Source: Myxococcota bacterium
GTDB lineage: Bacteria; Myxococcota_C; UBA6777
DNA length: 64,000 nt
Direction: 5' to 3'
Assembly: GCA_023150835.1 (NCBI GenBank)
Contig: JAKLKB010000035.1
Coordinates: 1-64,000 of the forward strand
Shown here: piece after piece, positions 1 through 64,000 of the stretch
How the letters are laid out: the number at the start of each line of letters is the position of its first letter
How positions within the stretch are numbered: position 1 is the first letter of the stretch
Notes under the pieces: generated by a model
Database searches by the model: none
The model's input: the letters and a program-made list of their open reading frames with translations, nothing else
Told to the model about the DNA's origin: nothing
Made by a program: the position numbers and the translations under genes

Positions 1-107
1 GGCTTTTTTTGGAAAAGAAGGCGATGTACAAAACCAACAACGGCTTTTTTTGGAAAAGAAGGCGATGTACAAAACCAACAACGGCTTTTTTTGGAAAAGA
101 AGACGAT
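1..107. repeat. 41-bp tandem repeat, ~2.6 copies visible, may extend past the left edge
   Basis: Unit GGCTTTTTTTGGAAAAGAAGGCGATGTACAAAACCAACAAC starts at 1, 42 and 83 (partial); no spacers. Confidence 0.9.
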
Positions 108-131
108 ACAGGCCGAGGGGTGGGAGATCGC

Positions 132-821
132 TTAGGGTTTTGGGATGGAGCGGGTGAGAAGTCGTTTGGTCTCGCGGAGGGCGTTGTGGGTGCGTTGGGT
201 GAAGGTGTCGATGGGGAGGGGTTTGTTGTGGCGCTTGGCTTGTGTGACGAGGCCAAGGATCTGGTGGGCGTGGAGGGGGGCGTCGAGATCGGGGCGATTG
301 TCGCCACGTGTCCAGCAACGCCAGAGGTGCGGGTCGTCAGGCGCGGGGCAAGAGGGAAGGTGGAAGACACCGCTCCATGCGTTGGCGGCTCTATGGAGCA
401 TGGAGGGAGGCTGGGGGGACAGGCTGGTGACGCGATGGATGATCCAGCGGTGTTCGAGGGCAAAGACGATGATCTGGCCGATGCGGATATCGGGCCATCG
501 GAGGGGGACGAGGGCGACTTGATCGCCAGTTTGGAGGAAGGGGCGCATGGAGAGGCCTGTGGTGGAAAGCCAAAGCAGATCGAGACGGAGATCACCCCAA
601 CGAGAGCGCCAAAGTTCGGAGGCGTCGCAAGCGATGACGCTTTGTGAGAGGGAGAGGATGCGGGTTTCGTTGGTTGCGAGGGAGCGCACCAACAGGCCGG
701 AGGGAAGGCGGGTGTGAGCGCAAAAGAGTTCCCATCGGTGTGTGAGGGAAGGGAGGAAGAGGAGGCTATGCGGGGGGAGGTGAAGGGCGAGGGTGGGGAA
801 GAGGCGGGGAGGGGATGTCAT
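132..821 (-). CDS. S24/S26-family (signal peptidase I-like) peptidase, Ser/His type; putative RiPP leader peptidase
   Basis: Motifs TGLSMRPFLQTGD (catalytic Ser box), IIHRV (His at the general-base position) and TRGDN; no obvious TM anchor; ATG lies 5 nt after the stop of the 60-aa ORF. Confidence 0.8.
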   Translation of the reverse strand: MTSPPRLFPTLALHLPPHSLLFLPSLTHRWELFCAHTRLPSGLLVRSLATNETRILSLSQSVIACDASELWRSRWGDLRLDLLWLSTTGLSMRPFLQTGDQVALVPLRWPDIRIGQIIVFALEHRWIIHRVTSLSPQPPSMLHRAANAWSGVFHLPSCPAPDDPHLWRCWTRGDNRPDLDAPLHAHQILGLVTQAKRHNKPLPIDTFTQRTHNALRETKRLLTRSIPKP

Positions 822-826
822 GGGGG

Positions 827-1009
827 TTAGGAGGGTTGAGGGAGGCAGTCCTCGTTGCAGGGATCGTTAAACTCAAAACATCGATCACCGCTTTTTCCCG
901 CGCTTTCGAGGGCGTTATTTTCGAACAATGGCTCGGTTTGGATGGTGGGGGGGTGGTAGGGGCGTTTTGGTGTTGGTTGCGAATGATTTTCTGCGGAAGG
1001 TTCGAACAT
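827..1009 (-). CDS. Putative RiPP precursor peptide (60 aa)
   Basis: ATG with AAGGAG RBS 9 nt upstream (1019-1024); KRPYHPPTI resembles the YxxPxL RRE-binding leader motif; Cys44/51/55; C-terminal Ser; lies in an RRE/rSAM/kinase/peptidase cluster. Confidence 0.75.
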   Translation of the reverse strand: MFEPSAENHSQPTPKRPYHPPTIQTEPLFENNALESAGKSGDRCFEFNDPCNEDCLPQPS

Positions 1010-1086
1010 CTTGGAAGTCTCCTTGTTTTTGGGGGACGGTAGATGGGATGCGAAGAAGTGCTGCGTTGGAGAAGGGCACGAGACAG

Positions 1087-4000
1087 TTAATAAACAACGT
1101 AGAGGTTGCCTTTGGCAGAGGTGCCCGTTTCAACGAGGACGAGATCAGGGAAGCCATCACCGTTGAGATCGAGGCCACCGAGCAGGCTATTGTAGCCCAA
1201 GCCAACGTTCGCAGCACTTCCAAACCAATGGATATCGGCTTTGGCGTTGAGATCGCCGCCGGTTAGGTTGTTGAAAGAGTTACCAAAAAAGAAATGGGCG
1301 GAGCCGGCGTTGCTTTGGGGGTTATCAGAAAGCCCGTTGCCGATCATGAAGTCGGCGTAGCCATCGTTGTCGACGTCGCCTGCAGCGCTTGCGGTGGAGA
1401 TTTGAGAGCCGGAGGGGCCGTAATAAATCAATTCGGCGTCGCTTTCGAGGAGATCTTTGCGTTGGTTGAGTTTTTGGCCGGAGAAAAGGAAAGCAGCGCC
1501 ACCCGTGTGGCCTTGGGGGGCGACGCGGGTGGTGTCGATGATCACGAGTTCAGGGGAACCATCTTTGTTCACGTCGCCCACAACGGAGACGAAGTTTCCG
1601 AATCGGGAGCCGGAGGTGCCTTGGATGGTGAGGGTGGCTTGGCTGCTTTTGATTTCCTTGGTGGTGGGTGTGGCAAGGAGGGGTCCATAAAAGATCATAA
1701 CGCGAGAGCTTGCGAAAGAAGGCACGATGAGATCAGCGTGGCTGTCGCCGTTGAGATCCGCCAAACGCGGGACGGTGGCGAAGGAGGTCGCGGTGGGGAG
1801 CGAATCGTTGTAGATGCGGATATCTTCGAATGTTGCGTCGCCTTTGTTTAAGACGAGTTTGTTGGGTGCTGCGGGGTAGGTAGAGCGACCAAAAAAGATA
1901 TAGATTTGGCCTTTTGCGGTGGTGTTTGGGATAGGTTCGGTGGGAGCGGATACGACAAGATCGGCGCGTGTATCGGAGTTGAGATCGGGGATTCCTCGGC
2001 GGCCTGCGGCTGCGAGTCCAAATCCAAAAAGTCCGTCGCCGTTGAGGACGACTCGCGAGGGTGTGGCGATGCTGCCGGTGGTGATGCTGTTTCGTGGGCC
2101 GCCGAAGACGATATAGACGCGGCCTTTGCTGCTGTTGGTGTAGGGGGCACCGACGGCAAAGTCATCGAAGCCATCGTTGTTGAGGTCGCCCATTCCGACA
2201 AGGCTTTGGCCGATGCGCTGGCTGCTGTCTTCGCCGTAGAGGGTGACGTCGGGGGCTGAGGGGAAAAGAGAGCCAGAGGAGGCAGGGCGGCCATAGTAGA
2301 TGTAGACCGCACCTGTACGTGTTTTGTTGGGTTCGGTGTCTGAAGGGTTAGAGACGACGAGATCGAGGAGACCATCTTTGTCGATGTCACCGACGATGGC
2401 GGTGGCGGCTCCGTAAAGGCCCGCGTCAGGCCCAATCGCGGCGAGGGTTTGTTGTTTGAATTGGGCCGTTACGGAGACGTTGTTGGAGATAGCCGAGAGA
2501 TTTCCAGCGCGGTCGATGGCACGGAGGGCGAGGGTGTATTTTTGTCCGATGCGGAATTGATCGATGACGAGAGTTGCGGTTTGTCCGGGTGTTCCGACGA
2601 TGTTACTTTGTTGGACGTTTGTTATGCCGGCCCAATTGGCATCGTTGATAGGGCCATCGCCTTTGAGCCAGCGGGCTTCGTAACGAAGCAGGCCGGAGGG
2701 GCTAGGACCCGTATCTTGGGAGTGTGCCCATGTAAGTTTGAAAGAGGCTTTGCGGTGATCGACGACTTCGACTTTGAGGTCGTTGATGGCGTTAGGAGCG
2801 GTGGTATCGATGATGACGGTGTACTGAAGGGTTGTCGATTTCTGGTTTTTTTTGGTCACTTTGACGCTGATTTTGTTTTCACCTTCTTGGAAGGTGATTC
2901 CTTGGAAATCGACGTTGCGGAGTCCAGCGGCAGCATCGACGAGGGTTTTGGTTTGAGATTGTCCGTTGATGGTGAAGTCGGCAGGTTGTCCGACTTCGGC
3001 GTCGCTGGTGCAGGACAGGCCATTTTGGACGCCTTGGGCTTGCGGATCTGTGTCGTCTGCGCTGGAAAGGTTTGCGGAATTGTTGGTGTCGAAAGCAGGG
3101 CCTTTGATGAGCTTGCAAGAAAGGGCGGGAGCGCCTTGTTCTTCGACGGTCACTTTGACGGCGGGGGAGTTGGTTTTGAGATTGCAGGTGGGTTCGAAGG
3201 CGTTGAGTTGGAAGGTGTTGTCTTGATTTTCGACGAGGGTAACGAGGAAGGTGACGACGCTGTTGTTGGCTTTTTGGATGAGTTCTTTTCCGTTGAAGAG
3301 CAGTTTGATATCCGTCCCGTTGGGGGCGCTGGTTGTGGCGCGAACGGTGTACTGAACGCCGGTGGTTTGGGGATCTTCGTCGCGACTGGCGGGGATTTTT
3401 TGTCCTTCAAGGATGTTTGCAAACGAGATGTCGTGGCCGCGAGTGCGGATCTGGACTTTGGATTCGGCGCTTTCACCGAAATTTTGGAGTGGATCTTTGA
3501 CGGTGGTTTTGAGCGTGTGTTGAAGCAGGGCGTTGATGGAAGTGAGTGTGACGCGGAAAGAGACTTTGCCGCTGTTGACTTTGTTGGGTCCAGCGAAGGG
3601 AAGGCCGTCAAGGAGGAGGTTGGCATCACTACCATCGCGAGCGTTGGTGGAGACATCGACTTGGAGTTGAAAGCCATCGGTTTGGGGGTCGAGGTCGTCG
3701 GGTGGGCAGAGGAGCTTGTTGTGGGTGGGGGAGTCGATCACGACGGTCGGTGCGGTGTTGAGGATTTGGAATTTGATTTGATTTTGGCAGCGATTTCCGG
3801 CTTTGTCGGTGATTTTGGCGGTGAGGGTGACGTCTCCGTCGGGGAGGGTGGTTTTGGTAAAGATGGCTTTTCCTGCAAGGACGGGAGCCGAAAGGGTTTG
3901 AGGGCTACCTTTGCCGTTGTCGAGGGTGATTTCAACGTCTTCGCCGGGTGCGGGGGGGGGTTCGACAAGGACTTCGATGGTTTTTTGGAGGCCGGGGGTT

Positions 4001-4491
4001 TCGGTATTTTCGTCATCTTTGGGGCCAAACACATCGCCGGCGATGGGTTTATTGATTTTGATTTGGAAGCATTGAGAGTCGACGGTGACGTTGAGAGCGT
4101 CGGAAAGGTAAGTTTGACCGTTGGCGGCGGTGAGCTTGAGTTGGAGGATGTTGGCCCCTTCGGCGAGAGTATAGCGCTGGAAGGTGAATTCGGTTGTGGT
4201 GAGGTTGATTTCTGCGGGGTTTCCGCCGTTGGTGGTGAGAGTGACTTTGCTGTTTTCGGGGGCGTTTTCGGTTTTTCCTCGGAGGGTGAGTTGAAATCCG
4301 GGGGTTTGTGGATCTTCGTCTTGTTGGGCATTAAAGTTTTTTTGAGAGATGCCGACGAATTGGATGGTTGTGGGGCCGGGCGGAGGGCCGCCACCACAGT
4401 TGCAGGCAGTGGTCGAACCTGTGAGCAGGGCCAAGCACAACCATCCCAACAGGGCGAGGCGTTGGGGTATTTTTTTGCGAGGGATAGACAT
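1087..4491 (-). CDS. Large surface lipoprotein: Ig-like repeats, FN3-like domain, FG-GAP (integrin-alpha-like) beta-propeller
   Basis: Signal peptide ending STTAC; five DxD/NxxxxGxQ motifs; FN3-like TYTLALRAIDRAGNLS-type segment (YTLALRAIDRAGNLS); multiple GD(I/L/V)(D/N)xDG and G(A/R)VY repeats. Confidence 0.85.
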   Translation of the reverse strand: MSIPRKKIPQRLALLGWLCLALLTGSTTACNCGGGPPPGPTTIQFVGISQKNFNAQQDEDPQTPGFQLTLRGKTENAPENSKVTLTTNGGNPAEINLTTTEFTFQRYTLAEGANILQLKLTAANGQTYLSDALNVTVDSQCFQIKINKPIAGDVFGPKDDENTETPGLQKTIEVLVEPPPAPGEDVEITLDNGKGSPQTLSAPVLAGKAIFTKTTLPDGDVTLTAKITDKAGNRCQNQIKFQILNTAPTVVIDSPTHNKLLCPPDDLDPQTDGFQLQVDVSTNARDGSDANLLLDGLPFAGPNKVNSGKVSFRVTLTSINALLQHTLKTTVKDPLQNFGESAESKVQIRTRGHDISFANILEGQKIPASRDEDPQTTGVQYTVRATTSAPNGTDIKLLFNGKELIQKANNSVVTFLVTLVENQDNTFQLNAFEPTCNLKTNSPAVKVTVEEQGAPALSCKLIKGPAFDTNNSANLSSADDTDPQAQGVQNGLSCTSDAEVGQPADFTINGQSQTKTLVDAAAGLRNVDFQGITFQEGENKISVKVTKKNQKSTTLQYTVIIDTTAPNAINDLKVEVVDHRKASFKLTWAHSQDTGPSPSGLLRYEARWLKGDGPINDANWAGITNVQQSNIVGTPGQTATLVIDQFRIGQKYTLALRAIDRAGNLSAISNNVSVTAQFKQQTLAAIGPDAGLYGAATAIVGDIDKDGLLDLVVSNPSDTEPNKTRTGAVYIYYGRPASSGSLFPSAPDVTLYGEDSSQRIGQSLVGMGDLNNDGFDDFAVGAPYTNSSKGRVYIVFGGPRNSITTGSIATPSRVVLNGDGLFGFGLAAAGRRGIPDLNSDTRADLVVSAPTEPIPNTTAKGQIYIFFGRSTYPAAPNKLVLNKGDATFEDIRIYNDSLPTATSFATVPRLADLNGDSHADLIVPSFASSRVMIFYGPLLATPTTKEIKSSQATLTIQGTSGSRFGNFVSVVGDVNKDGSPELVIIDTTRVAPQGHTGGAAFLFSGQKLNQRKDLLESDAELIYYGPSGSQISTASAAGDVDNDGYADFMIGNGLSDNPQSNAGSAHFFFGNSFNNLTGGDLNAKADIHWFGSAANVGLGYNSLLGGLDLNGDGFPDLVLVETGTSAKGNLYVVY

Positions 4492-4722
4492 TGATTTTTC
4501 TCCATTAAAGCAAAAACAACCACCAAGGCGACCAAGGTAAGGGTTGCGTCAAACGGCGGGCGCTAGGTGTTTTGGGTTACGCAGGCTTCTTGGAAAGAAG
4601 ACAAGGGTCACATCAAACGGACTATAAAGACTTTTGTTGGTGAAAGAAAGTCTCTTACTCGTAATTTTCTTGTGGAGAAGGCACGATCTTATCCACCTGT
4701 CGGGTGGTTTGGGCAGGTTGGC

Positions 4723-5979
4723 TCACTGGTGCCGTTGTTGGGTGTAGTGGTTTTGTGGGGGAAGGGTTGCGATGTGTTGCAAGAGGTTTTGGAGTCCTTG
4801 GGGGAGCGAGCCACAAGAGGAGCCGCAAGAGGTTTTCTTTGGGGTTGAATGGGTGGTTGAGCCGAGAGGAGGGGTGTGTTGGGCAAGTTGTTGAAGGGCG
4901 GAATGGAGGTGGTCTTTGGAGAACGAGGGAGGGCGTAGACCGTTGCGTTCTTCCCAGACTTGTCGGCGGACACGAGCGAGTGTGCAGAGAGCGGTGCTGG
5001 GCTTGGTAGGGTCGCCTGTATCGAGCAGAGCCGAACTGGGGCAGTAACTACAGTGAGATTGATCGGGGCAGACTTGGCAGATGGGGTCTTGAAAGCGTTG
5101 GAGGCTGCGGATGGATTGGATTTCTTGTCCTTGCCAGATCTCTAGCAGGCTTTGGTTGCGGAGGTTTCCGAGAGAAGGGATCAAATCCATGCAAGAGTAG
5201 ACTTGGCCGTCGCATCCGATGACGACGCGAGTACGTCCGGCGCCGCAGATCGGGCTGTTGGGGATGGCGGGTCGTGGTTCGAGTTGTTTGGCGAAAGAAG
5301 GATCGCGTTCTGCCATGAGATGGTAGAGGTAGGCGAGTTCGTCGGCTTGGACTTGCATGGAGAGAGGGTGGCGTTTGCGGTCGTGGGTAGCGCTGACTTT
5401 GAAGTCGATGACAAAGCGAGCGTCGAGTTGTGCGGCAAGTGTGCGCGTGGGGATGATTTGGCCGAGGTTTTCTTGCATTTGAAGGTATTTGATCTCGGTT
5501 TGTATGCCGACACTTCGGAGGTTTTGGAGTCCTTCGACGGTTTTTTGCCAAGAGCCCGAGATTTGGGTGATGGCGTCGTGGGGCGCGGGTTCAGCGGCAT
5601 AGAGTGTGACGGAGGCGGCGTGAACTCCGGCCTGTTTGAGTTTTTGGGAGCGTTCGAGATTGCAGGGGGTTCCTGAGGTAAAGAGGGTGATGACAAAGCC
5701 GTGTTGGCTGGCGTGGTGGATAATTTCGTAGATATCGGGGCGTAGGAGGGGTTCGCCGCCAGTGAAGGTGATGCTGGTGGAACCAAGGGCTGCAAGTTGA
5801 TCGAGAGCGTCTTTGACTTCGGGGAGTGTGAGCTCTTGGCGAGGGTTTTCAACGAGATAACATTGTTGGCAGTGGAGGTGGCATCGTTCTGTGAGGGTAA
5901 AGAAGACGCTTGCGGGGATATTGTTTCGCAAGATGCGTTCTTTGAGTTTTTGGCTAATGGAAGTGGTGGGGTGGGACAT
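4723..5979 (-). CDS. Radical SAM/SPASM domain peptide maturase
   Basis: CHLHCQQC (CxxxCxxC), TGGEPLL, SPASM CGAG...DGQVYSC...CQVC...CSYC...C. Confidence 0.92.
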   Translation of the reverse strand: MSHPTTSISQKLKERILRNNIPASVFFTLTERCHLHCQQCYLVENPRQELTLPEVKDALDQLAALGSTSITFTGGEPLLRPDIYEIIHHASQHGFVITLFTSGTPCNLERSQKLKQAGVHAASVTLYAAEPAPHDAITQISGSWQKTVEGLQNLRSVGIQTEIKYLQMQENLGQIIPTRTLAAQLDARFVIDFKVSATHDRKRHPLSMQVQADELAYLYHLMAERDPSFAKQLEPRPAIPNSPICGAGRTRVVIGCDGQVYSCMDLIPSLGNLRNQSLLEIWQGQEIQSIRSLQRFQDPICQVCPDQSHCSYCPSSALLDTGDPTKPSTALCTLARVRRQVWEERNGLRPPSFSKDHLHSALQQLAQHTPPLGSTTHSTPKKTSCGSSCGSLPQGLQNLLQHIATLPPQNHYTQQRHQ

Positions 5980-6108
5980 TGTGGGCTCCTTGCGAAGCGT
6001 GGGGTGTTGGGCTGAAAAAGCTGCGCGTGGAGAGTGTGAAGGGGAGAAGAGAGCGTTAGATGCGCAGCAAGAAGTGTTGGATGCGGTGTTTTGGCTTTGT
6101 ACGCGGGG

Positions 6109-6390
6109 CTATTTCTCCTCAAAGGAAAGGAGTTCTTTGGATTGGAGGATGGCGACAAAGCGTTGAAGATCAGCCAGAGCATATTCTGGGGAGACATCGA
6201 ACAGGGCGGAGACTTGGTTTGCGATGGTTTGGAGATCGTGTTGTCCGTCGCACAAAGACCAGATGAGAGCGCCTGTGGCGTTGAGTTCGTGGAGCTTGGC
6301 GTGGGATGCGTCAAGCAAAAAGGTGGCGTCGTCAAAGTTGCGGGTGCCGACGGTGGGGTTTCGTTTGGGTCGTATGTGGCGGGCGATCAT
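6109..6390 (-). CDS. PqqD-family RiPP recognition element (RRE), 93 aa
   Basis: LNATGALIWSLCDG...LFDVSPEYALADLQRFVAILQSKELL is typical of PqqD; ATG at 6390 follows AAGGAAG. The longer ORF-track extension overlaps the upstream gene. Confidence 0.9.
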   Translation of the reverse strand: MIARHIRPKRNPTVGTRNFDDATFLLDASHAKLHELNATGALIWSLCDGQHDLQTIANQVSALFDVSPEYALADLQRFVAILQSKELLSFEEK

Positions 6391-6415
6391 ACAAGATGCT
6401 TCCTTGTGTTGTGTT

Positions 6416-7447
6416 TCAAGCCGACATGGCGGCATTTGAGAGAGTTGGGTGCGGAGTGGTTGGATGAGCGAGAAGTTCCCAATAGGCGTTTGTGGGGGGA
6501 GTTTCGAGCAGGTCGCAAAAAGGGAGCCATTGATCGAGGAGCTCCATGAGTAGTAGTTGTTCGCGTTGGTTGGGGAAACTAAAGCAAATAACGCGAGCGA
6601 GGCGTTGGAAGGATTCGCGGGGAGAGAGGGGGTGTTTGGCGGGAGAGGTGGCGCGTTTGAGAAAGTGGATGCCTGCGAGGGGGGCGGCGATCTCTTCGCC
6701 GGGAGCGCCCCAATCGCCATAGAAGGGAGTGCCATAGGCGTACAAATTGCGGGGATTTTGTGGGTTGGGTCGAAGGGCCACGATCTCGTCGCTGAGGATC
6801 TGTGTGTTGGGAGGGGCGTTGCGGGTGGCGGTGGTTTTGCCGGACCCAGAGGTCCCAGCGAAGAGGTGGGCTTGCCCATCGCGAACGAGGCCCGAAGCAT
6901 GGAGCAAGGCACCGCCAGAAGCGAGGAGTTGGCGGTGGAGTAAGAATTTCCAGAAGGTTTGCACGACAGCACGAGCGGACTTGGGTAAAGGAGAGATCAA
7001 GCGCGCAGGGCCGAATTGTGGGACAAGAGCGGCAAAGCGGGTGTGCAAGACCCACAAGCCATCGGAGGATTCTTCGACGTGAAGCATGAGGGAGTGTTGG
7101 GCGCTGGGCTGGGGGGCGAGTTGTTTTTGTTCGGCGGCTTTTTCGTAGAGAGGTGTCAATTGCTCGAAAAGGGCGAGGATAGAGTGTTCGTATTTTTCTG
7201 TAAGTCCGGCACTACCGATGAAGTGGATGGCCATGTCTGCGGGTTGCGGTTGGGGAGGGGAGAGGAATTTGTGTTGGAAGATATCGTCGAAATGGGCGTA
7301 GATGGTGTCGGCGAGTTCTTGGGCATGGAGGGAACAAGAGGTTCCAGCGACCTGTAGGCGCAAAAACTCGGGGGGGCAAGGGGGAGGTTGGAGCAAGATG
7401 CGTTTGGCATCTTCGATAAAGGGTTGGCAGAGGAAGGTGGTGGGCAT
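6416..7447 (-). CDS. HPr-kinase-like P-loop kinase (RiPP-associated)
   Basis: LLHASGL, Walker A GTSGSGKTT, ILSDE, YGTPFYG; adjacent to the RRE. Confidence 0.8.
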   Translation of the reverse strand: MPTTFLCQPFIEDAKRILLQPPPCPPEFLRLQVAGTSCSLHAQELADTIYAHFDDIFQHKFLSPPQPQPADMAIHFIGSAGLTEKYEHSILALFEQLTPLYEKAAEQKQLAPQPSAQHSLMLHVEESSDGLWVLHTRFAALVPQFGPARLISPLPKSARAVVQTFWKFLLHRQLLASGGALLHASGLVRDGQAHLFAGTSGSGKTTATRNAPPNTQILSDEIVALRPNPQNPRNLYAYGTPFYGDWGAPGEEIAAPLAGIHFLKRATSPAKHPLSPRESFQRLARVICFSFPNQREQLLLMELLDQWLPFCDLLETPPTNAYWELLAHPTTPHPTLSNAAMSA

Positions 7448-7629
7448 GAGGTTCTCGTTGTGTGGGGTTATAAGGAGCAGTCCACGGAAAGCACGGAAAA
7501 GTGAAAGAGGTCAAAGGCCATCAGAGAGCGAAAACAAGTCGCACCTTGGGAAGGGCTTGCGCAAGCGCTATACCGCGCCACGCGAGAAATCGTACAGGAA
7601 AGAGAGATGAGGGGGGGGCTGTTGTGTCG

Positions 7630-8571
7630 TCAAGAGGCGGTCGTTTGGGAGAGGATCGCTTGGAGTGGGTTGGCGACATACGGTTGAGAGCAAAAGGAGA
7701 GTCCACATTTGGCGAAGTGGTGGGCGTTTTCGGGTTCTTTGCGTCCGAGGCAAGCGCGGGCGAGGGAGAGGTAAAGTTCGGCGAAAAAGGGGTATTGGTG
7801 TTCGTCTTGTTGGCTGTAGGTGAGGGCGGCAAAGAAGGCGCTGGCTTTTCGGGAGATGCGGCGGTGGAGGGGGAGGTCTTTGCGGCCAGCTTCGGAGATA
7901 CGGGCGCTTTCGATGAGCGCATCGAGATTTTCTTGGAGGAGAGTGCTGGCGCGTCGGTATTCGTTGCGAGCGAGGGCGATCTCGCCACGTATGGCGTCGA
8001 GGATGTAGCGGTGGGGGGGGCCGCTGGTGATCTCTTCGGCTTCGCTGAGGGCGAGGTCGGCTTGACGTAGGGCGTCTTGGTTGGAGAAGCAAAGGGCGAA
8101 CAGGCGGGCTTTTTGAGCGAGAAGCCCAGCACGAAGTAGCGAGGGTGGGACGTGTTCGAGGGCTTCATCGAGGATCTCACGGGCGCGTTGGGGATAGCCG
8201 AGGCGGCGTTCGAGATCGGCTTCCATACCCCAAACAAAAGCGGCTTCCATGCCGGTATCACGGGATTTTTGGAGCAGGCTTCGTGCAAGGGTTTCATCGG
8301 CTTCTTCGATGGCGAGTTCGGTTTGCATTCGCAGATACGCTTCATAAGGAAGCAACAGCCGCCAAAACAGCAGGTGTCTTCGAGCGGATCGAAAACGGCC
8401 TTGGCTGCGCAGTTTTCCGATATGCCGATAATGCGCAAACACGGCCATGACCATCGGGAAAAGCAGCAAGATCCCGAGCAAAAGGCCATCAATCGGCAGC
8501 CGCAGACCATAAGAGAGAAAGACGATCCCCAAAAAAGGGAACAAGATAAACAAGAGTACACGAAAGAACAT
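7630..8571 (-). CDS. Membrane protein with 2 N-terminal TM helices and a TPR-like helical region
   Basis: ATG 8571 follows AAGGAAG; hydrophobic N-terminus; TPR-like segments such as AIRGEIALARNEYRRASTLLQE. Confidence 0.65.
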   Translation of the reverse strand: MFFRVLLFILFPFLGIVFLSYGLRLPIDGLLLGILLLFPMVMAVFAHYRHIGKLRSQGRFRSARRHLLFWRLLLPYEAYLRMQTELAIEEADETLARSLLQKSRDTGMEAAFVWGMEADLERRLGYPQRAREILDEALEHVPPSLLRAGLLAQKARLFALCFSNQDALRQADLALSEAEEITSGPPHRYILDAIRGEIALARNEYRRASTLLQENLDALIESARISEAGRKDLPLHRRISRKASAFFAALTYSQQDEHQYPFFAELYLSLARACLGRKEPENAHHFAKCGLSFCSQPYVANPLQAILSQTTAS

Positions 8572-8687
8572 GCGATCTTCCTTGTGTGGGGTTTGATGGC
8601 AAGCGGTCCCGTTGTTGGGCCACAGGGGGCTTCGGACGACGAAAACGAGAAAGATGCGACTGTAAAATGGCAAGCGGTCCTGTTGTT

Positions 8688-8800
8688 GGGCAGCCACAGG
8701 GGGCTGCCCCTACATCGGTCGCTCACACAACGACGTTGTTTTTGTGAGTGGGATGGTTGCGGGGCTGTCCCTACGTAGGTCGCTCGCACGATGGGCGGAT
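8688..8800 (-). repeat. Two extended GTAG-type REP copies
   Basis: Reverse complement of GTAGGGGCAGCCCCCTGTGGCTGCCC at 8688-8713, with a degenerate second copy at ~8759-8800. Confidence 0.8.
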
Positions 8801-8806
8801 GTTGTC

Positions 8807-10821
8807 TTATTCTTTTAACAGGCCGATGCGGTCGGCCAGATCGTTGGTGAGGATGCCCGCTGGATCGAGTTGGCTTTTGAGAGAGCGCAACTGTCGTAGG
8901 CGATCCGCAGGAAAAGAGCGTTTGAATTGGTTTTCTGTCAAGAGGCCGTCTTTGGCGAAATAAAATCGCCCGCCGTGTTGGAGGACGACTTCGGTCATCT
9001 CGTGGGCGAGTCGATGGAGTCGGCGTTGGTTGCGTTCGCGGACGGGGTAGTCGAGCGCAAAGCTGTATCCGTCCACGTTGTAGGACATCAAGAAAGGATC
9101 GGGGAGGTGTTTTTTGAGGACGGCCAAAAAAGGCGGGATTCCCGCTTTTTGTGACAAAAGGATCTGTTGCTCGAAGACTTGTCGTGCGGCAGCTTTGGGG
9201 ACAAAGGTTTGGTATTGGATCAGGCCGCCCGGTTGGTAACTTTTTTGCCATCCCGGGACGTAATCCAGCAAGAAGTTGAATCCAGCGTGGCTTTGTCGGT
9301 ACGGTGGGCGCGAGGCTTCGCGGCGGTCTGCGTAAAACTTGGCGGTGTTGACCAACCGCATCCCGGGCCGATGCAAGAACATCCACAGCCCCATCCACAG
9401 CATCGATTTGGGGACAACGCCGAGGAACACTTCGGGGAGTTCTTGGTAAGAGAGTTTGAGCGTGTGGTGAGGGCGCTTGTCTTCGCCTTCTTGGAGGTTG
9501 CGTGCGACGTGCAAGGTTCCTCGCCCCAACTGAAAGCCGGGCGCAAGCGCATCGACCCAGCCCACAAGGTAATCTTGATCGAGGTGTGCTTCCATCACGT
9601 CGATCATCTCTTGGATCGAGCGTGTCGAAAAGGTTTCGACCAAGACTTCGCCGCTGTAGACGCGCTTCATTTGCAATCGAATCCGCGTGATCACCCCCAA
9701 TACTCCGCCTGATCCGATCACTCCATAAAAGACCTCGCGGTGTTGACTCGGCGAACACGTCAACAAGCGCCCATCCCCCGTCAAGACATCGATCTCCAAA
9801 ACATGATCGCCGAGCGTCCCGTATTTGAAGCTGTTCTTTCCGTGTATATTGACGCCCAATCCCCCCCCAAGTGAGGTGCGCATCGTTCCGCTGACCACAG
9901 GCGGCCACCAACCATCTTCGAGCGTGTAGTGCCACAGATCCACAATGCGCACCCCCGGCTCAACATCGATCACTCCGTTGCTCGGATCCCACGCCAAGAC
10001 CCGTCGCATCCGCGTCAAATCCAACAACACACGATCTTGGCCGATACTGGCGTCTCCATAACTTTGTCCGCTTCCGCGCAACGTGATCTTGACCCCTTCT
10101 TCGTGGGCTCGCTCAAGGATCCTCTGCGCTTGCTCCACAGTCGTTGGGCGCGTCGCATACATATCCGCACCATGCGACATCCCCCATCCGCGCACCCGCT
10201 CCATCCGCGATGACAACACCAAACCACCGCTCAATAATGCTTGCTGCATCTCCCCTCCTTCCTCTGGACTCTGCATCTCCCCTCCTTCCTCTGGACTCTG
10301 CATCTCCCCTCCTTCCTCTGAACTCTGCATCTCCCCTTCTTCCGCTGAACTCTGCATCTGCGCAATTTTCGTCTCTTCGTCTGGCTCGTTTGCCTCCGTA
10401 TGCTCGGAGTGTGTTGTGGGTTCTTTTGGGGCGGTGGGTTGCGAAACGGGAGATTCCTGCGGGTCGTCGTACGAAGTGTGAAACTCGCGCTGGTCGTTTT
10501 CCGTGTTTTCCGTGTTTTCCGTGTTTTCCGTGTTTTCCGTGTTTTCCGTGTTTTCCGTGTTTTCCGTGTTTTCCGTGTTTTCCGTGTTTTCCGTGTTTTC
10601 CGTGTTTTCCGTGTTTTCCGTGTTTTCCCCGTGTTTTCCGTGTTTTCCGTGTTTTCCGTGTTTTCCGTGGGCTCTTTTGAGGCGGGATGGATGGGGGCGG
10701 AGTGGTTGAGTTGGCGGAGTTGGGCGTCGACTTCTTCGACGGCGCGGGCGAGAAGTTCTTCTTGTGTTTTTTGGGATGGTGGGTTTTTGGGGGGTGATTT
10801 TTTCTTTCGAGAAGCAGCCAT
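8807..10821 (-). CDS. DprE1-like FAD-linked oxidoreductase with long disordered N-terminus; apparent frameshift at ~10627-10628
   Basis: [37 protein letters not shown] 10821 has an AAAGGA RBS, but two extra bases in the 9-bp repeat shift the frame. The catalytic part is intact in ORF 8807..10918. Confidence 0.8.
10244..10341. repeat. 27-bp coding tandem repeat (MQSxEEGGE, ~4 copies)
   Basis: CTGCATCTCCCCTCCTTCCTCTGGACT-like units. Confidence 0.85.
10501..10664. repeat. 9-bp VNTR (CCGTGTTTT): 14 units + CC + 4 units, encoding ENT repeats
   Basis: Counted directly; interrupted by CC at 10627-10628. Confidence 0.95.
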
Positions 10822-10866
10822 GAGGTGATCCTTTTGGGCGAGAGGCGAAGGTGTCGAGGGGGTGGG

Positions 10867-11637
10867 TTAGAAGGACATCTTGCGAAACAGGAAGCTGGGG
10901 ATTTGGCGGATGATCCACATGATCGGTCGCCAGATGCCGGGGACGTAGACGATGTTTCGGCGAGCGTGGATGGATTTGGCGATGCGCATGGCGGCTTGGT
11001 GAGGTTCGAGGATAAAGGGTTGGTTTTTGAGGTGAGCGGTCATGGGAGTACGGACGGGGCCGGGTTTAACGGTGAGGACGTGGACATCGTGAGGGGCGAG
11101 TCGATTGCGGAGGGATTCGAGGTAGGTGTCAAGAGCGGCCTTGGAAGCGGCGTATACGGTGTTTCCGCGTCGTCCACGATCACCTGCGACCGAGCCGATA
11201 CCGACGATGGTTCCGCGTTTGGTTTGGGAAAAGCGTTTGGCGGCTTCGTTGAGCCAAGCGATGGCTCCAAGGAGATTGATCTCGATGATCGATTGATCTT
11301 TGGTGAAGTCGAATTCATCGGGTGCGAGGGTGGGCATGATACCAGCGGCGTAGACGACGAGTTCAAGGCCGGGGGCTTGTTGGGAGATTTGTTGGAAGAG
11401 AGCGGGGATCTCGGCGTAGTGGGTGGTGTCGTGTGGGAAAGGAAAAGCGATGGGATCGGTGTGGCCTTGGTTGATCTCGGCAGCGAGTTTGCGCAACAGC
11501 TCGATGCGACGGGCGACGAGAGCGACGGCGTAGCCTTCTTTGGCGAGGTGACGGGCCAAGGCTTCTCCGATCCCTGAGGAAGCTCCGACAATCAACGCGA
11601 CGGGGCGAGCAGCGCGCAACAGTGTTCCACTTGTCAT
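10867..11637 (-). CDS. Short-chain dehydrogenase/reductase, DprE2-like
   Basis: GASSGIG, SVAGDRGR, YAASK, KPGPVRTPMT; directly upstream of the DprE1-like gene; GGAG RBS before ATG 11637. Confidence 0.85.
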   Translation of the reverse strand: MTSGTLLRAARPVALIVGASSGIGEALARHLAKEGYAVALVARRIELLRKLAAEINQGHTDPIAFPFPHDTTHYAEIPALFQQISQQAPGLELVVYAAGIMPTLAPDEFDFTKDQSIIEINLLGAIAWLNEAAKRFSQTKRGTIVGIGSVAGDRGRRGNTVYAASKAALDTYLESLRNRLAPHDVHVLTVKPGPVRTPMTAHLKNQPFILEPHQAAMRIAKSIHARRNIVYVPGIWRPIMWIIRQIPSFLFRKMSF

Positions 11638-11759
11638 CCGAATCTCCGATACGTAGGGGTTGATCAGGGTGATCCTTTGATCAAAAGGCATTGCTTTAAC
11701 ACAAACCGCACAAACAAGGGAGGGGCTTTTTCTTTGCTTGCTACGCAAGTCTTTTCATC

Positions 11760-11788
11760 TTGACGGCGGTGGTTGATTTTTCTATCAT
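11760..11788 (+). promoter_or_regulatory. Putative sigma70 promoter
   Basis: TTGACG-17 nt-TATCAT upstream of the CDS at 11868. Confidence 0.6.
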
Positions 11789-11867
11789 CGCCAGACACGC
11801 ACCAAGAGTTGAAGCGTTTCGGATATTTGTTGATACGAGGGGTCTTCCCAAAACAAAGGAGGGTACG

Positions 11868-12704
11868 ATGTTGCTTCGTTGGTTGGGTGGTTTGGTGATC
11901 GTGATCGGGTTGCTTTTGGGGGGTGGAAGGGTTGCGCACGCGCAAGAGGATTGCGGGATCACGGGGTACACACAACAGGCTTGCCATGCGGAGTTTGTGC
12001 CGACGCGTCAGATGTTGGGTGGGGGAGTGCAGCAGTTGGTGTATCGCTCGAATGATGGGGCGATGGCGATTTATCGGGCGATTCCGCACAGTATGGTGGC
12101 CAATTATGCCGATCCGTTCAAGACATTGATCGATCAGGCGCGGGATACGTTTATGAAAGATTGGCAATCCACGCCGAGAGAGATGTGGGTGAAAACAGTC
12201 GAGGGGATCGACTCTTTTGTGATGGCGTTCCCGGGGCAGCGTTTTGTTGCGGTGACACCTGTTCGTGCGGGATTTTTGATCGGGGCCTTTCAGATCCCGA
12301 GCCAAACAAGCCCGCTGTTTGTGTACCTCAAGCAAGAAAGACTGGCTCCGCGTGCGAATCCCCCGCAAATCAGCCATATCAGGCCGCGTTATCCGATGCA
12401 AGCCTCAGGTGGTTCTCAAGATTCGGGGAGTACGCAAGTCCCGGAAACGGGGGCTTTGTGGCGTTGCGATTCACAAGGGACGTACAAGATCTGCGAGAGA
12501 AGCAGCGGCTCGGCATGGGAGCGGAATTGTCGGAGTCGGACTTCGTCGGCTGTGGGTTTTGGGGCGTCTCGTTTGATGGCGCAGACCAAGGCGAATGGCA
12601 GTTGTTCGCATCACATGACGAAGATGATCTTAATTTCGAATATCGGTGGTGGGGGCTATCGGGTGTCGGGGTGCCGTGCGATCTCTTGTCGGCGCGTGCG
12701 CTAA
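11868..12704 (+). CDS. Secreted hypothetical protein with Cys-rich C-terminal domain
   Basis: AAAGGAGG RBS; signal peptide ending AHA|QE; six Cys in the C-terminal ~80 aa. Confidence 0.7.
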   Translation: MLLRWLGGLVIVIGLLLGGGRVAHAQEDCGITGYTQQACHAEFVPTRQMLGGGVQQLVYRSNDGAMAIYRAIPHSMVANYADPFKTLIDQARDTFMKDWQSTPREMWVKTVEGIDSFVMAFPGQRFVAVTPVRAGFLIGAFQIPSQTSPLFVYLKQERLAPRANPPQISHIRPRYPMQASGGSQDSGSTQVPETGALWRCDSQGTYKICERSSGSAWERNCRSRTSSAVGFGASRLMAQTKANGSCSHHMTKMILISNIGGGGYRVSGCRAISCRRVR

Positions 12705-12720
12705 GGTCGGTGTGGGGGGG

Positions 12721-13770
12721 TTAGCGGATGCGGGTATCTTCGACGACGCGGCCATCGACGAGGCGGATCAAGCGGTCTGCGCGTTCGGCAAAGTAAGTGT
12801 CGTGAGTGACCATAAGGAAGGCTTTTTGGGTGGTGAGGTTTAATTCGCGCATCAAGTTGAAGACGATCTCACCGCTCTTGCTGTCAAGGTTTCCCGTCGG
12901 TTCGTCGGCGAGAACCAAGACAGGATCGTTGGCGAGAGCGCGCAAGATCGCGACGCGCTGTTGTTGCCCGCCCGAAAGCTGGCTTGGTCGGTGAGAGATG
13001 CGTTCTTTGAGGCCGATCAATCCGAGTAGTTCGGTCATGCGGTGTCGGTTGGCCTCTTCAAAAGAGCGGCCACGCAAACGGCAGGGGATCAGGACGTTTT
13101 CGAGGACGTTGTATTCGGGGAGGAGGTAGTGAAATTGGAAGATAAAGCCGAGAAAGTCGCGGCGCATGATGGCGCGTTCATCTTCGGAGAGCGAGGCGGC
13201 ATCTTTGCCACCCAAGAACACTTCGCCCGAAGTGGGGGTATCCAAGAGGCCCATGAGGTTGAGCAGGGTGGTTTTGCCAGAGCCCGAAGCACCGACGATA
13301 GCGACGAATTCACCCGGCATGACGCGCAGATTGATATCAAAAAGAACTTGGGTGGTGACTTCGCCAAAAAAGCTCTTGTTGATGCCGCGCAGTTCGAGGA
13401 CAGGCTGGTTGGGATCGAGGCGGTTGCTGGTTTCTTGCCAGAGGGTGGCGAGCTTTTTTTTGACGGCTTCCATGCTCTGATCGCCGTTTGAGACAAAGGG
13501 GCTTAAAGAAGCCTTGGCATCGGGGGATTCGATCGGTTTGCGTGTCCAAAATTGTGGTTTATGGAAAGCCAGTGCATCGGCTTGGATCTCTGGGGTGGAG
13601 GGCGGAGTGGCGTCTTTGGGATCGGGGATCTCGACCTGTTCGAGGAGATCTTCGAGTGAGTCGGCGAGAACGGGGGCAGAAGATGGTGTTGCGGATGAAT
13701 CGGAGTTCGATCGATTGTTTTTGTCGGATGGTCGGGAGTTTTTGGATGGTTTGGATTTGATCTTGCTCAT
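12721..13770 (-). CDS. ABC transporter ATP-binding protein (LolD/MacB-like) with disordered N-terminal extension
   Basis: GASGSGKTT, LSGGQQQRVAI, LADEPTGNLD, VTHD. Confidence 0.92.
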   Translation of the reverse strand: MSKIKSKPSKNSRPSDKNNRSNSDSSATPSSAPVLADSLEDLLEQVEIPDPKDATPPSTPEIQADALAFHKPQFWTRKPIESPDAKASLSPFVSNGDQSMEAVKKKLATLWQETSNRLDPNQPVLELRGINKSFFGEVTTQVLFDINLRVMPGEFVAIVGASGSGKTTLLNLMGLLDTPTSGEVFLGGKDAASLSEDERAIMRRDFLGFIFQFHYLLPEYNVLENVLIPCRLRGRSFEEANRHRMTELLGLIGLKERISHRPSQLSGGQQQRVAILRALANDPVLVLADEPTGNLDSKSGEIVFNLMRELNLTTQKAFLMVTHDTYFAERADRLIRLVDGRVVEDTRIR

Positions 13771-13774
13771 GGTT

Positions 13775-15031
13775 TTAGGCTCCTCGGATCACTTCGATGG
13801 GGTTGACACGCGAGGCTCGCCAAGCGGGGTACAAGGCCGCAAGGAGTCCCACCACCATCGCGATCAAGAAAGCGGTGAGGATGACGCTGGGTTTGACTTC
13901 GACAGAAAAGACACTGACCAAGCGCCCCAAGGTATCGCGGCGTTTAAAGGAAGTGAGGTAGTTTGCGAGGCCCATGCCGACGGCAGTTCCCATACAAGCG
14001 CCCAAGAAAGAGATGATCACGCCTTGAAGAGTGAAGACGCCGATGATCTGGGCGCGGGTGGCTCCCATGGCTTTGAGGATGCCGAGTTCGCGCATCTTGC
14101 TGACAACAGACATGATCAAGATGCTGGCGATCCCCAGTCCTGCGGCGATGGTGGTCAATAGCAGGATGATGTTGGTGGTGACGTTTTGCGACTGCATGGC
14201 GGTTAAGAAGTTTTCGTTGTCTTCCATCCAAGAACGTACCTCGAAAGGCACACGCTGTCGCAGACGGACGGCCAGTCGTTTGGCATGGTAGATCTCGCCG
14301 ATCTTGATGTAAAAGGCGGATATCGCGGTGGATAGGCCAAATAGCGATTGTGCATCGCGCAGCGGGATGTAGGCGGAGCTACGGTCGCGCATACGTGCGC
14401 CTGTGGCAAAGACCCCCGCTACGGTGAATGTGACGCTTTCGGAGTTGGCGTTGACAAGGCGGACTTTGTCGCCGATCTGTACGGAGAGATCATCCGCGAC
14501 ACCGATCCCGATCACGATCTGCCCTGTGTTGAGGCCAAAGAATTTCCCGCCGATCAGCTTGTCTTGGATCTGGATCACTTTGTCGTACTCTTCGGGGACA
14601 ACGCCTGTGATGCTTACGGCGGTAGGAAGGGCACCACGAAACAAAATGGCCTGTTCAGAAACAACGGGAACAACCGCCCGAACCAACGGATCAAAGGAAG
14701 CAAAGCGTTGCTCCCATGTGTTCCAGTTTTCGAGTTTGCGGATCTGATTGGACATCCTGAAGCTTTTGCCGATGTAGAGGGTGGGTTCGCCCTTTTTTTG
14801 GAGGGCGGGGATCTGCCAAGCGGCTTGGGGGATGCGCTCTTCGGGCAGGATCGTGATGTGTGGCATGGACTCCGTGATGGTGGTGGTAATCCGCGATTGG
14901 ATCCCTTCCATCATCGTACTCAAGCCGATGATCAGGGTTACGCTGATCATGACGATCCCCATCGTCAGTAAAGTTTGACCGATATTATGGCGCAGGCTGC
15001 GCAGCGCCATCGACCAAGCAAATCGATTCAT
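13775..15031 (-). CDS. ABC transporter permease (LolC/E/MacB, FtsX-like)
   Basis: ELGILKAMGA, YPAWRASRVNP, four-TM layout. Confidence 0.9.
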   Translation of the reverse strand: MNRFAWSMALRSLRHNIGQTLLTMGIVMISVTLIIGLSTMMEGIQSRITTTITESMPHITILPEERIPQAAWQIPALQKKGEPTLYIGKSFRMSNQIRKLENWNTWEQRFASFDPLVRAVVPVVSEQAILFRGALPTAVSITGVVPEEYDKVIQIQDKLIGGKFFGLNTGQIVIGIGVADDLSVQIGDKVRLVNANSESVTFTVAGVFATGARMRDRSSAYIPLRDAQSLFGLSTAISAFYIKIGEIYHAKRLAVRLRQRVPFEVRSWMEDNENFLTAMQSQNVTTNIILLLTTIAAGLGIASILIMSVVSKMRELGILKAMGATRAQIIGVFTLQGVIISFLGACMGTAVGMGLANYLTSFKRRDTLGRLVSVFSVEVKPSVILTAFLIAMVVGLLAALYPAWRASRVNPIEVIRGA

Positions 15032-15091
15032 CGAAGCCCTCTCTTTTGTGCAAAGACATCGGTAGTTTCGGCGATATGGAGATAGGCTCGA

Positions 15092-16381
15092 TTACCACAT
15101 CCCACGTCCACCTCCTGCTTTGCCTGCTTTGGAGGCTTTTCGGTGATCCGTTTCTCCAGCGTTTTTGATGATCGAAAGCCGTAGGGGTTCGCCTTCGGCG
15201 ATCTGTTGGGCGTCGAGCAGGACAGGGATCTTGTCTGAAAAGTTCTCGATCACGATCCAGTCGGGGTTTTGCCCGCGCAACTGGACACTCAAAAGCCGCG
15301 CTCTTCGGCGATCAACGGTCATGACGTAGGGCTTGTTTTCGCGCATGATCAGGGCTTGGATCGGTAGGCTCAGCGATCCCGGCCAGAGCTTGGTTTGGAT
15401 GCTGACGTCGACGGTGAGGTCGATGCGTGCGAAGTCGGGTGGTTTGACCAGCTTTAAGCGCAAGCCGATCACACCGCGTTTGGCGTCGACTTGGGGGCTA
15501 ATGTGTTCAAGCTCGACCTGAAAGGGTTGTTGCTTGTAAGCGGGGGAGATGGCGATGGCGCGTTGTCCGGGTTGAAGCTGGGCAAGAGTGTTTTCGTCAG
15601 CTTCGGCAAAGATCTCTAAGCTCGATGGATCGGAGATCATAAACAAGGGGGTGCCGATCGCGACTTGCTGTCCGAGGTTGACGAGGCGGCTGACGACTAC
15701 GCCGTCGTATGGGGCGTAGATGATCATCTTGCGGGCTTGTTCTTGGAGCAGCTTGAGGGCGGATTCGGCTTCGGCCACGCGGGCGCGGGCGACTTGGACA
15801 TCTTCGGGGCGGGGGATCTCGTGGAGTTGTTCGAGGCGGGCTTGGGCGGAAAGCACCATCGCTTCGGCTTGTTCTTTGGCAAAGGTCGCTTGATCGCGTT
15901 CGGCGGTGGAGATCGAGTTGCTTTTGAACAGCTTGAGGGCTCGTGCAAGGTCGATCTTGGATTGGCGCAAACGGCTCTTGGCTTGGAGGATATCGGCTTG
16001 GGCTTGGTGGATCTGCGAAGGGAGGGCCTTGCGCTGTGTTTGTAGCAAGACTTGGCGGGCGGTCAGCAGGGCGTTTCGGGCTTGGCTCAAACGATACGGC
16101 AGATCCGATTGGTGCAATGTGACCATCTTTTGGCCGCGTTTGACGGTGTCACCTTCTTCAACCCAGAGCTTTCCGACTTGGGCGATGGATTCGGCGCTGA
16201 GCACGCTCTGGTTTCGAGCGCGCATCTTGCCTGTTGCCACGACAATTGACACCACATCTCGGACTTTTGCGTGGGTCGCAGGCCATCGTTGAGGCGGTCG
16301 CAAGGCCCAGTACAACACAGCGACCACAACAGCCGCGATCCATCCATAACGTCGTATAATTCCATTCTTTCTTTCTGACAT
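15092..16381 (-). CDS. Efflux periplasmic adaptor (HlyD/MacA family)
   Basis: N-terminal TM, VEEGDTVKRGQ, coiled hairpin, IYAPYDGVV. Confidence 0.9.
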   Translation of the reverse strand: MSERKNGIIRRYGWIAAVVVAVLYWALRPPQRWPATHAKVRDVVSIVVATGKMRARNQSVLSAESIAQVGKLWVEEGDTVKRGQKMVTLHQSDLPYRLSQARNALLTARQVLLQTQRKALPSQIHQAQADILQAKSRLRQSKIDLARALKLFKSNSISTAERDQATFAKEQAEAMVLSAQARLEQLHEIPRPEDVQVARARVAEAESALKLLQEQARKMIIYAPYDGVVVSRLVNLGQQVAIGTPLFMISDPSSLEIFAEADENTLAQLQPGQRAIAISPAYKQQPFQVELEHISPQVDAKRGVIGLRLKLVKPPDFARIDLTVDVSIQTKLWPGSLSLPIQALIMRENKPYVMTVDRRRARLLSVQLRGQNPDWIVIENFSDKIPVLLDAQQIAEGEPLRLSIIKNAGETDHRKASKAGKAGGGRGMW

Positions 16382-16541
16382 GCTTCGTTCTCTTTTGTGG
16401 TTGTGCCGTGAGCGGGCTTCGTTTTGCGGAGGGTTTGACCTTCCCAACGACGATTTCTGCGGCACAAACTACTGGACATCGCTTTGGGATACAAGACACC
16501 TGTCAAGGAATGTAGTGTTGTTGTTTGTGCAACAGTGAGGA

Positions 16542-19500
16542 TCAAGGAGAGGCGGGAGTTTGTGTGGAGAGGATCTGTACGGCGCGTTGGAGTTGTGGGT
16601 CGCGGTTGTGGCGCTCGTCGTTGGGGGTGAGAGGGACTAGGACATCAGGGACAGCGGGTCCGTTTTCCATATTTTGGAGGGTGGGGAGCGCCCACCATCC
16701 GCGCAGCGGGACGCCAAAGAGCGAGCCATCGCTGAGACGGACGCGGCGGGTGGAGATCACGCCGCCGTAGGTGGGCATACCGACCAAGGTTCCGAGTTTG
16801 AGGTTTTTGAAGGCATGCGAAAAGATCTCGGCGTTGGAGATGCTGCGTTCGTTGCACAACAGGATCACAGGCTTGGACCAGTAGTAAAAAGGCCGACGGA
16901 AGGCGGGATAGCCTTTGCCCGAGCCGCGCCATTGGGTGATCGCGTGTGGTTTGGGTCGGAACATCGTGAGGATGCGATCGGTGGTCCATCCCCCGCCGTT
17001 GTTGCGAACGTCCAAGACAAGGGCGTCTTTGCCGTAGGCATGGGCAAAAAGATCGCGTTCAAATTGATCGAGGCTTGGTAGGCCCATCGAGCGGATGTGG
17101 GCGTAGGCAAAGCGGCCTTTGCTCCATCGTGTGACGCGGCGGCGATTGCGTTCGACCCATGCTTCATAGCGCTGCGTGATCGCTTGGTGAAACGTGCCGC
17201 CGATGAAGGATACGTCGCGTTGTTTGCCGTCTTTTCCTTGCAATGTGAGCAATATCGGGCGATTGGCGCGCCATCGGAGCAGGCGATAGACGTTTTCGCT
17301 GCTGTGAAGGGGATTTCCGTCGATCGCCAACAAGATGTCGCCTTTGTGAAGTCGTTGACGGTGGTGTGTGGCGGGTCCTTTGGGTCGGATGCGAGCGATC
17401 TTGAGTCCTTGTCCTTGGTGGTTGGGGTCGAAAGATACGCCAAGATCGGCGAGCGGCGTTTGTGGGGCTTGAGAGCGCGGAGACAACACGCCCAGATGGC
17501 TCGCAGCGAGTTCTCCGAGCATCATCAAGAGGATGTCATCGATCCCTTCGGAGGTGACGGCGTCGGGGAGCAGTTTTTTGTAGCGTTCGTAGGTTTTTCG
17601 CCAGTCGATGCCGTGAAATCGGGGATCATAGAACCAGCGATCGAGCCAAGCCCACGCTTCTTTGAGTTTTTGGGCATGAAGGGCCGCAAGGTTCCAGCGG
17701 CGTTCGATCTGGAAACGCACAGGTTGGGCTTTTTTCTTTTTGCGATCCAGCGCAAAGAGTTGTCCTTTGGGGGCCAAAAAATAGAGCGTATGGTCTTTGC
17801 CCCACGCCATCGCATACGCAGGGCCTTGATGGATCTGGACAAGCTTTTTGCCGAAGAGATCGACGGTGTAGATGCCCTTGGAGCGGCCTTTTGCGGCGAG
17901 ATAGAAAGTGTCGCCTGTGGGGGAGGCCAAGATCTGATCGGGGCCTTCGGGGCCGGGGAGATCATTGACGGCGCGCAGACGAAAAGGCAGCCGCTTGAAG
18001 TGGAGTTGGATACGCGGTAAGCGTCCTTCTTTCGGGGGGATGGGGCGAGAGGGAGGGCGGGCGGTTTTGGTTTGTATGGTGGGTGTGGCAGTATTGGTTT
18101 GTATGGTGGGTGTGGCAGTATTGGTTTTGGCGGAGGATGGGGAAGTATTGGTTTGTATGGTGGGTGTGGCAGTATTGGTTTTGGCGGTGGGTGTGGCAGT
18201 ATTGGTTTTGGCGGAGGATGGGGAAGTATTGGTTTTGGCGGAGGATGGGGAAGTATTGGTTTGTATGGTGGGTGTGGCAGTATTGGTTTTGGCGGAGGAT
18301 GGGGAAGTATTGGTTTTGGCGGTGGGTGTGGCGGTTTTGGTTTGGGCGGAGGGGTGCGAAGAGGGTTTTGGGTGCCAAGCGTGGAAAGTTGTGGAGGCTT
18401 TGAGATAAGCCGTTTGGGCTTGGAGTTGTTTTTTGTGTTGTTTTTTCCAGCGTTTGAGGGCGCGTTTGAGGGAGGGGTTGTCGCGTTCGTGGTCGTTGCG
18501 GTTGGGGAAAGCGTAGTGGATCTTGAAGCGATCATCGATGCCACGCGAGAGCCACGCCAAGACGCGACCGTTGTCGGACCAGACGGGAGAAAGGTCGATA
18601 TCGGGGTGACGACTGAGATTGAGTGCAGGGCGCGATCCATCGGCCTTGATCAAAAAGACGTCGGTGTTGGACTCGTCGTCATCGCGCAGAAAGAGCAGCC
18701 ACTTGCCGTCAGGAGACCAGAGGAATTCTTGGAGATTCCAGCCTTTGACGAGGGTGCTTTCTTGTCCGTCAAGGGTGCGCAAGACGAGATCGCCTTGACC
18801 GCGCAAGAAGGCGATCTGTTGGCCTGTGGGAGACCAACGGGGGGATTGTTCGTCGACTTGGGTTTGGAGCGGGTTGAGGCGTCGGAAGGGGATCTGGGCG
18901 GGGTGGCAAGCAAAGAACAGCCGAGGTTGGCCTTTTTGGTCTTTGCAAGTCGAAGCGACGAAGATCGCCTTGTATCCGTCACGATCGGAGGTGAACGCCA
19001 GCAAGCGGCCATCGGGAGACCAAGCGAGGTGTTGTTCGTGAGCAGGAGAGGTGGCGAGTGGACGAGCGATCTTGTCGGGATCTTCGGGTTGGATGATGTA
19101 GATATCGCCGCGTGCGACGAGTGCGATCTCTTTTCCGTTCGGAGAGACGGCGTATTCGGAGAGGGGTCCAGAGAGTAGTTCGCGGCGTTCTTGTGTGTGT
19201 CCGTGATCGCCGTCTGCAAGGAAGTGGATGGGCAGCAGCGTTTTTTTCGCGGTGTCGTAGCGCAACAAGCGATCCCAGTAGGCGAGGACGACGTGCTGTT
19301 TGTTGTAGGCTGCATGGACGCTGCGAAGTCCCGTTTGGGTGAAACGTGTCCATTGAGTTTGCTGTTTTGTGCGCAGATCCATGACCCACAGGTCCATGAT
19401 ATCGCGGGTTTCTTTGCGAAAGACGATGCGGTGTTGATCCAACCAACTGGGCGAGTCACTGGTTTGGCCGAAGGTGAGGCGTTGGAATTGCTTTGTGGAA

Positions 19501-20096
19501 AAAGTGTACATCCAAAGGTGCCGATGGTAAGGCATCTTGTAGCGAGCGCGCCACCATCGCGGATCGCCTGAGACAAACAGTAGGCGTTTTCCATCGGGAG
19601 AGATCGCGGCATCGACGGCGTTGACGGAAAGCAGGGGCTTGGGCGTGCCGCCTGCAAGGGGGACTTGGTGCAAGGAAAACTTGCTGTAATAGGCCCAGTC
19701 GCGTTGAGAGCGAAACAAGACGGAGCGCCCGTCGGCACTCCAACCGACGGGGAGATCATCGGCATCGTGGAAGGTGAGTTGGCGGGGTTCTCCGCCTGTT
19801 GAGGGGACAACAAAGACATCGTAAGAGCCGGAACGACGGGAGGCAAAAGCGATCCAGCGTTCATCGGGCGACCAGATCGGGTGGCGATCTTCGGCGGGGT
19901 GGGCGGTCAAGCGGCGGGCGGTTCCACCTTGCGAAGAAGCCACCCAGAGATCGCCACGCCAACCGAAGGCGATCTGTGTACCAGAAGGCGAGAGACTGGG
20001 GTGGTGTACGACACGGACGGGCGTTCCAGCCCATCCTTCCTGAAGGGACAGCATGAACACCAGCCATGCTGTACCGAACCATCGCCATGTTTGCAT
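16542..20096 (-). CDS. Tricorn-like S41 peptidase with PD40/beta-propeller repeats and PDZ domain
   Basis: WSPD repeats, DVRNNGGG, SISNAEIF, GGVIS, MENGPAVPD; signal peptide after Met 20096. Confidence 0.9.
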   Translation of the reverse strand: MQTWRWFGTAWLVFMLSLQEGWAGTPVRVVHHPSLSPSGTQIAFGWRGDLWVASSQGGTARRLTAHPAEDRHPIWSPDERWIAFASRRSGSYDVFVVPSTGGEPRQLTFHDADDLPVGWSADGRSVLFRSQRDWAYYSKFSLHQVPLAGGTPKPLLSVNAVDAAISPDGKRLLFVSGDPRWWRARYKMPYHRHLWMYTFSTKQFQRLTFGQTSDSPSWLDQHRIVFRKETRDIMDLWVMDLRTKQQTQWTRFTQTGLRSVHAAYNKQHVVLAYWDRLLRYDTAKKTLLPIHFLADGDHGHTQERRELLSGPLSEYAVSPNGKEIALVARGDIYIIQPEDPDKIARPLATSPAHEQHLAWSPDGRLLAFTSDRDGYKAIFVASTCKDQKGQPRLFFACHPAQIPFRRLNPLQTQVDEQSPRWSPTGQQIAFLRGQGDLVLRTLDGQESTLVKGWNLQEFLWSPDGKWLLFLRDDDESNTDVFLIKADGSRPALNLSRHPDIDLSPVWSDNGRVLAWLSRGIDDRFKIHYAFPNRNDHERDNPSLKRALKRWKKQHKKQLQAQTAYLKASTTFHAWHPKPSSHPSAQTKTATPTAKTNTSPSSAKTNTATPTIQTNTSPSSAKTNTSPSSAKTNTATPTAKTNTATPTIQTNTSPSSAKTNTATPTIQTNTATPTIQTKTARPPSRPIPPKEGRLPRIQLHFKRLPFRLRAVNDLPGPEGPDQILASPTGDTFYLAAKGRSKGIYTVDLFGKKLVQIHQGPAYAMAWGKDHTLYFLAPKGQLFALDRKKKKAQPVRFQIERRWNLAALHAQKLKEAWAWLDRWFYDPRFHGIDWRKTYERYKKLLPDAVTSEGIDDILLMMLGELAASHLGVLSPRSQAPQTPLADLGVSFDPNHQGQGLKIARIRPKGPATHHRQRLHKGDILLAIDGNPLHSSENVYRLLRWRANRPILLTLQGKDGKQRDVSFIGGTFHQAITQRYEAWVERNRRRVTRWSKGRFAYAHIRSMGLPSLDQFERDLFAHAYGKDALVLDVRNNGGGWTTDRILTMFRPKPHAITQWRGSGKGYPAFRRPFYYWSKPVILLCNERSISNAEIFSHAFKNLKLGTLVGMPTYGGVISTRRVRLSDGSLFGVPLRGWWALPTLQNMENGPAVPDVLVPLTPNDERHNRDPQLQRAVQILSTQTPASP
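18062..18345. repeat. 27-bp coding tandem repeats (TNTATPTIQ / TNTSPSSAK) in the tricorn linker
   Basis: About 10 interleaved units of 2-3 variants. Confidence 0.85.
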
Positions 20097-20500
20097 TGTT
20101 GACCTCACGAGGTTTGTGTGTGGTAGTGCGTCCCTTTTTGGGGCGCGCCATCCTACGCGATGATGTGGCTGTTCGCAATCATGGCGCAGCGTGTTGGAGG
20201 CCCGTGCAGCTTTTGGCGGGCATGGGGTGGCGGATGGAGGCGGGGGGAAAGAATCTTTTGGGTGGGCTTGCATCGAAGTCTTTGGTTCGTTAGGTTTGTG
20301 CGTTTCTTGGGTGAGCCTTTGTTTCTCCGTCTAGCCTTGTTGCCGATCGGGCCGCAGGGAGGGATGCTGCGTAAAGCGCGGCACGGTGGATCTCGAACGT
20401 CCCAAGCGCCTGTTTGTGCGGTAGGATGGGGAGATGAGAGACGTGTCGGGAGGGCGGGGGAGATGGTGTGGTGTGTCTTTGCGTGTAGGAGGTTTTGGGG

Positions 20501-21958
20501 ATGAACCCTTATGTACATTATTCTGCGATGGAACTGGCACGGATGATCCGTGTGGGCGAGGTGACGTCGCGTGATGTGGTGGAGGCGCATATCGCGCACA
20601 TCCAAAAGGTCAATCCGATCTTGAATGCGGTGGTGAAAGAGCGATTTGAGGCTGCGCGTAGCGAAGCAAAGGCAGCGGATCGACAGCGTCAAGAGAGCGA
20701 TCCTGCGGGCTTGCCGCCGTTGCATGGCGTTCCATGCACGATCAAAGAGAGCTTCCAGTTGCGTGGGATGCCGCAAACCAGCGGGCATCATACGCGGCGA
20801 GAATGTTATCCCGAAGAGGACGCGATCACGGTGAAGCGCTTGCGTCAAGCAGGGGCGATCCCGCTTGGTGTGACGAATGTTCCAGAGCTTTGTATGTGGA
20901 TGGAGACCCACAACCAGATCTACGGGCGAACGAACAATCCCTATGATCCGACGCGGATCGTGGGAGGGAGTTCGGGTGGCGAGGGGGCGATCGTGGGAGC
21001 GGGAGCTTCGCCTTTTGGTTTGGGATCGGATGTGGGCGGATCGATACGTGGGCCGGCCTTTTTCAACGGTGTGTGGGGCCACAAAGGAACGGGTGGTTTG
21101 GTGCCGTCCTCGGGCCAATATCCGAGAGCAGAGGGGCGTGCAGGGCGTTTTCTTTCGACGGGGCCGTTGTGTCGGCGAGCGGAAGATCTGATGCCCTTGT
21201 TGCGGATCATGGCGGGTCCAGACGGCGAAGACGAAAGCTGCGAGCCGATGGAGCTTGGCGATCCTGCGGCGGTGGATCTGCGCGGACTGCGGGTCTTGGA
21301 TGTGCGTGGCGATGGCTGGCTCAAGGTGCATCCTGATCTTTTGGAGGCACAGGCGCGGGTGGCGCGTCATCTTGGGGAGCGTGGAGCGACGGTGATCCCC
21401 GCTTCGTTTGAAAAGCTCCGTCAATCGGTGCAGATCTGGTCGTCGATGTTGGGCGGATTTCAAGAACCCGCTTTGTTTCGCAAGCTGATGGGATTTTCAC
21501 GCAAGCGCGATATCCTCCGAGAGTTGGCCATGTTGGGGATTCGGCGCTCTCCGCATACGCTGCCTGCGTTGTTGCTGAGTTTGTTGGACGAGTTGAGTCA
21601 CGCCTTTCCGAAGGCTACACAAAAAGCCATCCAAGCGGGCTTATCGCTTCGTGAAGAGTTGCTTTCGGCGATGCAACCGATGGGGGTGATGTTGTATCCA
21701 ACATACGTGCGCCCTGCACCCCGTCACCGCGTTCCGCTGACGTTGCCGATCCATTGGTCCTACACAGCGATCATCAACGTCCTTGAATTACCCGCCACAC
21801 AAGTTCCTTTGGGATTGAATCAAGCGGGCCTTCCTTTGGGGCTCCAAGTGGTCGGGATGCCGCGTCAAGATCACGTGACGATCGCCGTTGCGTTGGAGTT
21901 GGAGCGCGCCTTTGGCGGTTGGGTGTTTCCCGAATGGCAGCGTCGCCTGTTTGCCTGA
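20501..21958 (+). CDS. Amidase signature family protein (FAAH2-like)
   Basis: GVPCTIKE, GGSSGGEG, GSDVGGSIRGPA. Confidence 0.92.
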   Translation: MNPYVHYSAMELARMIRVGEVTSRDVVEAHIAHIQKVNPILNAVVKERFEAARSEAKAADRQRQESDPAGLPPLHGVPCTIKESFQLRGMPQTSGHHTRRECYPEEDAITVKRLRQAGAIPLGVTNVPELCMWMETHNQIYGRTNNPYDPTRIVGGSSGGEGAIVGAGASPFGLGSDVGGSIRGPAFFNGVWGHKGTGGLVPSSGQYPRAEGRAGRFLSTGPLCRRAEDLMPLLRIMAGPDGEDESCEPMELGDPAAVDLRGLRVLDVRGDGWLKVHPDLLEAQARVARHLGERGATVIPASFEKLRQSVQIWSSMLGGFQEPALFRKLMGFSRKRDILRELAMLGIRRSPHTLPALLLSLLDELSHAFPKATQKAIQAGLSLREELLSAMQPMGVMLYPTYVRPAPRHRVPLTLPIHWSYTAIINVLELPATQVPLGLNQAGLPLGLQVVGMPRQDHVTIAVALELERAFGGWVFPEWQRRLFA

Positions 21959-22043
21959 ACAAGCTGCGTACTGCGACAAGTCTCGGAGGAAAAGTGGATG
22001 TAAGGTTTAGAGGAAAAGTGGATTTTCGCGGCACGATGGTGTT

Positions 22044-22171
22044 GTGGGGTGCCACCCCACGCCCCGCCATAGGTCGCGGCCCCCTTGACCCCGTGTAGGC
22101 GAAGAGATCGATGGTTTTCCACCGGATGGCTCTGTCGCTCGCAACGGCTGCGAACACGGGTTTTTTTGTCC
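22044..22171 (+). repeat. ~125-bp structured dispersed element, copy A
   Basis: GTGGGGTGCCACCCCAC...CCCCTTGACCCCGTGT...GCGAACACGGGTTTTTTTGTCC; homologous to copies at 42188, 55127 and 57083. Confidence 0.8.
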
Positions 22172-22228
22172 ATACGTCACACCTAAAAGGTAGGATGTGC
22201 GCGGTAGAAGCAGGAAGAGAGAAAACCG

Positions 22229-24106
22229 ATGGCGAACGTTTCGTCGGCTCCACAGGAAAAGCCACCCTTGCCCCACGCAGCCGAAAAGGCCGATCCCAAG
22301 GGCCGTCCAGAACATTTAAAGGATACGCTGAAGCGACTTTTGAGTTTAGCGCGTCCCGAGAGCAAGACGTTGTTGATCGGGACGTTGTTTTTGCTGCTTG
22401 GGACGTTGATGGGTTTGGCTTATCCCCAAGCCATCCGCGTGATCATCGACACGGCATTGCATCCCGAAAAAGGGCAGGCTCGGATGATCGATCTGGCGGC
22501 GTTGGCGATGACAGCGATCTTTTTGGTGCAGGGGATCGCGGTAGCCTTTCGGTCGTACCTGTTTACGGTGGCGGGAGAGCGCATCGTCACGCGGCTTCGT
22601 CAGGATCTGTATCTGCGGATTATTCGACAAGAGATCGGGTTTTTTGATCAGCGCCGAACAGGGGAGTTGATCAACCGCCTCGCCTCGGATACGACGGTGC
22701 TCCAGAATACCGTGAGTGTGAATATCTCGATGGCGCTGCGTTTTTTGGCCTCTGCGCTGGGGGCTGTGGCGTTGTTGTTGTACACTTCGCCGATCTTGAC
22801 AGGGCTGATGCTGTTGGTGGTTCCGCCTGTGGCGTTGGGAGCGGTGTTTTTTGGTCGGACGATTCGAAAACTTTCGCGGGAGGCGCAAGATGCGCTTGCC
22901 AAAGCCAGCGAGGTCGCGGAAGAGACGATCGGTGGGATTCGGACAGTGCGGGTGTATTCGCACGAACCCCAAGAGTTCAAGCGCTATAGCGCGTCGGTGG
23001 AAGAATCGTTTTCGATTGCGCGCCAACGTGCGCGTGCGACGGCGATCTTTAGTGGTGCGGCCTCGTTTGCGGCGTACGGTGCGATCGCGGTGGTGCTTTG
23101 GTACGGTGGTCGCTTGGTGATCGCCAAGCAGATGGGTGTGGGAGATCTGACGTCGTTTGTGTTGTACACGTTGTTGTTGGCGGTGTCGTTGGGGGCGTTG
23201 GGGGGATTGTGGGCCGACTTTATGCGTGCGGCGGGGGCGGGGGATCGGGTCTTTGCGTTGATGGATCGGATCCCTGAGATCCCGATGGACGAAGGCAAGG
23301 TACTCGACGAAGTACGCGCAGAGATGCGTTTTTCGGAGGTGCGTTTTGCGTATCCATCGCGTCCGGATGTGGAGGTGTTGAAAGGGATCGACTTGACTTT
23401 GCCGCGAGGTCAGATTATCGCGCTTGTCGGCCCTTCGGGAGGAGGAAAGTCGACCGTCGCGAGCCTGATGACGCGATTGTATGATCCGCTCCAAGGTCGG
23501 GTGCTGTTGGATGGATGTGATCTGCGTGAACTAAACGCCTCGTGGTTGCGCTCGCAGATCGGGGTGGTGGAACAAGAGCCGATGTTGTTTTCTACCACGA
23601 TTGCCGACAACATCCGCTATGGCGATCCCGATGCCACCGACGAAGAGGTCGAAGCTGCGGCCAAAGCCGCCAACGCTCACGATTTTATTCTACGCTTTCC
23701 GGAAGGGTATCGAACAGAAGTCGGAGAGCGTGGCGTGCAGTTGTCGGGTGGACAAAAGCAGCGTGTGGCGATTGCACGGGCAGTACTGAAAGATCCGCGT
23801 TTGTTGATCCTTGACGAAGCCACCAGCGCCCTTGATACAGAGAGCGAAGCTCTTGTCAAAGAAGCCCTTGAGCGCTTGATGAAGGATCGCACGACGTTGG
23901 TGATCGCGCATCGGCTTTCAACGGTCAAAGATGCCCATCGCGTCGTCGTGATCGCAGATGGGCAGATCGTCCAACAAGGCACCCACCAAGAACTGCTCGA
24001 ACAAGAAGGCATCTATCTGCGTTTGGTGCAAAAACAATTTGCCGGTGAAGACCGTCCCCCCACGGCGCTCCGCAAAGCCTCTGCGGATGCCTCGGAGCAA
24101 ACCTGA
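22229..24106 (+). CDS. ABCB-type exporter (fused TMD-NBD, MsbA/ABCB10-like)
   Basis: GPSGGGKST, LSGGQKQRVAIARA, LDEATSALD, IAHRLSTV; six-TM N-terminal domain. Confidence 0.93.
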   Translation: MANVSSAPQEKPPLPHAAEKADPKGRPEHLKDTLKRLLSLARPESKTLLIGTLFLLLGTLMGLAYPQAIRVIIDTALHPEKGQARMIDLAALAMTAIFLVQGIAVAFRSYLFTVAGERIVTRLRQDLYLRIIRQEIGFFDQRRTGELINRLASDTTVLQNTVSVNISMALRFLASALGAVALLLYTSPILTGLMLLVVPPVALGAVFFGRTIRKLSREAQDALAKASEVAEETIGGIRTVRVYSHEPQEFKRYSASVEESFSIARQRARATAIFSGAASFAAYGAIAVVLWYGGRLVIAKQMGVGDLTSFVLYTLLLAVSLGALGGLWADFMRAAGAGDRVFALMDRIPEIPMDEGKVLDEVRAEMRFSEVRFAYPSRPDVEVLKGIDLTLPRGQIIALVGPSGGGKSTVASLMTRLYDPLQGRVLLDGCDLRELNASWLRSQIGVVEQEPMLFSTTIADNIRYGDPDATDEEVEAAAKAANAHDFILRFPEGYRTEVGERGVQLSGGQKQRVAIARAVLKDPRLLILDEATSALDTESEALVKEALERLMKDRTTLVIAHRLSTVKDAHRVVVIADGQIVQQGTHQELLEQEGIYLRLVQKQFAGEDRPPTALRKASADASEQT

Positions 24107-24180
24107 TCTGACGGCCCATCGCCTTTTTAATCACTCGCTCGTTCTCCCAAGACGGCTCTTTCTCCGAAGGAATCTGTGTT

Positions 24181-26241
24181 ATGAAGCAAGCTAAACAAGA
24201 ACACGTCCGAAACATCGGGATCATCGCGCATGTCGACGCTGGAAAAACCACGACAACCGAGCGATTTTTGTATTACACAGGAAAGACCCATCGCCTCGGT
24301 ACGGTGGACGAGGGCAACACCACAACGGACTGGATGGATCAAGAGCAAGAACGCGGTATTACGATTACTGCAGCCGTCGCGGACTGCCCTTGGCGTTATG
24401 GCGACACCGAGTACGATATCCATCTGATCGATACACCGGGGCACGTGGACTTTACCATCGAAGTCGAACGGTCGTTGCGGGTCTTGGACGGGGCGATAGT
24501 GGTGCTCGATGCGGTCGAAGGTGTGGAACCTCAGACCGAAACGGTATGGCGTCAAGCAGAACGTTACAAAGTCCCGCGTCTGGTGTTTATTAACAAGATG
24601 GATCGGATGGGTGCGGACTTTGAGGCTGCGGTGGCGACCGTTGGAAAGCAGTTGGAGGCGCGTGCTGTACCGATCCAGATCCCGTGGGGATGTGAAAACG
24701 AATTTGTCGGATGTATCGACTTGATCCGCCAGATCGGACTGTATTGGACAGGCGAAGAGCTTGGGGCCAAGTTCGAGGAACGCCCCATCCCTGCCGAGCT
24801 ACAAGGTGCAGCCGTCGCAGGTCGAGAGGCTCTTTTGGGCGCACTCTCCGACAACGACGACGAGTTGGCCGAGCTTTATTTGATGGAAGCGCCGATCTCC
24901 AACGAGCAGATCTACGCGGCTCTTCGCAAGCAGACCATCGCCAATGTGATCAAGCCCGTCCTTTGTGGGAGTTCCTTGCGCAACAAAGGCGTACAGCCGC
25001 TTTTGGATGCGGTGGCTTTGTACTTGCCATCGCCGTTGGACATCCCACCCGTCGAAGGGATCAACCCCAACACAGGCGAGACCGAGCAGCGGATCAGCCG
25101 TGTCAAAGAACCGACCTGTGCGATCGTTTTTAAGGTGATGATGGATGAAGGCCGTCGCCTGACGTATTTTCGCGTCTATTCGGGGGCGATTAAAGAAGGT
25201 GACAACATCTGGAACGCAACACGTGGCGACTTTGATCGTGCAGCGCGGCTGTACATGATGCTCGGTGGAAAAAAGATCGCGGTGGACGCGATCAAATCGG
25301 GGTTTATCGGTGCTGCGCGTGGGATGCGCATCAGCATGACGGGAGATACGCTTTGCGACAAAGAGCGTCCGATCTTGCTCGAACAGATATCGAGCATGGA
25401 ACCCGTGATCAAGATCGCCCTTGAGACCGAGTCGAGCAAAGATCGCGATCAATTGGTCGACTCTTTGAAAAAGCTTGCCGAAGAAGATCCCACATTCCGT
25501 TTTGAAGAAGACAGCGGCACAGGCCAGATGTTGATCGCGGGGATGGGCGAGCTTCATCTTGATGTCTTGACCACCCGTCTGAAACGCGAGTTCAAGCTCG
25601 AAGGGCTGCGTGTGGGCCACCCGCAAGTCGTCTGCCGTGAAACGGTCACCCGCGAAGTGATCGTCGCAGAGATCTTTCAGCGTGTTCTTGAGGATGTGAA
25701 GCTGTTTGCGGGGGTTCGCTTGCGCATTCGTCCGATGCCAAGGGGCGAAGGCAATCAATACGTCTACGGTCTGCCTGCCGAACGTGAGATATCCCAAACT
25801 TGGAAGGATGCTCTTGCGGAGGGCGTGAACTATGCTCTCGAAGGCGGTGGGCCAAACGGATATCCGTTGGTGGATACGCAAGTGACGTTGTTGGATATCA
25901 CGGCCTCGGAAAACCCCGCAGAATCGACCCCGAGTGCTTGGAAAGCTGCTATCGCACAAGCCATGCAAGAAGCGATGAAGCTCGCTGCACCGATGACGCT
26001 TGAACCCCTGATGATGGCCGAGATCGTGATCCCCAACGAAACGACAGGCGATATCATCGGCGATATCAACGCCAAACGCGCCATGATCCAAGCCATCGAT
26101 CAACGCGGTGACAAGTCCGTGATCCGCGCCCGTGTCGCCTTGCGTGATATGTTCGGATACAGCACAGCTTTACGCTCCATGACCCAAGGCCGAGGCATCT
26201 TTACGATGCAGTTTGATTCTTTTGGCAACTCGAACGAATAA
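24181..26241 (+). CDS. fusA: Elongation factor G paralogue (orphan, divergent domain IV)
   Basis: AHVDAGKTT, RGITI, DTPGHVDF, NKMD, GMGELHL, LRSMTQG; no rpsL/rpsG/tuf neighbours. Confidence 0.9.
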   Translation: MKQAKQEHVRNIGIIAHVDAGKTTTTERFLYYTGKTHRLGTVDEGNTTTDWMDQEQERGITITAAVADCPWRYGDTEYDIHLIDTPGHVDFTIEVERSLRVLDGAIVVLDAVEGVEPQTETVWRQAERYKVPRLVFINKMDRMGADFEAAVATVGKQLEARAVPIQIPWGCENEFVGCIDLIRQIGLYWTGEELGAKFEERPIPAELQGAAVAGREALLGALSDNDDELAELYLMEAPISNEQIYAALRKQTIANVIKPVLCGSSLRNKGVQPLLDAVALYLPSPLDIPPVEGINPNTGETEQRISRVKEPTCAIVFKVMMDEGRRLTYFRVYSGAIKEGDNIWNATRGDFDRAARLYMMLGGKKIAVDAIKSGFIGAARGMRISMTGDTLCDKERPILLEQISSMEPVIKIALETESSKDRDQLVDSLKKLAEEDPTFRFEEDSGTGQMLIAGMGELHLDVLTTRLKREFKLEGLRVGHPQVVCRETVTREVIVAEIFQRVLEDVKLFAGVRLRIRPMPRGEGNQYVYGLPAEREISQTWKDALAEGVNYALEGGGPNGYPLVDTQVTLLDITASENPAESTPSAWKAAIAQAMQEAMKLAAPMTLEPLMMAEIVIPNETTGDIIGDINAKRAMIQAIDQRGDKSVIRARVALRDMFGYSTALRSMTQGRGIFTMQFDSFGNSNE

Positions 26242-26247
26242 TACGAA

Positions 26248-26300
26248 ATCCGCCCGTTGTGTGATCGTCAAGAGGTAGGGGCAGCCCCCTGTGGCTGCCC
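26248..26300 (+). repeat. Extended GTAG REP copy
   Basis: ATCCGCCCGTTGTGTGATCG-N7-GTAGGGGCAGCCCCCTGTGGCTGCCC directly after the fusA stop. Confidence 0.85.
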
Positions 26301-26400
26301 AAGAACAGGGCGTCTGTGTACTCTCCTTTGCGTACACATCACTTGGGTATCGTACAAAGGCAGTCGGATCGACCACCATCTATCGCAACAGGGTGCCACC

Positions 26401-27006
26401 ATGAGCAAAGATGACGCAAAACTCGAAGCATGGGAGATATTGGAAGAAACAGAACGCCAAGACCACAAGATCTTTCAGATCTACAAGCGCAAGGCCGCTC
26501 ACCCTGATCTCCCCCAGCCGCATGACTTTGTGATCGTCGCTTGCCCCGATTGGGTGAATCTGATCGCTCTCACTCCCACGCAAGAGGCCATCTTGGTTCG
26601 CCAATATCGTCACGGAACTGCCAAGATCTCTCTTGAGATCCCGGGTGGGATGGTCGATCCCGGCGAGGAGCCCTTCGCAACGGCTGTGCGTGAGATGCGC
26701 GAAGAAACAGGATACACCTGCAAACAATGGTATCTGCTCGGTGTGGTTGAACCCAACCCTGCTTTCCAAACCAACCGATGTTGGACTTTTCTGGGCCTTG
26801 ATGCTTGTTTGACGCATCCGCAAGCCCTCGATGGTAGCGAGATGATCGACGTTGAAGTCGCGCCCTTGACGACCCTTCCCCTGCGGATCGCCTCAGGCGA
26901 GATCACGCATTCTCTGGTGATCGCGGCCTTTTTTCACTACATCGAACGTTTCGGGGGATGGTTCCCCCCTTCGCCCCAAGCGCTTGCCGCTCTTTCTGCA
27001 CTCTGA
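26401..27006 (+). CDS. NUDIX hydrolase (ADP-ribose pyrophosphatase-like)
   Basis: Nudix box GMVDPGEEPFATAVREMREETGY; QYRHG. Confidence 0.9.
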   Translation: MSKDDAKLEAWEILEETERQDHKIFQIYKRKAAHPDLPQPHDFVIVACPDWVNLIALTPTQEAILVRQYRHGTAKISLEIPGGMVDPGEEPFATAVREMREETGYTCKQWYLLGVVEPNPAFQTNRCWTFLGLDACLTHPQALDGSEMIDVEVAPLTTLPLRIASGEITHSLVIAAFFHYIERFGGWFPPSPQALAALSAL

Positions 27007-27009
27007 GCA

Positions 27010-27192
27010 GAAGCGATCAAGGCGAGTTATCGAGGTGATCGGTGAGGGCAAGGGAGCGGCGTTTGTCAGCGTGACGGAGGCCATCGAAGCGATCAAGGCG
27101 AGTTATCGAGGTGATCGGTGAGGGGGCTGTGGTGGGTGAAGAGGGATGGTGAAGAGGGATGGTGAAGAGGGATGGTGAAGAGGGGTGGTGAA
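27010..27192. repeat. 39-bp direct repeat x2 and 13-bp tandem repeat (GGTGAAGAGGGAT, ~4 copies) between convergent genes
   Basis: GAAGCGATCAAGGCGAGTTATCGAGGTGATCGGTGAGGG at ~27010 and ~27086. Confidence 0.85.
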
Positions 27193-27201
27193 GAAAGCGG
27201 A

Positions 27202-29019
27202 CTATTCTTCGGAAGAAGGGCTGTGTTTGTGGGAGAGGACATCGATGGCGAGGGGCATTTGGTCCCAACCGTTGGGTTTGTGTCGGTGGACTTGGCTGAT
27301 CGCGTGGCGGAAGACAAAGAGTTCGATCTCTTCGTCGCAAGGGGTATCTTCGCAGTGGAGGAGCAGGCCGATCTGATAAGGATCGGACCAAGAGATGGTG
27401 CCACTGATCCAAGAGCCATCGGCAAGGCAGAGATAGACCGAGCCTTGGTCGGCTCGATCCCACGTTTGGTCTTCAAAGGTGGGCCGTTCGTTGGGATCGA
27501 AGGAAGGCAACTGGCGTGTTGCGTAGAGTTCTTCGTCGATGCGAGCGTTAGAGAGGACGGTATCGCGCCACGGTAGGGGGGCGAGGGCTTGCATCTCCAA
27601 CTTGTGAACGCGGCGCTTTTTGCGAGATTTTCCGCGCACAATGCAATGGAAGACGTGGACTTCCATCATGCGGCCTTGGATGCGTGGGTCATTGACGCCC
27701 CAGATCCAAACGAGGTCTTTCGATTGCGTCCAGCTATCGAGGATCTGCGAACCCGGGTAATCGCGGGTGACATCCATGCGGCCTTCGAGGTAGGCTTTGC
27801 GCTTTCTGGATTGCTCGCGGCGTTTGCCTTGTTGGGCTTCGCGCAACTGCTTGAGCGTCCAGCTTTCTTGGTTGAGGCGGTCGGCGGTATTGATATCGAT
27901 ATGCGGATAACGCTCTTGAAGCTTGAGCCACACTTGATAGCGTTGGCGGCGGTTTTCGTAGGCTTCGGCGCTTTCGTTGGGGCGAGGACGAGGGGGTTTG
28001 GGCGCATCTTCGGGCGATTTGGCTTTTTTGGCTTTTTTGCTTTTGCTGCCATCTTCATCATCGCGCTCGCGTTCGCGTTCGCGTTCCCGCTTGCCCCAAC
28101 GCTCCTCTTGGCGGGGCCGCTCGGGTTCGCTAAAAGCCCGTTTTTTGGGGGGCGGCGGCGTGCGTTTGCCGACGCGGTAATTGCGATTGCCGTCGACGTC
28201 GTCTTCGTCTTGGACTTGTTCTGGCTCGTTGGGTTTGAACAAGTTATCGAGGACAGACAAGATCTTTTCGGAGCGACTGAGCGGAACGCCTGCTGAACCC
28301 GGTGCTTTGGGTCCCCAATCAGGGCCGCCAGAGGGGCGACTTGCGCCGTAAGCACCGCGAGATCCGTAGTTTCCATCGGAGCGAAGATCATCTAGCGGGA
28401 CGCGTGCGCCTTGGCGTTCGGTGCGCTCCGCACGCTCGACTATCCGCATAGGTCGATCATTGCGGTCGCCGCGATCGCTTGCACTGCTTCGGTCGTTGCG
28501 ATCGCCGCGATCGTTTGCGCTGCTGCGATCGTTTGCGCTGCTGCGATCGTTTGCGCTGCTGCGATCGTTTGCGCTGCTGCGATCGTTTGCGCTGCTGCGA
28601 TCATTGCGGTCGAAGCGGTCATTGCGGTCGAAGCGGTCATTGCGGTCATTGCGGTCGAAGCGGTCATTGCGGTCGAAGCGATCATTGCGGTCGAAGCGAT
28701 CATTGCGGTCATTGCGGTCGCTTGGACTGCTGCGATCGCTTGGACTGCTGCGATCATTACGGTCGAAGCGTTCGCTGCGTTCGCTGCGTTCGCTGCGTTC
28801 GACGCGAGGAGCGGCAGCTTTGCGGATGACTTTTCCCGAAGTTGCGAAGGTGTAGGGCAGACTGCCCATGACACGCAACTGTTCTTCTGCGACTTGGCGT
28901 TGTTGTGGTGTTGGATTCATGCGCAGTACGTCGCGGTACGCCTCGACGGCGTTGTCCCGATCTCCCTGAGCCAACAATTCATTGGCACGCAACAGACGTT
29001 CGTATGCAGCCTGTGACAC
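27202..29019 (-). CDS. 605-aa protein: N-terminal TPR-like motif, R/D/S-rich repeats, two C-terminal Hfq/Sm-like domains
   Basis: GTG start with GGAG upstream; DRNDRF and DRSSAN repeats; VYLCLADGSWISGTISWSDPYQI...VFRHAISQV resembles Hfq Sm1/Sm2. The ORF is well supported; the domain call is moderate. Confidence 0.65.
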   Translation of the reverse strand: MSQAAYERLLRANELLAQGDRDNAVEAYRDVLRMNPTPQQRQVAEEQLRVMGSLPYTFATSGKVIRKAAAPRVERSERSERSERFDRNDRSSPSDRSSPSDRNDRNDRFDRNDRFDRNDRFDRNDRNDRFDRNDRFDRNDRSSANDRSSANDRSSANDRSSANDRSSANDRGDRNDRSSASDRGDRNDRPMRIVERAERTERQGARVPLDDLRSDGNYGSRGAYGASRPSGGPDWGPKAPGSAGVPLSRSEKILSVLDNLFKPNEPEQVQDEDDVDGNRNYRVGKRTPPPPKKRAFSEPERPRQEERWGKRERERERERDDEDGSKSKKAKKAKSPEDAPKPPRPRPNESAEAYENRRQRYQVWLKLQERYPHIDINTADRLNQESWTLKQLREAQQGKRREQSRKRKAYLEGRMDVTRDYPGSQILDSWTQSKDLVWIWGVNDPRIQGRMMEVHVFHCIVRGKSRKKRRVHKLEMQALAPLPWRDTVLSNARIDEELYATRQLPSFDPNERPTFEDQTWDRADQGSVYLCLADGSWISGTISWSDPYQIGLLLHCEDTPCDEEIELFVFRHAISQVHRHKPNGWDQMPLAIDVLSHKHSPSSEE

Positions 29020-29470
29020 TCCCAGACTCCTTTGGTTTGCATGACGAGGACCACCCCAAACCCCCCCCGATAAATGGGGGTGCAGGCGACCTTCTCATGG
29101 ATTGGCTTGTGAAACCCAAGTGCTTCAGTCTTGGACGACTGACGTGGTTGGATAGGTTCTTTGTCGACGGTTCAGATGTTTTTGGAATGTATCACTGTGC
29201 TTTCGCACAGCAACAACCCCTCGCCCTCGGTGATGACTCAATAACGTGCAGAAAACAATGCTCGGGGGCATACATACCAGAGCCTTTGACTTTTGGCAAG
29301 ATAAAATCAATCAAAAAAAGAAGCAAACCTTTTTTGGCTTGACGCAGCGAAAAGGGACGTGCTACTTCCCGACGTCCTTTGTTGGGAATTGCACCCTCAA
29401 GCCGTTTTTGCGGTGTGTTTGTGTTGTGCGTGCAATTGAGATAGCGTGGTTTGTTGGGATGGAGTGTTGG

Positions 29471-30397
29471 ATGTCGCGGATAGCCGACTCGCTTTGTGAT
29501 CTTGTGGGCCGAACGCCGTTGGTGCATTTTTCGCGGGTCAGTCCGGGTCTTTCGGTGCGCTTGCTCGGGAAGCTAGAGAACTTGAATCCGGGGGCGAGCT
29601 TGAAAGATCGGATTGGTTTGGGGATGATCGAACAGGCCGAGCGTGCGGGGATCTTGCGAGCGGGCGGGGTGATCATTGAGCCGACATCGGGCAATACAGG
29701 GATCTCGCTTGCGTGGGTGGCGGCAGTCAAAGGTTACCGTTTGCTCTTGACGATGCCGGAGGGGATGAGCAAAGAACGCATCAAGATCCTGAAAGCCTAC
29801 AACGCGGAAGTGATCTTCACTCCCCGTCATTTGGGGATGCAGGGAGCCATTCAAAAGGCAGAAGAACTGGTGCGTGATCTCCCGGGTTCGTATATGCCCG
29901 AGCAGTTTAAAAACCCCGTGAATCCGCAGATTCATCACGACACAACCGCCCAAGAGATCTGGGAAGACACGGATGGACAGGTGGATATCTTTGTGGCGGG
30001 TGTGGGGACAGGCGGAGTGATCTCGGGTGTGGGTTGGGGGTTGAAAGAGCGCAAGCCCTCGGTGCGGGTGGTGGCGGTGGAACCATCGCGCTCTCGGGCT
30101 CTTTCGGGGGGGCCTGTGGGTCCACACGCCATCCAAGGTATCGGCGCGGGGTTTGTGCCGGATGTGTATGATGCGCGTTTTGTAGACGAGGTGATCCCCG
30201 TCCAAGAGGAAGAGGCGACGCAAGGCGCACGGATGCTTGCTACACGGGAGGGGATCTTGAGTGGGCTGTCTTCGGGGGCGGTGTTGTGGGCGGCTTTGCA
30301 GATCGCCAAGCGAACGGAAAACCAAGGAAAGACGATCGTTGTGGTGGTTTGTGACACAGGAGAGCGCTATCTCAGCACCCCGCTTTTTGATGATTGA
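29471..30397 (+). CDS. cysK: Cysteine synthase A
   Basis: KLENLNPGASLKDRI (PLP Lys), EPTSGNTG, GVGTGG, IQGIGAGF, DTGERYLST. Confidence 0.93.
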   Translation: MSRIADSLCDLVGRTPLVHFSRVSPGLSVRLLGKLENLNPGASLKDRIGLGMIEQAERAGILRAGGVIIEPTSGNTGISLAWVAAVKGYRLLLTMPEGMSKERIKILKAYNAEVIFTPRHLGMQGAIQKAEELVRDLPGSYMPEQFKNPVNPQIHHDTTAQEIWEDTDGQVDIFVAGVGTGGVISGVGWGLKERKPSVRVVAVEPSRSRALSGGPVGPHAIQGIGAGFVPDVYDARFVDEVIPVQEEEATQGARMLATREGILSGLSSGAVLWAALQIAKRTENQGKTIVVVVCDTGERYLSTPLFDD

Positions 30398-30468
30398 CAC
30401 CGCTGCGTCATGGCTCCAAGATGGGCGGCGTTTCTTTCCTCATCTCTTATCCTGTAAGGAGGCCCGCG

Positions 30469-32055
30469 ATGTCCAAAGACGTATTGGCGTTTGCTACGCT
30501 TGATCCCAAAACGCTTTCAGGCGCAAAGCCCACACAGTTGTACAATCTTGTGGGGGGAAAGTGGACTTTACCACGTGAGAACAGCGATATCCCTGACCCG
30601 CTCAATGGTGAGATCTTCCTCAAGATGCCGAACACCCGCAGCGATGAGATCCAACCTTTTCTTGACAGTCTTGCAAGCTGCCCCAAAAGCGGCCTGCACA
30701 ACCCCTTGAAAAATGTGGAACGCTATCGGATGTACGGCGATATCTCGGCCAAAGCAGCGGCAGCGATCCGTCAGCCCGAAGTGGCGGACTTTTTTGCACG
30801 TTGTGTTCAGCGTGTGATGCCCAAAAGTTACGCCCAAGCGATGGGCGAAGTGACGGTGGTGCGTTTGTTTCTGGAAAATTTTTCGGGCGATCAGGTGCGA
30901 TTTTTGGCGCGTGGATTTAGTCATCCCGGCGATCATCTCGGCCAACAGAGCCACGGCTACCGTTGGCCATACGGCCCTGTGATCGTCGTGGCTCCCTTCA
31001 ATTTCCCCCTAGAGATCCCTGCTTTGCAACTGATGGGCGCTTTGTACATGGGCAACAAAGTGTTGATCAAAAATGCTTCGACGACCAGCATGGTGATCGA
31101 ACAGTTCATTCGTTTGTTGCATCAGTGCGGGATGCCGATGGAAGATGTCGATCAGATCCATTGTGGTGGCCGTGTGATGGGCCAGATCATCGAAACGTCC
31201 AAAGCGCGTTCTCTTCAATTTACGGGAAGTGCGCCCGTTGCGGAACAGCTCGCGATCGCGACCAAAGGCAAGATCTTTATCGAAGATGCCGGATTTGACT
31301 GGAAGATCCTTGGCCCGGATTATACGCCCGAGAGGATGGACTACGTGGCTTGGCAGTGCGATCAAGATGCCTATGCCGCGAGCGGGCAAAAGTGCTCGGC
31401 ACAATCGATCTTGTTTGCACACCAGCGTTGGGTTCAGGCTGGTTTGTTCGACCGTTTGCGCGCTCTTGCGGCGCGTCGAAATGTCGAAGATCTCACGATC
31501 GGGCCGATCTTGTCGGTCACCAACCAAGAGATGGACGAACAACGCGACAAGCTGCTCAAGATCCCGGGCGCGCACGTTGTTTTTGGTGGTGAGCATCTTA
31601 CTGGGTATCCATTCCCCTCCATATACGGGGCTTACAAACCCACTGCGATCTTTGTCCCGCTGCCTGAGATCCTCAAAGAACAACACTTTGAAACCGTTTG
31701 CACCGAGATCTTTGCCCCGTTCCAAGTCGTCACCTCTTGGGAAGATCACCAACTGCCCCTTGTTCTCGAAGCTTGCGAGCGTATGCACTTGCACTTGACG
31801 GCTGCCGTCGTCTCCAACGATCCGCACTTTGTCCAACAAGTCCTTGCTCACACCATCAACGGAACAACCTACGCAGGGCTTCGTGCGCGTACTACAGGCG
31901 CACCGCAAAACCATTGGTTTGGTCCCGCTGGAGATCCGCGCAGTGCGGGTATCGGTACCGCAGAAGCCATCAAGCTTGTTTGGTCTTGTCACCGCGAGAT
32001 CATCCAAGACATCGGCCCCCTCCCCAACGGCTGGACGTTGCCCCCCTCCTCTTAG
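30469..32055 (+). CDS. Aldehyde dehydrogenase, ALDH12 (plant-type P5C/glutamate-semialdehyde dehydrogenase) family
   Basis: PFNFPLEIP, EDAGFDWK, SGQKCSAQS, TTGAPQNHWFGPAGDPR, EAIKLVWSCHREII match recalled ALDH12 motifs; AAGGAGG RBS. Confidence 0.88.
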   Translation: MSKDVLAFATLDPKTLSGAKPTQLYNLVGGKWTLPRENSDIPDPLNGEIFLKMPNTRSDEIQPFLDSLASCPKSGLHNPLKNVERYRMYGDISAKAAAAIRQPEVADFFARCVQRVMPKSYAQAMGEVTVVRLFLENFSGDQVRFLARGFSHPGDHLGQQSHGYRWPYGPVIVVAPFNFPLEIPALQLMGALYMGNKVLIKNASTTSMVIEQFIRLLHQCGMPMEDVDQIHCGGRVMGQIIETSKARSLQFTGSAPVAEQLAIATKGKIFIEDAGFDWKILGPDYTPERMDYVAWQCDQDAYAASGQKCSAQSILFAHQRWVQAGLFDRLRALAARRNVEDLTIGPILSVTNQEMDEQRDKLLKIPGAHVVFGGEHLTGYPFPSIYGAYKPTAIFVPLPEILKEQHFETVCTEIFAPFQVVTSWEDHQLPLVLEACERMHLHLTAAVVSNDPHFVQQVLAHTINGTTYAGLRARTTGAPQNHWFGPAGDPRSAGIGTAEAIKLVWSCHREIIQDIGPLPNGWTLPPSS

Positions 32056-32477
32056 TGAGATCTGGCCTTCGACGGCGCTCCTCGATCACCAGATCCGGGC
32101 GCCCTCTTCTTCCCATCCTCTTCCCGCTAGGGCGCTATTTTCTTGCCTGCCTTTTTTCAGCTTTGACACAACGCGGCGCAGTTTCGCTCTACAACCCGAT
32201 CTTGCTTCTTGTGCTTTGCCTGTTCTCATGGCATCCTGCCCCCTCGTCACAAGGCAAGGGGTCGCTTCGCACGGGAAAACCATCGAAAAGCCAAGGAGTT
32301 CTCTTGGTCTCGTCGCCCTACGACCCGCTGTTTGGCTTCAAGAGGGCCTTGCCTCCGAAGTCGAACACTTCCCGTCAAAAAGTTCTCTTCAAAGACGCTT
32401 TTTCGCTTCGAGGACGGCCTTGCTTGCGACCTCAACGACTTCTGCTTTTTCAAGCAGCCCTCTCAGGAGTCCCCGAC

Positions 32478-35400
32478 ATGATCTTGACGTGTTACCAATG
32501 CGGTCAAAGCTACGACCTTGCTGGATATCCTGCCGACTACGAATTCGCCTGCGTATGCGGTGCTTATCTTTATCATCCACAACATCCCCAATCTGCCGCC
32601 CAATCCCCCGCTGCTGCGGCCTCTTCTGCTTCGTATGATGGTTACAACGCCGGCCACTACGCTGCCTCGCACGCCTCGCAAACCAGCCTTCCTGCCGATT
32701 CGCCCTTTGCTGCCGAATCGCCCTTTGAAAGCTACAACCTCGATCTCGATGCCAGCGCCGAACAAGGTGATCAAACCAATTTCAGCGAAGGCACCGTCGT
32801 TCGCCAACAACCCACAAACCCCCATCAGTTCGTGGCGACCGAACAAATCTCCGCAGACATCGCCCAAGATCTGCTCAATCTGCGTGCCTCTTCTGGCCCG
32901 ATATCTGGGCTTCCAACGCTTGAAAGCCTACCGTTCGGCCAGCTTGAGTCTCTTGCTTCACCAAGCCCCTCGCAACAAGTGGATCTGGAGAAAAAAGAGC
33001 GCGAACTCCAACAAGCCCGCAACGACCTGCAAAAAGCAAAAGACACCCTCGCTGCTGTACAAAAATCTCAAGACGCTCTGCACAAACAACTCGATGACGC
33101 CAAAAAAGCCCTGCTTGAGGCACAGCAAGCCGCTGCTGTCCATGCAAGCAGCCCACCCCCACAAGATATCCCATCCCAAGCCGAGGCCGAGCAAGTCCGT
33201 AAAGAGCTCGAAGATCTCAAAGCCGTCTCCGAAAAAGATCGCCGCGAAAAAGAACGCGCACTCTTCTCCGAAAACAAACTCAAACGCGAGATCAAAAAGC
33301 TCGAAGAACAGATGGTAGAGCTTCAAAACAAAAGCAACGAAGAAGCCCAACGTACTGAAGCTGCGAACACACTCGAATCCCTCCAACAACAGATCCAAGA
33401 ACGCCAAGCGGATCTCAACGCCCTCCAACAATCCATCCAAGACACCGAAACCCGTCACGTCCAACTCCTCCAAACTCAACAATCCATCCAATCTTCCATC
33501 GACGCCCTCACGCTCGAACAACAACAACACACCCAAACTCGCGACGCTCTCCAAGCCGAGATCGAGCGCCTCCAGATCGCTGTCTCCCAACAGTCCGCCC
33601 TCCAAGAAGAAATCAGCGCCCTCCTCCAACAAAAAGCCGATGCGCTCGCCTCCATCGAACAATCCCGTCTCCTTGAAGCCGAACTCGCACAACAACGCAC
33701 CCAACTCGACGCATCGACCGCCGAGATCACACAGCAACGCAGCGAGATCGCCGAACAACAACAACGCCTAAACGACCAAACCGCCGAAGCTTCCGCACGT
33801 GAGGAGTCGCTCTCCCAACGCGAAGAACAACTCGCCCGATCCGAATCGCAACTCGCCGAGCGCGAACAAACTCTCCTCGCCCAACAATCCAAAACCCAAC
33901 AAACCCTCGAAGAAGCCACTCAAGCCCGCGCCCAAGCCGAAGCCGCGACCCAAGCCCAACGCGCCATCTTGGAAGCCAACAAAGCTGTGGAGCGACAACT
34001 CGAAGAACGCCGCCTCGCCGCCGAACAAGCCGAGACCCAAGCCGAAGAACGTCGCCTCGTCGCCGAACAAGCCGAGGCCCAAGCCCAAGCCATCCTCGAA
34101 TCCGCACAGGCCCAAGCTCAAGCCATCGCCGAAACCGCCCAATCCTCCGCTCAGGCACTCGTTGAATCCGCACAGGCCGAAGCCCAAGCCATCGCCGAAA
34201 CCGCCCAATCCAACGCTCAATCGCTTGTTGAATCCGCACAAGCCGAAGCCCAATCCATCGCCGAAACCGCCCAATCCATCGCCGAAATCGCCCAATCCTC
34301 CGCTCAGGCACTCGTTGAATCCGCACAGGCCGAAGCCCAAGCCATCGTCGAAACCACCCAAGCCAACGCTCAATCGCTGCTTGAATCCGCACAAGCCGAA
34401 GCCCAAACCGTCGCCGAGATCGCACAAGCCCAAGCTGCGGCGGCTCTTTCTTCGGCCCAATCGGAAGCCCAAGCTGCGCTCGATTCAGCCCAAAACCAAG
34501 CCAAAACATCGATCGAATCGGCCCAATCCGAAGCCCACTCCATCCTCGAAACCGCCCGATCCCAAGCTGACACCCTCGTCTCTTCCGCACAGTCCGAGGC
34601 CCAACTTCTGTTCGCTGAAGCACAGCAGATCAACGAAGAAGCCCTTTCTCTCCGAACTGCCGCACAAGTCGCTCACTCCGCTGCTCAACAAGCCACCCTC
34701 GAAGCCCAACAAGCCAAAGACGCCCTTGCTCTCGAACGCAAAAAACACGAAGAGATCCTCGCCTCCATCTCTCAAGAAAATATCCGCCAACAACAGCTTG
34801 TGGCCTCCCTTGAGCAAGAGAACACCGCACTCGTTGCGGAACGTGAGACCCTCGAACAGACTCGTCAACAGCACCTCGCCGCCAAAGCGGCTGCCGAACA
34901 GTCCGAAAACTCTGCAAAACAACGCACCTCCGCTGCGAGCGAAGCCGAACAAAAAGCCTCTGCCCAAAAAGCAGAAGCTGAAAAAGCCCAACAGACCGCG
35001 AAAATCGAACAAGACAACGCTCGAAACCTACTCGAACAAGCCCAAAAAGAACGCCGCACCGTCGAAGAGCGTCTCGCCCAGATCCAAGCCGCTATCCAAA
35101 AAGAAGAAGACACCCGCCAAGCCGCTTTGGCAGCCCAAAAAGAAGCGCAAAAAACCGCAGACCTTGCAGCAAAAGTCGAGGCTCAAAAAGCAGATGCCGA
35201 AAAAGCCCAACAATCGGCTAAGTCCGATCGCGACGCTGCACAACAAGAGCGCCGTGCCGCAGAGTCCGCCCTCGCCGAAGCCAAAGCCCTTCAAAAAGAC
35301 CTTGAACGCCTTGGCGATGAACGCCAAAAACACCAAACAGCCGAAAAAACCCTGCTCAGTACCAAACAAGCCACCGAACAAGCCATCCTTTCCTATCGGC

Positions 35401-35951
35401 GTGTTCGCCAACTTTCTGGTCTGTTTTTCGTCGGTGGCTGCTTGATGAGCCTCGCTGCTTTCTTGCTGTGGGTCTGGAAAGGCTCGACACAAGCCCGTTT
35501 TGATGCGCCGACTCACCGACAACAACACATCGAACCCACTCGCAACGCCCCGCCCACCATCCACGAGAGCTTCCAACGCGATAACCCTCCTCTGCTCAAC
35601 CCCCAAGATCCCGATGAATCACGCGAGATCACTCCGCCTCAGCTTCGCCTTCGCACCACTCCGCCCCCACAGCGTGATGCTTCCGCTCCTTCGCGTGTTG
35701 TGCCTTCTCTAAAACGCGATGCTTCCGCTCCTTCGCGTGTTGTGCCTTCTCTAAAACGCGATGCTTCCGCCCCTTCGCGTGTTGTGCCTCCAACGCCTGC
35801 CAAAACCACACCTTTACGCCCGACACCACGCCTTTTCTTGCCCCGTGTCCCCGCAGATCGACCGCTCGCGCCGACGATCCGAGCGCTACCTACTTCCAAG
35901 CCTACAAGCCAAAGCGCGCCTTCGCCGCGCCCCCCCGTCCCTCATCCATAA
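32478..35951 (+). CDS. ~1157-aa coiled-coil protein: N-terminal Zn-ribbon, 11-residue repeats, C-proximal TM, Pro-rich tail
   Basis: AGGAG RBS before ATG 32478; CYQC...CVC; AQAEAQAIxE(S/T) repeats; TM LFFVGGCLMSLAAFLLWVW; RDASAPSRVVP x3. Confidence 0.8.
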   Translation: MILTCYQCGQSYDLAGYPADYEFACVCGAYLYHPQHPQSAAQSPAAAASSASYDGYNAGHYAASHASQTSLPADSPFAAESPFESYNLDLDASAEQGDQTNFSEGTVVRQQPTNPHQFVATEQISADIAQDLLNLRASSGPISGLPTLESLPFGQLESLASPSPSQQVDLEKKERELQQARNDLQKAKDTLAAVQKSQDALHKQLDDAKKALLEAQQAAAVHASSPPPQDIPSQAEAEQVRKELEDLKAVSEKDRREKERALFSENKLKREIKKLEEQMVELQNKSNEEAQRTEAANTLESLQQQIQERQADLNALQQSIQDTETRHVQLLQTQQSIQSSIDALTLEQQQHTQTRDALQAEIERLQIAVSQQSALQEEISALLQQKADALASIEQSRLLEAELAQQRTQLDASTAEITQQRSEIAEQQQRLNDQTAEASAREESLSQREEQLARSESQLAEREQTLLAQQSKTQQTLEEATQARAQAEAATQAQRAILEANKAVERQLEERRLAAEQAETQAEERRLVAEQAEAQAQAILESAQAQAQAIAETAQSSAQALVESAQAEAQAIAETAQSNAQSLVESAQAEAQSIAETAQSIAEIAQSSAQALVESAQAEAQAIVETTQANAQSLLESAQAEAQTVAEIAQAQAAAALSSAQSEAQAALDSAQNQAKTSIESAQSEAHSILETARSQADTLVSSAQSEAQLLFAEAQQINEEALSLRTAAQVAHSAAQQATLEAQQAKDALALERKKHEEILASISQENIRQQQLVASLEQENTALVAERETLEQTRQQHLAAKAAAEQSENSAKQRTSAASEAEQKASAQKAEAEKAQQTAKIEQDNARNLLEQAQKERRTVEERLAQIQAAIQKEEDTRQAALAAQKEAQKTADLAAKVEAQKADAEKAQQSAKSDRDAAQQERRAAESALAEAKALQKDLERLGDERQKHQTAEKTLLSTKQATEQAILSYRRVRQLSGLFFVGGCLMSLAAFLLWVWKGSTQARFDAPTHRQQHIEPTRNAPPTIHESFQRDNPPLLNPQDPDESREITPPQLRLRTTPPPQRDASAPSRVVPSLKRDASAPSRVVPSLKRDASAPSRVVPPTPAKTTPLRPTPRLFLPRVPADRPLAPTIRALPTSKPTSQSAPSPRPPVPHP

Positions 35952-36020
35952 ATACCCATCAACAGACGGCCAGACTCGGATCGCTCTGGCTGTTTTTTTG
36001 AGCAACATACCGAATTTCTG

Positions 36021-36881
36021 ATGAAAAAACTCGAAGACCTCTACAGCCTCCCCCTTCGCCAAATCCCCATCGCTGTCTTCGATCTGGAAACGACAGGACT
36101 CCGCCCCCAAGTCGATGCCGTCTGTGAGATCGGCGCGGTGCGCGTGGAGGCTGGGGCTTTGACGGAAACCTACTCCACCTTCGTTCAGCCCCAACGCGAT
36201 ATCCCCCAAGAAGTGATCGATATCCACAACATCACTCCTGAGATGTTGACCGATGCTCCTTTGCTCGCGGAGGTCATGCCTCATTTTCTCGGATTCATCG
36301 GATCTTCGGTGATCGCAGGGCACAACATCGGCTTCGATCTGAGCTTTCTCCACGCGGCTTCTTTGCCTTGGGGTGTCGATCTTTACCAACGCCCCATCCT
36401 CGACACCGCTCACCTCGCCCGCAGACTTCTTCCCAAACAAAAAAGCTACGCTCTTGTCGCCCTCGCCCAACATCTCTCCCTCCCCTCGGGCTCTTTTCAT
36501 CGTGCTCTTGATGATGCCCAAACCACCGCCCACTTGCTCTTACTTCTTCTTCATGAAGCCGAAAAGCAAAAGATCGATACCCTCGCTCAGCTCGAAAAAA
36601 CCCATCCCTTCCCCGGAACTCCTCCCCCCATCCATCAACAATCTCCCCCCCTCGAAAAAGACCTTTGGCTCGCCATCCAACACCAACAACAAGTCCTGAT
36701 CCGCTACAGAAACGCACGCAACGAAGCGGTCGAACGCCAGATCTCCCCCGAACGCTTGATCTCCCCGTACCTCTATGCCTATTGCCATCTCCGACAAGAA
36801 CACCGTTCTTTCCGCCTTGATCGCATCGAATCCTATAAACTCCTTGAACCGACCACCTCCACCGATACCACCGAGCTTTAA
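36021..36881 (+). CDS. DEDDh 3'-5' exonuclease (DnaQ-like) fused to a C-terminal WYL domain
   Basis: DLETTGL, HNIGFD, HRALDDA; IRYRN...RQISPERL...YLYAYCHLRQEHRSFRLDRI. Confidence 0.88.
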   Translation: MKKLEDLYSLPLRQIPIAVFDLETTGLRPQVDAVCEIGAVRVEAGALTETYSTFVQPQRDIPQEVIDIHNITPEMLTDAPLLAEVMPHFLGFIGSSVIAGHNIGFDLSFLHAASLPWGVDLYQRPILDTAHLARRLLPKQKSYALVALAQHLSLPSGSFHRALDDAQTTAHLLLLLLHEAEKQKIDTLAQLEKTHPFPGTPPPIHQQSPPLEKDLWLAIQHQQQVLIRYRNARNEAVERQISPERLISPYLYAYCHLRQEHRSFRLDRIESYKLLEPTTSTDTTEL

Positions 36882-37381
36882 GGCGAAGAGGGCGAAGACA
36901 AGGGCTTGGATGTTGGGACGATCGTATTTGTCTTGGGGGCGACGTGATCGCGGGAGGCGGCAGGGGCAGGGCTGCGTGGTGGGAGGGAAGTGCGTGATCG
37001 AGGCGCGGGGTTTTTGGACGAAGAGGTGTCGTGTTGTTGGACCAGAAGATAGAGAACGAGCATCAAGATCACGACGATGATTCCGAGGATCTCGTAGGGC
37101 ATACGAAATTGGGGTTGTTGGTCGATGCGGGTGCGTTTTTGTCGGCGCACCTTTCGCTTGACTTTTTGCACGAAGTCTGAGGGGGCTTCGAGGGAAGGCA
37201 GGCGTTGCATAAGCGAGAGCGTCTGGCGCAAGCTTTCGAGTTCTGCGCGGATATCAGGTCTCTCTTGAAGAAGCGTCTCGACGACAGCGCGTTCGTCGTG
37301 GTCGAGATCTTCTTCGAGATAGCGGCTCAGCATCTCTTCGGTTTCCATGTCGGGGGGGAGGGTTGTTCGAACCACCGTCAT
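36878..37381 (-). CDS. Transmembrane anti-sigma factor
   Basis: LSRYLEEDL...VETLL anti-sigma-like N-terminus, single TM, overlaps the stop of the ECF sigma gene. Confidence 0.75.
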   Translation of the reverse strand: MTVVRTTLPPDMETEEMLSRYLEEDLDHDERAVVETLLQERPDIRAELESLRQTLSLMQRLPSLEAPSDFVQKVKRKVRRQKRTRIDQQPQFRMPYEILGIIVVILMLVLYLLVQQHDTSSSKNPAPRSRTSLPPRSPAPAASRDHVAPKTNTIVPTSKPLSSPSSP

Positions 37382-38028
37382 CGATCATCTCCAAAGCGGC
37401 GACCTTGCTGGGGGCGGATGGAGGCTCCTGTGGCAAGGTAAGGTTGCATTTGTTGGCGCAAGGCGCTGCGTGCGCGGTGGAGCCGCGACTTGACGGTTCC
37501 GAGGGCCAAGCCCGTGATCTCGGCGATGTGTTCGTAAGGCAGGTGCTCGATATCCCGCAATACGAGGATAATTCGGTGTTCTTCGTCGAGCGCCAGCAAC
37601 TCGCGTTGGATCAAGGTCTCCAGTTCGCGTCCCAAGAGTTGTTGTTCGGGGTTGGCGAGGGCCATCGAGACATGGGCTTGGATATCGGTCTCGGCAGTCT
37701 CGCTGATCTCTTGGGCTTTGTGAAAGTTTCGGCGGAACAGATACTTGAGGCGGTTTTTGCAGAGGTTGACGGTGATGCGGTACAGCCACGTTGAAAAAGC
37801 ACAATCTCCGCGAAACTGTTCCAAAGATCGATGCAGCGTGACAAAGACCTCTTGTGCAAGGTCTTCGGTCTCTTCTGGAATGCCCAAGATGCGATGCACC
37901 AAGTTAAAGACGCGGTTTTGGTAACGCCGCACCAGCAAAGAAAAAGCGAAGTCTTCGCCTTTTTTGACACGACGAACCAACTCGTCATCCGAAAAGGCCG
38001 CTTGTTCTTCCACATTCGATGTCTGCAT
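37378..38028 (-). CDS. ECF sigma-70 factor
   Basis: EDLAQEVF, FSTWLYRI, GTVKSRLHRAR; start uncertain (38028 or 38061). Confidence 0.92.
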   Translation of the reverse strand: MQTSNVEEQAAFSDDELVRRVKKGEDFAFSLLVRRYQNRVFNLVHRILGIPEETEDLAQEVFVTLHRSLEQFRGDCAFSTWLYRITVNLCKNRLKYLFRRNFHKAQEISETAETDIQAHVSMALANPEQQLLGRELETLIQRELLALDEEHRIILVLRDIEHLPYEHIAEITGLALGTVKSRLHRARSALRQQMQPYLATGASIRPQQGRRFGDDR

Positions 38029-38142
38029 CCGATCCTCTCGTGGTTTCGCCTCGATTTGCAAAGAATCTCAAACTGTTTCGCATCTTGGAGGGGATGGACA
38101 CGACCGACTGAAAAAAGTTCCTCTCCAGAAGGCACGCCGCGA

Positions 38143-39648
38143 TCAAACTTTGGTGGCGAGTCGAATGTATTCGAGCAGCGTTGCGATGCCGAAGCCCGTT
38201 CCGCCACGGCGCAAGATCCCAAAGTCACGTTCGACATGCGCGGGTCCAGCGATATCCAAGTGCGCCCAGTTCACGCCTTCTTTGACAAACTCGCGCAAGA
38301 ACAAGCCTCCCGCGATCGCTCCTCCCCAACGCTCCCCAACGTTCGAGAGATCGGCGATGTTGCTTTTGAGTCCTTCGCGCACGTCTTCCAACAACGGAAG
38401 CGGCCAAAACGATTCGCCCACCTTTTCGCCTGCGGATTTGAGTTCATCGGCCATCGTTGGCGTGTTGCTCATCACGCCGGCGGTGTAGCGCCCCAGAGCG
38501 ACCATACAAGCCCCCGTCAAGGTCGCCAAGTCGATCACATGGGTGGCTCCTTGATCACAAGCGTAGCTCAAGGTGTCACCAAGCACCAAACGCCCTTCGG
38601 CGTCGGTATTGAGGATCTCGACGGTTTTTTTGTTGTAGGCCGTCACCACGTCGTTGACGCGAAATGCCGCAGCACCCGTCATATTTTCGGCGGCTGCGAT
38701 GTAGCCGTGTATCTCGAAGGGAGGCTTGAGTTGAGCGATCGCTTGCATCGCACCAAAAACAGCGGCTCCACCGGCCATATCCGCTTGCATCCCGTTCATG
38801 CTGGCAGCGGGTTTGATGCACAAGCCGCCCGAATCAAAAGTCAATCCTTTGCCGACGAGAGCGAGGACCATCGAACCTTTTTTGGGTTTTTTGGTGGGTT
38901 TGTAGACCAAGCGGATCAGGCGGCAAGGCTGAGCGCTACCCGCCCCAACAGCCAAAAACATGTGCATACCAAGTTCGCGCATCTGCGTGTCGTCTAGCAC
39001 TTCGCAAACCAAGTGGTAGGCGTTGGCCATCTCTTGGGCGCGCTTGGCAAATTCGGGGGGATGCAAGACACAAGGAGGTTCGTTGACGAGATCGCGAGCC
39101 GCAAAGATCGCGTCGAGGTAGATCTTGGCGTCATGAAAGGCATCTTTGAGGGCTTTGTTTTGGGCCGCGTTGGGTTTTTGTGGGCATTGCAGCCACAAGG
39201 ATTTCAGACTGGCGGCTTGGGCATCTTTGGTTTTGTACGTCAAGAAGCGGTACGAGACCAAACCCGCCCCCATCGCGGCTGCAAAGGCTTGGGCCGCCCA
39301 TGCCTCGGGTTCGTCTCCCAAGGTGATCGCAAGGCTGGTGGCTTTTTGTTGGTTGGCGGTTTCGGCGAGACTGGCGGCAAGGCTTTGCCATTCGGCGGGC
39401 TGGTTGGGCTTTTTGTTGCCCAATCCCACAACCAAGACTTGCCGTGCAGCCAAACGGCCCATCGGCGTCAACAGTAGCCGTTGGCCTGCTTTTCCTTCGA
39501 ATCCTTGGGCTTCTGCGAGATCTTGTAAGGGACCGCCCAGCGCGGTATCCAAGGCTGAAAAGCTATCATCTTTGTCTGTTCCGCCTACACACACCGCCAA
39601 CATATCAACTTTGGCTTGGAGATCCTGCTCTGCGATCTTGAAATCCAT
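38143..39648 (-). CDS. pepA: Leucyl aminopeptidase (M17)
   Basis: VGKGLTFDSGG, DMAGG, NTDAEGRL, DLATLTGA, WAHLDIAG. Confidence 0.93.
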   Translation of the reverse strand: MDFKIAEQDLQAKVDMLAVCVGGTDKDDSFSALDTALGGPLQDLAEAQGFEGKAGQRLLLTPMGRLAARQVLVVGLGNKKPNQPAEWQSLAASLAETANQQKATSLAITLGDEPEAWAAQAFAAAMGAGLVSYRFLTYKTKDAQAASLKSLWLQCPQKPNAAQNKALKDAFHDAKIYLDAIFAARDLVNEPPCVLHPPEFAKRAQEMANAYHLVCEVLDDTQMRELGMHMFLAVGAGSAQPCRLIRLVYKPTKKPKKGSMVLALVGKGLTFDSGGLCIKPAASMNGMQADMAGGAAVFGAMQAIAQLKPPFEIHGYIAAAENMTGAAAFRVNDVVTAYNKKTVEILNTDAEGRLVLGDTLSYACDQGATHVIDLATLTGACMVALGRYTAGVMSNTPTMADELKSAGEKVGESFWPLPLLEDVREGLKSNIADLSNVGERWGGAIAGGLFLREFVKEGVNWAHLDIAGPAHVERDFGILRRGGTGFGIATLLEYIRLATKV

Positions 39649-39708
39649 TTCTGTTCCTTTCTTCCTGTATTTCTCGAACGGTGCTGTTTCGCTGTGCTTT
39701 GACAACGG

Positions 39709-40950
39709 GTGACTGTTATGCTTTTTATACGTGCGCTGAAACCTTGTCTATCGGAAAGATTGTTTTGCGCGATCAAACGAGGGAGCTTTTGCTTGGCGAC
39801 AGGTCTGTCTTCTTCTTTGTTTTTGGCGGACGAGATGTGGTTGATGGCGTTGTGCTTTCCTGTGCGGCCCGATGCGCCGTCACCCTTCGATCTCGAAGCG
39901 ATGGTCCGCCATCTGCCTTTGCCCGATCTTGCGCAGCTTTTTGAGCGTGCGCAACACGAACGCTTGTTGCCACTGTTGTCATGGAAGCTACAACATCCCG
40001 ATGGATGGCCTTTTTCGATCCGAACGCAGATACCACACCTCCCTGACGAGATCCGTCAACGCGCTCGCAGCGCCCTTCGCCAACAGCGAAAATCTGCGAT
40101 GCTCCGAGAGGCTCTGCTACAGGATGTGGCCCATCACCTTCAAGTACTCGATACCCACGCGATCCTCTACAAAGGCTCGGCGTACGAACGCTCGTTGTAC
40201 TCGGAACTTGGCCTGCGACCGATGGTTGATACCGATATCATCGTACCGTCCTCCGCTTACGAGTCGTTATGCCATCGCCTCGAACAACACGGATATCACA
40301 GGCTGATCAAGCATTCTCACGAACAAAGTTTTCACCACCCGCCCACGGCAACCCTTCTTGATGTTCATCGGGCGCTTTCGCCCGAACAAGAGGGGCTTTT
40401 TGATGTCTCGGCGCTTTTTCCTTTGGGGGTGCCGCTGGGGGCGGCCCCTGCTTATTTGGTATTGCCTCCCGCGATGTTGCTGTTGTTGCATCTGTTTCAT
40501 CTGCGCGGCAACGGTATGAATCCAATCGAGGCTCCGTTGTTGTCGGTTGTGGATCTGTTGTTGCTTGCCCAACGGGCGATAGAAGAACGCGAGAGATTGT
40601 GGGGGGATGCGCAGCGTTGGCGATGTGTGGGGCTGTTGCGTCTTGCCGATGCGTTGCTCCAAGGGCTTTTCTTGACGCCGCCGCTACCGCTTGCACCGAC
40701 GTCTCGGTCACCTTGGGAAGCCTTGCAACGTGTTGCCTTGCCCCGATTGTTGGCCTGTATCCGACAGGCCAAGCATCACGCTGAGGTGCCCCGCTCTAGT
40801 TTCCAAAGCCCGCAAGATCAAGCCTTACGGTCGTTGCTGCGTTTCTTTTGCTACGACACTCTTCCCGATCTGCTGCGCAGTCAAACCGCCAAGGCCATGC
40901 GGCTGCTCGCACGAACCCTCAAGGAGCGCGCAGCTCGTCGCGGTGGGTGA
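39709..40950 (+). CDS. Nucleotidyltransferase family protein (NTP_transf_5-like)
   Basis: LYKGSAY...LYSELGLRPMVDTDIIV...LDVH; real start may be ~39835-39844. Confidence 0.8.
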   Translation: MTVMLFIRALKPCLSERLFCAIKRGSFCLATGLSSSLFLADEMWLMALCFPVRPDAPSPFDLEAMVRHLPLPDLAQLFERAQHERLLPLLSWKLQHPDGWPFSIRTQIPHLPDEIRQRARSALRQQRKSAMLREALLQDVAHHLQVLDTHAILYKGSAYERSLYSELGLRPMVDTDIIVPSSAYESLCHRLEQHGYHRLIKHSHEQSFHHPPTATLLDVHRALSPEQEGLFDVSALFPLGVPLGAAPAYLVLPPAMLLLLHLFHLRGNGMNPIEAPLLSVVDLLLLAQRAIEERERLWGDAQRWRCVGLLRLADALLQGLFLTPPLPLAPTSRSPWEALQRVALPRLLACIRQAKHHAEVPRSSFQSPQDQALRSLLRFFCYDTLPDLLRSQTAKAMRLLARTLKERAARRGG

Positions 40951-41992
40951 GCCGAAAATGAAAGTCGCGCTCACAGATGCCCGGCAACGCAAGGTAGATA
41001 AACACGCCATAACGCAAACCGTACCCGCAAACCGTCAAACGGTTGAGGTGATAGGTGCGCAAAAGGCTCTGGTATACGGGCAATCCGTACAACATCAACA
41101 GATCGTTTTCAAAGTCTTCTTGGCGTTCTTGATCTTCGGCGAGTTGGAGAAAGTGCTCGACAGTCATGTGGTTCGATTCGTAAAAATCGATCCGCGTGTT
41201 GATCAGGTATTGCATACGCTCCACAGTAATCACTCGCCCGTGTTGGCGGCGGTTTCCGCGTACGCCTGTGATGTTGGTGATGGCCGACCCCATACCAAAC
41301 GCCCGAGTCGGCGGTCGGTCGCGCAGTTCGGGAAAGAAGCTGTGTTGCGCGACTTCGCGTTCGATGTAACTCATGGCGCGACGATAGCTTTCGCCGACGC
41401 TGATGCGTGGGTTTTCCAAAAACAGGTTTTTGAGCAACACGCTTCCAAGTTCAAGGCTCCCAAGGCCCCAAAAGTGGAACCGTTCTTGGTTTAATTCTCC
41501 GCAAGATACTTCGGTGGAGCCTCCGCCTTGGTCGATCAACAAGACAGGTTGGCGCTTTTCGATCTCATGTTGAAAATGAAAAAAAGCCGAAAGCAGCGAA
41601 AGGTACGCCTCTTCTTCTTCTTCGAGGATCGTCATCTGGATGCCCAGCACATCCTTGATCAGATCCAACAAACGCGAGCGGTTTCGGGCTTTGCGAAAGA
41701 CGGCGGTTCCCACCAATACATACTGTTCGACGTCAAAAGGCTCGGCTTCCCGAAGAAACCCTCGCAACACATCCAACGTGCGTTGGATGCCTTCTTCTCG
41801 CAGCTCGCCCTGCTCGTCGAAGTACTCGCCAACTTGTGTGAGTTGTCCAAAGTTTTTCCGAAAGCCCAGATCTGCGTCGTCGCCGATCAATAAGCGGGCT
41901 GCTCTTGTCCCTAGGTCAAAGACCCCGATCCGCATGGGTGACTGCTCCTTTGCGCTACGAGAAGCCAAATCTTGCGAGTGCGAGGGAGACAC
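40919..41992 (-). CDS. Ppx/GppA phosphatase family protein
   Basis: DLGTRAARLLI, GTAVFR, EEEA, DQGGGSTE, GLRYG; start may be 41935. Confidence 0.85.
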   Translation of the reverse strand: MSPSHSQDLASRSAKEQSPMRIGVFDLGTRAARLLIGDDADLGFRKNFGQLTQVGEYFDEQGELREEGIQRTLDVLRGFLREAEPFDVEQYVLVGTAVFRKARNRSRLLDLIKDVLGIQMTILEEEEEAYLSLLSAFFHFQHEIEKRQPVLLIDQGGGSTEVSCGELNQERFHFWGLGSLELGSVLLKNLFLENPRISVGESYRRAMSYIEREVAQHSFFPELRDRPPTRAFGMGSAITNITGVRGNRRQHGRVITVERMQYLINTRIDFYESNHMTVEHFLQLAEDQERQEDFENDLLMLYGLPVYQSLLRTYHLNRLTVCGYGLRYGVFIYLALPGICERDFHFRLTHRDELRAP

Positions 41993-42187
41993 ACCTCCGC
42001 CTCACCTTTCGCGTCGGACACGCAAACACGCGCCCGATCGCGCCCCACAAGCAAGGTTCATCGAAATAGCACAACGTCCCAAGAAAGGGAACCCCAAACG
42101 CAAGGCGTCGTAAAGTTGACAGCGCAAGGCGAGCGTGGCAGCGTCTTGCGTGAAACGTGTTTTCTTTCCTTTTCGGAGCAACGCAGT

Positions 42188-42312
42188 GGACAAAAAACCC
42201 CGTGATCTGGTCATTTCTCGCGACAGAGTCGTTGGTTTGAAAAACGATGATCTCTTCGCCAACATGGGGTCAAGGGGCGACAGTCTATGGCGGGGTTTGG
42301 GGCCGTGCCCCA
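42188..42312 (-). repeat. ~125-bp structured dispersed element, copy B
   Basis: Reverse complement reads TGGGGCACGGCCCCA...CCCCTTGACCCCATGTTGGCGAAGAGATC...CACGGGGTTTTTTGTCC. Confidence 0.75.
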
Positions 42313-42391
42313 TCCAACCAACCCACTGCGTCCTCGAACCTTTGTGTCGGTCAAACGGCAGTCGAACATCCTGTTTTGGGAGGCAACGTTG

Positions 42392-43201
42392 ATGCAAAAA
42401 CCCCGCGTGAGGCTTTTGGGGCGACGGTGGTTGGGATGGATGGGTTTGGTGTGGTTGGGGGCAGTATGGGGGCTGATGCAACAGGCCGATGGTGCGCCTT
42501 CTCCGTGCCCAAAGGAGATGAGCGAGATCCCTGCGGGGGCCTATATGCGCGGATCTCGGCAAGGTCGGCTCGATGAACAGCCTGTGCGCAAGATCCGCCT
42601 CCGTCGTTTTTGCCTCGATCGCACAGAAGTCAGTATGTCCGCCTATCGAAAGTGCGTACAGTCTGGACGTTGCAGCCCTACAGGAAAACCGCTCAACGAT
42701 TATGCGGCGCTTCGCCCCGCCGTCTATGTGCATTGGCATCAAGCAGAAGCCTATTGCAAGGCCATCGGCAAACGCCTTCCGACAGAAGCCGAGTGGGAAC
42801 GCGCTGCTCGTGCTGATCGTGTGGGGGCTTTGTATCCCCTCGACGGTCGGATATCTTGCGAACGCGCAAACTACGGTGCGCTTCCGACTTACCCTTGCGA
42901 GCGCGGGCACAGCAAAGTCCCCCAACCTGTCACCCGCTACGAAGCTGGACCCTTTGGTTTGCACAATATGGCGGGCAATGTCGCAGAGTGGGTTGCTGAT
43001 TGTTACGTGCCAGATTATTATCGCGAAAGTCCGAGCCAAGATCCTGTGGCACGTTCCTGCTCACAAGATGCTGCGCGTGTGATCCGTGGTGGGTCTTTTT
43101 CTTCGCCCCTTCAAGATCTCCGCATCTCCGCACGAAAAGCTGCATGGGCATACGGGATCTTTTTCGATGTCGGATTCCGCTGCGCGAAAGATCTCCCCTA
43201 G
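42392..43201 (+). CDS. FGE-sulfatase/SUMF1 domain secreted protein
   Basis: DRTEVS, RLPTEAEWERAAR, GLHNMAGNVAEW, RGGS, GFRC. Confidence 0.9.
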   Translation: MQKPRVRLLGRRWLGWMGLVWLGAVWGLMQQADGAPSPCPKEMSEIPAGAYMRGSRQGRLDEQPVRKIRLRRFCLDRTEVSMSAYRKCVQSGRCSPTGKPLNDYAALRPAVYVHWHQAEAYCKAIGKRLPTEAEWERAARADRVGALYPLDGRISCERANYGALPTYPCERGHSKVPQPVTRYEAGPFGLHNMAGNVAEWVADCYVPDYYRESPSQDPVARSCSQDAARVIRGGSFSSPLQDLRISARKAAWAYGIFFDVGFRCAKDLP

Positions 43202-43275
43202 ACTTTGCACCTGCTTGTGTTCTCCTTCCCACCAGATCCTCCGCGCTCACTCTTTCCTTTTCGGAGACGTTCTTC

Positions 43276-46266
43276 ATGAGTCAGGATCAAGATCCAAAGG
43301 CCAAGCCTACTTCCCCCCCAAAACAAGACAACAGCGCGATCTCTGCACTTGCGACGCTTGACTTTGGCGATATCTCCAAAGACCTCGACGATCTCTTCGG
43401 CAAGGCGGATGACCCGCTGTTCGGCGGAACCTCCACCCAAGGCTCCTCTCTGTTGGATGATCTCTTCTTCTCTTCCACCAAAAAACAACAACCCCTTCCC
43501 TCCCCCCTCCCTGCTGATCTTTCTCCAACTCCTCCTTCAAAAATCGATGCCTCTAAAGCCACTGATGTTGCGGCCTTTCCGCAAACATCACAAACCGCCG
43601 AAACTTCGGCCTTTCCGCAAACACCACAAATCGCCGAAAATGCGGCTTTTCCGCAGGCATCACAAACCGCCGATACTTCGGCCTTCCCGCAAACACCACA
43701 AACCGCCGATACTTCGGCCTTTCCGCAAACATCACAAACCGCCGAAACTTCGGCTTTTCCGCAGGCATCACAAACCGCCGAAACTTCGGCCTTTCCGCAG
43801 GCATCACAAACCGCCGAAACTTCGGCCTTTCCGCAAACATCACAAACCACCGATACTTCAGCTTTTCCGCAGGCATCACAAACCGCCGAAAATGCGGCCT
43901 TTGTACCTACCTCCGCAATCCCCACAGAGTCCGTCAGCGATACCTTCAAAACAACGGCTGCTGTAGCCTTCACCCCACACGCCAAAGATCCACAGTCCTT
44001 GTTTTTTGAAGACGCCTCGAAAACGACCGATGCGATGGCTTTTGTGGACTTTGCACCGACACTTCAGCCACCGCCTGCGGCTTTTTCCAAGCCCGCGACA
44101 CCGCCACCACCGCCTGTCGCTTTTTCCAAACCCGTGACACCACCGCCTCCGTTTTCAGCGCCGCCATCGTCTCCGTCTTCTTTGTCTGCCATGTTCCCTC
44201 CCCCGTCGTCCGCCGCTTCGATCTTGCCGAACCTACCGCCCAAAGCAGCCGTTGCCTCGCCTACATTCAACTCACCTCCGCCCGCCCTAGAGCCTGTTGC
44301 GGAACCCTCCAAAAAACGCAGCATGGCCCAAACTATTGCTTTTGGCCCCGAAGATCTCGCCTCGTTGCGTTCGATTGCCATCGCTTCGGATACGGCGGCC
44401 CCTGCGCAGAGACTCTTTGAAGAGCAAGATCACGCCGAAACGACGGCTCAGTCGGTGGTTTCTTCGGATAGTTCAGGGACACCGCCCTTTGGAAGCCTCA
44501 CGGGAGGCCACGAAGCGAATGTTTCGATGCCCCCACCTATGCAGATGACGGGAACACCGGCTTTTGGTACACCATCGCCTGTTGAGCCGTCCGAACCGTC
44601 GTCTGCTGTTCGGCCTGAACCATCGCCACCGATGCAAACGGCGGGAACACCGGCTTTTGGTACACCATCGTTTCCCGCTTCATCGGCTGTTCCTCCACCT
44701 GCGCAGATGACGGGAACACCGGCTTTTGGTACACCATCGTTTCCCGCTTCATCGGCTGTTCCTCCACCTGCGCAGATGACGGGAACACCGCCGTTTGGAA
44801 CATTTGTAGGCGAACACGCCCACCGCGAAGCTACTGCCTCTCCTACGCAAACGACGCAATCGCCCGCCTTGGATGCCTCGACATTCTCCACATCGCCCGC
44901 CTTGGATGCCTCGCTTGCTGTGGCCCCAACGACCGCCTCAGAAGTGACCAAAAAGCCCGAACGAGCGATGGCACAGACGTTGATGTTTGGTTTTGATGTC
45001 TCCCAAATCGAAGGGTTCCAAAAAGCCCAAGCTGCGATGACAAACGACAAAGAGGCTTCCAATGAGGCCACGTCGGCCATGCTTGCGATGTCTTCGGATG
45101 CGTCGGACGAAGTGCCTTTCGAGGTGGGCGACTTTGATTCGACGTCTTTTGGGGGGGCTTCTCCTTTTCGGCGAGAACCTTCGGAGGCTACGGATGCTGT
45201 GCTTGCGCCAATTCCGTCAGTTCCAACCTCTTCATTCCAAACACCACCCATGTCTTCTGCAAAACCTGAGATGAACAAGACGATGGCTTTTGGGATCCAG
45301 ATCGGCGACTTGATGGGCAGCGGGTTTCCCGAGTCGACCCTCGAAGATATCCCAATGCAAGCCGTTCAGGCCGCTGTTCGCGAACGTGAGGCCCAGATCG
45401 CCAACCAAGAAGCCGCTGCAAGAGCGGCCTCTTCGGTCCCAAACGCTGTGTCTGTTTCAAGCAGCGATCCTCCGATGCCGCCGCAGCCTGCCGCCGCGCA
45501 TCAAACCATCGCTTTTGGTGCGGAAGAGATCGCCGAAGCCTTCAAAGCGCGAGCAGCGCGCATGAGCGAGCGCGAGGCCCAACAAACCGCCAAGCCTTCG
45601 CAACCACCGCCTGTTATGGAAAAGAAGCCAGCCGCCTCGCAAACCTTGATGTTCGGCGCAGATGACGTCCAAGCCGCCCTTCAACAACGCAATGTTTCGG
45701 AAAAGAAACCAGCCGCGTCACAGACGTTGATGTTTGGTGCAGAAGATGTTCAAGCCGCCCTCCAACAACGCAACGCTCCTGCTCAAAAAGCCGAAGAACG
45801 GCCCGTTTTTGCTGTCACATTGGATCCCAACGCCCCTGCGGCTCGATCTCTCCAAGACGGAGCGCCCATCGACTCGTTCTTTGATGCGCTCTTGCCTGCC
45901 CAAGCCATCGAACAAGCCGTGCAAGAACGCCTTGCTGCCCAACAAGCCGAACAAGCTGCTGCCGCTCGGCCTCCATCGCCCCCACCTCATCCCGGTGTTG
46001 CGGGTCCGATGGGCGGAGGCGCACCCACAAAGCCTGTTCATCCCGGTGTTGCCGGACCGACGGGCGGGGCCGCACCCATGCCTGCACCAGCGCCCAAACC
46101 ATCGGCGCAGAAGCCACCCCCCCAATCCACCATGCCGATGCGTCAACCCTCTGCCGCCCCCTCCGCCCCCACATCGAGCAAGATCCCCTTTGTCTTGGGA
46201 GCGGCGGCTGTGGTGTTGTTGTTGTTGTATGTGTTGGGCTTTGTGTGGCCGGGCTTCTTCAAATAG
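43276..46266 (+). CDS. ~996-aa intrinsically disordered tail-anchored protein with internal repeats
   Basis: GGAG RBS; P/S/T/A-rich; 36-bp repeat (~9 copies); (Q/K)TxxFG motif x6; C-terminal TM IPFVLGAAAVVLLLLYVLGFVW. Confidence 0.75.
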   Translation: MSQDQDPKAKPTSPPKQDNSAISALATLDFGDISKDLDDLFGKADDPLFGGTSTQGSSLLDDLFFSSTKKQQPLPSPLPADLSPTPPSKIDASKATDVAAFPQTSQTAETSAFPQTPQIAENAAFPQASQTADTSAFPQTPQTADTSAFPQTSQTAETSAFPQASQTAETSAFPQASQTAETSAFPQTSQTTDTSAFPQASQTAENAAFVPTSAIPTESVSDTFKTTAAVAFTPHAKDPQSLFFEDASKTTDAMAFVDFAPTLQPPPAAFSKPATPPPPPVAFSKPVTPPPPFSAPPSSPSSLSAMFPPPSSAASILPNLPPKAAVASPTFNSPPPALEPVAEPSKKRSMAQTIAFGPEDLASLRSIAIASDTAAPAQRLFEEQDHAETTAQSVVSSDSSGTPPFGSLTGGHEANVSMPPPMQMTGTPAFGTPSPVEPSEPSSAVRPEPSPPMQTAGTPAFGTPSFPASSAVPPPAQMTGTPAFGTPSFPASSAVPPPAQMTGTPPFGTFVGEHAHREATASPTQTTQSPALDASTFSTSPALDASLAVAPTTASEVTKKPERAMAQTLMFGFDVSQIEGFQKAQAAMTNDKEASNEATSAMLAMSSDASDEVPFEVGDFDSTSFGGASPFRREPSEATDAVLAPIPSVPTSSFQTPPMSSAKPEMNKTMAFGIQIGDLMGSGFPESTLEDIPMQAVQAAVREREAQIANQEAAARAASSVPNAVSVSSSDPPMPPQPAAAHQTIAFGAEEIAEAFKARAARMSEREAQQTAKPSQPPPVMEKKPAASQTLMFGADDVQAALQQRNVSEKKPAASQTLMFGAEDVQAALQQRNAPAQKAEERPVFAVTLDPNAPAARSLQDGAPIDSFFDALLPAQAIEQAVQERLAAQQAEQAAAARPPSPPPHPGVAGPMGGGAPTKPVHPGVAGPTGGAAPMPAPAPKPSAQKPPPQSTMPMRQPSAAPSAPTSSKIPFVLGAAAVVLLLLYVLGFVWPGFFK
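43570..43903. repeat. 36-bp coding tandem repeat (AFPQxSQTAxTS, ~9 copies)
   Basis: Visible in both DNA and translation. Confidence 0.9.
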
Positions 46267-46277
46267 GGTTGGGATGG

Positions 46278-47738
46278 TTAGGGGGGATCAAGGCGGGTGC
46301 GGTGGGTGATGGGGTCGTCTTCCCAGTCGGGATCGTTGCCGACGAAGTAGTGAGCGGCGTATTGACGGCAGTTGAGGCGGGCGTCCATCTGAGCAAGCAG
46401 CGAAACCATCCCAAAGCCGATGCGGTTCAAAAAGACCGAGTCAGCGGGCATATTGAGCTTAAAGAGGTTGGGGTTTTCGGTGAACATCTTGCGGAAGGTG
46501 GTTTCGGGGCTGTGATCGGCAAAGATGAAGGGTTCATCGATCAGATAAGGCTCGTAGAGATAGCGCATCAGGTCGCGGAATGCCGAAGGATCGAACTTGA
46601 CGCCTTGTTTGAAAAAGCCGATCTGGTAGGCCAATTGTTCCATCTCTTCGTATCGGTCGAGGTAAACAGCGCGACACATCTGAATCCAGAGTTTGCGCCG
46701 ATCGTCGGGGAAATGCCGTGTGCATCCGTAGTCAAGGAAGACCACGCGGCCATCTTCGAGAAATAGGTAGTTTCCCGGGTGTGGATCGCAGTTAAAAAGC
46801 CCGTCAAGGTAAAAGGAACCCAGATAAAAGCGATAGAACAGGCGGGTGACGCGGTCTCTTTCGGTCTCGCTCGGTTGGGTGGCCAGCCACTCGTAAAAGC
46901 CCTTGCCTTGGTAAAAGGTGGTGGTGAGGATGCGGCGGGTTGAATAGGCCTCGTGGACATGGGGGACGACGATCCAAGGGTGTGTTGCAAAGACTTCGGC
47001 AAAGCGGCGTTGATACGCGGCTTCTTTGCGGTAGTCGCATTCATCAAGGAAGCGTTCTTCGAGTTCTTGCATGATGGCCTTGGTATCGGTGCGAAAGAAA
47101 AGCATCTGTTGAAAGAGGCCGAGAAATTGGCCATTACGGAGATCAGCTTGCATGGCGTCTTCGATCCCGGGGTATTGGATCTTGACAGCGACGGGGGTTC
47201 CGTCGTGGAGGGTGGCGCGGTGGACTTGGCCGATGGAGGCGGCTGCAAGGGGCTTTCGTTCGAAGGAAGCGAAGAGGGCTTCGGGATCTTTTCCGAGTTC
47301 GTCGAAGAATTGGTCTTGGATCTGTTCCCAAGGCATGGGGGGAGCGTCGCGTTGGAGGACGGCAAGGGTTTTGCGGGCTTCGGGGGGCAAGACATCGCCG
47401 AGATAACTCAGCATCTGCCCAAGTTTCATCGCGGCTCCGCGCATCTTGGAAAAAGTCTGTACCATTTGAAGTGCAAGGGCTTGTGCGGATTCTTGTTTGC
47501 GTTTTTCGTTTTCTTCGTCCGAAGCGAAGGCGCTTTTGGCTTTGTCGGAGAGCCAACGACTGCTGCTTGAGAGCGCGAATCGCGAGATCTGAAGGGCGCG
47601 TCCAAGGCGGCCTGTGCGCAGCTTTTCGCCTTCGGAATCAAGGGCGGCTTCCAAGGCCGCTCGGGTCTTTTCGTCGCTTTCCTCCAACAAGGGCCGAAGA
47701 TGCTCGGGGATATCTTTGGGAGGGCGTTCTTTGGGCAT
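46278..47738 (-). CDS. ABC1/UbiB-family atypical kinase
   Basis: MKLGQ, AAASIGQVH, VAVKIQYP, DPHPGN, FLDYG; GGAG RBS before ATG 47738. Confidence 0.9.
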   Translation of the reverse strand: MPKERPPKDIPEHLRPLLEESDEKTRAALEAALDSEGEKLRTGRLGRALQISRFALSSSSRWLSDKAKSAFASDEENEKRKQESAQALALQMVQTFSKMRGAAMKLGQMLSYLGDVLPPEARKTLAVLQRDAPPMPWEQIQDQFFDELGKDPEALFASFERKPLAAASIGQVHRATLHDGTPVAVKIQYPGIEDAMQADLRNGQFLGLFQQMLFFRTDTKAIMQELEERFLDECDYRKEAAYQRRFAEVFATHPWIVVPHVHEAYSTRRILTTTFYQGKGFYEWLATQPSETERDRVTRLFYRFYLGSFYLDGLFNCDPHPGNYLFLEDGRVVFLDYGCTRHFPDDRRKLWIQMCRAVYLDRYEEMEQLAYQIGFFKQGVKFDPSAFRDLMRYLYEPYLIDEPFIFADHSPETTFRKMFTENPNLFKLNMPADSVFLNRIGFGMVSLLAQMDARLNCRQYAAHYFVGNDPDWEDDPITHRTRLDPP

Positions 47739-48018
47739 GATCAAGTCTCCATGTCGGTGTGGACGCAATCGATGGGATGAGGCTGATCCCCCACATCGTC
47801 GGTTTTTTGCGTGGAGAAGCAAGGTTTGTTCGGAAAGCAGTGGTTGTGGATCATCTGCGTTGTTGTCAAGCCCCGAGCCGTTTACGCTGTTGTCCAGCCC
47901 CAAATGGATGCTTCGTGCGGAAGGGCGTTTGTGAAGGAGGCACTCGAAGCGGGGGTTGGATCGTGATAGGTTGCGGCTTTTCGCGTGGTGTGTCGGTGTG
48001 GAGGAAGAGGAGGGCAAA

Positions 48019-49902
48019 TTGAGCAAGCAGAAACCGAAGTGGGCGTTTTGGCGCAAAGAGTCTGATCCGAAAAAGACGCCGTCGAAGGCGGCAGAGCAAG
48101 GGGGGCAAGGAGAGTTTTTGGAAGAGACGGTGGATCTGCGTCCAAAGTCAAAAGCAGGGGTGAAGCGCAAGTGGTGGCGGTTTTGGGTCAAAGATGAAGA
48201 TCGCCTCTTGACGGGGAGTTTCCCAGCTTTTCGCGGGGATCAAGAGACGGAGCCGCTGGAGCAGCAGATGACGCAAAAGCTGCCCGCACTACCGCAGGAC
48301 GCGAAGTCTGCGCAGACGATGCCAAAGGCCAAGAAAGCGTTTGATCCAAGCCAGCCGTTTCCGACGCCACCGAAGGCCGATCCAGCCGTCTTGTCGAAGG
48401 TTGAGGCGACAGAGGATCGCTCGGTGGCTGCGCAGGGATCGTCTGCGGACCCTGATGGCTGGTTTGCTTTGGCGTTGTTTTTGTTGATGGCGGCTTACTC
48501 TGTGCCGTTGTGGTTGGCGGGATGGTTGCCGATGGAGGACGCCCCGTTGCGGATGGGGGGGGCGGCGATCTTGCGCTTTTCGGAAGCGGGGACGTGGTTT
48601 GCGAAGCTGTTTGGGATCGAGGTGTTGTTTTATCTCAACGGTGCAACAGAAGGTTTGTTGGCGTTGTTGAGTGCGATCTTGCCTGCGCGGGTGGCGTTGT
48701 TGGTGTTGTTGCAGGGGTATGTGGTGGCGCTGCCGCTGGCGTTGGTGTCGTTGATGTCACGGGCGGGGTTGTCGCGTTGGAATGCGTTGTGGGGGTTCTT
48801 TTTCTTGTATCATGGGGCTTTTTTGTATGGTTCGTTGGGGGCGGTGTTGGCGATGCCGATCTTGTTGTGGGGAGTGGGGGGGATTTATGCTTGGATGGCG
48901 CGGGGTGAAGGCAGCGGTGGGCTGGTGCTTTTTGTGGCCTCTTTTTTGTTGATCCCGTTGGATCTGGGGATGTGGCTGATCTTTGTTGTGTTGGCCTTGA
49001 TGTCGGCCTTTTTGTTGGGGGAGAGTTTTTTTGAGGGGATCAGTCATGTGGTGTTGGTGTTGATCTCGTCGGTGTTTTTGGCTCCTTGTGTGTTGGGGCT
49101 GTTGACAGCAGAAGTGCCGTTGTTGGGGTGGGATCGTGCCTCGGAGTGGTTTACGTTGGCCTCGATGTCGGAGCGTTTGGGATTTTTGCAGCAACAATCT
49201 TTTTTGTTGTTTCCGCCACCGTATGGCGGAGTGGTGGTGGGGGCGTTGGTGCTGTGGCTGTTGGGCGCGGTGTGGGGTGGATTGCGTCGGGGGCAGGAAG
49301 GATGGCGGCGACGGTGGTTTTTTCCGATGCTGACGGTGGGATATGGGGTGCTGTTGGTGTTGGCTCCGAAGGAGATCCGAGGCGTACCGTTGGAGCTTCA
49401 TGCGGGTGTTGCGGTGTTTTTGTTGTTGCTTTCGACGTGGATGTCGTTCAAGCCGTATGGTGTGGGAGCGCTTTTGATCGTGCTGTGTGTGTTGTTGTCT
49501 CTTGGTGGGGCGGTGGTGGTGGCCGAAGCTTTTTGGCGTCATGGCCAAGAAGCCGATGCGGTGGCTTCTTTGGCGCAGCGAGTCCCCGCAAAAAAGCGAT
49601 TGCTGTTGTGGCGGGTGGGAAGCGGTAGCCATCTTTCCGTGTCTTACGCGGCGATCGGTGGTTTGCATATGCTTGAAAACCAAGGTGGGGCGAATCTTCC
49701 GCAGCGTTCGATGCACTGGGGGCCGATCTACCTGCGTCCCAAGCGATCTCTTCCGCACCCTGAGCGATCTTCGTTGCCTTCGCTACAAGGATGGGATTAT
49801 CTGCTCACCCGAGTCCCAGATCCCGAAGTATCCGCAGGGATCAAGCTTGTGTTGATCGAAAAAAAGCAGCGCTTTCGGCTGTATCTTCTGCATCGCAACT
49901 GA
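48019..49902 (+). CDS. Multi-pass membrane protein, possibly GT-C glycosyltransferase-like, with cytoplasmic N-terminus
   Basis: TTG start after GAGGAGG; more than 10 hydrophobic segments; PxxDxP after the first TM. Confidence 0.6.
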   Translation: MSKQKPKWAFWRKESDPKKTPSKAAEQGGQGEFLEETVDLRPKSKAGVKRKWWRFWVKDEDRLLTGSFPAFRGDQETEPLEQQMTQKLPALPQDAKSAQTMPKAKKAFDPSQPFPTPPKADPAVLSKVEATEDRSVAAQGSSADPDGWFALALFLLMAAYSVPLWLAGWLPMEDAPLRMGGAAILRFSEAGTWFAKLFGIEVLFYLNGATEGLLALLSAILPARVALLVLLQGYVVALPLALVSLMSRAGLSRWNALWGFFFLYHGAFLYGSLGAVLAMPILLWGVGGIYAWMARGEGSGGLVLFVASFLLIPLDLGMWLIFVVLALMSAFLLGESFFEGISHVVLVLISSVFLAPCVLGLLTAEVPLLGWDRASEWFTLASMSERLGFLQQQSFLLFPPPYGGVVVGALVLWLLGAVWGGLRRGQEGWRRRWFFPMLTVGYGVLLVLAPKEIRGVPLELHAGVAVFLLLLSTWMSFKPYGVGALLIVLCVLLSLGGAVVVAEAFWRHGQEADAVASLAQRVPAKKRLLLWRVGSGSHLSVSYAAIGGLHMLENQGGANLPQRSMHWGPIYLRPKRSLPHPERSSLPSLQGWDYLLTRVPDPEVSAGIKLVLIEKKQRFRLYLLHRN

Positions 49903-49977
49903 TCGCGGTGGTTGGTGAACGAGAGGGGGGGGGCTGTCCGAAAGCGCCATCTCGATCGCAACGGAGCGCGGTGATCG

Positions 49978-51702
49978 CTAACCCGTGAAGGTATCGTTGG
50001 CGTTGGCTTTGGCGTGGATGTTGTCGACGTTGATCCCGGCTTCGTGGAACATATCGAGGAGGTTGAGTTTGTCGATGGCTTTGGAGTAGGCTTCGCGGAC
50101 TTCGACGATACCGCGTTTGACGTAATCAAGAAGCACGTCGTTGAGGCACTGCATCCCAAGGGCGCGGCTGGTTTGCATGACAGTGGGGAGTTGGTGGATC
50201 TTGCGTTCGCGGATCAAGTTGGCGGCCCCGTGAGTGATCAAGAGGAATTCCATCGCGGCGATCCGTCCGCCTGCAACGCGACGAAGGAGTGTTTGTGAGA
50301 TCACGGCTTTGAGGGAGTTCGAGAGCATCATGCGGATCTGGTTTTGTCGGTCGCCTTCGAACTGGTCGATCATCCGGTCCACGGTACTCATGGCCGAGGA
50401 GGTGTGAAGCGTCCCAAAGACCAAGTGGCCTGTTTCGGCAGTTTCGATGGCGATGGCGATGGTTTCGAGGTCTCGAAGCTCGCCGACGAGGATGATATCG
50501 GGGTCTTCGCGCAAAGAGGCCCGTAGTGCGGCCTTAAAGGACTTGGTATGGACACCGACTTCGCGTTGGTTGACGAGGCAGCGCTTGTTGGGGTGGACGA
50601 ATTCGATCGGATCTTCGATGGTGATGATATGGTCGTCACGGACGCGGTTGATCAAGTCCACAAGAGCGCAAAGGGTGGTGGATTTCCCCGAACCTGTAGG
50701 CCCGGTGACGAGGACGAGGCCCTTGGAAAGGTGGCACAGATCGGTGATCGCCTTAGAGAGACCGAGTTGTTCGGCGGTGACGATCTCGGAGGGGATCAAG
50801 CGAAAGACAGCGCCAATGCCTTTGCGATCCATAAAGATATTGCAGCGGAAACGGCCTGTGGCTTCGAGTTCATACGCAAAGTCTGTGTCCCATCGCTCGG
50901 TAAATTCTTTGAGGTTGCGAGGGGGCATGATCGGAGCAAGCAATTGAGAGACTTGTTCGCCTTGGAGGATGGGGATGTGATCGATGCGGCGCATCCGACC
51001 ATCGACGCGGATCATGGGTTTTTCGCCGCTGGAGATATGAAGGTCGGACGCACGTTCGCGAACCATCAGTTTAAACAGGCGATCGATCTCACGGGGGGCG
51101 GAGTGATCGACGCTTCGCAGGGCGCTGATGATGGTGCGTTCGCCTGTGCTCATCAGGTCTTTGTCTTCGCCGACAGCATGGCGAGGCGCGGTCGCAGGGG
51201 CTGGTTGCGCGAGTGTGTGGGCTTCGGAGCCTTGGGCCGCGAGGGCGGGTTTGAGCAGGCTTTCGCCGTTGGGGGGGAGGGCGGTGGTGGCGCTGAGGCT
51301 TCCCGAAGAACCTTGTGCGGGGATCGGTGAGTGGATGCCGGGCGTGCTGATGGGAGCGTGAAGGGCCGCGCTGTTGGCGGTGTTGCTTTCAGGGAGAAAG
51401 CTTTGGTGCAAGGTGAAGCGCGTACGGATCTCGCCTTCGCTGAATCGGATCTGGCAGCGAAAGATCCCAAGGTTGGTTTGGTAGTCGACACGGATTCGCC
51501 CCGTTTCTTCGAGGGTTTGGCGTTCTGCGTCGGAGGCGATCTCGCGCAAGACGACCTGTAGCTCTTCGTTGGTGAAGACTTTGTCGAGCGTCTTGACTGT
51601 CTTTTGCTCTTGGAGGTAGGTCGGCGGAACGCCTGCGTAGATATGAAGTTCTTCTGCGCGCTTTTCGGCGAGCGGCTTGAGGAAACGGTCTATCGTCGCC
51701 AC
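49978..51702 (-). CDS. pilT: Type IV pilus retraction ATPase PilT with an extra N-terminal PilT-like domain
   Basis: SDLHI, GPTGSGKST, TIEDPIE, LREDPD, GTLHT, AANLIRE. Confidence 0.9.
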   Translation of the reverse strand: MATIDRFLKPLAEKRAEELHIYAGVPPTYLQEQKTVKTLDKVFTNEELQVVLREIASDAERQTLEETGRIRVDYQTNLGIFRCQIRFSEGEIRTRFTLHQSFLPESNTANSAALHAPISTPGIHSPIPAQGSSGSLSATTALPPNGESLLKPALAAQGSEAHTLAQPAPATAPRHAVGEDKDLMSTGERTIISALRSVDHSAPREIDRLFKLMVRERASDLHISSGEKPMIRVDGRMRRIDHIPILQGEQVSQLLAPIMPPRNLKEFTERWDTDFAYELEATGRFRCNIFMDRKGIGAVFRLIPSEIVTAEQLGLSKAITDLCHLSKGLVLVTGPTGSGKSTTLCALVDLINRVRDDHIITIEDPIEFVHPNKRCLVNQREVGVHTKSFKAALRASLREDPDIILVGELRDLETIAIAIETAETGHLVFGTLHTSSAMSTVDRMIDQFEGDRQNQIRMMLSNSLKAVISQTLLRRVAGGRIAAMEFLLITHGAANLIRERKIHQLPTVMQTSRALGMQCLNDVLLDYVKRGIVEVREAYSKAIDKLNLLDMFHEAGINVDNIHAKANANDTFTG

Positions 51703-51759
51703 GTTGCTTTCTCTCCATGTCGTGTGCTAGGTTGCAAACCCGCGTGGAAGTTGCTTTTG

Positions 51760-51788
51760 TTGACGGCACTCTGGGGGCCGAGTATAGT
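51760..51788 (+). promoter_or_regulatory. Putative sigma70 promoter
   Basis: TTGACG-17 nt-TATAGT upstream of the CDS at 51872. Confidence 0.65.
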
Positions 51789-51871
51789 CCCGAGAGGCTT
51801 CGTTGTGCAAGAGTCCCAAGCTGCGTCCTTCGCTTTCGTGTCGAAAAGAATCAGGCATCAAGGATGGTTTC

Positions 51872-52516
51872 ATGTCTAGCGAAAAACGCCGTGGTTGGAG
51901 TTGGTTATGGGGGAAGAAGTCCGAAGCACCCCCTGCCTCTTTGGAAGACGTAAAAACTCCCCCTGCATCGGCTTCTCCTGCGCGTCCTGCCTCTGTTCAA
52001 GCCATCACCACACGCTCCGAGACACGGCCTCTTTCGATCGCTGGGGCAAACGAAGAGTCCCTCAAGACCAGCGAGCTTGCACAACTCCAACTTAAGCGGG
52101 TGGTGCGAGCTTCGAGTGGAGAGTTGGTGGCGGTGGACCCTTCGTCGATTCGGATCTTGTTGGCGCACATGAACACGATCACGCAGATCTTGTTGCGCGG
52201 ACAACTCGAAGACATCGGGTTTTTGGTCGAATCGTGCGATGAATTGCAACAACTCCCATTGTACCTTGCGCGCTTTGGACCCCCTCGCCTTGTGATCTTT
52301 GAAGCGGCACAGATCCGCGCATCGCTCAAGTTCTTTCGTGAGCAGACTTATCCGCTTTTGCAAAGTGCGTCGCTGCCGAGCTTGTTGGTTGGGACGGGAA
52401 AACTGCCCGAGCAAGATGCCGCATGGCGTGGCTGGTTTCGCGGGGGATTCACGCTCGAACAAGATATCGACGATATCTTAAAGCAAGTGCGCAAGATGAC
52501 CAACGCCAAGCTCTAG
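51872..52516 (+). CDS. Hypothetical protein with a degenerate receiver-like domain
   Basis: RILLAH...LEDIGFLVE...PRLVIFE follows REC topology but lacks the acidic pocket. Confidence 0.55.
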   Translation: MSSEKRRGWSWLWGKKSEAPPASLEDVKTPPASASPARPASVQAITTRSETRPLSIAGANEESLKTSELAQLQLKRVVRASSGELVAVDPSSIRILLAHMNTITQILLRGQLEDIGFLVESCDELQQLPLYLARFGPPRLVIFEAAQIRASLKFFREQTYPLLQSASLPSLLVGTGKLPEQDAAWRGWFRGGFTLEQDIDDILKQVRKMTNAKL

Positions 52517-52528
52517 TCGGGCCTTGCG

Positions 52529-53665
52529 CTATTGTTTTCCGAGGATTGTATGGGGAGCGGTTGGGGCGGTAGGAGCGGGGGTTGGGCGAGGCTTGGGCAG
52601 GGAGCGGGCATCGGCGACTTGGTTGGGATCGAGTTTGAGTTTGTCGACGAGGTTTTTGTTGTAGATGCGCGCCCCTTCGAGATAATCGTTATGTTGGCTG
52701 ACGATCAATGGAATGGCGGCGGCAAAGAACACCAGTCCTCCTCCTGCGATGCTGAGGGGGATGTATTCTTGTTTGCGGAAGTCATCGCGGTTGACAAGGA
52801 AGAGATAGCCGCCAACGCCGATGGCAAGGGAGCCGAGGATCTGAAAGACGAGAGCGGTGGCTTGTTTGGCGGGGGCCGCGCTGATGGCTTTTTTGCTTTC
52901 GGGATCGCTGTTGAGTAGGTCTTCCATCTCTTTTTCACCGTAGCGACGGCGATTGATGCCGATGGTAAAGTATCGACCCGTCAGCGAGCTACCAAGCCAA
53001 GAGATGCGGTAGTCGAGATTGGCGGCGAGGTTGGGTTCGGGGATGCGGAGTTCGTAAGAGGCACCGCGCAGATCCGCAGGGAGTTTTTCAGCGATCTTGT
53101 AGCCGATGCGCTGTTGTCTCATGGTCTCTGTTTTGACAACCGTGTTCTCTTCGATGGTATAAGTTTGTGTACCGATCGCGATCTGTGTTCCTTTCGGAAC
53201 TTCGGGCGGAAATGAACTGTCGTCTGTGAAGATGTTGTTGGGGGCCGCCATCCCACCGTTGCCTGAGTGAATGGTTTTCCATGCAACAGGGAAGGATCCT
53301 CGGATCTTGACGAAGACTTGGGGCTTGTTGCCCACGCGCAAACGAACCACCCGCGCAACGGTGTAGGCTCCACGATAGGGGCCTGAGTTGATATAGAGCG
53401 TGTCGCGGCCTCGCACGCCGGGGATCGGCAGCCTTCGATCGCGAAAGTATTGCGCCCCCGTGATCTCGCCATCTTTGCTGCCATGTTCCCATTTGAGGCG
53501 GCGCAAGGAGAACTCTTGTTTGCGTTCCGTCTCGTTACCTGCCATAAAGATCGTTGGGACGGGCGCTTTGGAGAGAGAACCCGTCACAGCACAACCTGTC
53601 TGGAGGAGGCCGAAAAGGGCAACGGCGAAAAGGGGCAACAGGTTTACACGTTCGCTACGGATCAT
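52529..53665 (-). CDS. Hypothetical lipoprotein/membrane protein
   Basis: Lipobox-like LQTGC; two C-terminal hydrophobic helices. Confidence 0.65.
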   Translation of the reverse strand: MIRSERVNLLPLFAVALFGLLQTGCAVTGSLSKAPVPTIFMAGNETERKQEFSLRRLKWEHGSKDGEITGAQYFRDRRLPIPGVRGRDTLYINSGPYRGAYTVARVVRLRVGNKPQVFVKIRGSFPVAWKTIHSGNGGMAAPNNIFTDDSSFPPEVPKGTQIAIGTQTYTIEENTVVKTETMRQQRIGYKIAEKLPADLRGASYELRIPEPNLAANLDYRISWLGSSLTGRYFTIGINRRRYGEKEMEDLLNSDPESKKAISAAPAKQATALVFQILGSLAIGVGGYLFLVNRDDFRKQEYIPLSIAGGGLVFFAAAIPLIVSQHNDYLEGARIYNKNLVDKLKLDPNQVADARSLPKPRPTPAPTAPTAPHTILGKQ

Positions 53666-53746
53666 GAACAGACGACTCCTTCCACAAACCAAAAACATCT
53701 TCGCCTTATCTCGTAGGATCCGAGCCTTTGGAGACCAAAAAGGGTC

Positions 53747-54499
53747 TTAAAGCGGCTCGTTCTTGAAAAGTTGCGCTTTGTTGTCGCTATTTTGGAGGGG
53801 ATTGTCAAGAAGGATGTCGCGGATCACATGATAAACTTTGGCCGAGGTCGCAAGGGCAGCGTGTCCACAGGGGATCTCGACATTGTGGGCTCCGTCAAGG
53901 CGGCTGCGCTCGGCAGGGCAAACGGCATCATAGGTGCCTGCGATGGCGTGATAATTTGGGCCGATCGGAAGGGGGTCCGCTTGGAGTTCTTTGAGGAAAA
54001 AGTTGTCGGGGACCATCTGCCACACAGAGGGGGCCAACAAACCCATGACCGCGATCCCAAGCATCGTGATCCATGTGCCTTGGTGCGGTGTGCCGAGGGT
54101 GATCATCTTGCGTACAAATTGATGCCCGCTCAGCTTCTTGATGTAGTACATCCCGATCAATCCGCCCATGCTGTGGCCCACGACATCGATCTTTTCGAGA
54201 TCCACCTCACGCAAGATCCGCTGGATCTTTTGGTGGATACGCAACGCAGAGCGTCGGATATCTCCGATGTTAAACACACCCAAGTCGATCGAAAACACCA
54301 CAAAACCATCGCGCTTGAGCCGCAACTCCATCGGCAACATCGCGCCGCGTGTTCCAAGAAAACCGTGAATCAACAAAACGGGCGGTGTATCGGGCGAAAC
54401 ACGATCATAAAAATCTCGCGACTGCAATGCGTTCCCGCGCTGGTACGTGTAGCGCAGATAAGTGATGATCTCGTTGATCTCTTCCAGAGAGATGTTCAT
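53747..54499 (-). CDS. Alpha/beta hydrolase (lipase/esterase)
   Basis: IHGF, GHSMGG, LGTPHQG; AAGGAGG RBS before ATG 54499. Confidence 0.9.
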   Translation of the reverse strand: MNISLEEINEIITYLRYTYQRGNALQSRDFYDRVSPDTPPVLLIHGFLGTRGAMLPMELRLKRDGFVVFSIDLGVFNIGDIRRSALRIHQKIQRILREVDLEKIDVVGHSMGGLIGMYYIKKLSGHQFVRKMITLGTPHQGTWITMLGIAVMGLLAPSVWQMVPDNFFLKELQADPLPIGPNYHAIAGTYDAVCPAERSRLDGAHNVEIPCGHAALATSAKVYHVIRDILLDNPLQNSDNKAQLFKNEPL

Positions 54500-54610
54500 T
54501 CTCGCCTCCTTGACGACGCTGTCTTTGGCGTCCTTGCCTTCGTTTCTCAATACGCTGTGGGGTCTTTTGTCTGCTTTGTCCTCGGTGGTTCGGTGCAGAT
54601 CGTTTGCTTT

Positions 54611-55066
54611 TTACGGACGAGGAGGCTCGTTTTCTAACCAGATCGTCACAGGACCATCATTGCAAAGAGACACCTTCATGTCGGCCCCAAAGATCCCTGC
54701 CTCAATACGCACTCCCTCGATCTGACGGGCGATCTCGACCAATCGCGAAAAAAGCACACGCGCTTCTTCGGGCGGCATCGCTTCTCCAAAAGAAGGGCGC
54801 CGACCCTTGCGACAATCTGCGTACAACGTGAACTGGCTAACCAACAGCAACCCACCCCCTACCTCCAAAAGGGAACGGTTCATCTTGCCCGCTTCGTCTT
54901 CAAAGATTCGCAATTGCATGGCTTTTTGCAAGAGCGCTTGGCCGATCTCTTCTTGATCGCCCTGACCTAGCCCCACCAAGATCAACAAGCCGTGCTCGAT
55001 CTCTCCAACGATCTTTCCTTCCACACGCACGGATGCACTCGACACCCGCTGCAACAACATCCGCAT
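54611..55066 (-). CDS. dtd: D-aminoacyl-tRNA deacylase
   Basis: LQRVSSASV, LRIFED, SQFTL, KGRRPSF, FGADM, NDGPVT. Confidence 0.95.
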   Translation of the reverse strand: MRMLLQRVSSASVRVEGKIVGEIEHGLLILVGLGQGDQEEIGQALLQKAMQLRIFEDEAGKMNRSLLEVGGGLLLVSQFTLYADCRKGRRPSFGEAMPPEEARVLFSRLVEIARQIEGVRIEAGIFGADMKVSLCNDGPVTIWLENEPPRP

Positions 55067-55126
55067 CCGCTCTTGGCTCCTTTTCTTTTTGAGAAGACTT
55101 CCGCATCTCAATGGTTTCGAGTGGCT

Positions 55127-55252
55127 GTGGGGTTGGAACCCCACGCCCCGCAAGGGAGCAAAGCCCCCTTGGCCCCGTGTTGGCGAACAGATCACTGTTT
55201 TTCCACTCCAACGGCTCTCGCTCGAACGGGTGCGAACACGGGGAGTTTTGGC
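55127..55252 (+). repeat. ~125-bp structured dispersed element, copy C
   Basis: GTGGGGTTGGAACCCCAC...CAAGGGAGCAAAGCCCCCTTG...CCCCGTGTT...AACACGGGG. Confidence 0.8.
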
Positions 55253-55316
55253 AACAAGCCACACGATATCCAAACGATGTCTACACAAAAGCATCGTGCG
55301 TAGACGTCCTGTAATA

Positions 55317-55369
55317 GGGCAGCCACAGGGGGCTGCCCCTACGTCTTTACGATCACACAACGGGCGGAT
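55317..55369 (-). repeat. Extended GTAG REP copy
   Basis: Reverse complement ATCCGCCCGTTGTGTGATCG-N7-GTAGGGGCAGCCCCCTGTGGCTGCCC. Confidence 0.85.
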
Positions 55370-55819
55370 ACCGCATCATACCTCTTTGATTGGGGGGCGC
55401 ATCCTTGGCTTTAGAACGCACTGCTTTTCTTGCCTTCCCCAATCTACCCTGTTCTTCGTATCCGCTCCACCTGTTTTTCTTCCGCCACGCCCATCGCAAA
55501 CCCACCCCTCCTTCTTTTTTGATCGCCATTCGGTTAAAAAACGTTCTTTTTTATTGTTTGGTCGATTGATGCTAGGGGACCGATCGATAAGTGCAATCTT
55601 TCCCGACTCTCCGATATTTTGATCCTTGTGCGTCCAATCCGCCAAAAAACGCTCACGGCGCGGGAAACATTTTGGTACAACGATCTGTTCTCTATAAAAA
55701 AACTAGGTAATGCCGCTGCTCTTGGTGATCTCCTTGCTGTCTGTTTGGATCTTGCTAAGTCTAGTTTTTTTGTAGTGTTTATGGATTGTTTTAAAAAATG
55801 GAACAAGGTGAACCAAAAT

Positions 55820-55847
55820 AAAAAGTTCAAAAGGTCTTGAACTTTTT
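55820..55847. promoter_or_regulatory. Perfect 11-bp inverted repeat (operator-like) in the AT-rich leader of an ECF sigma gene
   Basis: AAAAAGTTCAA-AAGGTC-TTGAACTTTTT. Confidence 0.55.
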
Positions 55848-55951
55848 GAGCGCGTAGAGTATATACGTCAAGTAAGAAAGAAATTGGTTCATGTTTGAAC
55901 GAATGAACGATTTGATAAGATGTTGAACCAAGCAAAAGGGGAGAGCAAGCG

Positions 55952-56740
55952 ATGAATACAGCACTTTTGGCATACAATGAGGCACAAACGGTCGGGATTA
56001 CGGACTTGAAAGCGTTGTTGCGCCCTCACATGAGTGGCCGAGGTGCAGTCGGTCGCGAATTGGATCGGATGCGCCGACATGATGTGTATGAAACGCTAAC
56101 AGACACAGAGTTGGTTTCGTTGGTGACGGGCGGTCAGCGCGAGGCATTTGGCGAGCTGGTGTCGCGTTATCGCAGCAAAGTGGGTCGTTTGGCACTCAAG
56201 ATCACCAAAAATGAGATCGACGCACAAGAAGTTGTGCAAGAAGTGTTTTTGAGCGCTTTTTCAAAGCTGGATTCGTTCAAGGGCACGGCAGCTTTTTCAA
56301 GTTGGTTGTATCGAGTGGCCGCAAACGGGGCGTTGATGTTGTTGCGATCGCGTCGTCGAGAAAACCATGAATCGTGGGATGATCTGCAACCGCGTTACGA
56401 AGCGGCTCCACAGGTGGCGTTGTCAACGTCGGCAGATTGGGCGACACAGGCCGATCGTGTTTGCGAGCGCAAAGAGATCATCCGTGTGTTGGGCGATGAG
56501 TTCGAGCAGATCCCGGAGCGTTATCGAACGATCTTGATCTTGCGCGAGTTGGATGGTCTATCGAACCGCGAGATCTCGGATGTTTTAGGGATATCGGTGG
56601 CAGCGGTGAAGAGTCGCTTGCATCGTGCGCGGATCGCGTTGCGCAAGCGCTTGGTTCAGTATTGGCCGGAAGTTGCGGAGTTTGGTCTCGCGCACAACGA
56701 CGAAGACGACAGCGAAGAGTGCGAGATGGATCTGGATTGA
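55952..56740 (+). CDS. ECF sigma-70 factor with no adjacent anti-sigma
   Basis: DAQEVVQEVF, FSSWLYRV, AVKSRLHRAR; GGGGAG RBS. Confidence 0.92.
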   Translation: MNTALLAYNEAQTVGITDLKALLRPHMSGRGAVGRELDRMRRHDVYETLTDTELVSLVTGGQREAFGELVSRYRSKVGRLALKITKNEIDAQEVVQEVFLSAFSKLDSFKGTAAFSSWLYRVAANGALMLLRSRRRENHESWDDLQPRYEAAPQVALSTSADWATQADRVCERKEIIRVLGDEFEQIPERYRTILILRELDGLSNREISDVLGISVAAVKSRLHRARIALRKRLVQYWPEVAEFGLAHNDEDDSEECEMDLD

Positions 56741-56794
56741 GCGACGAGCGTTGCGTGCGTTTTGTCAGTGTTGTGATCGTTGTGGTGTTGTGAG

Positions 56795-56956
56795 CGCTGC
56801 GGTGGGTTGGGCATCGCTGCGGTGGGTTGGGCATCGCTGCGGTGGGTTGGGCATCGCTGCGGTGGGTTGGGCATCGCTGCGGTGGGTTGGGCATCGCTGC
56901 GGTGGGCTGGGCATCGCTGCGGTGGGCTGGGCATCGCTGCGGTGGGTTGGGCATCG
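56795..56956. repeat. 20-bp intergenic tandem repeat (GCATCGCTGCGGTGGGTTGG, ~8 copies)
   Basis: Visible directly; two units carry a T>C variant; no spacers. Confidence 0.95.
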
Positions 56957-57082
56957 TGTGGCGAACGTTGATCGATCGGCTGATGTATTTGGTGCGGTGG
57001 GGTGGGTGATTTGGAGGGGGAGTTTGCGCGAAGGTCTTGGAATGACGATGCGTCGTTTCTATAGTGGGTTGAGTTTCGCGGT

Positions 57083-57208
57083 GGGCAAAAAACCGTGTTC
57101 GCGCTCGTTCAAGCGGCAGAGTCGTTGGTGTGAAAAACGGCTGTTCGCTCCGTCGGTACGGGGTCAAGGGGGCAAAGCTCCCTTGTGGGGCGTGGGGTGA
57201 AACCCCAC
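57083..57208 (-). repeat. ~125-bp structured dispersed element, copy D
   Basis: Reverse complement GTGGGGTTTCACCCCAC...CAAGGGAGCTTTGCCCCCTTGACCCCGT...GCGAACACGGTTTTTTGCCC. Confidence 0.8.
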
Positions 57209-57335
57209 CAAGCCTTACCGCGAAACAGTCCACGTGCGACGGCGCATACGAGGCGGAAGGGTCAAAGAACAAGAACAGCGATTTGTGCCGTGGGTTCGAG
57301 TCAAAGCGGCACCGCGCAGACCGAGGGAGACAGCG

Positions 57336-58103
57336 ATGGGTTTTTGGAAGCGGTTGGTTCGGGTGGTGAAGGCGAATCTCGGTAGTCTCTTGTCCAAGGC
57401 AGAAGAGCCAGAAAAGATGTTGGAGCAGTTGGTGGAAGAGATGCGCGAACAGCTCCAAGAAGCCAAGCGTCAAGTCGCGTTGGCGATCGGGGATGAGAAA
57501 CGCTTGCACAAGCAATGGATGGAAGAAGACAAGCAAGCCGAAACGCGGGAAAGCCAAGCGATGCGCGCTTTGCAAGTGGGCGACGAAGAGCTGGCAAAAG
57601 CGGCGCTATTGCGGAAAAAACAGCACGAAGAGTTAGCGCGTGAGTATCAAAAGCAGTGGGAGATCCAAAAAGAGGCGGTCGAAAAGCTCAAGACCGCGCT
57701 GCATGCGCTCAATCAGAAGATCGAAGAAGCCGCTCGCAAAAAAACGCTGTTGCTTGCACGCAAACAGCGGGCGGAAGCCCAACAAACCGTTCAACAAACG
57801 GTGACGGGTTTGAGCGATCAATCGGCGTTTGAGACCTTCGATCGGATGGCCGAAAAGATCGATGTGCTGGAGGCGCAAGTTGAAGCCAACCACGAATTGA
57901 GCATGGAGATCCAATCGCAAGATCTGGATGCGCGTTTTCGCAAGTTGGAAAGCCAACATCCCGATGTCGACGATGCGTTGGCTGCATTGAAAGCCAAGAT
58001 GGCTGCAAGCCCCAAAGCGGCCGCAAAAGAGCCTGTCCAAGAAACCGCCAAAGAGGCGGTCAAAGAAAAAGAGCGGGTAATGCGGGACGAAGAACGCTGG
58101 TGA
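57336..58103 (+). CDS. pspA: PspA/IM30 family protein
   Basis: MGFWKRLVRVVKAN...AEEPEKMLEQ...GDEELAKAAL...FDRMAEKI; GAGGGAG RBS. Confidence 0.92.
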   Translation: MGFWKRLVRVVKANLGSLLSKAEEPEKMLEQLVEEMREQLQEAKRQVALAIGDEKRLHKQWMEEDKQAETRESQAMRALQVGDEELAKAALLRKKQHEELAREYQKQWEIQKEAVEKLKTALHALNQKIEEAARKKTLLLARKQRAEAQQTVQQTVTGLSDQSAFETFDRMAEKIDVLEAQVEANHELSMEIQSQDLDARFRKLESQHPDVDDALAALKAKMAASPKAAAKEPVQETAKEAVKEKERVMRDEERW

Positions 58104-58183
58104 GGTGATACGGGGCGAAGAACGCTGGTGAGGTGATACGGGGCGAAGAACGCTGGTGAGGTGATACGGGGCGAAGAACGCTG
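58083..58183. repeat. 28-bp tandem repeat (~3.6 copies) duplicating the pspA stop region
   Basis: CGGGGCGAAGAACGCTGGTGAGGTGATA units. Confidence 0.9.
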
Positions 58184-58193
58184 ATGGTACGAG

Positions 58194-58245
58194 ATCCGCC
58201 CGTTGTGTGAGCGCAAAACGTAGAGGCAGCCCCCTGTGGCGGCCC
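58194..58245 (+). repeat. Extended GTAG REP copy
   Basis: ATCCGCCCGTTGTGTGAGCG-N6-GTAGAGGCAGCCCCCTGTGGCGGCCC. Confidence 0.8.
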
Positions 58246-58367
58246 AAATACAGGGCTGCTACAGCAAATCGTGCCGACGTTTGGGGATGTTGTGAAGAGG
58301 CAGGGGGGAGTGCGGAGGAAGCGTTGATCGACCTGTTGAATCGGGGTTATTTGTACGCCGTCCAAAG

Positions 58368-60749
58368 TTAGGCTTCTGCGGAGGAAGCGTTGATCTCGTC
58401 GTTGTTGTTGGTGGTGGATTCCGAAGAGATATCGCGTTCGAGGACTTCTTCGAGGGCGAGCTGCATGTCGTCGACGAAGCTGAACTCCATTTCATCGCGG
58501 GCTTCGGCGGGGACTTCTTCGAGATCTTTTTGGTTCTTTTTGGGGAGGACGACTTTGCGGATGCCGGCGCGGTGGGCAGCGAGGACTTTTTCTTTGATCC
58601 CGCCGACAGGAAGGACGCGACCGCGCAGAGTGATCTCGCCCGTCATGGCGACATCTCCGCGCACACGGCGGCCTGTGATCAGAGAGATGATCGCGGAAAG
58701 CATCGCAACACCGGCGCTAGGGCCTTCTTTGGGGATGGCACCAGCGGGGACGTGGATATGGATATCCCACGCTTTGTGGAAGTCGGCGGGGACACCGAGT
58801 TCTTTGGTGTTGGAGCGGATGTAAGCGAGTGCGGCTTCCGCAGATTCTTTCATGACTTCGCCGAGTTTGCCTGTGAGCGAGAGCTTGCCTGAACCGGGCA
58901 TACGGGTGGCTTCGATGAAGAGGAGATCGCCCCCTGTGGGGGTCCATGCGAGGCCGGTGGCGACACCGGGCATACGGGTGAGTTCGGCGGCTTCGGGGAA
59001 GAACTTGACTTGGCCGAGGTAGTCGCCGACTTGTTCGGTATCGATCTGATGGCCGGAATCATCGCCTTTTGCGACTTCGACAGCGATCTTGCGACAAACG
59101 GAGCGGATCTCTCGTTCGAGTTGACGGACGCCTGCTTCGCGGGTGTAGCTTTCGACGATGTGCTTGATGGCTTCGTCGGTGATCTCGGCGTGTTTTTCTT
59201 TGAGTCCGTGATCTTTGACTTGTTTGGGGACAAGGTGATCGGTGGCGATGTGGAGTTTTTCTTGCCACGTGTAACCAGAGAGTTCGATGATCTCCATCCG
59301 ATCGCGCAAAGCGGGCTGGATGGGGTCGAGTTGGTTGGCGGTACAGATAAAGAACACGTTCGAGAGATCGTAGGAGACTTCAAGATAGTGATCGGAGAAA
59401 GCGTTGTTTTGCTCGGGGTCAAGGACTTCGAGCAGGGCGGAGGATGGGTCGCCTCGGTAGCTGGTGCCGAGTTTATCGATCTCGTCGAGGATAAAGACGG
59501 GATTGATGGTTCCGGCCTTGCGCATACCTTGGACGATACGTCCGGGTAGAGCGCCGACATAGGTGCGGCGGTGTCCTCGGATCTCGGCTTCATCGCGCAC
59601 ACCTCCGAGGGAGATGCGGATGAATTCGCGTCCGAGGGCGCGGGCGATCGAGCGACCAAGGGAGGTTTTTCCGACGCCGGGGGGGCCTGAGAAGCAAAGG
59701 ATGGGGCCTTTTTTCTCTGGGTTGAGTTTGCGGACGGCGAGGTGTTCGATGATGCGTTGTTTGATCTTGTCGAGTCCGTAGTGATCTTCGTTGAGGATCT
59801 CGTTGACGCGATCGAGGTTGAGGTTGTCTTCGGTGGCTTTGGTCCAAGGGAGGTTGGAGAGCCATTCGAGGTAGGTCTTGGCGACCATGTATTCGGCTTG
59901 TGCGGGGTTCATGGCGCGCAAGCGGTTGAGTTCACGATCGGCCATCTCACGGGCTTCTTCGGGGAGTTCGGCATCTTTGAGTTTTTTCTCAAGGGTTTCG
60001 ATATCAGCGGTCTTGTAATCGTCTTCGCCGAGTTCTTTTTGGATGGCTTTGAGTTGTTGGCGAAGAATGGTTTCGCGCTGGCTTTTGGCGACATCATCGC
60101 GCAGATGGTTTTCGATCTCTTTGCGCACCGACAGGACTTCTTTGATGCGACTGAGCATCTCGAGTGTGGTATCGAGGCGTTCTTTGAGATCGAAGGTGCT
60201 GAGGATCTTCATCTTGTCATCGAGAGAGATGTCGAGCGTCGAAGCGATCATATCGGCGAGTTGGCCGGGTTCTTTGATCTCGGAGAGCATTTTTTCTGCG
60301 CCGCGTGGAAGTTCGGGCGTCAGTTTGATCACTTCGCGGGCGACTTTGCGCAGCGTTTGATCGAGGGCGCTGAGTTGGAGGTCTTCTTTATCGCTTTGAT
60401 CGTTGATGGTGGTGACTTCGGAGATCCAGTAGGGGTCATCGGTGAGGATGCGTTCCAAGACGATGCGTTGGATACCTTGGACCATCAAGCTGTAGGTGTT
60501 GCGGCCCGTTTTTTGGATCTTGAGGATGCGGGCAAGGGTCCCGATGCGGTAGAGATCTTCTTCGCTGGGGTCTTCGATCTCTGGGTCTTTTTGGGTGACG
60601 ATCGCAAGCAGTGTCTCGGTGGGATCGGCTGCTTTAATCAAGGCGATCGACTTGGGACGCCCGACATTCAGGGTAATCACACCGCCGGGGAAAAAGACTC
60701 CGTTGCGTAAGGGGAGCAGCGGTAGTGATTGCTGGCTTTCTATGGACAT
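58368..60749 (-). CDS. lon: ATP-dependent Lon protease
   Basis: GPPGVGKTS, GHRRTYVGA, LDEIDK, PKEGPSAG, GGIKEK; AGGAG RBS. Confidence 0.96.
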   Translation of the reverse strand: MSIESQQSLPLLPLRNGVFFPGGVITLNVGRPKSIALIKAADPTETLLAIVTQKDPEIEDPSEEDLYRIGTLARILKIQKTGRNTYSLMVQGIQRIVLERILTDDPYWISEVTTINDQSDKEDLQLSALDQTLRKVAREVIKLTPELPRGAEKMLSEIKEPGQLADMIASTLDISLDDKMKILSTFDLKERLDTTLEMLSRIKEVLSVRKEIENHLRDDVAKSQRETILRQQLKAIQKELGEDDYKTADIETLEKKLKDAELPEEAREMADRELNRLRAMNPAQAEYMVAKTYLEWLSNLPWTKATEDNLNLDRVNEILNEDHYGLDKIKQRIIEHLAVRKLNPEKKGPILCFSGPPGVGKTSLGRSIARALGREFIRISLGGVRDEAEIRGHRRTYVGALPGRIVQGMRKAGTINPVFILDEIDKLGTSYRGDPSSALLEVLDPEQNNAFSDHYLEVSYDLSNVFFICTANQLDPIQPALRDRMEIIELSGYTWQEKLHIATDHLVPKQVKDHGLKEKHAEITDEAIKHIVESYTREAGVRQLEREIRSVCRKIAVEVAKGDDSGHQIDTEQVGDYLGQVKFFPEAAELTRMPGVATGLAWTPTGGDLLFIEATRMPGSGKLSLTGKLGEVMKESAEAALAYIRSNTKELGVPADFHKAWDIHIHVPAGAIPKEGPSAGVAMLSAIISLITGRRVRGDVAMTGEITLRGRVLPVGGIKEKVLAAHRAGIRKVVLPKKNQKDLEEVPAEARDEMEFSFVDDMQLALEEVLERDISSESTTNNNDEINASSAEA

Positions 60750-60990
60750 GCGATGGACTCCTTCTTGGACGATGATGTATCGCAGCTCAGGTACCGTATG
60801 ATTCCATAATCATGGCTGTACGGGCCAAATGAGAGACTTTGTTTGGGTGGTGGTTTTGTGGTGGTTCGTTCTTTCGGTGTTTTGTTTGCGAAGCGGGGTG
60901 GCGCTTCGTTGGGTTGTGTGGCTCCGTGAGGAGCCTAAGATCGGGCGCAAACACAACATCACCAAAAAAACAGCCCTTGTATCGGCTAGA

Positions 60991-61064
60991 AGCATAGTAC
61001 CGAGGGAGGGGGGTGTCAAGAAAAGCAATCCGACCATCATAGAAGGCTTCGCGACGCGCTGCAA
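60991..61064 (-). promoter_or_regulatory. Two tandem sigma70-like promoters upstream of lon
   Basis: TTGACA (61019-61014)-17 nt-TATGCT (60996-60991) and TTGCAG (61064-61059)-17 nt-TATGAT (61041-61036). Confidence 0.65.
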
Positions 61065-61261
61065 GCCTTTTTTTTGGGCAGGTTGTCTCTGCGCTTGCCT
61101 AGGATGCCGAGGGAGAGCTTTTGGTTGCGTTTTTGGGTGTCAAGGGAGCCGCGCTAAGGTTGTGTGTGGGCAGCGCCCCACAAAAGCCGAGAGAGGCAGA
61201 AGTTCTAAACAAGATAGGAGTTACGCAGTTGAAGAGGGAAAGCGTGAAGAATCAACCCGTT

Positions 61262-61285
61262 GTAGGGGCAGTTCGCGAACCGCCC
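61262..61285 (+). repeat. GTAG REP-like palindrome of a second class
   Basis: GTAGGGGCAGTTCGCGAACCGCCC. Confidence 0.6.
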
Positions 61286-61337
61286 GCGCCCTGACATGGG
61301 CCTTTTTCGTATCGAACTGCGTAAGTTCCAAACAAGA

Positions 61338-63941
61338 TCAAGGAGGCAAGAACGCGGATGGCGTTTGATGAAAATGTCGGAGTGCGCGCATGACTTCGTT
61401 TGTGGGGGCGATCAGACGGGGGCTTTCGGGGGGGAGTGCATCGAGAAAGACACTGCCATAACTTTTTTCGACGACGCGATTGTCGAGGATCAAGACGGTC
61501 CCTCGGTCTTGTTTACTTCGGATCAGTCGGCCAAAACCTTGTTTGAATTTGATGGTGGCGGAGGGTACGGTGTAGCGCAAGAAAGAGTTTTCACCTCGGC
61601 TTTCAAGGGCTTCGACACGCGCTTCGATCAGAGGATCGGAGGGGACGCGAAAGGGCAGGCGTGTGAGGATCACGTTGCACAGGGCGCGGCCTTGGACGTC
61701 GACGCCTTCCCAAAAAGAGTCTGTGCCGAACAACACGCTGCGTTCTTCTTCGATCTTGCGTTGAAGCAAGATGTGACGGGGCATTTGGCCTTGACACAGC
61801 GAGCGGATATCGAGGCGTTCGAGGCGGGGAGCAAGGCGTTCGTAGAGAAAGCGCAAGAGTCCGAAAGATGTACAAAGCACAAATGCCCGACCATCCGAGA
61901 TCTCAAGTGATCGAAAGATGATCTCGCAGATCGCGTCTCGGAATTGTGGTGCATTGGGGCCGGGCAGATCGGTGGGTATCCCGATCAGGCTTTGCGTGGC
62001 GTAGTCAAAGGGAGACGGAAACATATCGCTAAACACCCGACTATCGGGAAGGTCTTGCATACCGAGGCGCTGTTGGAGGAAAGAAAAGTCTTTTTGTCCG
62101 GTGGTGAGCGTGGCCGAAGTGAGGGCGATCGTGCCAAAGTGATCGTAAAGCATCTTGCTGAGGGGGGCTGCGACTTCGAGGGGGGCTGCTTGGAGGCGCA
62201 AGCGCCCATCGGCTTGGGTTTGGGCTTCAAACCATCGCACCAAGACGGCCTCGTCTTCGGCGTTTGGGTTGCTTTCGTCGGTCTCATCCTCCGAAAAAAA
62301 CAGATCGAGCGAGGCGGCTGCGTTGCCGAGGCGATTGACCGCAGCGCCGATCTCCATCAAGGGGCTGCTCAGGTCTTTTTCGATGACCTTGGCTTGGTCT
62401 TCGACGTCGGCGGCAAACTTCATCAACCACTGCAACAGATCGCGGATCTGTTGGCCCCAACCAAGCCCCATCTCGCGGATATCTTGCCACGGGCCTTGTT
62501 TGCGAAACGACGGAGTGACGCGGACTTTGATCAGTTGTGGCGTGTTATTTTCTGCATCCACCAACAGGCTGCGGATGCGTTGCTCGATGCGAAGGGTGTT
62601 TTCGCGCAGTCGACGAACTTCGGGGATCAGCTTTTCAAACAGCGTCTGTTGGAGGGGGCCGACGCCTTTGATCTTGTGATGGTGTTCTTGAAGCAGGCCC
62701 CCGATCTGCCTCAACAGGCCGGTCTCTTCTTGTTTTTTGGTGCGCAGAAGTTTTCCGAGGCTTTGAAGCACACCAAAGGGGGTGATCTGAAAGCCCAAAA
62801 AGGCGCTTGCTGCGTCTTCGATATTGTGCGCTTCGTCCAGTACGATGCGGTGGTAAGGGGGCAACAGGGCGGGTGTATGGAAGTTTCCGCTGCTTTCGCG
62901 CAGGGCCAGATCCGCAAACAAGACGTGGTGGTTGGTCACGAGGATATCGGCGTCCGCTTGTTGGCGGCGAGCGATGTAGTAAAAGCAGCTTTTGTAATGT
63001 TCGCAGCGCATACGCTGACAAGCGTCACCGTCGGCTTGAAGGCGCGACCACAGCGCATCATCGGGCAAAAAGGATAGAGAGGACTTGTCGCCTGTGGTGG
63101 TGTTTTGCGCCCATTCATGGAGGCGATGGAGTTGCTTGCGTTGTTCTTCGTCTTGTTCGATCTGGAGTTCTGCGCCGACTTGGTGGACGCGACGGATGCA
63201 AAGGTAGTTGTTTCGGCCTTTGACGAGCGAGGCTGTGAAGGGGATATCGAGGACTTCTTGGAGGAAGGGGATGTCTTTGTAGAAGATCTGTTCTTGGAGG
63301 TTGATGGTTTTGGTGGAGACCACGACGCGCTCACGGTTGCGATGTGCCCAATAGACCGAGGGGATCAGATACGCGAGAGACTTTCCTGTGCCTGTACCTG
63401 CTTCGACCATGTAGAGGTGATCGTGGTTAAAGGCGCGCACCATCCCGCGCAACATGGCGATCTGTTCGTCGCGTTGCTCGTAGCGCGGAAGTTTTCGGGC
63501 CATCGGCCCTTTTGGACCAAGCAGTGCGGTGATCTCTTTTTCGTCGAGCGGAACGAGGCTTTCCGCTTCTTGCACGCCTTCAACGATCTGATGGGCGTGT
63601 TCTACTTGGTTATCGATCAGCAGATAGCCGATGCCCTTTTCGTCGAAGCGACGGGCGTATTCTTCGTCTTGTTGGGTAGGAAGCAGTTGAGCGTCTGCGT
63701 GGTTGTGAAGGACCACTTCGCCCGTTTTGGGCGTGGAAAACAGCAGCATCGGTGCGCGTGGGCCTTCCTTGCATACGGCCTTGACACGAGCGATCTTGCC
63801 GTTTTGGTCGAGCTGACCGACGAAATACGCCCCCGCTCCTTCGTTCTTTCGCAAGGCAGCCCGAAGTTTGGCGACCACTTCGTGGGTCATGTATTGATCG
63901 AGGGTCGGCAAGGCCATCTCCTTCGTCTGCTGTGGGGACAC
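61338..63941 (-). CDS. DinG/YoaA-family helicase with N-terminal JAB/MPN-like domain
   Basis: EAGTGTGKS, KGRNNYLC, Fe-S Cys residues (C...CQRMRCEHYKSC), DEAH, SATL, FWEGVD, QGFGRLIRS; N-terminal HNHxxxxLxPTxxD. Confidence 0.9.
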   Translation of the reverse strand: MSPQQTKEMALPTLDQYMTHEVVAKLRAALRKNEGAGAYFVGQLDQNGKIARVKAVCKEGPRAPMLLFSTPKTGEVVLHNHADAQLLPTQQDEEYARRFDEKGIGYLLIDNQVEHAHQIVEGVQEAESLVPLDEKEITALLGPKGPMARKLPRYEQRDEQIAMLRGMVRAFNHDHLYMVEAGTGTGKSLAYLIPSVYWAHRNRERVVVSTKTINLQEQIFYKDIPFLQEVLDIPFTASLVKGRNNYLCIRRVHQVGAELQIEQDEEQRKQLHRLHEWAQNTTTGDKSSLSFLPDDALWSRLQADGDACQRMRCEHYKSCFYYIARRQQADADILVTNHHVLFADLALRESSGNFHTPALLPPYHRIVLDEAHNIEDAASAFLGFQITPFGVLQSLGKLLRTKKQEETGLLRQIGGLLQEHHHKIKGVGPLQQTLFEKLIPEVRRLRENTLRIEQRIRSLLVDAENNTPQLIKVRVTPSFRKQGPWQDIREMGLGWGQQIRDLLQWLMKFAADVEDQAKVIEKDLSSPLMEIGAAVNRLGNAAASLDLFFSEDETDESNPNAEDEAVLVRWFEAQTQADGRLRLQAAPLEVAAPLSKMLYDHFGTIALTSATLTTGQKDFSFLQQRLGMQDLPDSRVFSDMFPSPFDYATQSLIGIPTDLPGPNAPQFRDAICEIIFRSLEISDGRAFVLCTSFGLLRFLYERLAPRLERLDIRSLCQGQMPRHILLQRKIEEERSVLFGTDSFWEGVDVQGRALCNVILTRLPFRVPSDPLIEARVEALESRGENSFLRYTVPSATIKFKQGFGRLIRSKQDRGTVLILDNRVVEKSYGSVFLDALPPESPRLIAPTNEVMRALRHFHQTPSAFLPP

Positions 63942-64000
63942 TTCGTGGGCGTTGTAGCAAAGGCTTGGGTTCTAGCGTGACAGCAGCGGCCATCTTGTGA

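Follow-up and report, generated by a model that had tools for sequence, protein, structure and literature searches.

Six co-oriented genes near the start of a myxococcotal contig form a conserved operon, and the data support the view that this operon is arranged around a real family of precursor peptides with a YxxP leader. The operon probably, though by no means certainly, matures a ribosomal peptide. According to this model, a PqqD protein would guide the precursor, a kinase would act on its C-terminal serine, a radical SAM enzyme would act at cysteine, and an S26 peptidase would cut the leader.

Operon structure and conservation

The window (the whole stretch of DNA analyzed, 64,000 nucleotides; C190:1-64000) was subjected to ORF calling, which placed six co-oriented minus-strand genes across positions 132 to 7447. 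The order is ScmC-family kinase, PqqD, radical SAM/SPASM enzyme, FG-GAP lipoprotein, precursor peptide, and S26 peptidase, and all six genes are located as the initial annotation had described. No exporter is encoded in the window's operon. The initial annotation had also supposed that more genes might lie beyond the left edge, which calls for a correction. Contig C190 itself begins at position 1 of the window. The S26 gene is present in full, and between it and the contig end, downstream of the operon, there is only a 41-bp tandem repeat (positions 1 to 107; 2.6 copies). Copies of this repeat are present on contigs C224, C201, and C21 of our own assembly at 87 to 91% identity.

Gene order is identical in two relatives, L011 and L012 (radical SAM identity, 46 to 48%), and small ORFs are conserved at the matching position in both. 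Since both the gene order and the small ORF are conserved, the arrangement of the operon is not due to chance. The expectation that radical SAM homologues would keep the same neighbors is upheld in these two loci, where a small ORF with YxxP, a PqqD gene, and a kinase gene recur. In a third relative, L066 (genome G004), the kinase, PqqD, FG-GAP, precursor, and S26 genes are kept and the radical SAM gene is absent: none was found within 19.9 kb, and the gap from PqqD to FG-GAP is just 78 bp. The L066 precursor still has its core cysteines and C-terminal serine. In all three relatives, an M17 peptidase gene precedes the kinase, and a MoxR ATPase gene follows S26, together with DUF58.

These flanks bear on whether the operon is an ordinary lasso peptide cluster truncated by the contig end, with a cyclase and a B2 peptidase beyond position 1. 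The window does begin at a contig end, and the genome contains four Asn_synthase (PF00733) matches, on three other contigs. The YxxP leader, the discrete PqqD protein, and the HPrK-like kinase each have counterparts in lasso clusters, according to passages of PMC8498205; paeninodin-type phosphorylated lasso peptides and pseudomycoidin likewise combine an HPr-kinase-like enzyme, a PqqD/RRE protein, and a YxxP leader with a precursor ending in serine. Nevertheless, truncation of a lasso cluster is extremely unlikely. The flanks of L011, L012, and L066 hold MoxR and M17 genes and neither a cyclase nor a B2 gene. PF00733 has no match among the window's eight proteins or the flanking genes of these relatives, and the B2 model PF13471 has 0 matches in the operon or in our assembly, which is 93% complete. 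The absence of a lasso cyclase, noted at the outset, thus extends with that of B2 from the operon to the flanks of all three relatives. The peptide cores have no obvious lasso signature and share cysteine and a terminal serine instead. In contrast to lasso clusters, the window has a radical SAM/SPASM enzyme and an S26B peptidase, and its kinase is annotated as a member of the ScmC family and does not reach the HPr kinase models.

The precursor family and its probable PqqD partner

The precursor gene (positions 827 to 1009, minus strand) is a 60-aa ORF whose ATG is preceded, at 9 nt, by an AGGAG element. The peptide consists of a KRPYHPPTIQTEPLFENNAL leader and a three-cysteine core, and its last residue is serine. 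No NCBIfam or Pfam family matches it. An exhaustive profile search with the precursor returned 55 matches, 54 of which are peptides of 42 to 106 aa. The YxxP leader that had been proposed was confirmed, as YHPP in the window's precursor and as Y..P in 54 of 54 short representatives. At least one core cysteine is present in 53 of the 54 members, and 47 have one or two per core. The last cysteine lies 5 to 8 residues before the C terminus in 49/54 and 6 or 7 residues before it in 42/54. The C-terminal residue is serine in 50 members, threonine in 3, and valine in 1. For 42 of the 54, the profile match ended at or before position 56, leaving the terminal serine unscored (as read from the match table), and 38 of these 42 end in serine. 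By comparison, serine is the last residue of 537 of 4679 ORFs (11.5%) of 40 to 110 aa from the same loci. All 11 of the ORFs adjoining cassettes that were found by HMM also end in serine. The peptides of L032, L033, L075, L076, L078, L081, L082, and L083 came solely from a filter for extra precursors that demanded a final S, T, or C, and these eight are therefore not independent evidence for the terminal serine.

The PqqD-family peptide chaperone (positions 6109 to 6390, minus strand; 93 aa) matches PF05402 at 1.8e-15 and is a stand-alone RRE-type protein, in agreement with its first assignment as an RRE. All of its NCBIfam matches fall below the cutoffs: ScmD at 39.7 bits (cutoff, 100), lasso PqqD at 34.2 (70), and GeoRSP PqqD at 23.5 (100). 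Structure prediction for the PqqD-precursor complex scored 0.50, compared with 0.00 for the best of three controls, with at least 96% contact agreement between runs and a partner pLDDT of at least 52. In the benchmark of this score, 116 of 157 solved complexes reached the mark, as did 2 of 215 mismatched pairs; scores of 0.60 or below accounted for only 18 of the 157, plus both passing mismatches. The prediction thus lends weak support to an interaction, and the pass may reflect likeness to solved complexes, since RRE-leader complexes have already been solved. The leader, with the pattern KRPYxxPxI..E.LFE..AL, would most likely be bound by the PqqD/RRE protein so that the core is shown to the enzymes.

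Distribution of ScmC-family cassettes

Twenty loci, centered on the best kinase matches from other lineages, were sampled. Kinase, PqqD, and radical SAM genes occur together in 12 of these, the radical SAM gene is missing from 8, and S26 is present in 9. A precursor candidate was not found in 7 of the 20, including 3 (L074, L077, and L080) with the full enzyme set. In L077, a lasso-B2-type Transglut_core3 gene adjoins PqqD, in place of S26. L068, L072, and L073 carry a kinase and a precursor of the family, with no radical SAM or PqqD gene within about 9 kb. The precursors of L066, L068, L072, and L073 keep the conserved cysteine and its spacing to the serine without a radical SAM enzyme, showing that these features are not tied to it. 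Eight of 16 related cassettes encode, alongside the kinase, a nucleotidyltransferase of the NTP_transf_5 family, the family to which the pseudomycoidin enzyme belongs; the window's genome has a single NTP_transf_5 copy, 32 kb away. Many related cassettes are surrounded by polysaccharide genes (PIG-L, DegT, Glycos_transf_4, Wzy_C, Poly_export, and a PEP-CTERM-type ATPase).

The operon is therefore not a one-off hybrid; it belongs with other cassettes, widely distributed, that center on the Pfam ScmC family. The claim of a new hybrid cluster holds as far as it describes a conserved operon without a lasso cyclase, and it does not hold as to uniqueness, since kindred cassettes are widespread. A literature search found no characterized product for such cassettes.

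The cassette has no name of its own and is related to the SynChlorMet, GeoRSP, and HPr-rel-A systems, which are catalogued but uncharacterized. SynChlorMet (SCM; TIGR04249, TIGR04248, TIGR04250, TIGR04251; PF27840) likewise combines a ScmC-family P-loop protein, a PqqD homologue, and PqqE-like radical SAM/SPASM enzymes, and in NCBIfam the window's kinase and PqqD score best against ScmC and ScmD, respectively. The window misses the SynChlorMet cutoffs for ScmC (25.5 of 125 bits), ScmD (39.7 of 100), ScmE (56.4 of 400), and ScmF (84.8 of 400). SynChlorMet has two radical SAM enzymes, ScmE and ScmF, whereas the window has one, plus the S26 protein and the FG-GAP lipoprotein. To our knowledge, no precursor is identified in the SCM family description; the window's cassette, in contrast, has an identifiable one. 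A literature search on SynChlorMet and the Scm genes found nothing relevant. GeoRSP and HPr-rel-A (TIGR04302, TIGR04303, TIGR04352, TIGR04355) are computationally defined cassettes that pair PqqD chaperones with radical SAM/SPASM enzymes or HprK-related kinases. Weak matches to these families occur in the window or related cassettes, but their cutoffs are reached by none of the window's proteins or the 14 cassette kinases; for GeoRSP, the window's radical SAM enzyme scores 94.9 bits (cutoff, 400) and PqqD 23.5 (100).

Proposed maturation enzymes and alternative readings

The kinase gene (positions 6416 to 7447, minus strand) encodes a 343-aa ScmC-family P-loop protein that is a putative peptide C-terminal serine kinase. 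Its NCBIfam matches are ScmC at 7.4e-6 (25.5 bits; cutoff, 125), PEPCK at 2.5e-4, and HprK_rel_A at 1.8e-3 (17.4 bits; cutoff, 200). The HPr kinase models TIGR00679 (cutoff, 240) and PF07475 gave no match, and the curated cutoffs of TIGR04352 and TIGR04355 (200 bits each) are likewise not reached. None of 14 kinases of related cassettes reaches the ScmC cutoff. A Pfam model search with a set that did not include PF27840 also gave no match for the kinase; PF27840 (ScmC according to the Atlas) is present in the precomputed annotation of the window's own protein and of all 101 homologue matches. An alignment of 40 sequences revealed invariant H183, G201, G203, K204, D220, and P241, with a conserved histidine, GxSGxGKT P-loop, and aspartate. 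The AF2 model of the kinase (pLDDT, 89.7) was searched with Foldseek and matched only PEPCK and HPrK/P, with probabilities of 0.99 to 1.00 (PEPCK 1ayl at 2.1e-7; HPrK/P 1ko7 at 1.2e-4; 1kkl, 1jb1, and 2qmh to 1.6e-3). A PDB profile match to PEPCK covers the HAS..GxSGxGKTT stretch. TM-scores are low, at 0.19 to 0.45, so only the core of the fold is shared with PEPCK and HPrK/P. As modeled, the protein is a P-loop PEPCK/HPrK-fold kinase with conserved histidine, Walker A, and aspartate elements.

HPr-kinase homologues of lasso clusters transfer phosphate onto the C-terminal serine hydroxyl of linear precursors, and in pseudomycoidin a nucleotidyltransferase then glycosylates the serine phosphate, as described in passages of PMC8498205. 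By analogy, the ScmC-family kinase would most likely move phosphate from ATP onto the side-chain hydroxyl of the C-terminal serine. The proposal that this kinase tailors the precursor thus gains from its PEPCK/HPrK fold and from precursors that end in serine, as the substrates of lasso kinases do; the phosphate chemistry itself is proposed by analogy with those enzymes.

A different role for the ScmC-family protein, which we regard as unlikely but worth weighing, is that it is not a peptide kinase and spends ATP on a sugar or lipid or on the FG-GAP protein, or serves as a scaffold, with the serine being a recognition or processing feature. In both fold and profile searches, PEPCK, a kinase that acts on small molecules, scores better than HPrK/P. 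The polysaccharide genes around many related cassettes and the giant surface proteins beside the cassette (FG-GAP, or Peptidase_C25 in 4 of 16 other loci) also fit such a role. However, no sugar gene accompanies the kinase nearly as regularly as PqqD and the peptide family do. In L068, L072, and L073, a precursor of the family is the only cassette partner of the kinase, and in L067 the kinase is fused to an S26 domain in one ORF. The arrangement of histidine, P-loop, and aspartate is common to HPrK/P, and the kinase of the L082 cassette matches the HPr(Ser) kinase model at 4.8e-7.

The radical SAM/SPASM enzyme (positions 4723 to 5979, minus strand; 418 aa) matches PF04055 at 6.2e-20 and PF13186 at 1.6e-12. 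It belongs to a tight clade of 16 sequences, beyond which the E value jumps from 4.4e-102 to 1.3e-42. Invariant across 16 relatives are C33, C37, and C40 of the CxxxCxxC motif, the SPASM cysteines C245, C263, C301, C304, C310, C313, and C332, and C385. The enzyme reaches no NCBIfam equivalog cutoff; its top matches are NirJ2 (1.5e-37; 129.8 bits) and AhbD/heme b synthase (7.3e-35; 121 bits). These matches are what would favor a NirJ/AhbD-like cofactor enzyme amid unrelated genes, with the small ORF being no substrate, a reading that we consider very improbable. Both scores are far under the 500-bit cutoffs, the clade is tight and separate, and the enzyme recurs with PqqD and the kinase in the 12 unrelated loci described above. 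No other genes for heme d1 or alternative heme synthesis were found nearby with NCBIfam and Pfam models.

The cassette has the elements of the sactipeptide/ranthipeptide systems: CxxxCxxC, a full SPASM domain, an RRE, and a cysteine-bearing core. SkfB and StsB likewise have a radical SAM enzyme with a seven-cysteine SPASM domain, an RRE, and a cysteine core. The window differs in that its RRE is separate, its StsB score is 96 bits (cutoff, 625), and its cassette includes a kinase and S26; in addition, most family cores have one or two cysteines, a sister cassette lacks the radical SAM enzyme, and the C-C cross-linker PqqE is nearly as close as SkfB. The enzyme, with three predicted Fe-S sites, would most likely cross-link the cysteine that lies 5 to 8 residues before the C terminus. 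The nearest solved relatives are split between SkfB (6.3e-22; thioether) and PqqE (6.7e-21; C-C); a thioether would be the likeliest product. Cross-linking is the weakest step of the model, since a sister cassette does without the enzyme. The initial annotation had placed a radical SAM crosslinker at the core of the pathway. The enzyme is real, but it is not clearly central to the pathway, given its absence from G004 and from 8 of the 20 sampled kinase loci.

The S26 gene (positions 132 to 821, minus strand) encodes a 229-aa S26B (Sec11/SipW-type, Ser-His) signal-peptidase-like protein that is a putative leader peptidase. It matches TIGR02228 at 2.5e-9 and 37.2 bits and does not reach the cutoff of 51.85; the L032 homologue passes, at 61.5 bits. 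Profile matches include SEC11C (7p2q) at 3.1e-11 and SEC11A at 2.4e-10. An alignment of seven S26 proteins revealed invariant G89, S91, M92, H129, R130, G173, and D174. The SM.P, HR(V/I/L), and GD motifs are shared with the Sec11/SipW S26B peptidases, and we take the SM.P serine and the HRV histidine to be the Ser-His dyad of the window's protein. Unlike Sec11/SipW, it is anchorless by prediction, and proteins of its clade carry about 85 additional residues as an N-terminal domain. No membrane anchor was predicted in the seven S26 proteins (maximum 19-residue Kyte-Doolittle value, 1.44; usual threshold, 1.6). In L076, S26 is fused to a long C-terminal extension. Because the gene adjoins, and in L067 is fused with, that of a cytoplasmic kinase, the protein fits leader removal rather than secretion. 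Cleavage would most likely be cytoplasmic and fall in the run of small residues that follows the conserved AL (ALESA/GK), with S26 taking the part of B2. The idea that S26 replaces B2 is consistent with its position, where a leader peptidase is expected, and with the Transglut_core3 gene found instead in L077; cleavage itself is the presumed step.

The cysteine-serine pair suggests another fate for the phosphate. Phosphorylation could be transient, with elimination of the phosphoserine to dehydroalanine and addition of the upstream cysteine giving a C-terminal lanthionine-type ring, and with the radical SAM enzyme, where one is encoded, making a second modification. The narrow spacing of the last cysteine from the C terminus and the survival of the pair in the four cassettes lacking the radical SAM enzyme fit this route. 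Class III/IV lanthipeptide synthetases make dehydroalanine by phosphorylation and then elimination, providing a precedent. However, searches of the window's operon with NCBIfam and Pfam models detected neither a lyase nor a cyclase domain, and the kinase-like enzyme is the only plausible elimination catalyst in the window's clade. The presence of NTP_transf_5 in half of the 16 cassettes suits a retained phosphate, and in the sole characterized precedent for a kinase of this type (PMC8498205), the phosphate stays in place and can become glycosylated. On balance, transient phosphorylation is improbable.

A broader and more speculative idea, to which we give little credence, is that ScmC cassettes are a widespread, unrecognized RiPP class in which a kinase-activated C-terminal serine and a cysteine 5 to 8 residues upstream would form a lanthionine-type ring. 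The radical SAM enzyme, nucleotidyltransferase, and S26 would be optional, and the product would act with the adjacent giant surface proteins (FG-GAP, Peptidase_C25) and not as a free antibiotic. If true, lanthionine would here be made without any of the known lanthipeptide synthetases.

The FG-GAP/Ig-like lipoprotein gene lies within the operon (positions 1087 to 4491, minus strand; 1134 aa; PF01839 at 5.7e-40, with PF13517 and Big_13). Among the giant surface proteins encoded beside such cassettes, FG-GAP proteins are those of this lineage. Homologues with 39 to 40% identity hold the equal operon position in L011 and L012, where lipobox-like motifs (LVGC and LLGC) are present, and an FG-GAP protein of 1158 aa occupies that position in L066. 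In this lineage, the lipoprotein thus belongs to the conserved operon as an integral part rather than a passenger. It might serve at the cell surface as a partner, receptor, or target. A large lipoprotein gene within a RiPP operon is unusual.

Operon layout and contig end

The six genes of the operon are all complete and run head-to-tail on the minus strand, with intergenic gaps of 5 to 231 nt. They encode a P-loop (kinase-like) protein (6416–7447; 343 aa), PqqD (6109–6390; 93 aa), a radical SAM (rSAM)/SPASM enzyme (4723–5979; 418 aa), an FG-GAP/Ig-like lipoprotein (1087–4491; 1134 aa), a 60-aa peptide (827–1009; AGGAG 9 nt before the ATG), and an S26-like protein (132–821; 229 aa). The ORFs and family scans bear out the six co-oriented genes described in the initial annotation: PqqD was confirmed by PF05402 (1.8e-15), and the Radical_SAM and SPASM domains and the FG-GAP assignment were likewise confirmed. 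Since the window covers the initial 64 kb of contig C190 (assembly of 7.56 Mb in 239 contigs, 93% complete), position 1 is a contig end. Left of the S26 stop codon lies only a 41-bp tandem repeat (2.6 copies, 1–107). Copies of this unit with 87 to 91% identity occur on contigs C224, C201, and C21, at least one of them near the contig start. The unit is probably an intergenic repeat, dispersed over the genome, that both fragments the assembly and broke C190 here.

No Rfam family reached its gathering score in positions 1–12000. The promoter/terminator scan of 1–9000 was uninformative, because it returned one promoter-like site when 2.1 were expected. The same 9 kb has a very strong strand bias: the plus-strand GC skew is +0.27 to +0.43 across the minus-strand operon, and the coding strand is therefore markedly richer in C than in G. 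Nearby, a DprE1-like FAD oxidase (8807–10918, minus strand; NF053785 at 1.1e-77, below the cut-off) has a low-complexity N-terminal extension of about 230 aa. Two repeats, one of 9 bp (19 copies) and one of 27 bp (4.3 copies), encode the extension; the repeats lie at 10244–10359 and 10496–10669. An SDR gene follows at 10867–11748.

The kinase and the S26 peptidase

The kinase matched NCBIfam models only below threshold (ScmC, 7.4e-6; PEPCK, 2.5e-4; HprK_rel_A, 1.8e-3), and neither it nor any of 14 kinases from related cassettes scored high enough for the curated models of ScmC, HprK_rel_A/B, or HPr kinase. Precomputed Pfam annotation places PF27840 on all 101 of its database homologues, for which the Atlas name is ScmC. 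An alignment of 40 kinase sequences contains an invariant His (LLHASG), a P-loop G.SG.GKT(T), an invariant Asp (LSDD), and GTP(F/W); this order of His, P-loop, and Asp is that of the HPrK/P catalytic domain. A single-sequence AlphaFold2 model (pLDDT 36.7) was replaced by an alignment-based model with a pLDDT of 89.7 and a pTM of 0.88. Its only significant PDB neighbors were ATP-dependent PEPCK, with a probability of 1.00 and E values from 2.1e-7 up, and HPr kinase/phosphorylase (1ko7 at 1.2e-4, plus 1kkl, 1jb1, and 2qmh). TM-scores against these neighbors were 0.19 to 0.45, low enough that only the kinase core is shared with PEPCK/HPrK. In a profile search of PDB sequences, the kinase matched PEPCK over the HAS...G.SG.GKTT stretch (5e-5). 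On the basis of the conserved motifs, the PDB neighbors of the model, and the PEPCK profile match, we assign the window protein as a predicted P-loop kinase of the PEPCK/HPrK superfamily.

The S26-like protein also fell below threshold in NCBIfam (TIGR02228, 2.5e-9). The motifs G-x-S-M, H-R, and G-D are invariant across seven cassette-linked S26 proteins, and we take the catalytic Ser and His to belong to them. The S26 profile matches human SEC11C (3.1e-11) and SEC11A (2.4e-10) with these motifs aligned, which identifies the protein as a putative Ser-His peptidase of the Sec11/SipW type. A membrane anchor is unlikely, since none of the seven proteins contains a hydrophobic 19-mer above a Kyte-Doolittle value of 1.44. 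In members from the window's clade, the N terminus bears an additional domain of about 85 aa. In related cassettes, the S26 domain is fused to the kinase in one 428-aa ORF (L067, 9325–10608, plus strand) or has a long C-terminal extension (L076, 5086–6792, and L081, 3672–4718, both minus strand); the fusions in L067 and L076 tie the peptidase to the kinase pathway.

The precursor family and its genomic setting

Using a profile of three peptides, we searched 1.84 billion representative proteins at an E value of ≤1e-3 and obtained 55 matches, 54 of which are peptides of 42 to 106 aa. The remaining match, a 1185-aa repeat protein (P0096) with nine matching stretches, was discarded as low-complexity noise. 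Y..P is present in all 54 peptides, and 53 carry one or more Cys beyond the leader. Fifty of them terminate in Ser, three in Thr, and one in Val. The query profile itself included a column for the terminal Ser; for 42 peptides, however, the matched stretch stopped no later than profile position 56, and 38 of these still have the terminal Ser. Only 537 of 4679 similar-sized ORFs in the same loci (11.5%) end in Ser, an excess to be read as conservation and not as a test on independent samples, because the peptides are homologues. The distance from the last Cys to the C terminus is 5 to 8 residues in 49 peptides and 6 or 7 in 42.

Across 28 aligned precursors, Y18, P21, E26, A33, and C51 are invariant and F29, E30, and K39 nearly so. 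The consensus is KRPYxKPx(I/V/F)xSExLFExxAL, followed by a short small-residue stretch ending in K and then the core. Distant members mostly have a basic core with two Cys (ALxCGK...C...S); in the window's clade the core is acidic and has a single Cys, except in the window's own peptide, which has three. When 14 family peptides were compared with NCBIfam, no model matched at an E value of ≤1. The precursor family is newly delineated, and its signature is clear: YxxP marks the leader, one Cys is conserved, and the peptide ends in Ser at a set distance from this Cys. Longer family precursors adjoin the kinase gene in L068 (11786–12061, minus strand), L072 (4634–4858, plus strand), and L073 (9675–9899, plus strand), three other kinase loci; they are stop-to-stop ORFs of 75 to 92 codons with two Cys and Ser at the end, and PqqD, rSAM, and S26 were undetected within about 9 kb.

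Two public MAG contigs labeled Myxococcales and Deltaproteobacteria (L011 and L012) carry all six genes in the window's order, with identities of 46 to 48% for the rSAM, 41 to 47% for the kinase, and 39 to 40% for the lipoprotein. In each, an ORF of 59 to 60 aa separates the lipoprotein gene from the S26 gene and can be aligned to the window peptide. The initial reading of the 60-aa ORF as a YxxP precursor therefore holds, both in this synteny and across the conserved family. G004, a fourth genome of the family, has a sister cassette (L066) consisting of the kinase, PqqD, an FG-GAP protein of 1158 aa, a precursor of the family, and S26. This cassette lacks the rSAM, and the gap between PqqD and the lipoprotein gene is just 78 bp. 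In all three relatives the cassette is flanked by an M17 aminopeptidase gene upstream and MoxR downstream, with DUF58 and a Ser/Thr protein kinase beyond MoxR where the contig continues. Because these cassettes are bounded by M17 and MoxR, we place the end of the operon at S26. The flanks of the three relatives contain neither a lasso cyclase nor a B2 protease, in agreement with the earlier view that the cluster has no lasso cyclase. PF13471 (B2 protease) had no match across the window's 93% complete assembly, and the four Asn_synthase matches in this genome are all on other contigs.

The GTDB phylum of the window comprises six genomes. Its genus has two further genomes (86% and 64% complete), and searches of both for the rSAM and the kinase found neither. 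A search for the MoxR orthologue in the window's own genome gave eight paralogues at 37 to 48% identity and no clear orthologue, and a metagenome scan returned only two short fragments of close relatives (L019 and L020) plus distant rSAMs. The sole NTP_transf_5 (PF14907) gene of the whole genome is 32 kb away from the operon (39709–40950, plus strand) and adjoins an M17 aminopeptidase gene (38143–39705, minus strand). Since M17 directly flanks the cassette in three relatives and NTP_transf_5 stands beside the kinase in 8 of 16 other cassettes, this pair suggests that a rearrangement split off a former cassette member, and the distant NTP_transf_5 might still act on the cassette in trans.

Cassette variation and the proposed pathway

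The rSAM has 89 homologues in a large protein database, 16 of which form a tight group (E ≤ 4.4e-102) before a drop to 1.3e-42. Invariant in these 16 are C33/C37/C40, seven SPASM cysteines, and C385; the last of these is in the C-terminal tail (4723–4900) within a short Cys-containing motif about 50 residues past the SPASM domain. The closest solved relatives are SkfB, a thioether former (6.3e-22), and PqqE, a C-C former (6.7e-21). The conserved Cys and the Cys-Ser spacing are retained in cassettes without the rSAM (L066, L068, L072, and L073). An rSAM/SPASM enzyme elsewhere in G004 (L030, contig C114, 2847–5645; 30% identity to the window rSAM) was not counted as a trans-acting partner for L066; it adjoins transposase-like and GNAT-like genes, and PqqD and the kinase are absent from its neighborhood.

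At E ≤ 1e-8, the kinase profile found a match in 97 of the 401 genomes sampled, and the weak matches probably include true HPr kinases; at E ≤ 1e-30, the number of genomes was 48. For 20 further genomes, the best kinase match in each was taken with up to about 10 kb per side (less at contig ends) and scanned with HMMs built from our alignments; two top-ranking loci in very short stretches were left out. Kinase, PqqD, and rSAM occur together in 12 of the 20 loci, an S26 domain in 9, and a precursor profile match in 7; the rSAM is lacking in 8, several of them on short contigs. A looser motif screen added six candidate precursors in these loci, plus those of L032 and L033, and these eight give no independent evidence for terminal Ser because the screen demanded a final S, T, or C. 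The ORFs found by HMM alone end in Ser in 11 of 11 cases. Seven of the 20 loci yielded no candidate precursor, among them L074, L077, and L080, which have the full enzyme set. Taken together, the system seems to have as its core the kinase, RRE (RiPP recognition element), and precursor, usually along with S26, and the rSAM as a frequent addition. Pfam annotation of neighbors in 16 cassettes identified the NTP_transf_5 nucleotidyltransferase in eight, ABC-2 exporters in three, and polysaccharide genes in six, L032 also having a PEP-CTERM-type ATPase and chain-length genes. In L077, a lasso-B2-type Transglut_core3 gene adjoins PqqD.

The nearest catalogued systems, SynChlorMet, GeoRSP, and HPr-rel-A, are all computational definitions, and the window falls below all their cut-offs. 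Protein-family databases have listed the ScmC, PqqD, and rSAM/SPASM families under the label "cassette of unknown product," and we know of no precursor identified for the SynChlorMet-type cassette. A literature search, mostly of openly accessible main texts, found no description of kinase, PqqD, rSAM/SPASM, and S26 together or of the precursor family. The word "kinase" does not occur in the main text of a 2023 survey of RiPP rSAM enzymes (PMC10288494). We interpret the locus as a RiPP-type pathway of known modules (RRE, rSAM/SPASM, and HPrK-like kinase) in an uncharacterized combination, with S26B as the putative leader peptidase. The locus and its relatives offer a testable precursor family and a concrete job for each enzyme.

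The published precedent for this type of kinase is in lasso clusters, where, according to a review (PMC8498205), HPr-kinase homologues act on the linear precursor: they place a phosphate on the side-chain hydroxyl of its C-terminal Ser and recognize little besides that residue. For pseudomycoidin, the same review has a nucleotidyltransferase then placing hexoses on the phosphate. The present family resembles these clusters in its kinase fold, discrete PqqD, YxxP leader, near-invariant terminal Ser, and frequent NTP_transf_5, but lacks lasso machinery. Because of the shared elements, we propose four steps, in which PqqD would bind the precursor leader, the kinase would phosphorylate Ser60, the rSAM/SPASM enzyme would cross-link the core at the conserved Cys, and the anchorless S26 would cut off the leader at the small-residue stretch after AL. 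The predicted PqqD-leader complex had an ipSAE of 0.50 (best of three controls, 0.00), passing a mark that 116 of 157 solved complexes also reached, as did 2 of 215 mismatches; only 18 of the 157 passed with a score of 0.60 or under, and so did both passing mismatches. The runs agreed in at least 96% of contacts, and partner pLDDT was at least 52. This model lends slight weight to leader binding by PqqD, and its pass may reflect likeness to solved RRE-leader complexes. Cross-linking by the rSAM is the weakest of the proposed steps, since the solved relatives split between SkfB and PqqE and the Cys-Ser pair persists without the rSAM. The fixed Cys-to-Ser spacing would also permit a C-terminal lanthionine-type ring, made by Ser phosphorylation, elimination, and Cys addition, an outcome that we consider improbable.

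If the four-step pathway is correct, C-terminal Ser phosphorylation, known so far from lasso peptides, reaches a second and much broader setting, and a common uncharacterized peptide-modification system (48 of 401 genomes at E ≤ 1e-30) is opened to co-expression and mass spectrometry. The FG-GAP lipoprotein lies within the operon in all four cassettes of the window's lineage, and giant Peptidase_C25 or other surface proteins stand beside the cassette in other lineages, an arrangement that is unusual for RiPP clusters. The Peptidase_C25 proteins (1216 to 1757 aa) are directly adjacent in 4 of 16 loci: L070 (12499–16146), L079 (3755–8821), L032 (4306–8346; PorU-like), and L033 (10317–15587). These giant surface proteins and the polysaccharide context hint at a role for the cassette in the cell envelope rather than in antibiosis.

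Follow-up and report, generated by a model that had tools for sequence, protein, structure and literature searches.

The window, by which we mean the whole 64,000-nucleotide stretch of Myxococcota bacterium DNA analysed here, carries near its start a run of genes on the reverse strand, among them an open reading frame of 60 codons (Table 1). This frame encodes a small peptide with a leader-like first half and a cysteine-containing second half that ends in serine. An earlier sequence-only reading had proposed it as the precursor of a RiPP, and the ORF, the spacing of its AAGGAG and the gap of five nucleotides between its stop and the peptidase start are all confirmed from the sequence, with the TAA stop at 829-827 and the next ATG (821, opening the ORF at 132-821) five bases on. 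Taken alone, the 60-aa ORF is poor evidence for a gene, since the first 12 kb contain 102 ORFs that are 40 aa or longer. A promoter scan was uninformative, with one promoter-like site against 2.3 expected, and a terminator scan returned 17 terminator-like sites against 10.2 expected, none of them informatively placed.

Table 1. Features of the peptide locus, with positions in the window
Feature	Position	Strand	Remarks
Candidate leader peptidase, 229 aa, archaeal/ER signal-peptidase type (S26B, 'SpI-like')	132..821	-	
Putative precursor peptide gene, 60 aa	827..1009	-	translation matches the residues of the sequence-only reading exactly
Precursor leader	residues ~1-31 or 1-34		K15-x-x-Y18-x-x-P21-x-I23 and E26-x-L28-F29-E30
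Precursor core			G38-K39 motif, C44/C51/C55, terminal S60
Shine-Dalgarno-like AAGGAG	1019..1024	-	9 nt before ATG (1009-1007), read directly
Secreted or lipoprotein-like protein, 1134 aa; Ig-like domains, then FG-GAP (integrin-type beta-propeller) region at the C terminus	1087..4491	-	
Radical SAM/SPASM enzyme, 418 aa, candidate peptide cross-linking maturase	4723..5979	-	
PqqD-family RiPP recognition element (RRE), 93 aa	6109..6390	-	
HprK/PEPCK-fold P-loop kinase-like protein, 343 aa	6416..7447	-	

A conserved gene of 60 codons

The 60-codon frame is a real, conserved gene that turns up in RNA libraries. Among the 1210 stop-to-stop frames (at least 25 aa) of the window, the 60-aa frame was the single significant match (E 8.6e-7) to an HMM derived from 30 peptides of Acidobacteria, none of them from the window's own phylum; the runner-up frame reached an E of 0.097. 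The same test also singled out the syntenic frame in three related loci. In genomes G003, G004 and G005 a homologous small ORF lies between a large FG-GAP protein and the peptidase, as in the window. Syntenic homologues of the precursor occur in four of the six genomes of this small phylum, and 12 residues are invariant across the four, with different codons used for 10 of these 12; the terminal serine itself is encoded by TCC in two genomes and by AGC in two. In the two genomes of the window's own genus, G001 and G002, the peptide search gave nothing convincing. G001, a fifth genome of the phylum, carries the kinase gene, cut by a contig end, and G002, which is 64% complete, shows no trace of the locus. 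Contigs of RNA libraries from one sample, which give no information on strand or translation, span the precursor ORF, and one such contig holds the FG-GAP protein, precursor and peptidase genes together. Depth in that sample was 44-67 for the FG-GAP/peptide/peptidase part and 2-15 for the enzyme genes; these are per-contig values from one sample and therefore do not rank expression.

Judged from predicted proteins, the peptide belongs to a large, unnamed family in which a terminal serine is nearly universal. At E<=1e-3 the family numbers 449 cluster representatives. Eleven of the peptides were compared with Pfam and NCBIfam, and none had a match; such peptides carry the label hypothetical protein or no annotation. 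Gene callers had been expected to miss the ORF, but its homologues already stand in public records. The most conserved feature is the YxxP motif, with Y and P present in 150 of 151 members. The terminal serine is found in 146 of the 151 and in 60 of 61 members of a set picked by a motif that excludes the terminus, and in 149 of 150 members the leader is followed by one or more Cys. The core is most often 19 residues long, counted after Y+17. Across the 30-peptide alignment Y18, P21, E26, E30, A33 and C51 are invariant and F29 nearly so, while the seven closest peptides all keep L28, F29 and S60; the window leader reads F-E-N where its relatives have F-E-T/S/V. 

The window precursor combines the match to the foreign profile with YxxP, E-x-x-F-E, A-L, Cys and a terminal Ser, and a PqqD protein, an HprK-like kinase, a radical SAM/SPASM enzyme and an SpI-like peptidase are encoded alongside it within positions 132-7447. 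The sequence-only reading had called for a comparison of small ORFs at homologous loci, and this bears it out: the ORF is conserved both in the four genomes of the phylum and in the Acidobacterial family, and YxxP, FExxAL, Cys and the terminal Ser are all seen across the family. This conserved family and its co-occurrence with the enzymes support the reading of the ORF as a RiPP-type precursor. For the narrower subgroup with the pattern ALESxGK, two metagenome contig scans gave 75 pattern stretches each, none of which was confirmed by tblastn, so the subgroup to which the window peptide belongs gained no additional loci.

Enzymes of the locus and a possible maturation pathway

The four enzyme-type proteins have recognisable folds and motifs, and the kinase, PqqD and radical SAM proteins reach no curated NCBIfam cut-off. 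Four peptidase sequences share the invariant columns G89-x-S91-M92, H129-R130 and T171-x-G173-D174, so that S91, H129 and D174 stand as the S26B serine in G-x-S-M, the His base and the Asp box; the peptidase matches NCBIfam sigpep_I_arch (2.5e-9, below the cut-off), Pfam Peptidase_S24 (0.019) and, by profile, SEC11C (3.3e-5). The radical SAM/SPASM enzyme has the C-x3-C-x2-C motif and the full SPASM Cys pattern, with Pfam matches to Radical_SAM (6.2e-20) and SPASM (1.6e-12). It reaches no NCBIfam equivalog cut-off, and its best solved relative is PqqE (5.7e-11). For the RRE, the matches to NCBIfam ScmD (3.4e-10) and lasso PqqD (1.8e-8) are both below the cut-offs, and its profile matches include lasso TbiB1 (3e-10), 9x8z_B, a 'PqqD family protein' (5e-8), and TfuB1. 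Over 20 homologues of the kinase, H183-A184, G198-x-S200-x-x-G203-K204-x-T206 and D220-E221 are invariant, and its NCBIfam matches are weak and below the cut-offs (ScmC 7.4e-6, HprK_rel_A 0.0018). By its structural model the kinase is predicted to have an HprK/PEPCK fold with an intact Walker A motif and acidic pair: PEPCK takes ranks 1-35 of the Foldseek listing (best 1.2e-6) and HprK/P appears from rank 36 (1.9e-4). The pLDDT of the model exceeds 90 over most of the stretch 170-320 and is only 69 for the whole model.

The same enzymes recur beside related peptides in Acidobacteria. Among 80 Acidobacterial peptide loci, searched from the 30-peptide alignment, homologues of the window's radical SAM enzyme lie near the peptide gene in 34, of the kinase in 31, of the PqqD protein in 30 and of the peptidase in 20, the peptidase homologues coming after the peptide gene; none of the four is nearby in 46. 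Loci with a radical SAM/SPASM homologue mostly carry the kinase, PqqD and signal-peptidase-like protease as well, and the compact Acidobacterial cassette runs peptide, peptidase, kinase, PqqD and radical SAM, with the genes abutting. The arrangement in the window's phylum is different, with the enzyme genes followed by the gene for the FG-GAP propeller lipoprotein and then by the peptide and peptidase genes. One locus of this phylum, G004, keeps the kinase, PqqD, propeller, peptide and peptidase and has no radical-SAM gene; the best radical SAM match in that genome lies elsewhere, at 30% identity, with no adjoining kinase or PqqD. The radical-SAM step is therefore dispensable there or supplied in trans.

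Co-folding of the peptide with the RRE, a check proposed in the sequence-only reading, gave a score of 0.51 against 0.02 for the best control, with the verdict 'weak support' for the predicted binding. Of 80 solved complexes 58 attained the mark for a pass, as did 2 of 110 mismatches, and scores above the mark and up to 0.60 include 7 of the 80 solved complexes together with both passing mismatches. The runs agreed in at least 81% of contacts, with a partner pLDDT of at least 53. Similar complexes have already been solved, and the pass may therefore reflect mere likeness to them.

The best explanation, and on balance a probable one, is that the ORF encodes the precursor of a RiPP-type peptide, made on the ribosome and then modified by enzymes, that passes through a pathway of RRE, kinase, radical SAM enzyme and peptidase. 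The PqqD-type recognition protein would bind the leader motif Y18-x-x-P21-x-I23 and present the peptide to the three enzymes of the same locus. The near-invariance of Y and P in the family and the PqqD-type RRE encoded in the locus both support the earlier assignment of the leader motif, YxxPx(I/L/F) in the family, as an RRE-binding motif, and the recognition elements of lasso peptides and of the LPP family are described as binding it (PMC13381572). The HprK/PEPCK-fold kinase would phosphorylate the C-terminal Ser60. This residue is a plausible phospho-acceptor, as had been suggested, and the suggestion is strengthened by the conservation of the serine and by the kinase in the locus; lasso HprK-like kinases phosphorylate the C-terminal Ser of their precursor (PMC6993621).

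The radical SAM/SPASM enzyme may in turn cross-link the Cys core, most likely through a thioether from Cys51. Thioethers from Cys44, Cys51 and Cys55 to nearby Asp, Asn or Glu had been proposed, and this specific set is not supported: only C51 aligns with a Cys kept in the 30-peptide alignment, and the proposed core partners vary: in a co-occurring strain the peptide has the changes F45L, N48G and D54N, with the leader, the three Cys and S60 the same as in the window. Leader removal would fall to the signal-peptidase-like Ser/His protease, whose frame opens 5 nt beyond that of the peptide, most likely by a cut immediately behind the conserved L-F-E-N or within the following N-A-L. A cut near NAL/ESAGK, as first put forward, is uncertain, and analogy with LPP gives LFEN/NALES, three residues earlier; the LPP leader is cut directly after F-E-T, with F-3, E-2 and T-1 required (PMC13381572).

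A secreted propeller beside the peptide gene

A new observation, made in both phyla, is that the peptide gene has a companion gene for a secreted beta-propeller protein. The 1134-aa protein of the window matches Pfam FG-GAP (5.7e-40, with seven stretches) and Big_13, its propeller domain covering about residues 690-1134. In each of the four loci of the window's phylum, the gene immediately upstream of the peptide gene is that of the FG-GAP propeller. In Acidobacteria, 55 of the 80 peptide loci hold a secreted protein of about 600-650 aa that is unrelated to the FG-GAP protein and for which no Pfam family was found; its model is a beta-propeller like the designed 8-bladed Cake8, BamB and PQQ-dehydrogenases. 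A full propeller ORF was assigned in 51 Acidobacterial loci, and in 36 of these the propeller and peptide genes abut and share a strand. Where the enzymes are missing, the propeller is still present in 26 of the 46 peptide loci.

One alternative to an antibiotic-type product, which we regard as rather unlikely, is that the mature peptide works with its secreted propeller neighbour, as a small subunit, cofactor precursor or ligand, and that the cassette matures the partner. The presence of two mutually unrelated propeller families beside the peptide gene, one per phylum, speaks for this idea, as do their frequency and abutment, their retention in loci without enzymes and the RNA contig that spans the FG-GAP, peptide and peptidase genes. 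The link is, however, one of gene adjacency, which is not the same as interaction, and the two propeller families share no profile similarity (probability 0.2 when the Acidobacterial propeller is compared with its FG-GAP counterpart). The 60-aa precursor lacks a signal peptide, and the four genomes of the phylum have no conserved exporter gene at the locus. A possible precedent is found in QhpC/QhpD/QhpE, where a small Cys-containing peptide is cross-linked by a radical SAM/SPASM enzyme, has its leader cut by a serine protease and then joins a beta-propeller subunit. The maturation of this small subunit of quinohemoprotein amine dehydrogenase has no kinase, whereas the window locus has a kinase gene, and the likeness to that enzyme or to PQQ is drawn from general background. 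Partnership with the propeller would be compatible with the proposed modification steps and would change the biological role of the peptide.

Relation to known peptide systems

Among systems that have been studied, the LPP family of Bacillota comes closest (LppA/LppB/LppK/LppS/LppN/LppD; Popov et al., Nat Commun 2026, PMC13381572). LPP and the window locus have in common a YxxP leader with a hydrophobic-F-E-T-like stretch, a discrete PqqD-type RRE, an HprK-like kinase and an archaeal-type SpI-like Ser/His/Asp leader peptidase, and neither has a lasso cyclase; the cut by the LPP peptidase depends on the RRE. LPP is described without a radical-SAM enzyme, the words 'radical' and 'SPASM' occurring 0 times in the main text (PMC13381572), whereas the window has a radical SAM/SPASM gene. 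LPP precursors, in the same account, are 35-200 aa long with variable C termini, and their kinase targets the core Ser3, in contrast to the window family with its short Cys core, terminal Ser and secreted propeller gene alongside. The spacing from Y to F is also two residues shorter in the window family than in the published LPP motif, and a conserved Ser three residues after F-E-T is absent from the listing of the window family. Among the scanned long ORFs of the window (132-16465), there was no Pfam match to an LppN-type NTP-transferase or an LppD MsbA-like exporter.

These resemblances raise the further possibility, in our view distinctly improbable, of an LPP-like linear phosphopeptide in which the RRE, kinase and SpI-like peptidase define the chemistry and the radical SAM enzyme is optional or acts elsewhere. 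Such a product would fit the G004 locus, which lacks the radical SAM gene and keeps all other parts, and the agreement with LPP in the types of leader, RRE, peptidase and kinase (PMC13381572). Against it, the radical SAM gene is the enzyme gene most often retained near peptide genes and abuts PqqD in the compact cassettes, nearly every core in the family contains a Cys, and the LPP cores are long, with a phosphorylated Ser3 for which the window family has no conserved counterpart.

The pathway also overlaps with other known systems. Paeninodin and pseudomycoidin are phosphorylated lasso peptides, all of whose precursors end in Ser, and the window shares with them a YxxP-type leader, a PqqD-like B1 and an HprK-like kinase (PMC6993621). 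It differs in having a radical SAM/SPASM enzyme and no macrolactam synthetase or B2 cysteine protease, and its leader protease is predicted to be serine signal-peptidase-like, unlike lasso B2. A lasso-type ring was considered because the cores of G003 and G005 read G-x-x-K-x-I-D-D after A-L, and it was rejected, as there is no cyclase and the pattern is missing from the window, G004 and the main family. A chance open frame on the C-rich strand, or a lasso-peptide precursor, is scarcely credible: the ORF is short, numerous spurious ORFs overlap in this strongly skewed DNA and the leader motif is of lasso type, but the HMM match, synteny, synonymous codon changes, RNA contigs, conservation and family size exclude a chance frame, and for a lasso peptide no Pfam match to a cyclase or B2 protease was found among the scanned long ORFs (132-16465 of the window), with no space for either gene in the compact Acidobacterial cassettes.

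The SynChlorMet (SCM) cassette (TIGR04248 ScmD, TIGR04249 ScmC, TIGR04250/04251 ScmE/F), which has a bioinformatic definition only, likewise brings together radical-SAM/SPASM enzymes with a PqqD relative and an HprK-related protein. In NCBIfam the PqqD protein matches ScmD best, and ScmC ranks among the top matches of the kinase, but the scores stay far below the cut-offs (ScmD 40-47 bits vs 100, ScmC 25-28 vs 125, ScmE/F 56-85 vs 400), and the window locus has one radical SAM enzyme against two in the cassette. The name SynChlorMet was not found in the searched literature, which lacks most subscription journals. Sactipeptides and ranthipeptides have Cys-containing cores and radical SAM/SPASM thioether maturases with an RRE, and the StsB sactipeptide maturase model matches the window's radical SAM enzyme at 2.3e-27, with 96 bits against a cut-off of 625. 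A kinase and a signal-peptidase-like protease are not part of these classes, whereas both are encoded at the window locus. No RiPP system joining HPr kinase, radical SAM and PqqD was found in the searched literature, which covers few subscription journals, and none joining signal peptidase, radical SAM and HprK was found among the literature matches listed. The literature on Acidobacterial radical SAM RiPPs, searched by title and abstract, held nothing on the window's system.

The module of RRE, HprK-like kinase and SpI-like protease was first characterised in 2026 and is described as restricted to Bacillota (PMC13381572). The window locus and its more than 500 relatives appear to form a sister system that adds a radical-SAM/SPASM enzyme and is frequent both among Acidobacteriota of soil and in a small phylum of activated sludge about which little is known. 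The nearly invariant C-terminal Ser predicts terminal phosphorylation, and the repeated presence of a secreted propeller gene next door suggests a function that goes beyond an antimicrobial one. If the peptide does work with the propeller, the two would make up a widespread system that has not been described before, and the peptide would not be a RiPP of the antibiotic type.

The peptide gene and its setting

Translation of the minus strand gave 60 residues identical to those of the sequence-only reading, which had also placed an AAGGAG 9 nt ahead of the ATG and a gap of 5 nt between the TAA and the ATG of the following 229-aa ORF, and the sequence bears out both (see the table). A peptide-sized ORF alone is little evidence, since the first 12 kb of the window are overlapped by 102 ORFs of at least 40 aa, and the strong strand skew of this DNA creates many spurious open frames. 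We also report a search with an HMM built from 30 Acidobacterial peptides, this phylum excluded. All 1210 stop-to-stop frames of the window that reach 25 aa were searched, and they yielded a single significant match, the peptide frame (E 8.6e-7; runner-up 0.097). In three related loci this HMM likewise selected the small frame in the syntenic position (E 9e-11 to 3e-8).

Features of the peptide locus in the window
Feature	Position	Strand	Evidence
Signal-peptidase-like protease	132-821	-	Pfam, NCBIfam, invariant residues, profile match
Peptide	827-1009	-	Translation
FG-GAP/Ig-like lipoprotein	1087-4491	-	Pfam
Radical-SAM/SPASM enzyme (rSAM)	4723-5979	-	Pfam, NCBIfam, profile match
PqqD-type recognition element (RRE)	6109-6390	-	NCBIfam and profile matches
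HprK/PEPCK-fold kinase-like protein	6416-7447	-	NCBIfam, invariant columns, Foldseek of model

The phylum is represented by six species genomes in the collection, and four of them, the window's own included, hold one match each to the peptide profile. The other three (G003, G004 and G005) have the small ORF flanked on one side by a homologue of the 229-aa ORF and on the other by a protein of about 1150 aa. Pfam assigns this larger neighbor to FG-GAP for the window and G004, and aligned homology does so for G003 and G005. As for the two remaining genomes, the locus in G001 is interrupted, its kinase gene running off the contig end, and G002 (64% complete) shows no trace. The four peptides share 12 invariant residues, 10 of which are written with more than one codon, and two genomes encode the terminal Ser with TCC, the other two with AGC. 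Judging from this comparison of sequences, the peptide ORF is a real gene. Its homologues are already annotated as "hypothetical proteins" in public records, so the expectation that gene callers would miss it fails as a general statement.

One activated-sludge sample, sequenced in four RNA-seq runs, yielded assembled contigs that cover the peptide ORF, and single contigs span approximately 122-4605, taking in the peptidase, peptide, and FG-GAP genes; shorter contigs cover the enzyme genes at 4585-7480. Such contigs indicate presence in an RNA library rather than strand, transcript ends, or translation. The strain they represent differs from the window by four bases within the peptide ORF, all altering the core (F45L, N48G, and D54N), with the leader, the three Cys, and Ser60 identical; the FG-GAP gene carries three differences in 3405 nt. 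In run X14, a deep contig (824-4648) stops two or three bases past the peptide stop codon with adapter attached, and the peptidase part forms another contig of lower depth; position 824 is spanned in the remaining three runs. This contig end could be an RNA 3' end, a processing site, or an assembly accident.

The window is the opening 64 kb of its contig, in an assembly of 7.56 Mb and 239 contigs, so sequence beyond the 229-aa ORF is absent from the assembly. The tandem repeat at the extreme contig start (1-107) consists of 2.6 copies of 41 nt with a T-run, has copies 87-91% alike in or at the ends of three other contigs of the assembly (C224, C201, and C21), and is probably the cause of the assembly break just past the peptidase gene. 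Throughout 1-12000, strand asymmetry is very strong: GC skew is +0.2 to +0.48 (400-nt windows) wherever the minus strand carries genes, and the sign flips at about 9400-10600. On coding strands C is abundant and G scarce, which gives rise to long spurious ORFs in other frames. At about 8665-8735, between a TPR-like ORF and an FAD-oxidase ORF, lies a repeat of about 50-60 nt that looks like a REP- or MITE-like element, with at least 40 copies, 83-100% alike, dispersed over contigs of G001, a genome of the same genus. Within the long ORF at 8807-10918, the N-terminal part contains a 27-nt repeat (10244-10359, 4.3 copies) and a 9-nt repeat (10496-10669, 19 copies), encoding E-N-T runs and further units N-terminal to a DprE1-like FAD oxidase domain.

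The peptide family and its enzyme cassette

Seven close peptides served as queries in a full HMMER search, which returned 449 cluster representatives at E<=1e-3. Features were counted on 151 peptides, namely the window's own and those listed matches that are shorter than 200 aa. In this set, YxxP is present in 150/151 peptides and a C-terminal Ser in 146/151. After position Y+17, 127 of the 150 have two Cys, 17 have one, five have three, and one has none, and exactly 19 residues follow that position in 102 of the 150. Because the search profile itself contained the terminal Ser, the count was repeated on an independent set of 80 loci chosen by the internal pattern [VA]FETxAL[SA]CG, where 60 of 61 distinct C-terminal parts end in Ser. 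The main-family consensus reads basic-basic-P-Y-x-K-P-x-F ... V-F-E-T-x-A-L, then x-C-G-K ... C ... S; the window's peptide falls in a minor subgroup that reads A-L-E-S-x-G-K and whose members carry the label Myxococcales or Myxococcota at NCBI. Eleven peptides were tested against Pfam and NCBIfam, and none had a matching model.

The kinase, PqqD, rSAM, and protease proteins all stay below curated NCBIfam cut-offs, the best-scoring named relatives being SynChlorMet ScmD and ScmC and the lasso PqqD models. By profile, the PqqD protein is nearest to lasso B1 proteins (TbiB1 at 3e-10, also TfuB1) and also matches a 2026 entry, 9x8z_B, "PqqD family protein" (5e-8). The protease profile matches eukaryotic SEC11 catalytic subunits, and Ser91, His129, and Asp174 are retained. 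In the Foldseek listing for the kinase model, PEPCK holds ranks 1-35 and HprK/P chains appear from rank 36; 20 homologues all keep its Walker A motif and a D-E pair unchanged.

Scanning one genome per species gave over 599 pattern matches; confirmation succeeded for 561, and the best 80 loci were kept. Nearly all of these best 80 of 561 come from Acidobacteriota (Terriglobia) MAGs, with three labelled Rhodoferax, Alphaproteobacteria, and Limnocylindrales. When proteins of the window and its relatives were compared with them by tblastn, rSAM was found in 34, the kinase in 31, PqqD in 30, the peptidase in 20, and a remote homologue of the FG-GAP protein in one. Where present, the genes run peptide, peptidase, kinase, PqqD, rSAM, compactly and often overlapping; at 46 of the best 80 loci, the peptide gene has none of these enzymes nearby, sitting, for example, just after recR. 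By homology, the five genes in the window make up a widespread cassette, rearranged in this phylum such that the enzyme genes precede the large surface-protein gene and the peptide and peptidase genes follow it.

The G004 locus (L023:13598-19686) lacks an rSAM gene, leaving 75 nt between the PqqD and FG-GAP genes; the best rSAM match of that genome is at another place and has 30% identity and neither kinase nor PqqD beside it. The G004 peptide is also the only one of four whose core lacks the G-K motif. This single case hints that the rSAM enzyme accompanies the conserved Lys region.

In three relatives, the region 3' of the peptidase gene (L029:2552-7522 in G005, L012:2865-3119 in G004, and L009:3-359 in G003) encodes a MoxR-type AAA+ ATPase, which matches AAA_3 at 3e-62 and, weakly, a "MoxR-vWA-beta-propeller" model. 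In G005, a DUF58 protein and a PEGA-domain Ser/Thr kinase come next; the contig of the window stops short of this region.

Propeller proteins beside the peptide gene

The FG-GAP propeller gene is directly 5' of the peptide gene in all four loci of this phylum. Another secreted protein, about 600-650 aa long and outside any Pfam family, occurs in 55 of the best 80 of 561 loci: 29 of the 34 with enzyme genes and 26 of the 46 without. In many of the copies listed, a D-W-S/T-H-H-H-V-like motif is found close to the N terminus; L047:10511-12376 is one member of this protein family. The full ORF of the protein could be assigned in 51 loci, lying directly upstream of the peptide gene on the same strand in 15, directly downstream on the same strand in 21, further along the same strand in 12 (10 downstream, most of them immediately beyond the cassette's rSAM end, and two upstream), and adjacent on the opposite strand in three. 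An AlphaFold model is a beta-propeller (pLDDT 68.8, pTM 0.79) closest to the designed 8-bladed Cake8, BamB, and PQQ-dependent dehydrogenases. No profile similarity was found between this protein and the FG-GAP protein. Since two unrelated propeller families occupy the same place beside the peptide gene, their adjacency suggests a functional link, whether as subunit, cofactor, or ligand.

A putative pathway and its relatives

In the pathway we propose, the PqqD protein would bind the leader at Y18-x-x-P21-x-I23, the kinase would phosphorylate Ser60, the rSAM/SPASM enzyme would cross-link the core via the conserved Cys, and the protease would remove the leader. Leader binding is supported by homology to solved RRE-leader pairs and draws weak support from a PqqD-peptide co-fold, which scored 0.51 against 0.02 for the best control, a pass that may reflect likeness to solved complexes. 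Scores of 0.60 or below were seen in only 7 of 80 solved complexes and in both passing mismatches; at least 81% of contacts are shared between the runs, with partner pLDDT of at least 53. In outline, the earlier reading of a precursor with an RRE motif and a terminal Ser is right. Its chemical details, the specific thioether partners in particular, are unsupported, as only C51 is kept in a 30-peptide alignment and F45, N48, and D54 vary between strains. A link to an alpha-carbon, we speculate, would tolerate such core variation.

The closest comparison is with the linear polyphosphorylated peptides (LPP) of Bacillota, whose precursor leader, according to Popov et al. 2026 (PMC13381572), reads YxxPxVLxHQxIxFETxxS, and whose peptidase is archaeal-type and signal-peptidase-like (catalytic S29/H68/D93); its cut after T-1 requires both presentation of the leader by the RRE and the residues F-3, E-2, and T-1 (PMC13381572). 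By this precedent, the cut would fall after L-F-E-N, leaving residues 32-60 as core; the site suggested earlier, after N-A-L, is three residues later, and the invariant Ala33 would be near either site. The two systems have in common their leader type, RRE, kinase type, and peptidase type. The present one differs in its rSAM/SPASM enzyme, a short core with Cys, an invariant terminal Ser rather than the conserved Ser3 of LPP, a conserved locus without NTP-transferase or MsbA-like pump, a Y to F spacing two residues shorter, and another host range. The terms "radical", "SPASM", and "Acidobacteri" are absent from the main text of PMC13381572. In its terminal Ser the peptide agrees instead with phosphorylated lasso peptides, in which PadeK and PsmK, as PMC6993621 describes, phosphorylate a C-terminal Ser; among the long ORFs scanned at 132-16465, none has a Pfam match to a lasso cyclase or B2 protease. 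In the literature searched, incomplete in coverage, there was no description of kinase, RRE, peptidase, and rSAM combined. The locus belongs to a large family and is a variant of the RRE/kinase/signal-peptidase peptide pathway described in 2026, with an rSAM enzyme and a putative propeller partner in addition.
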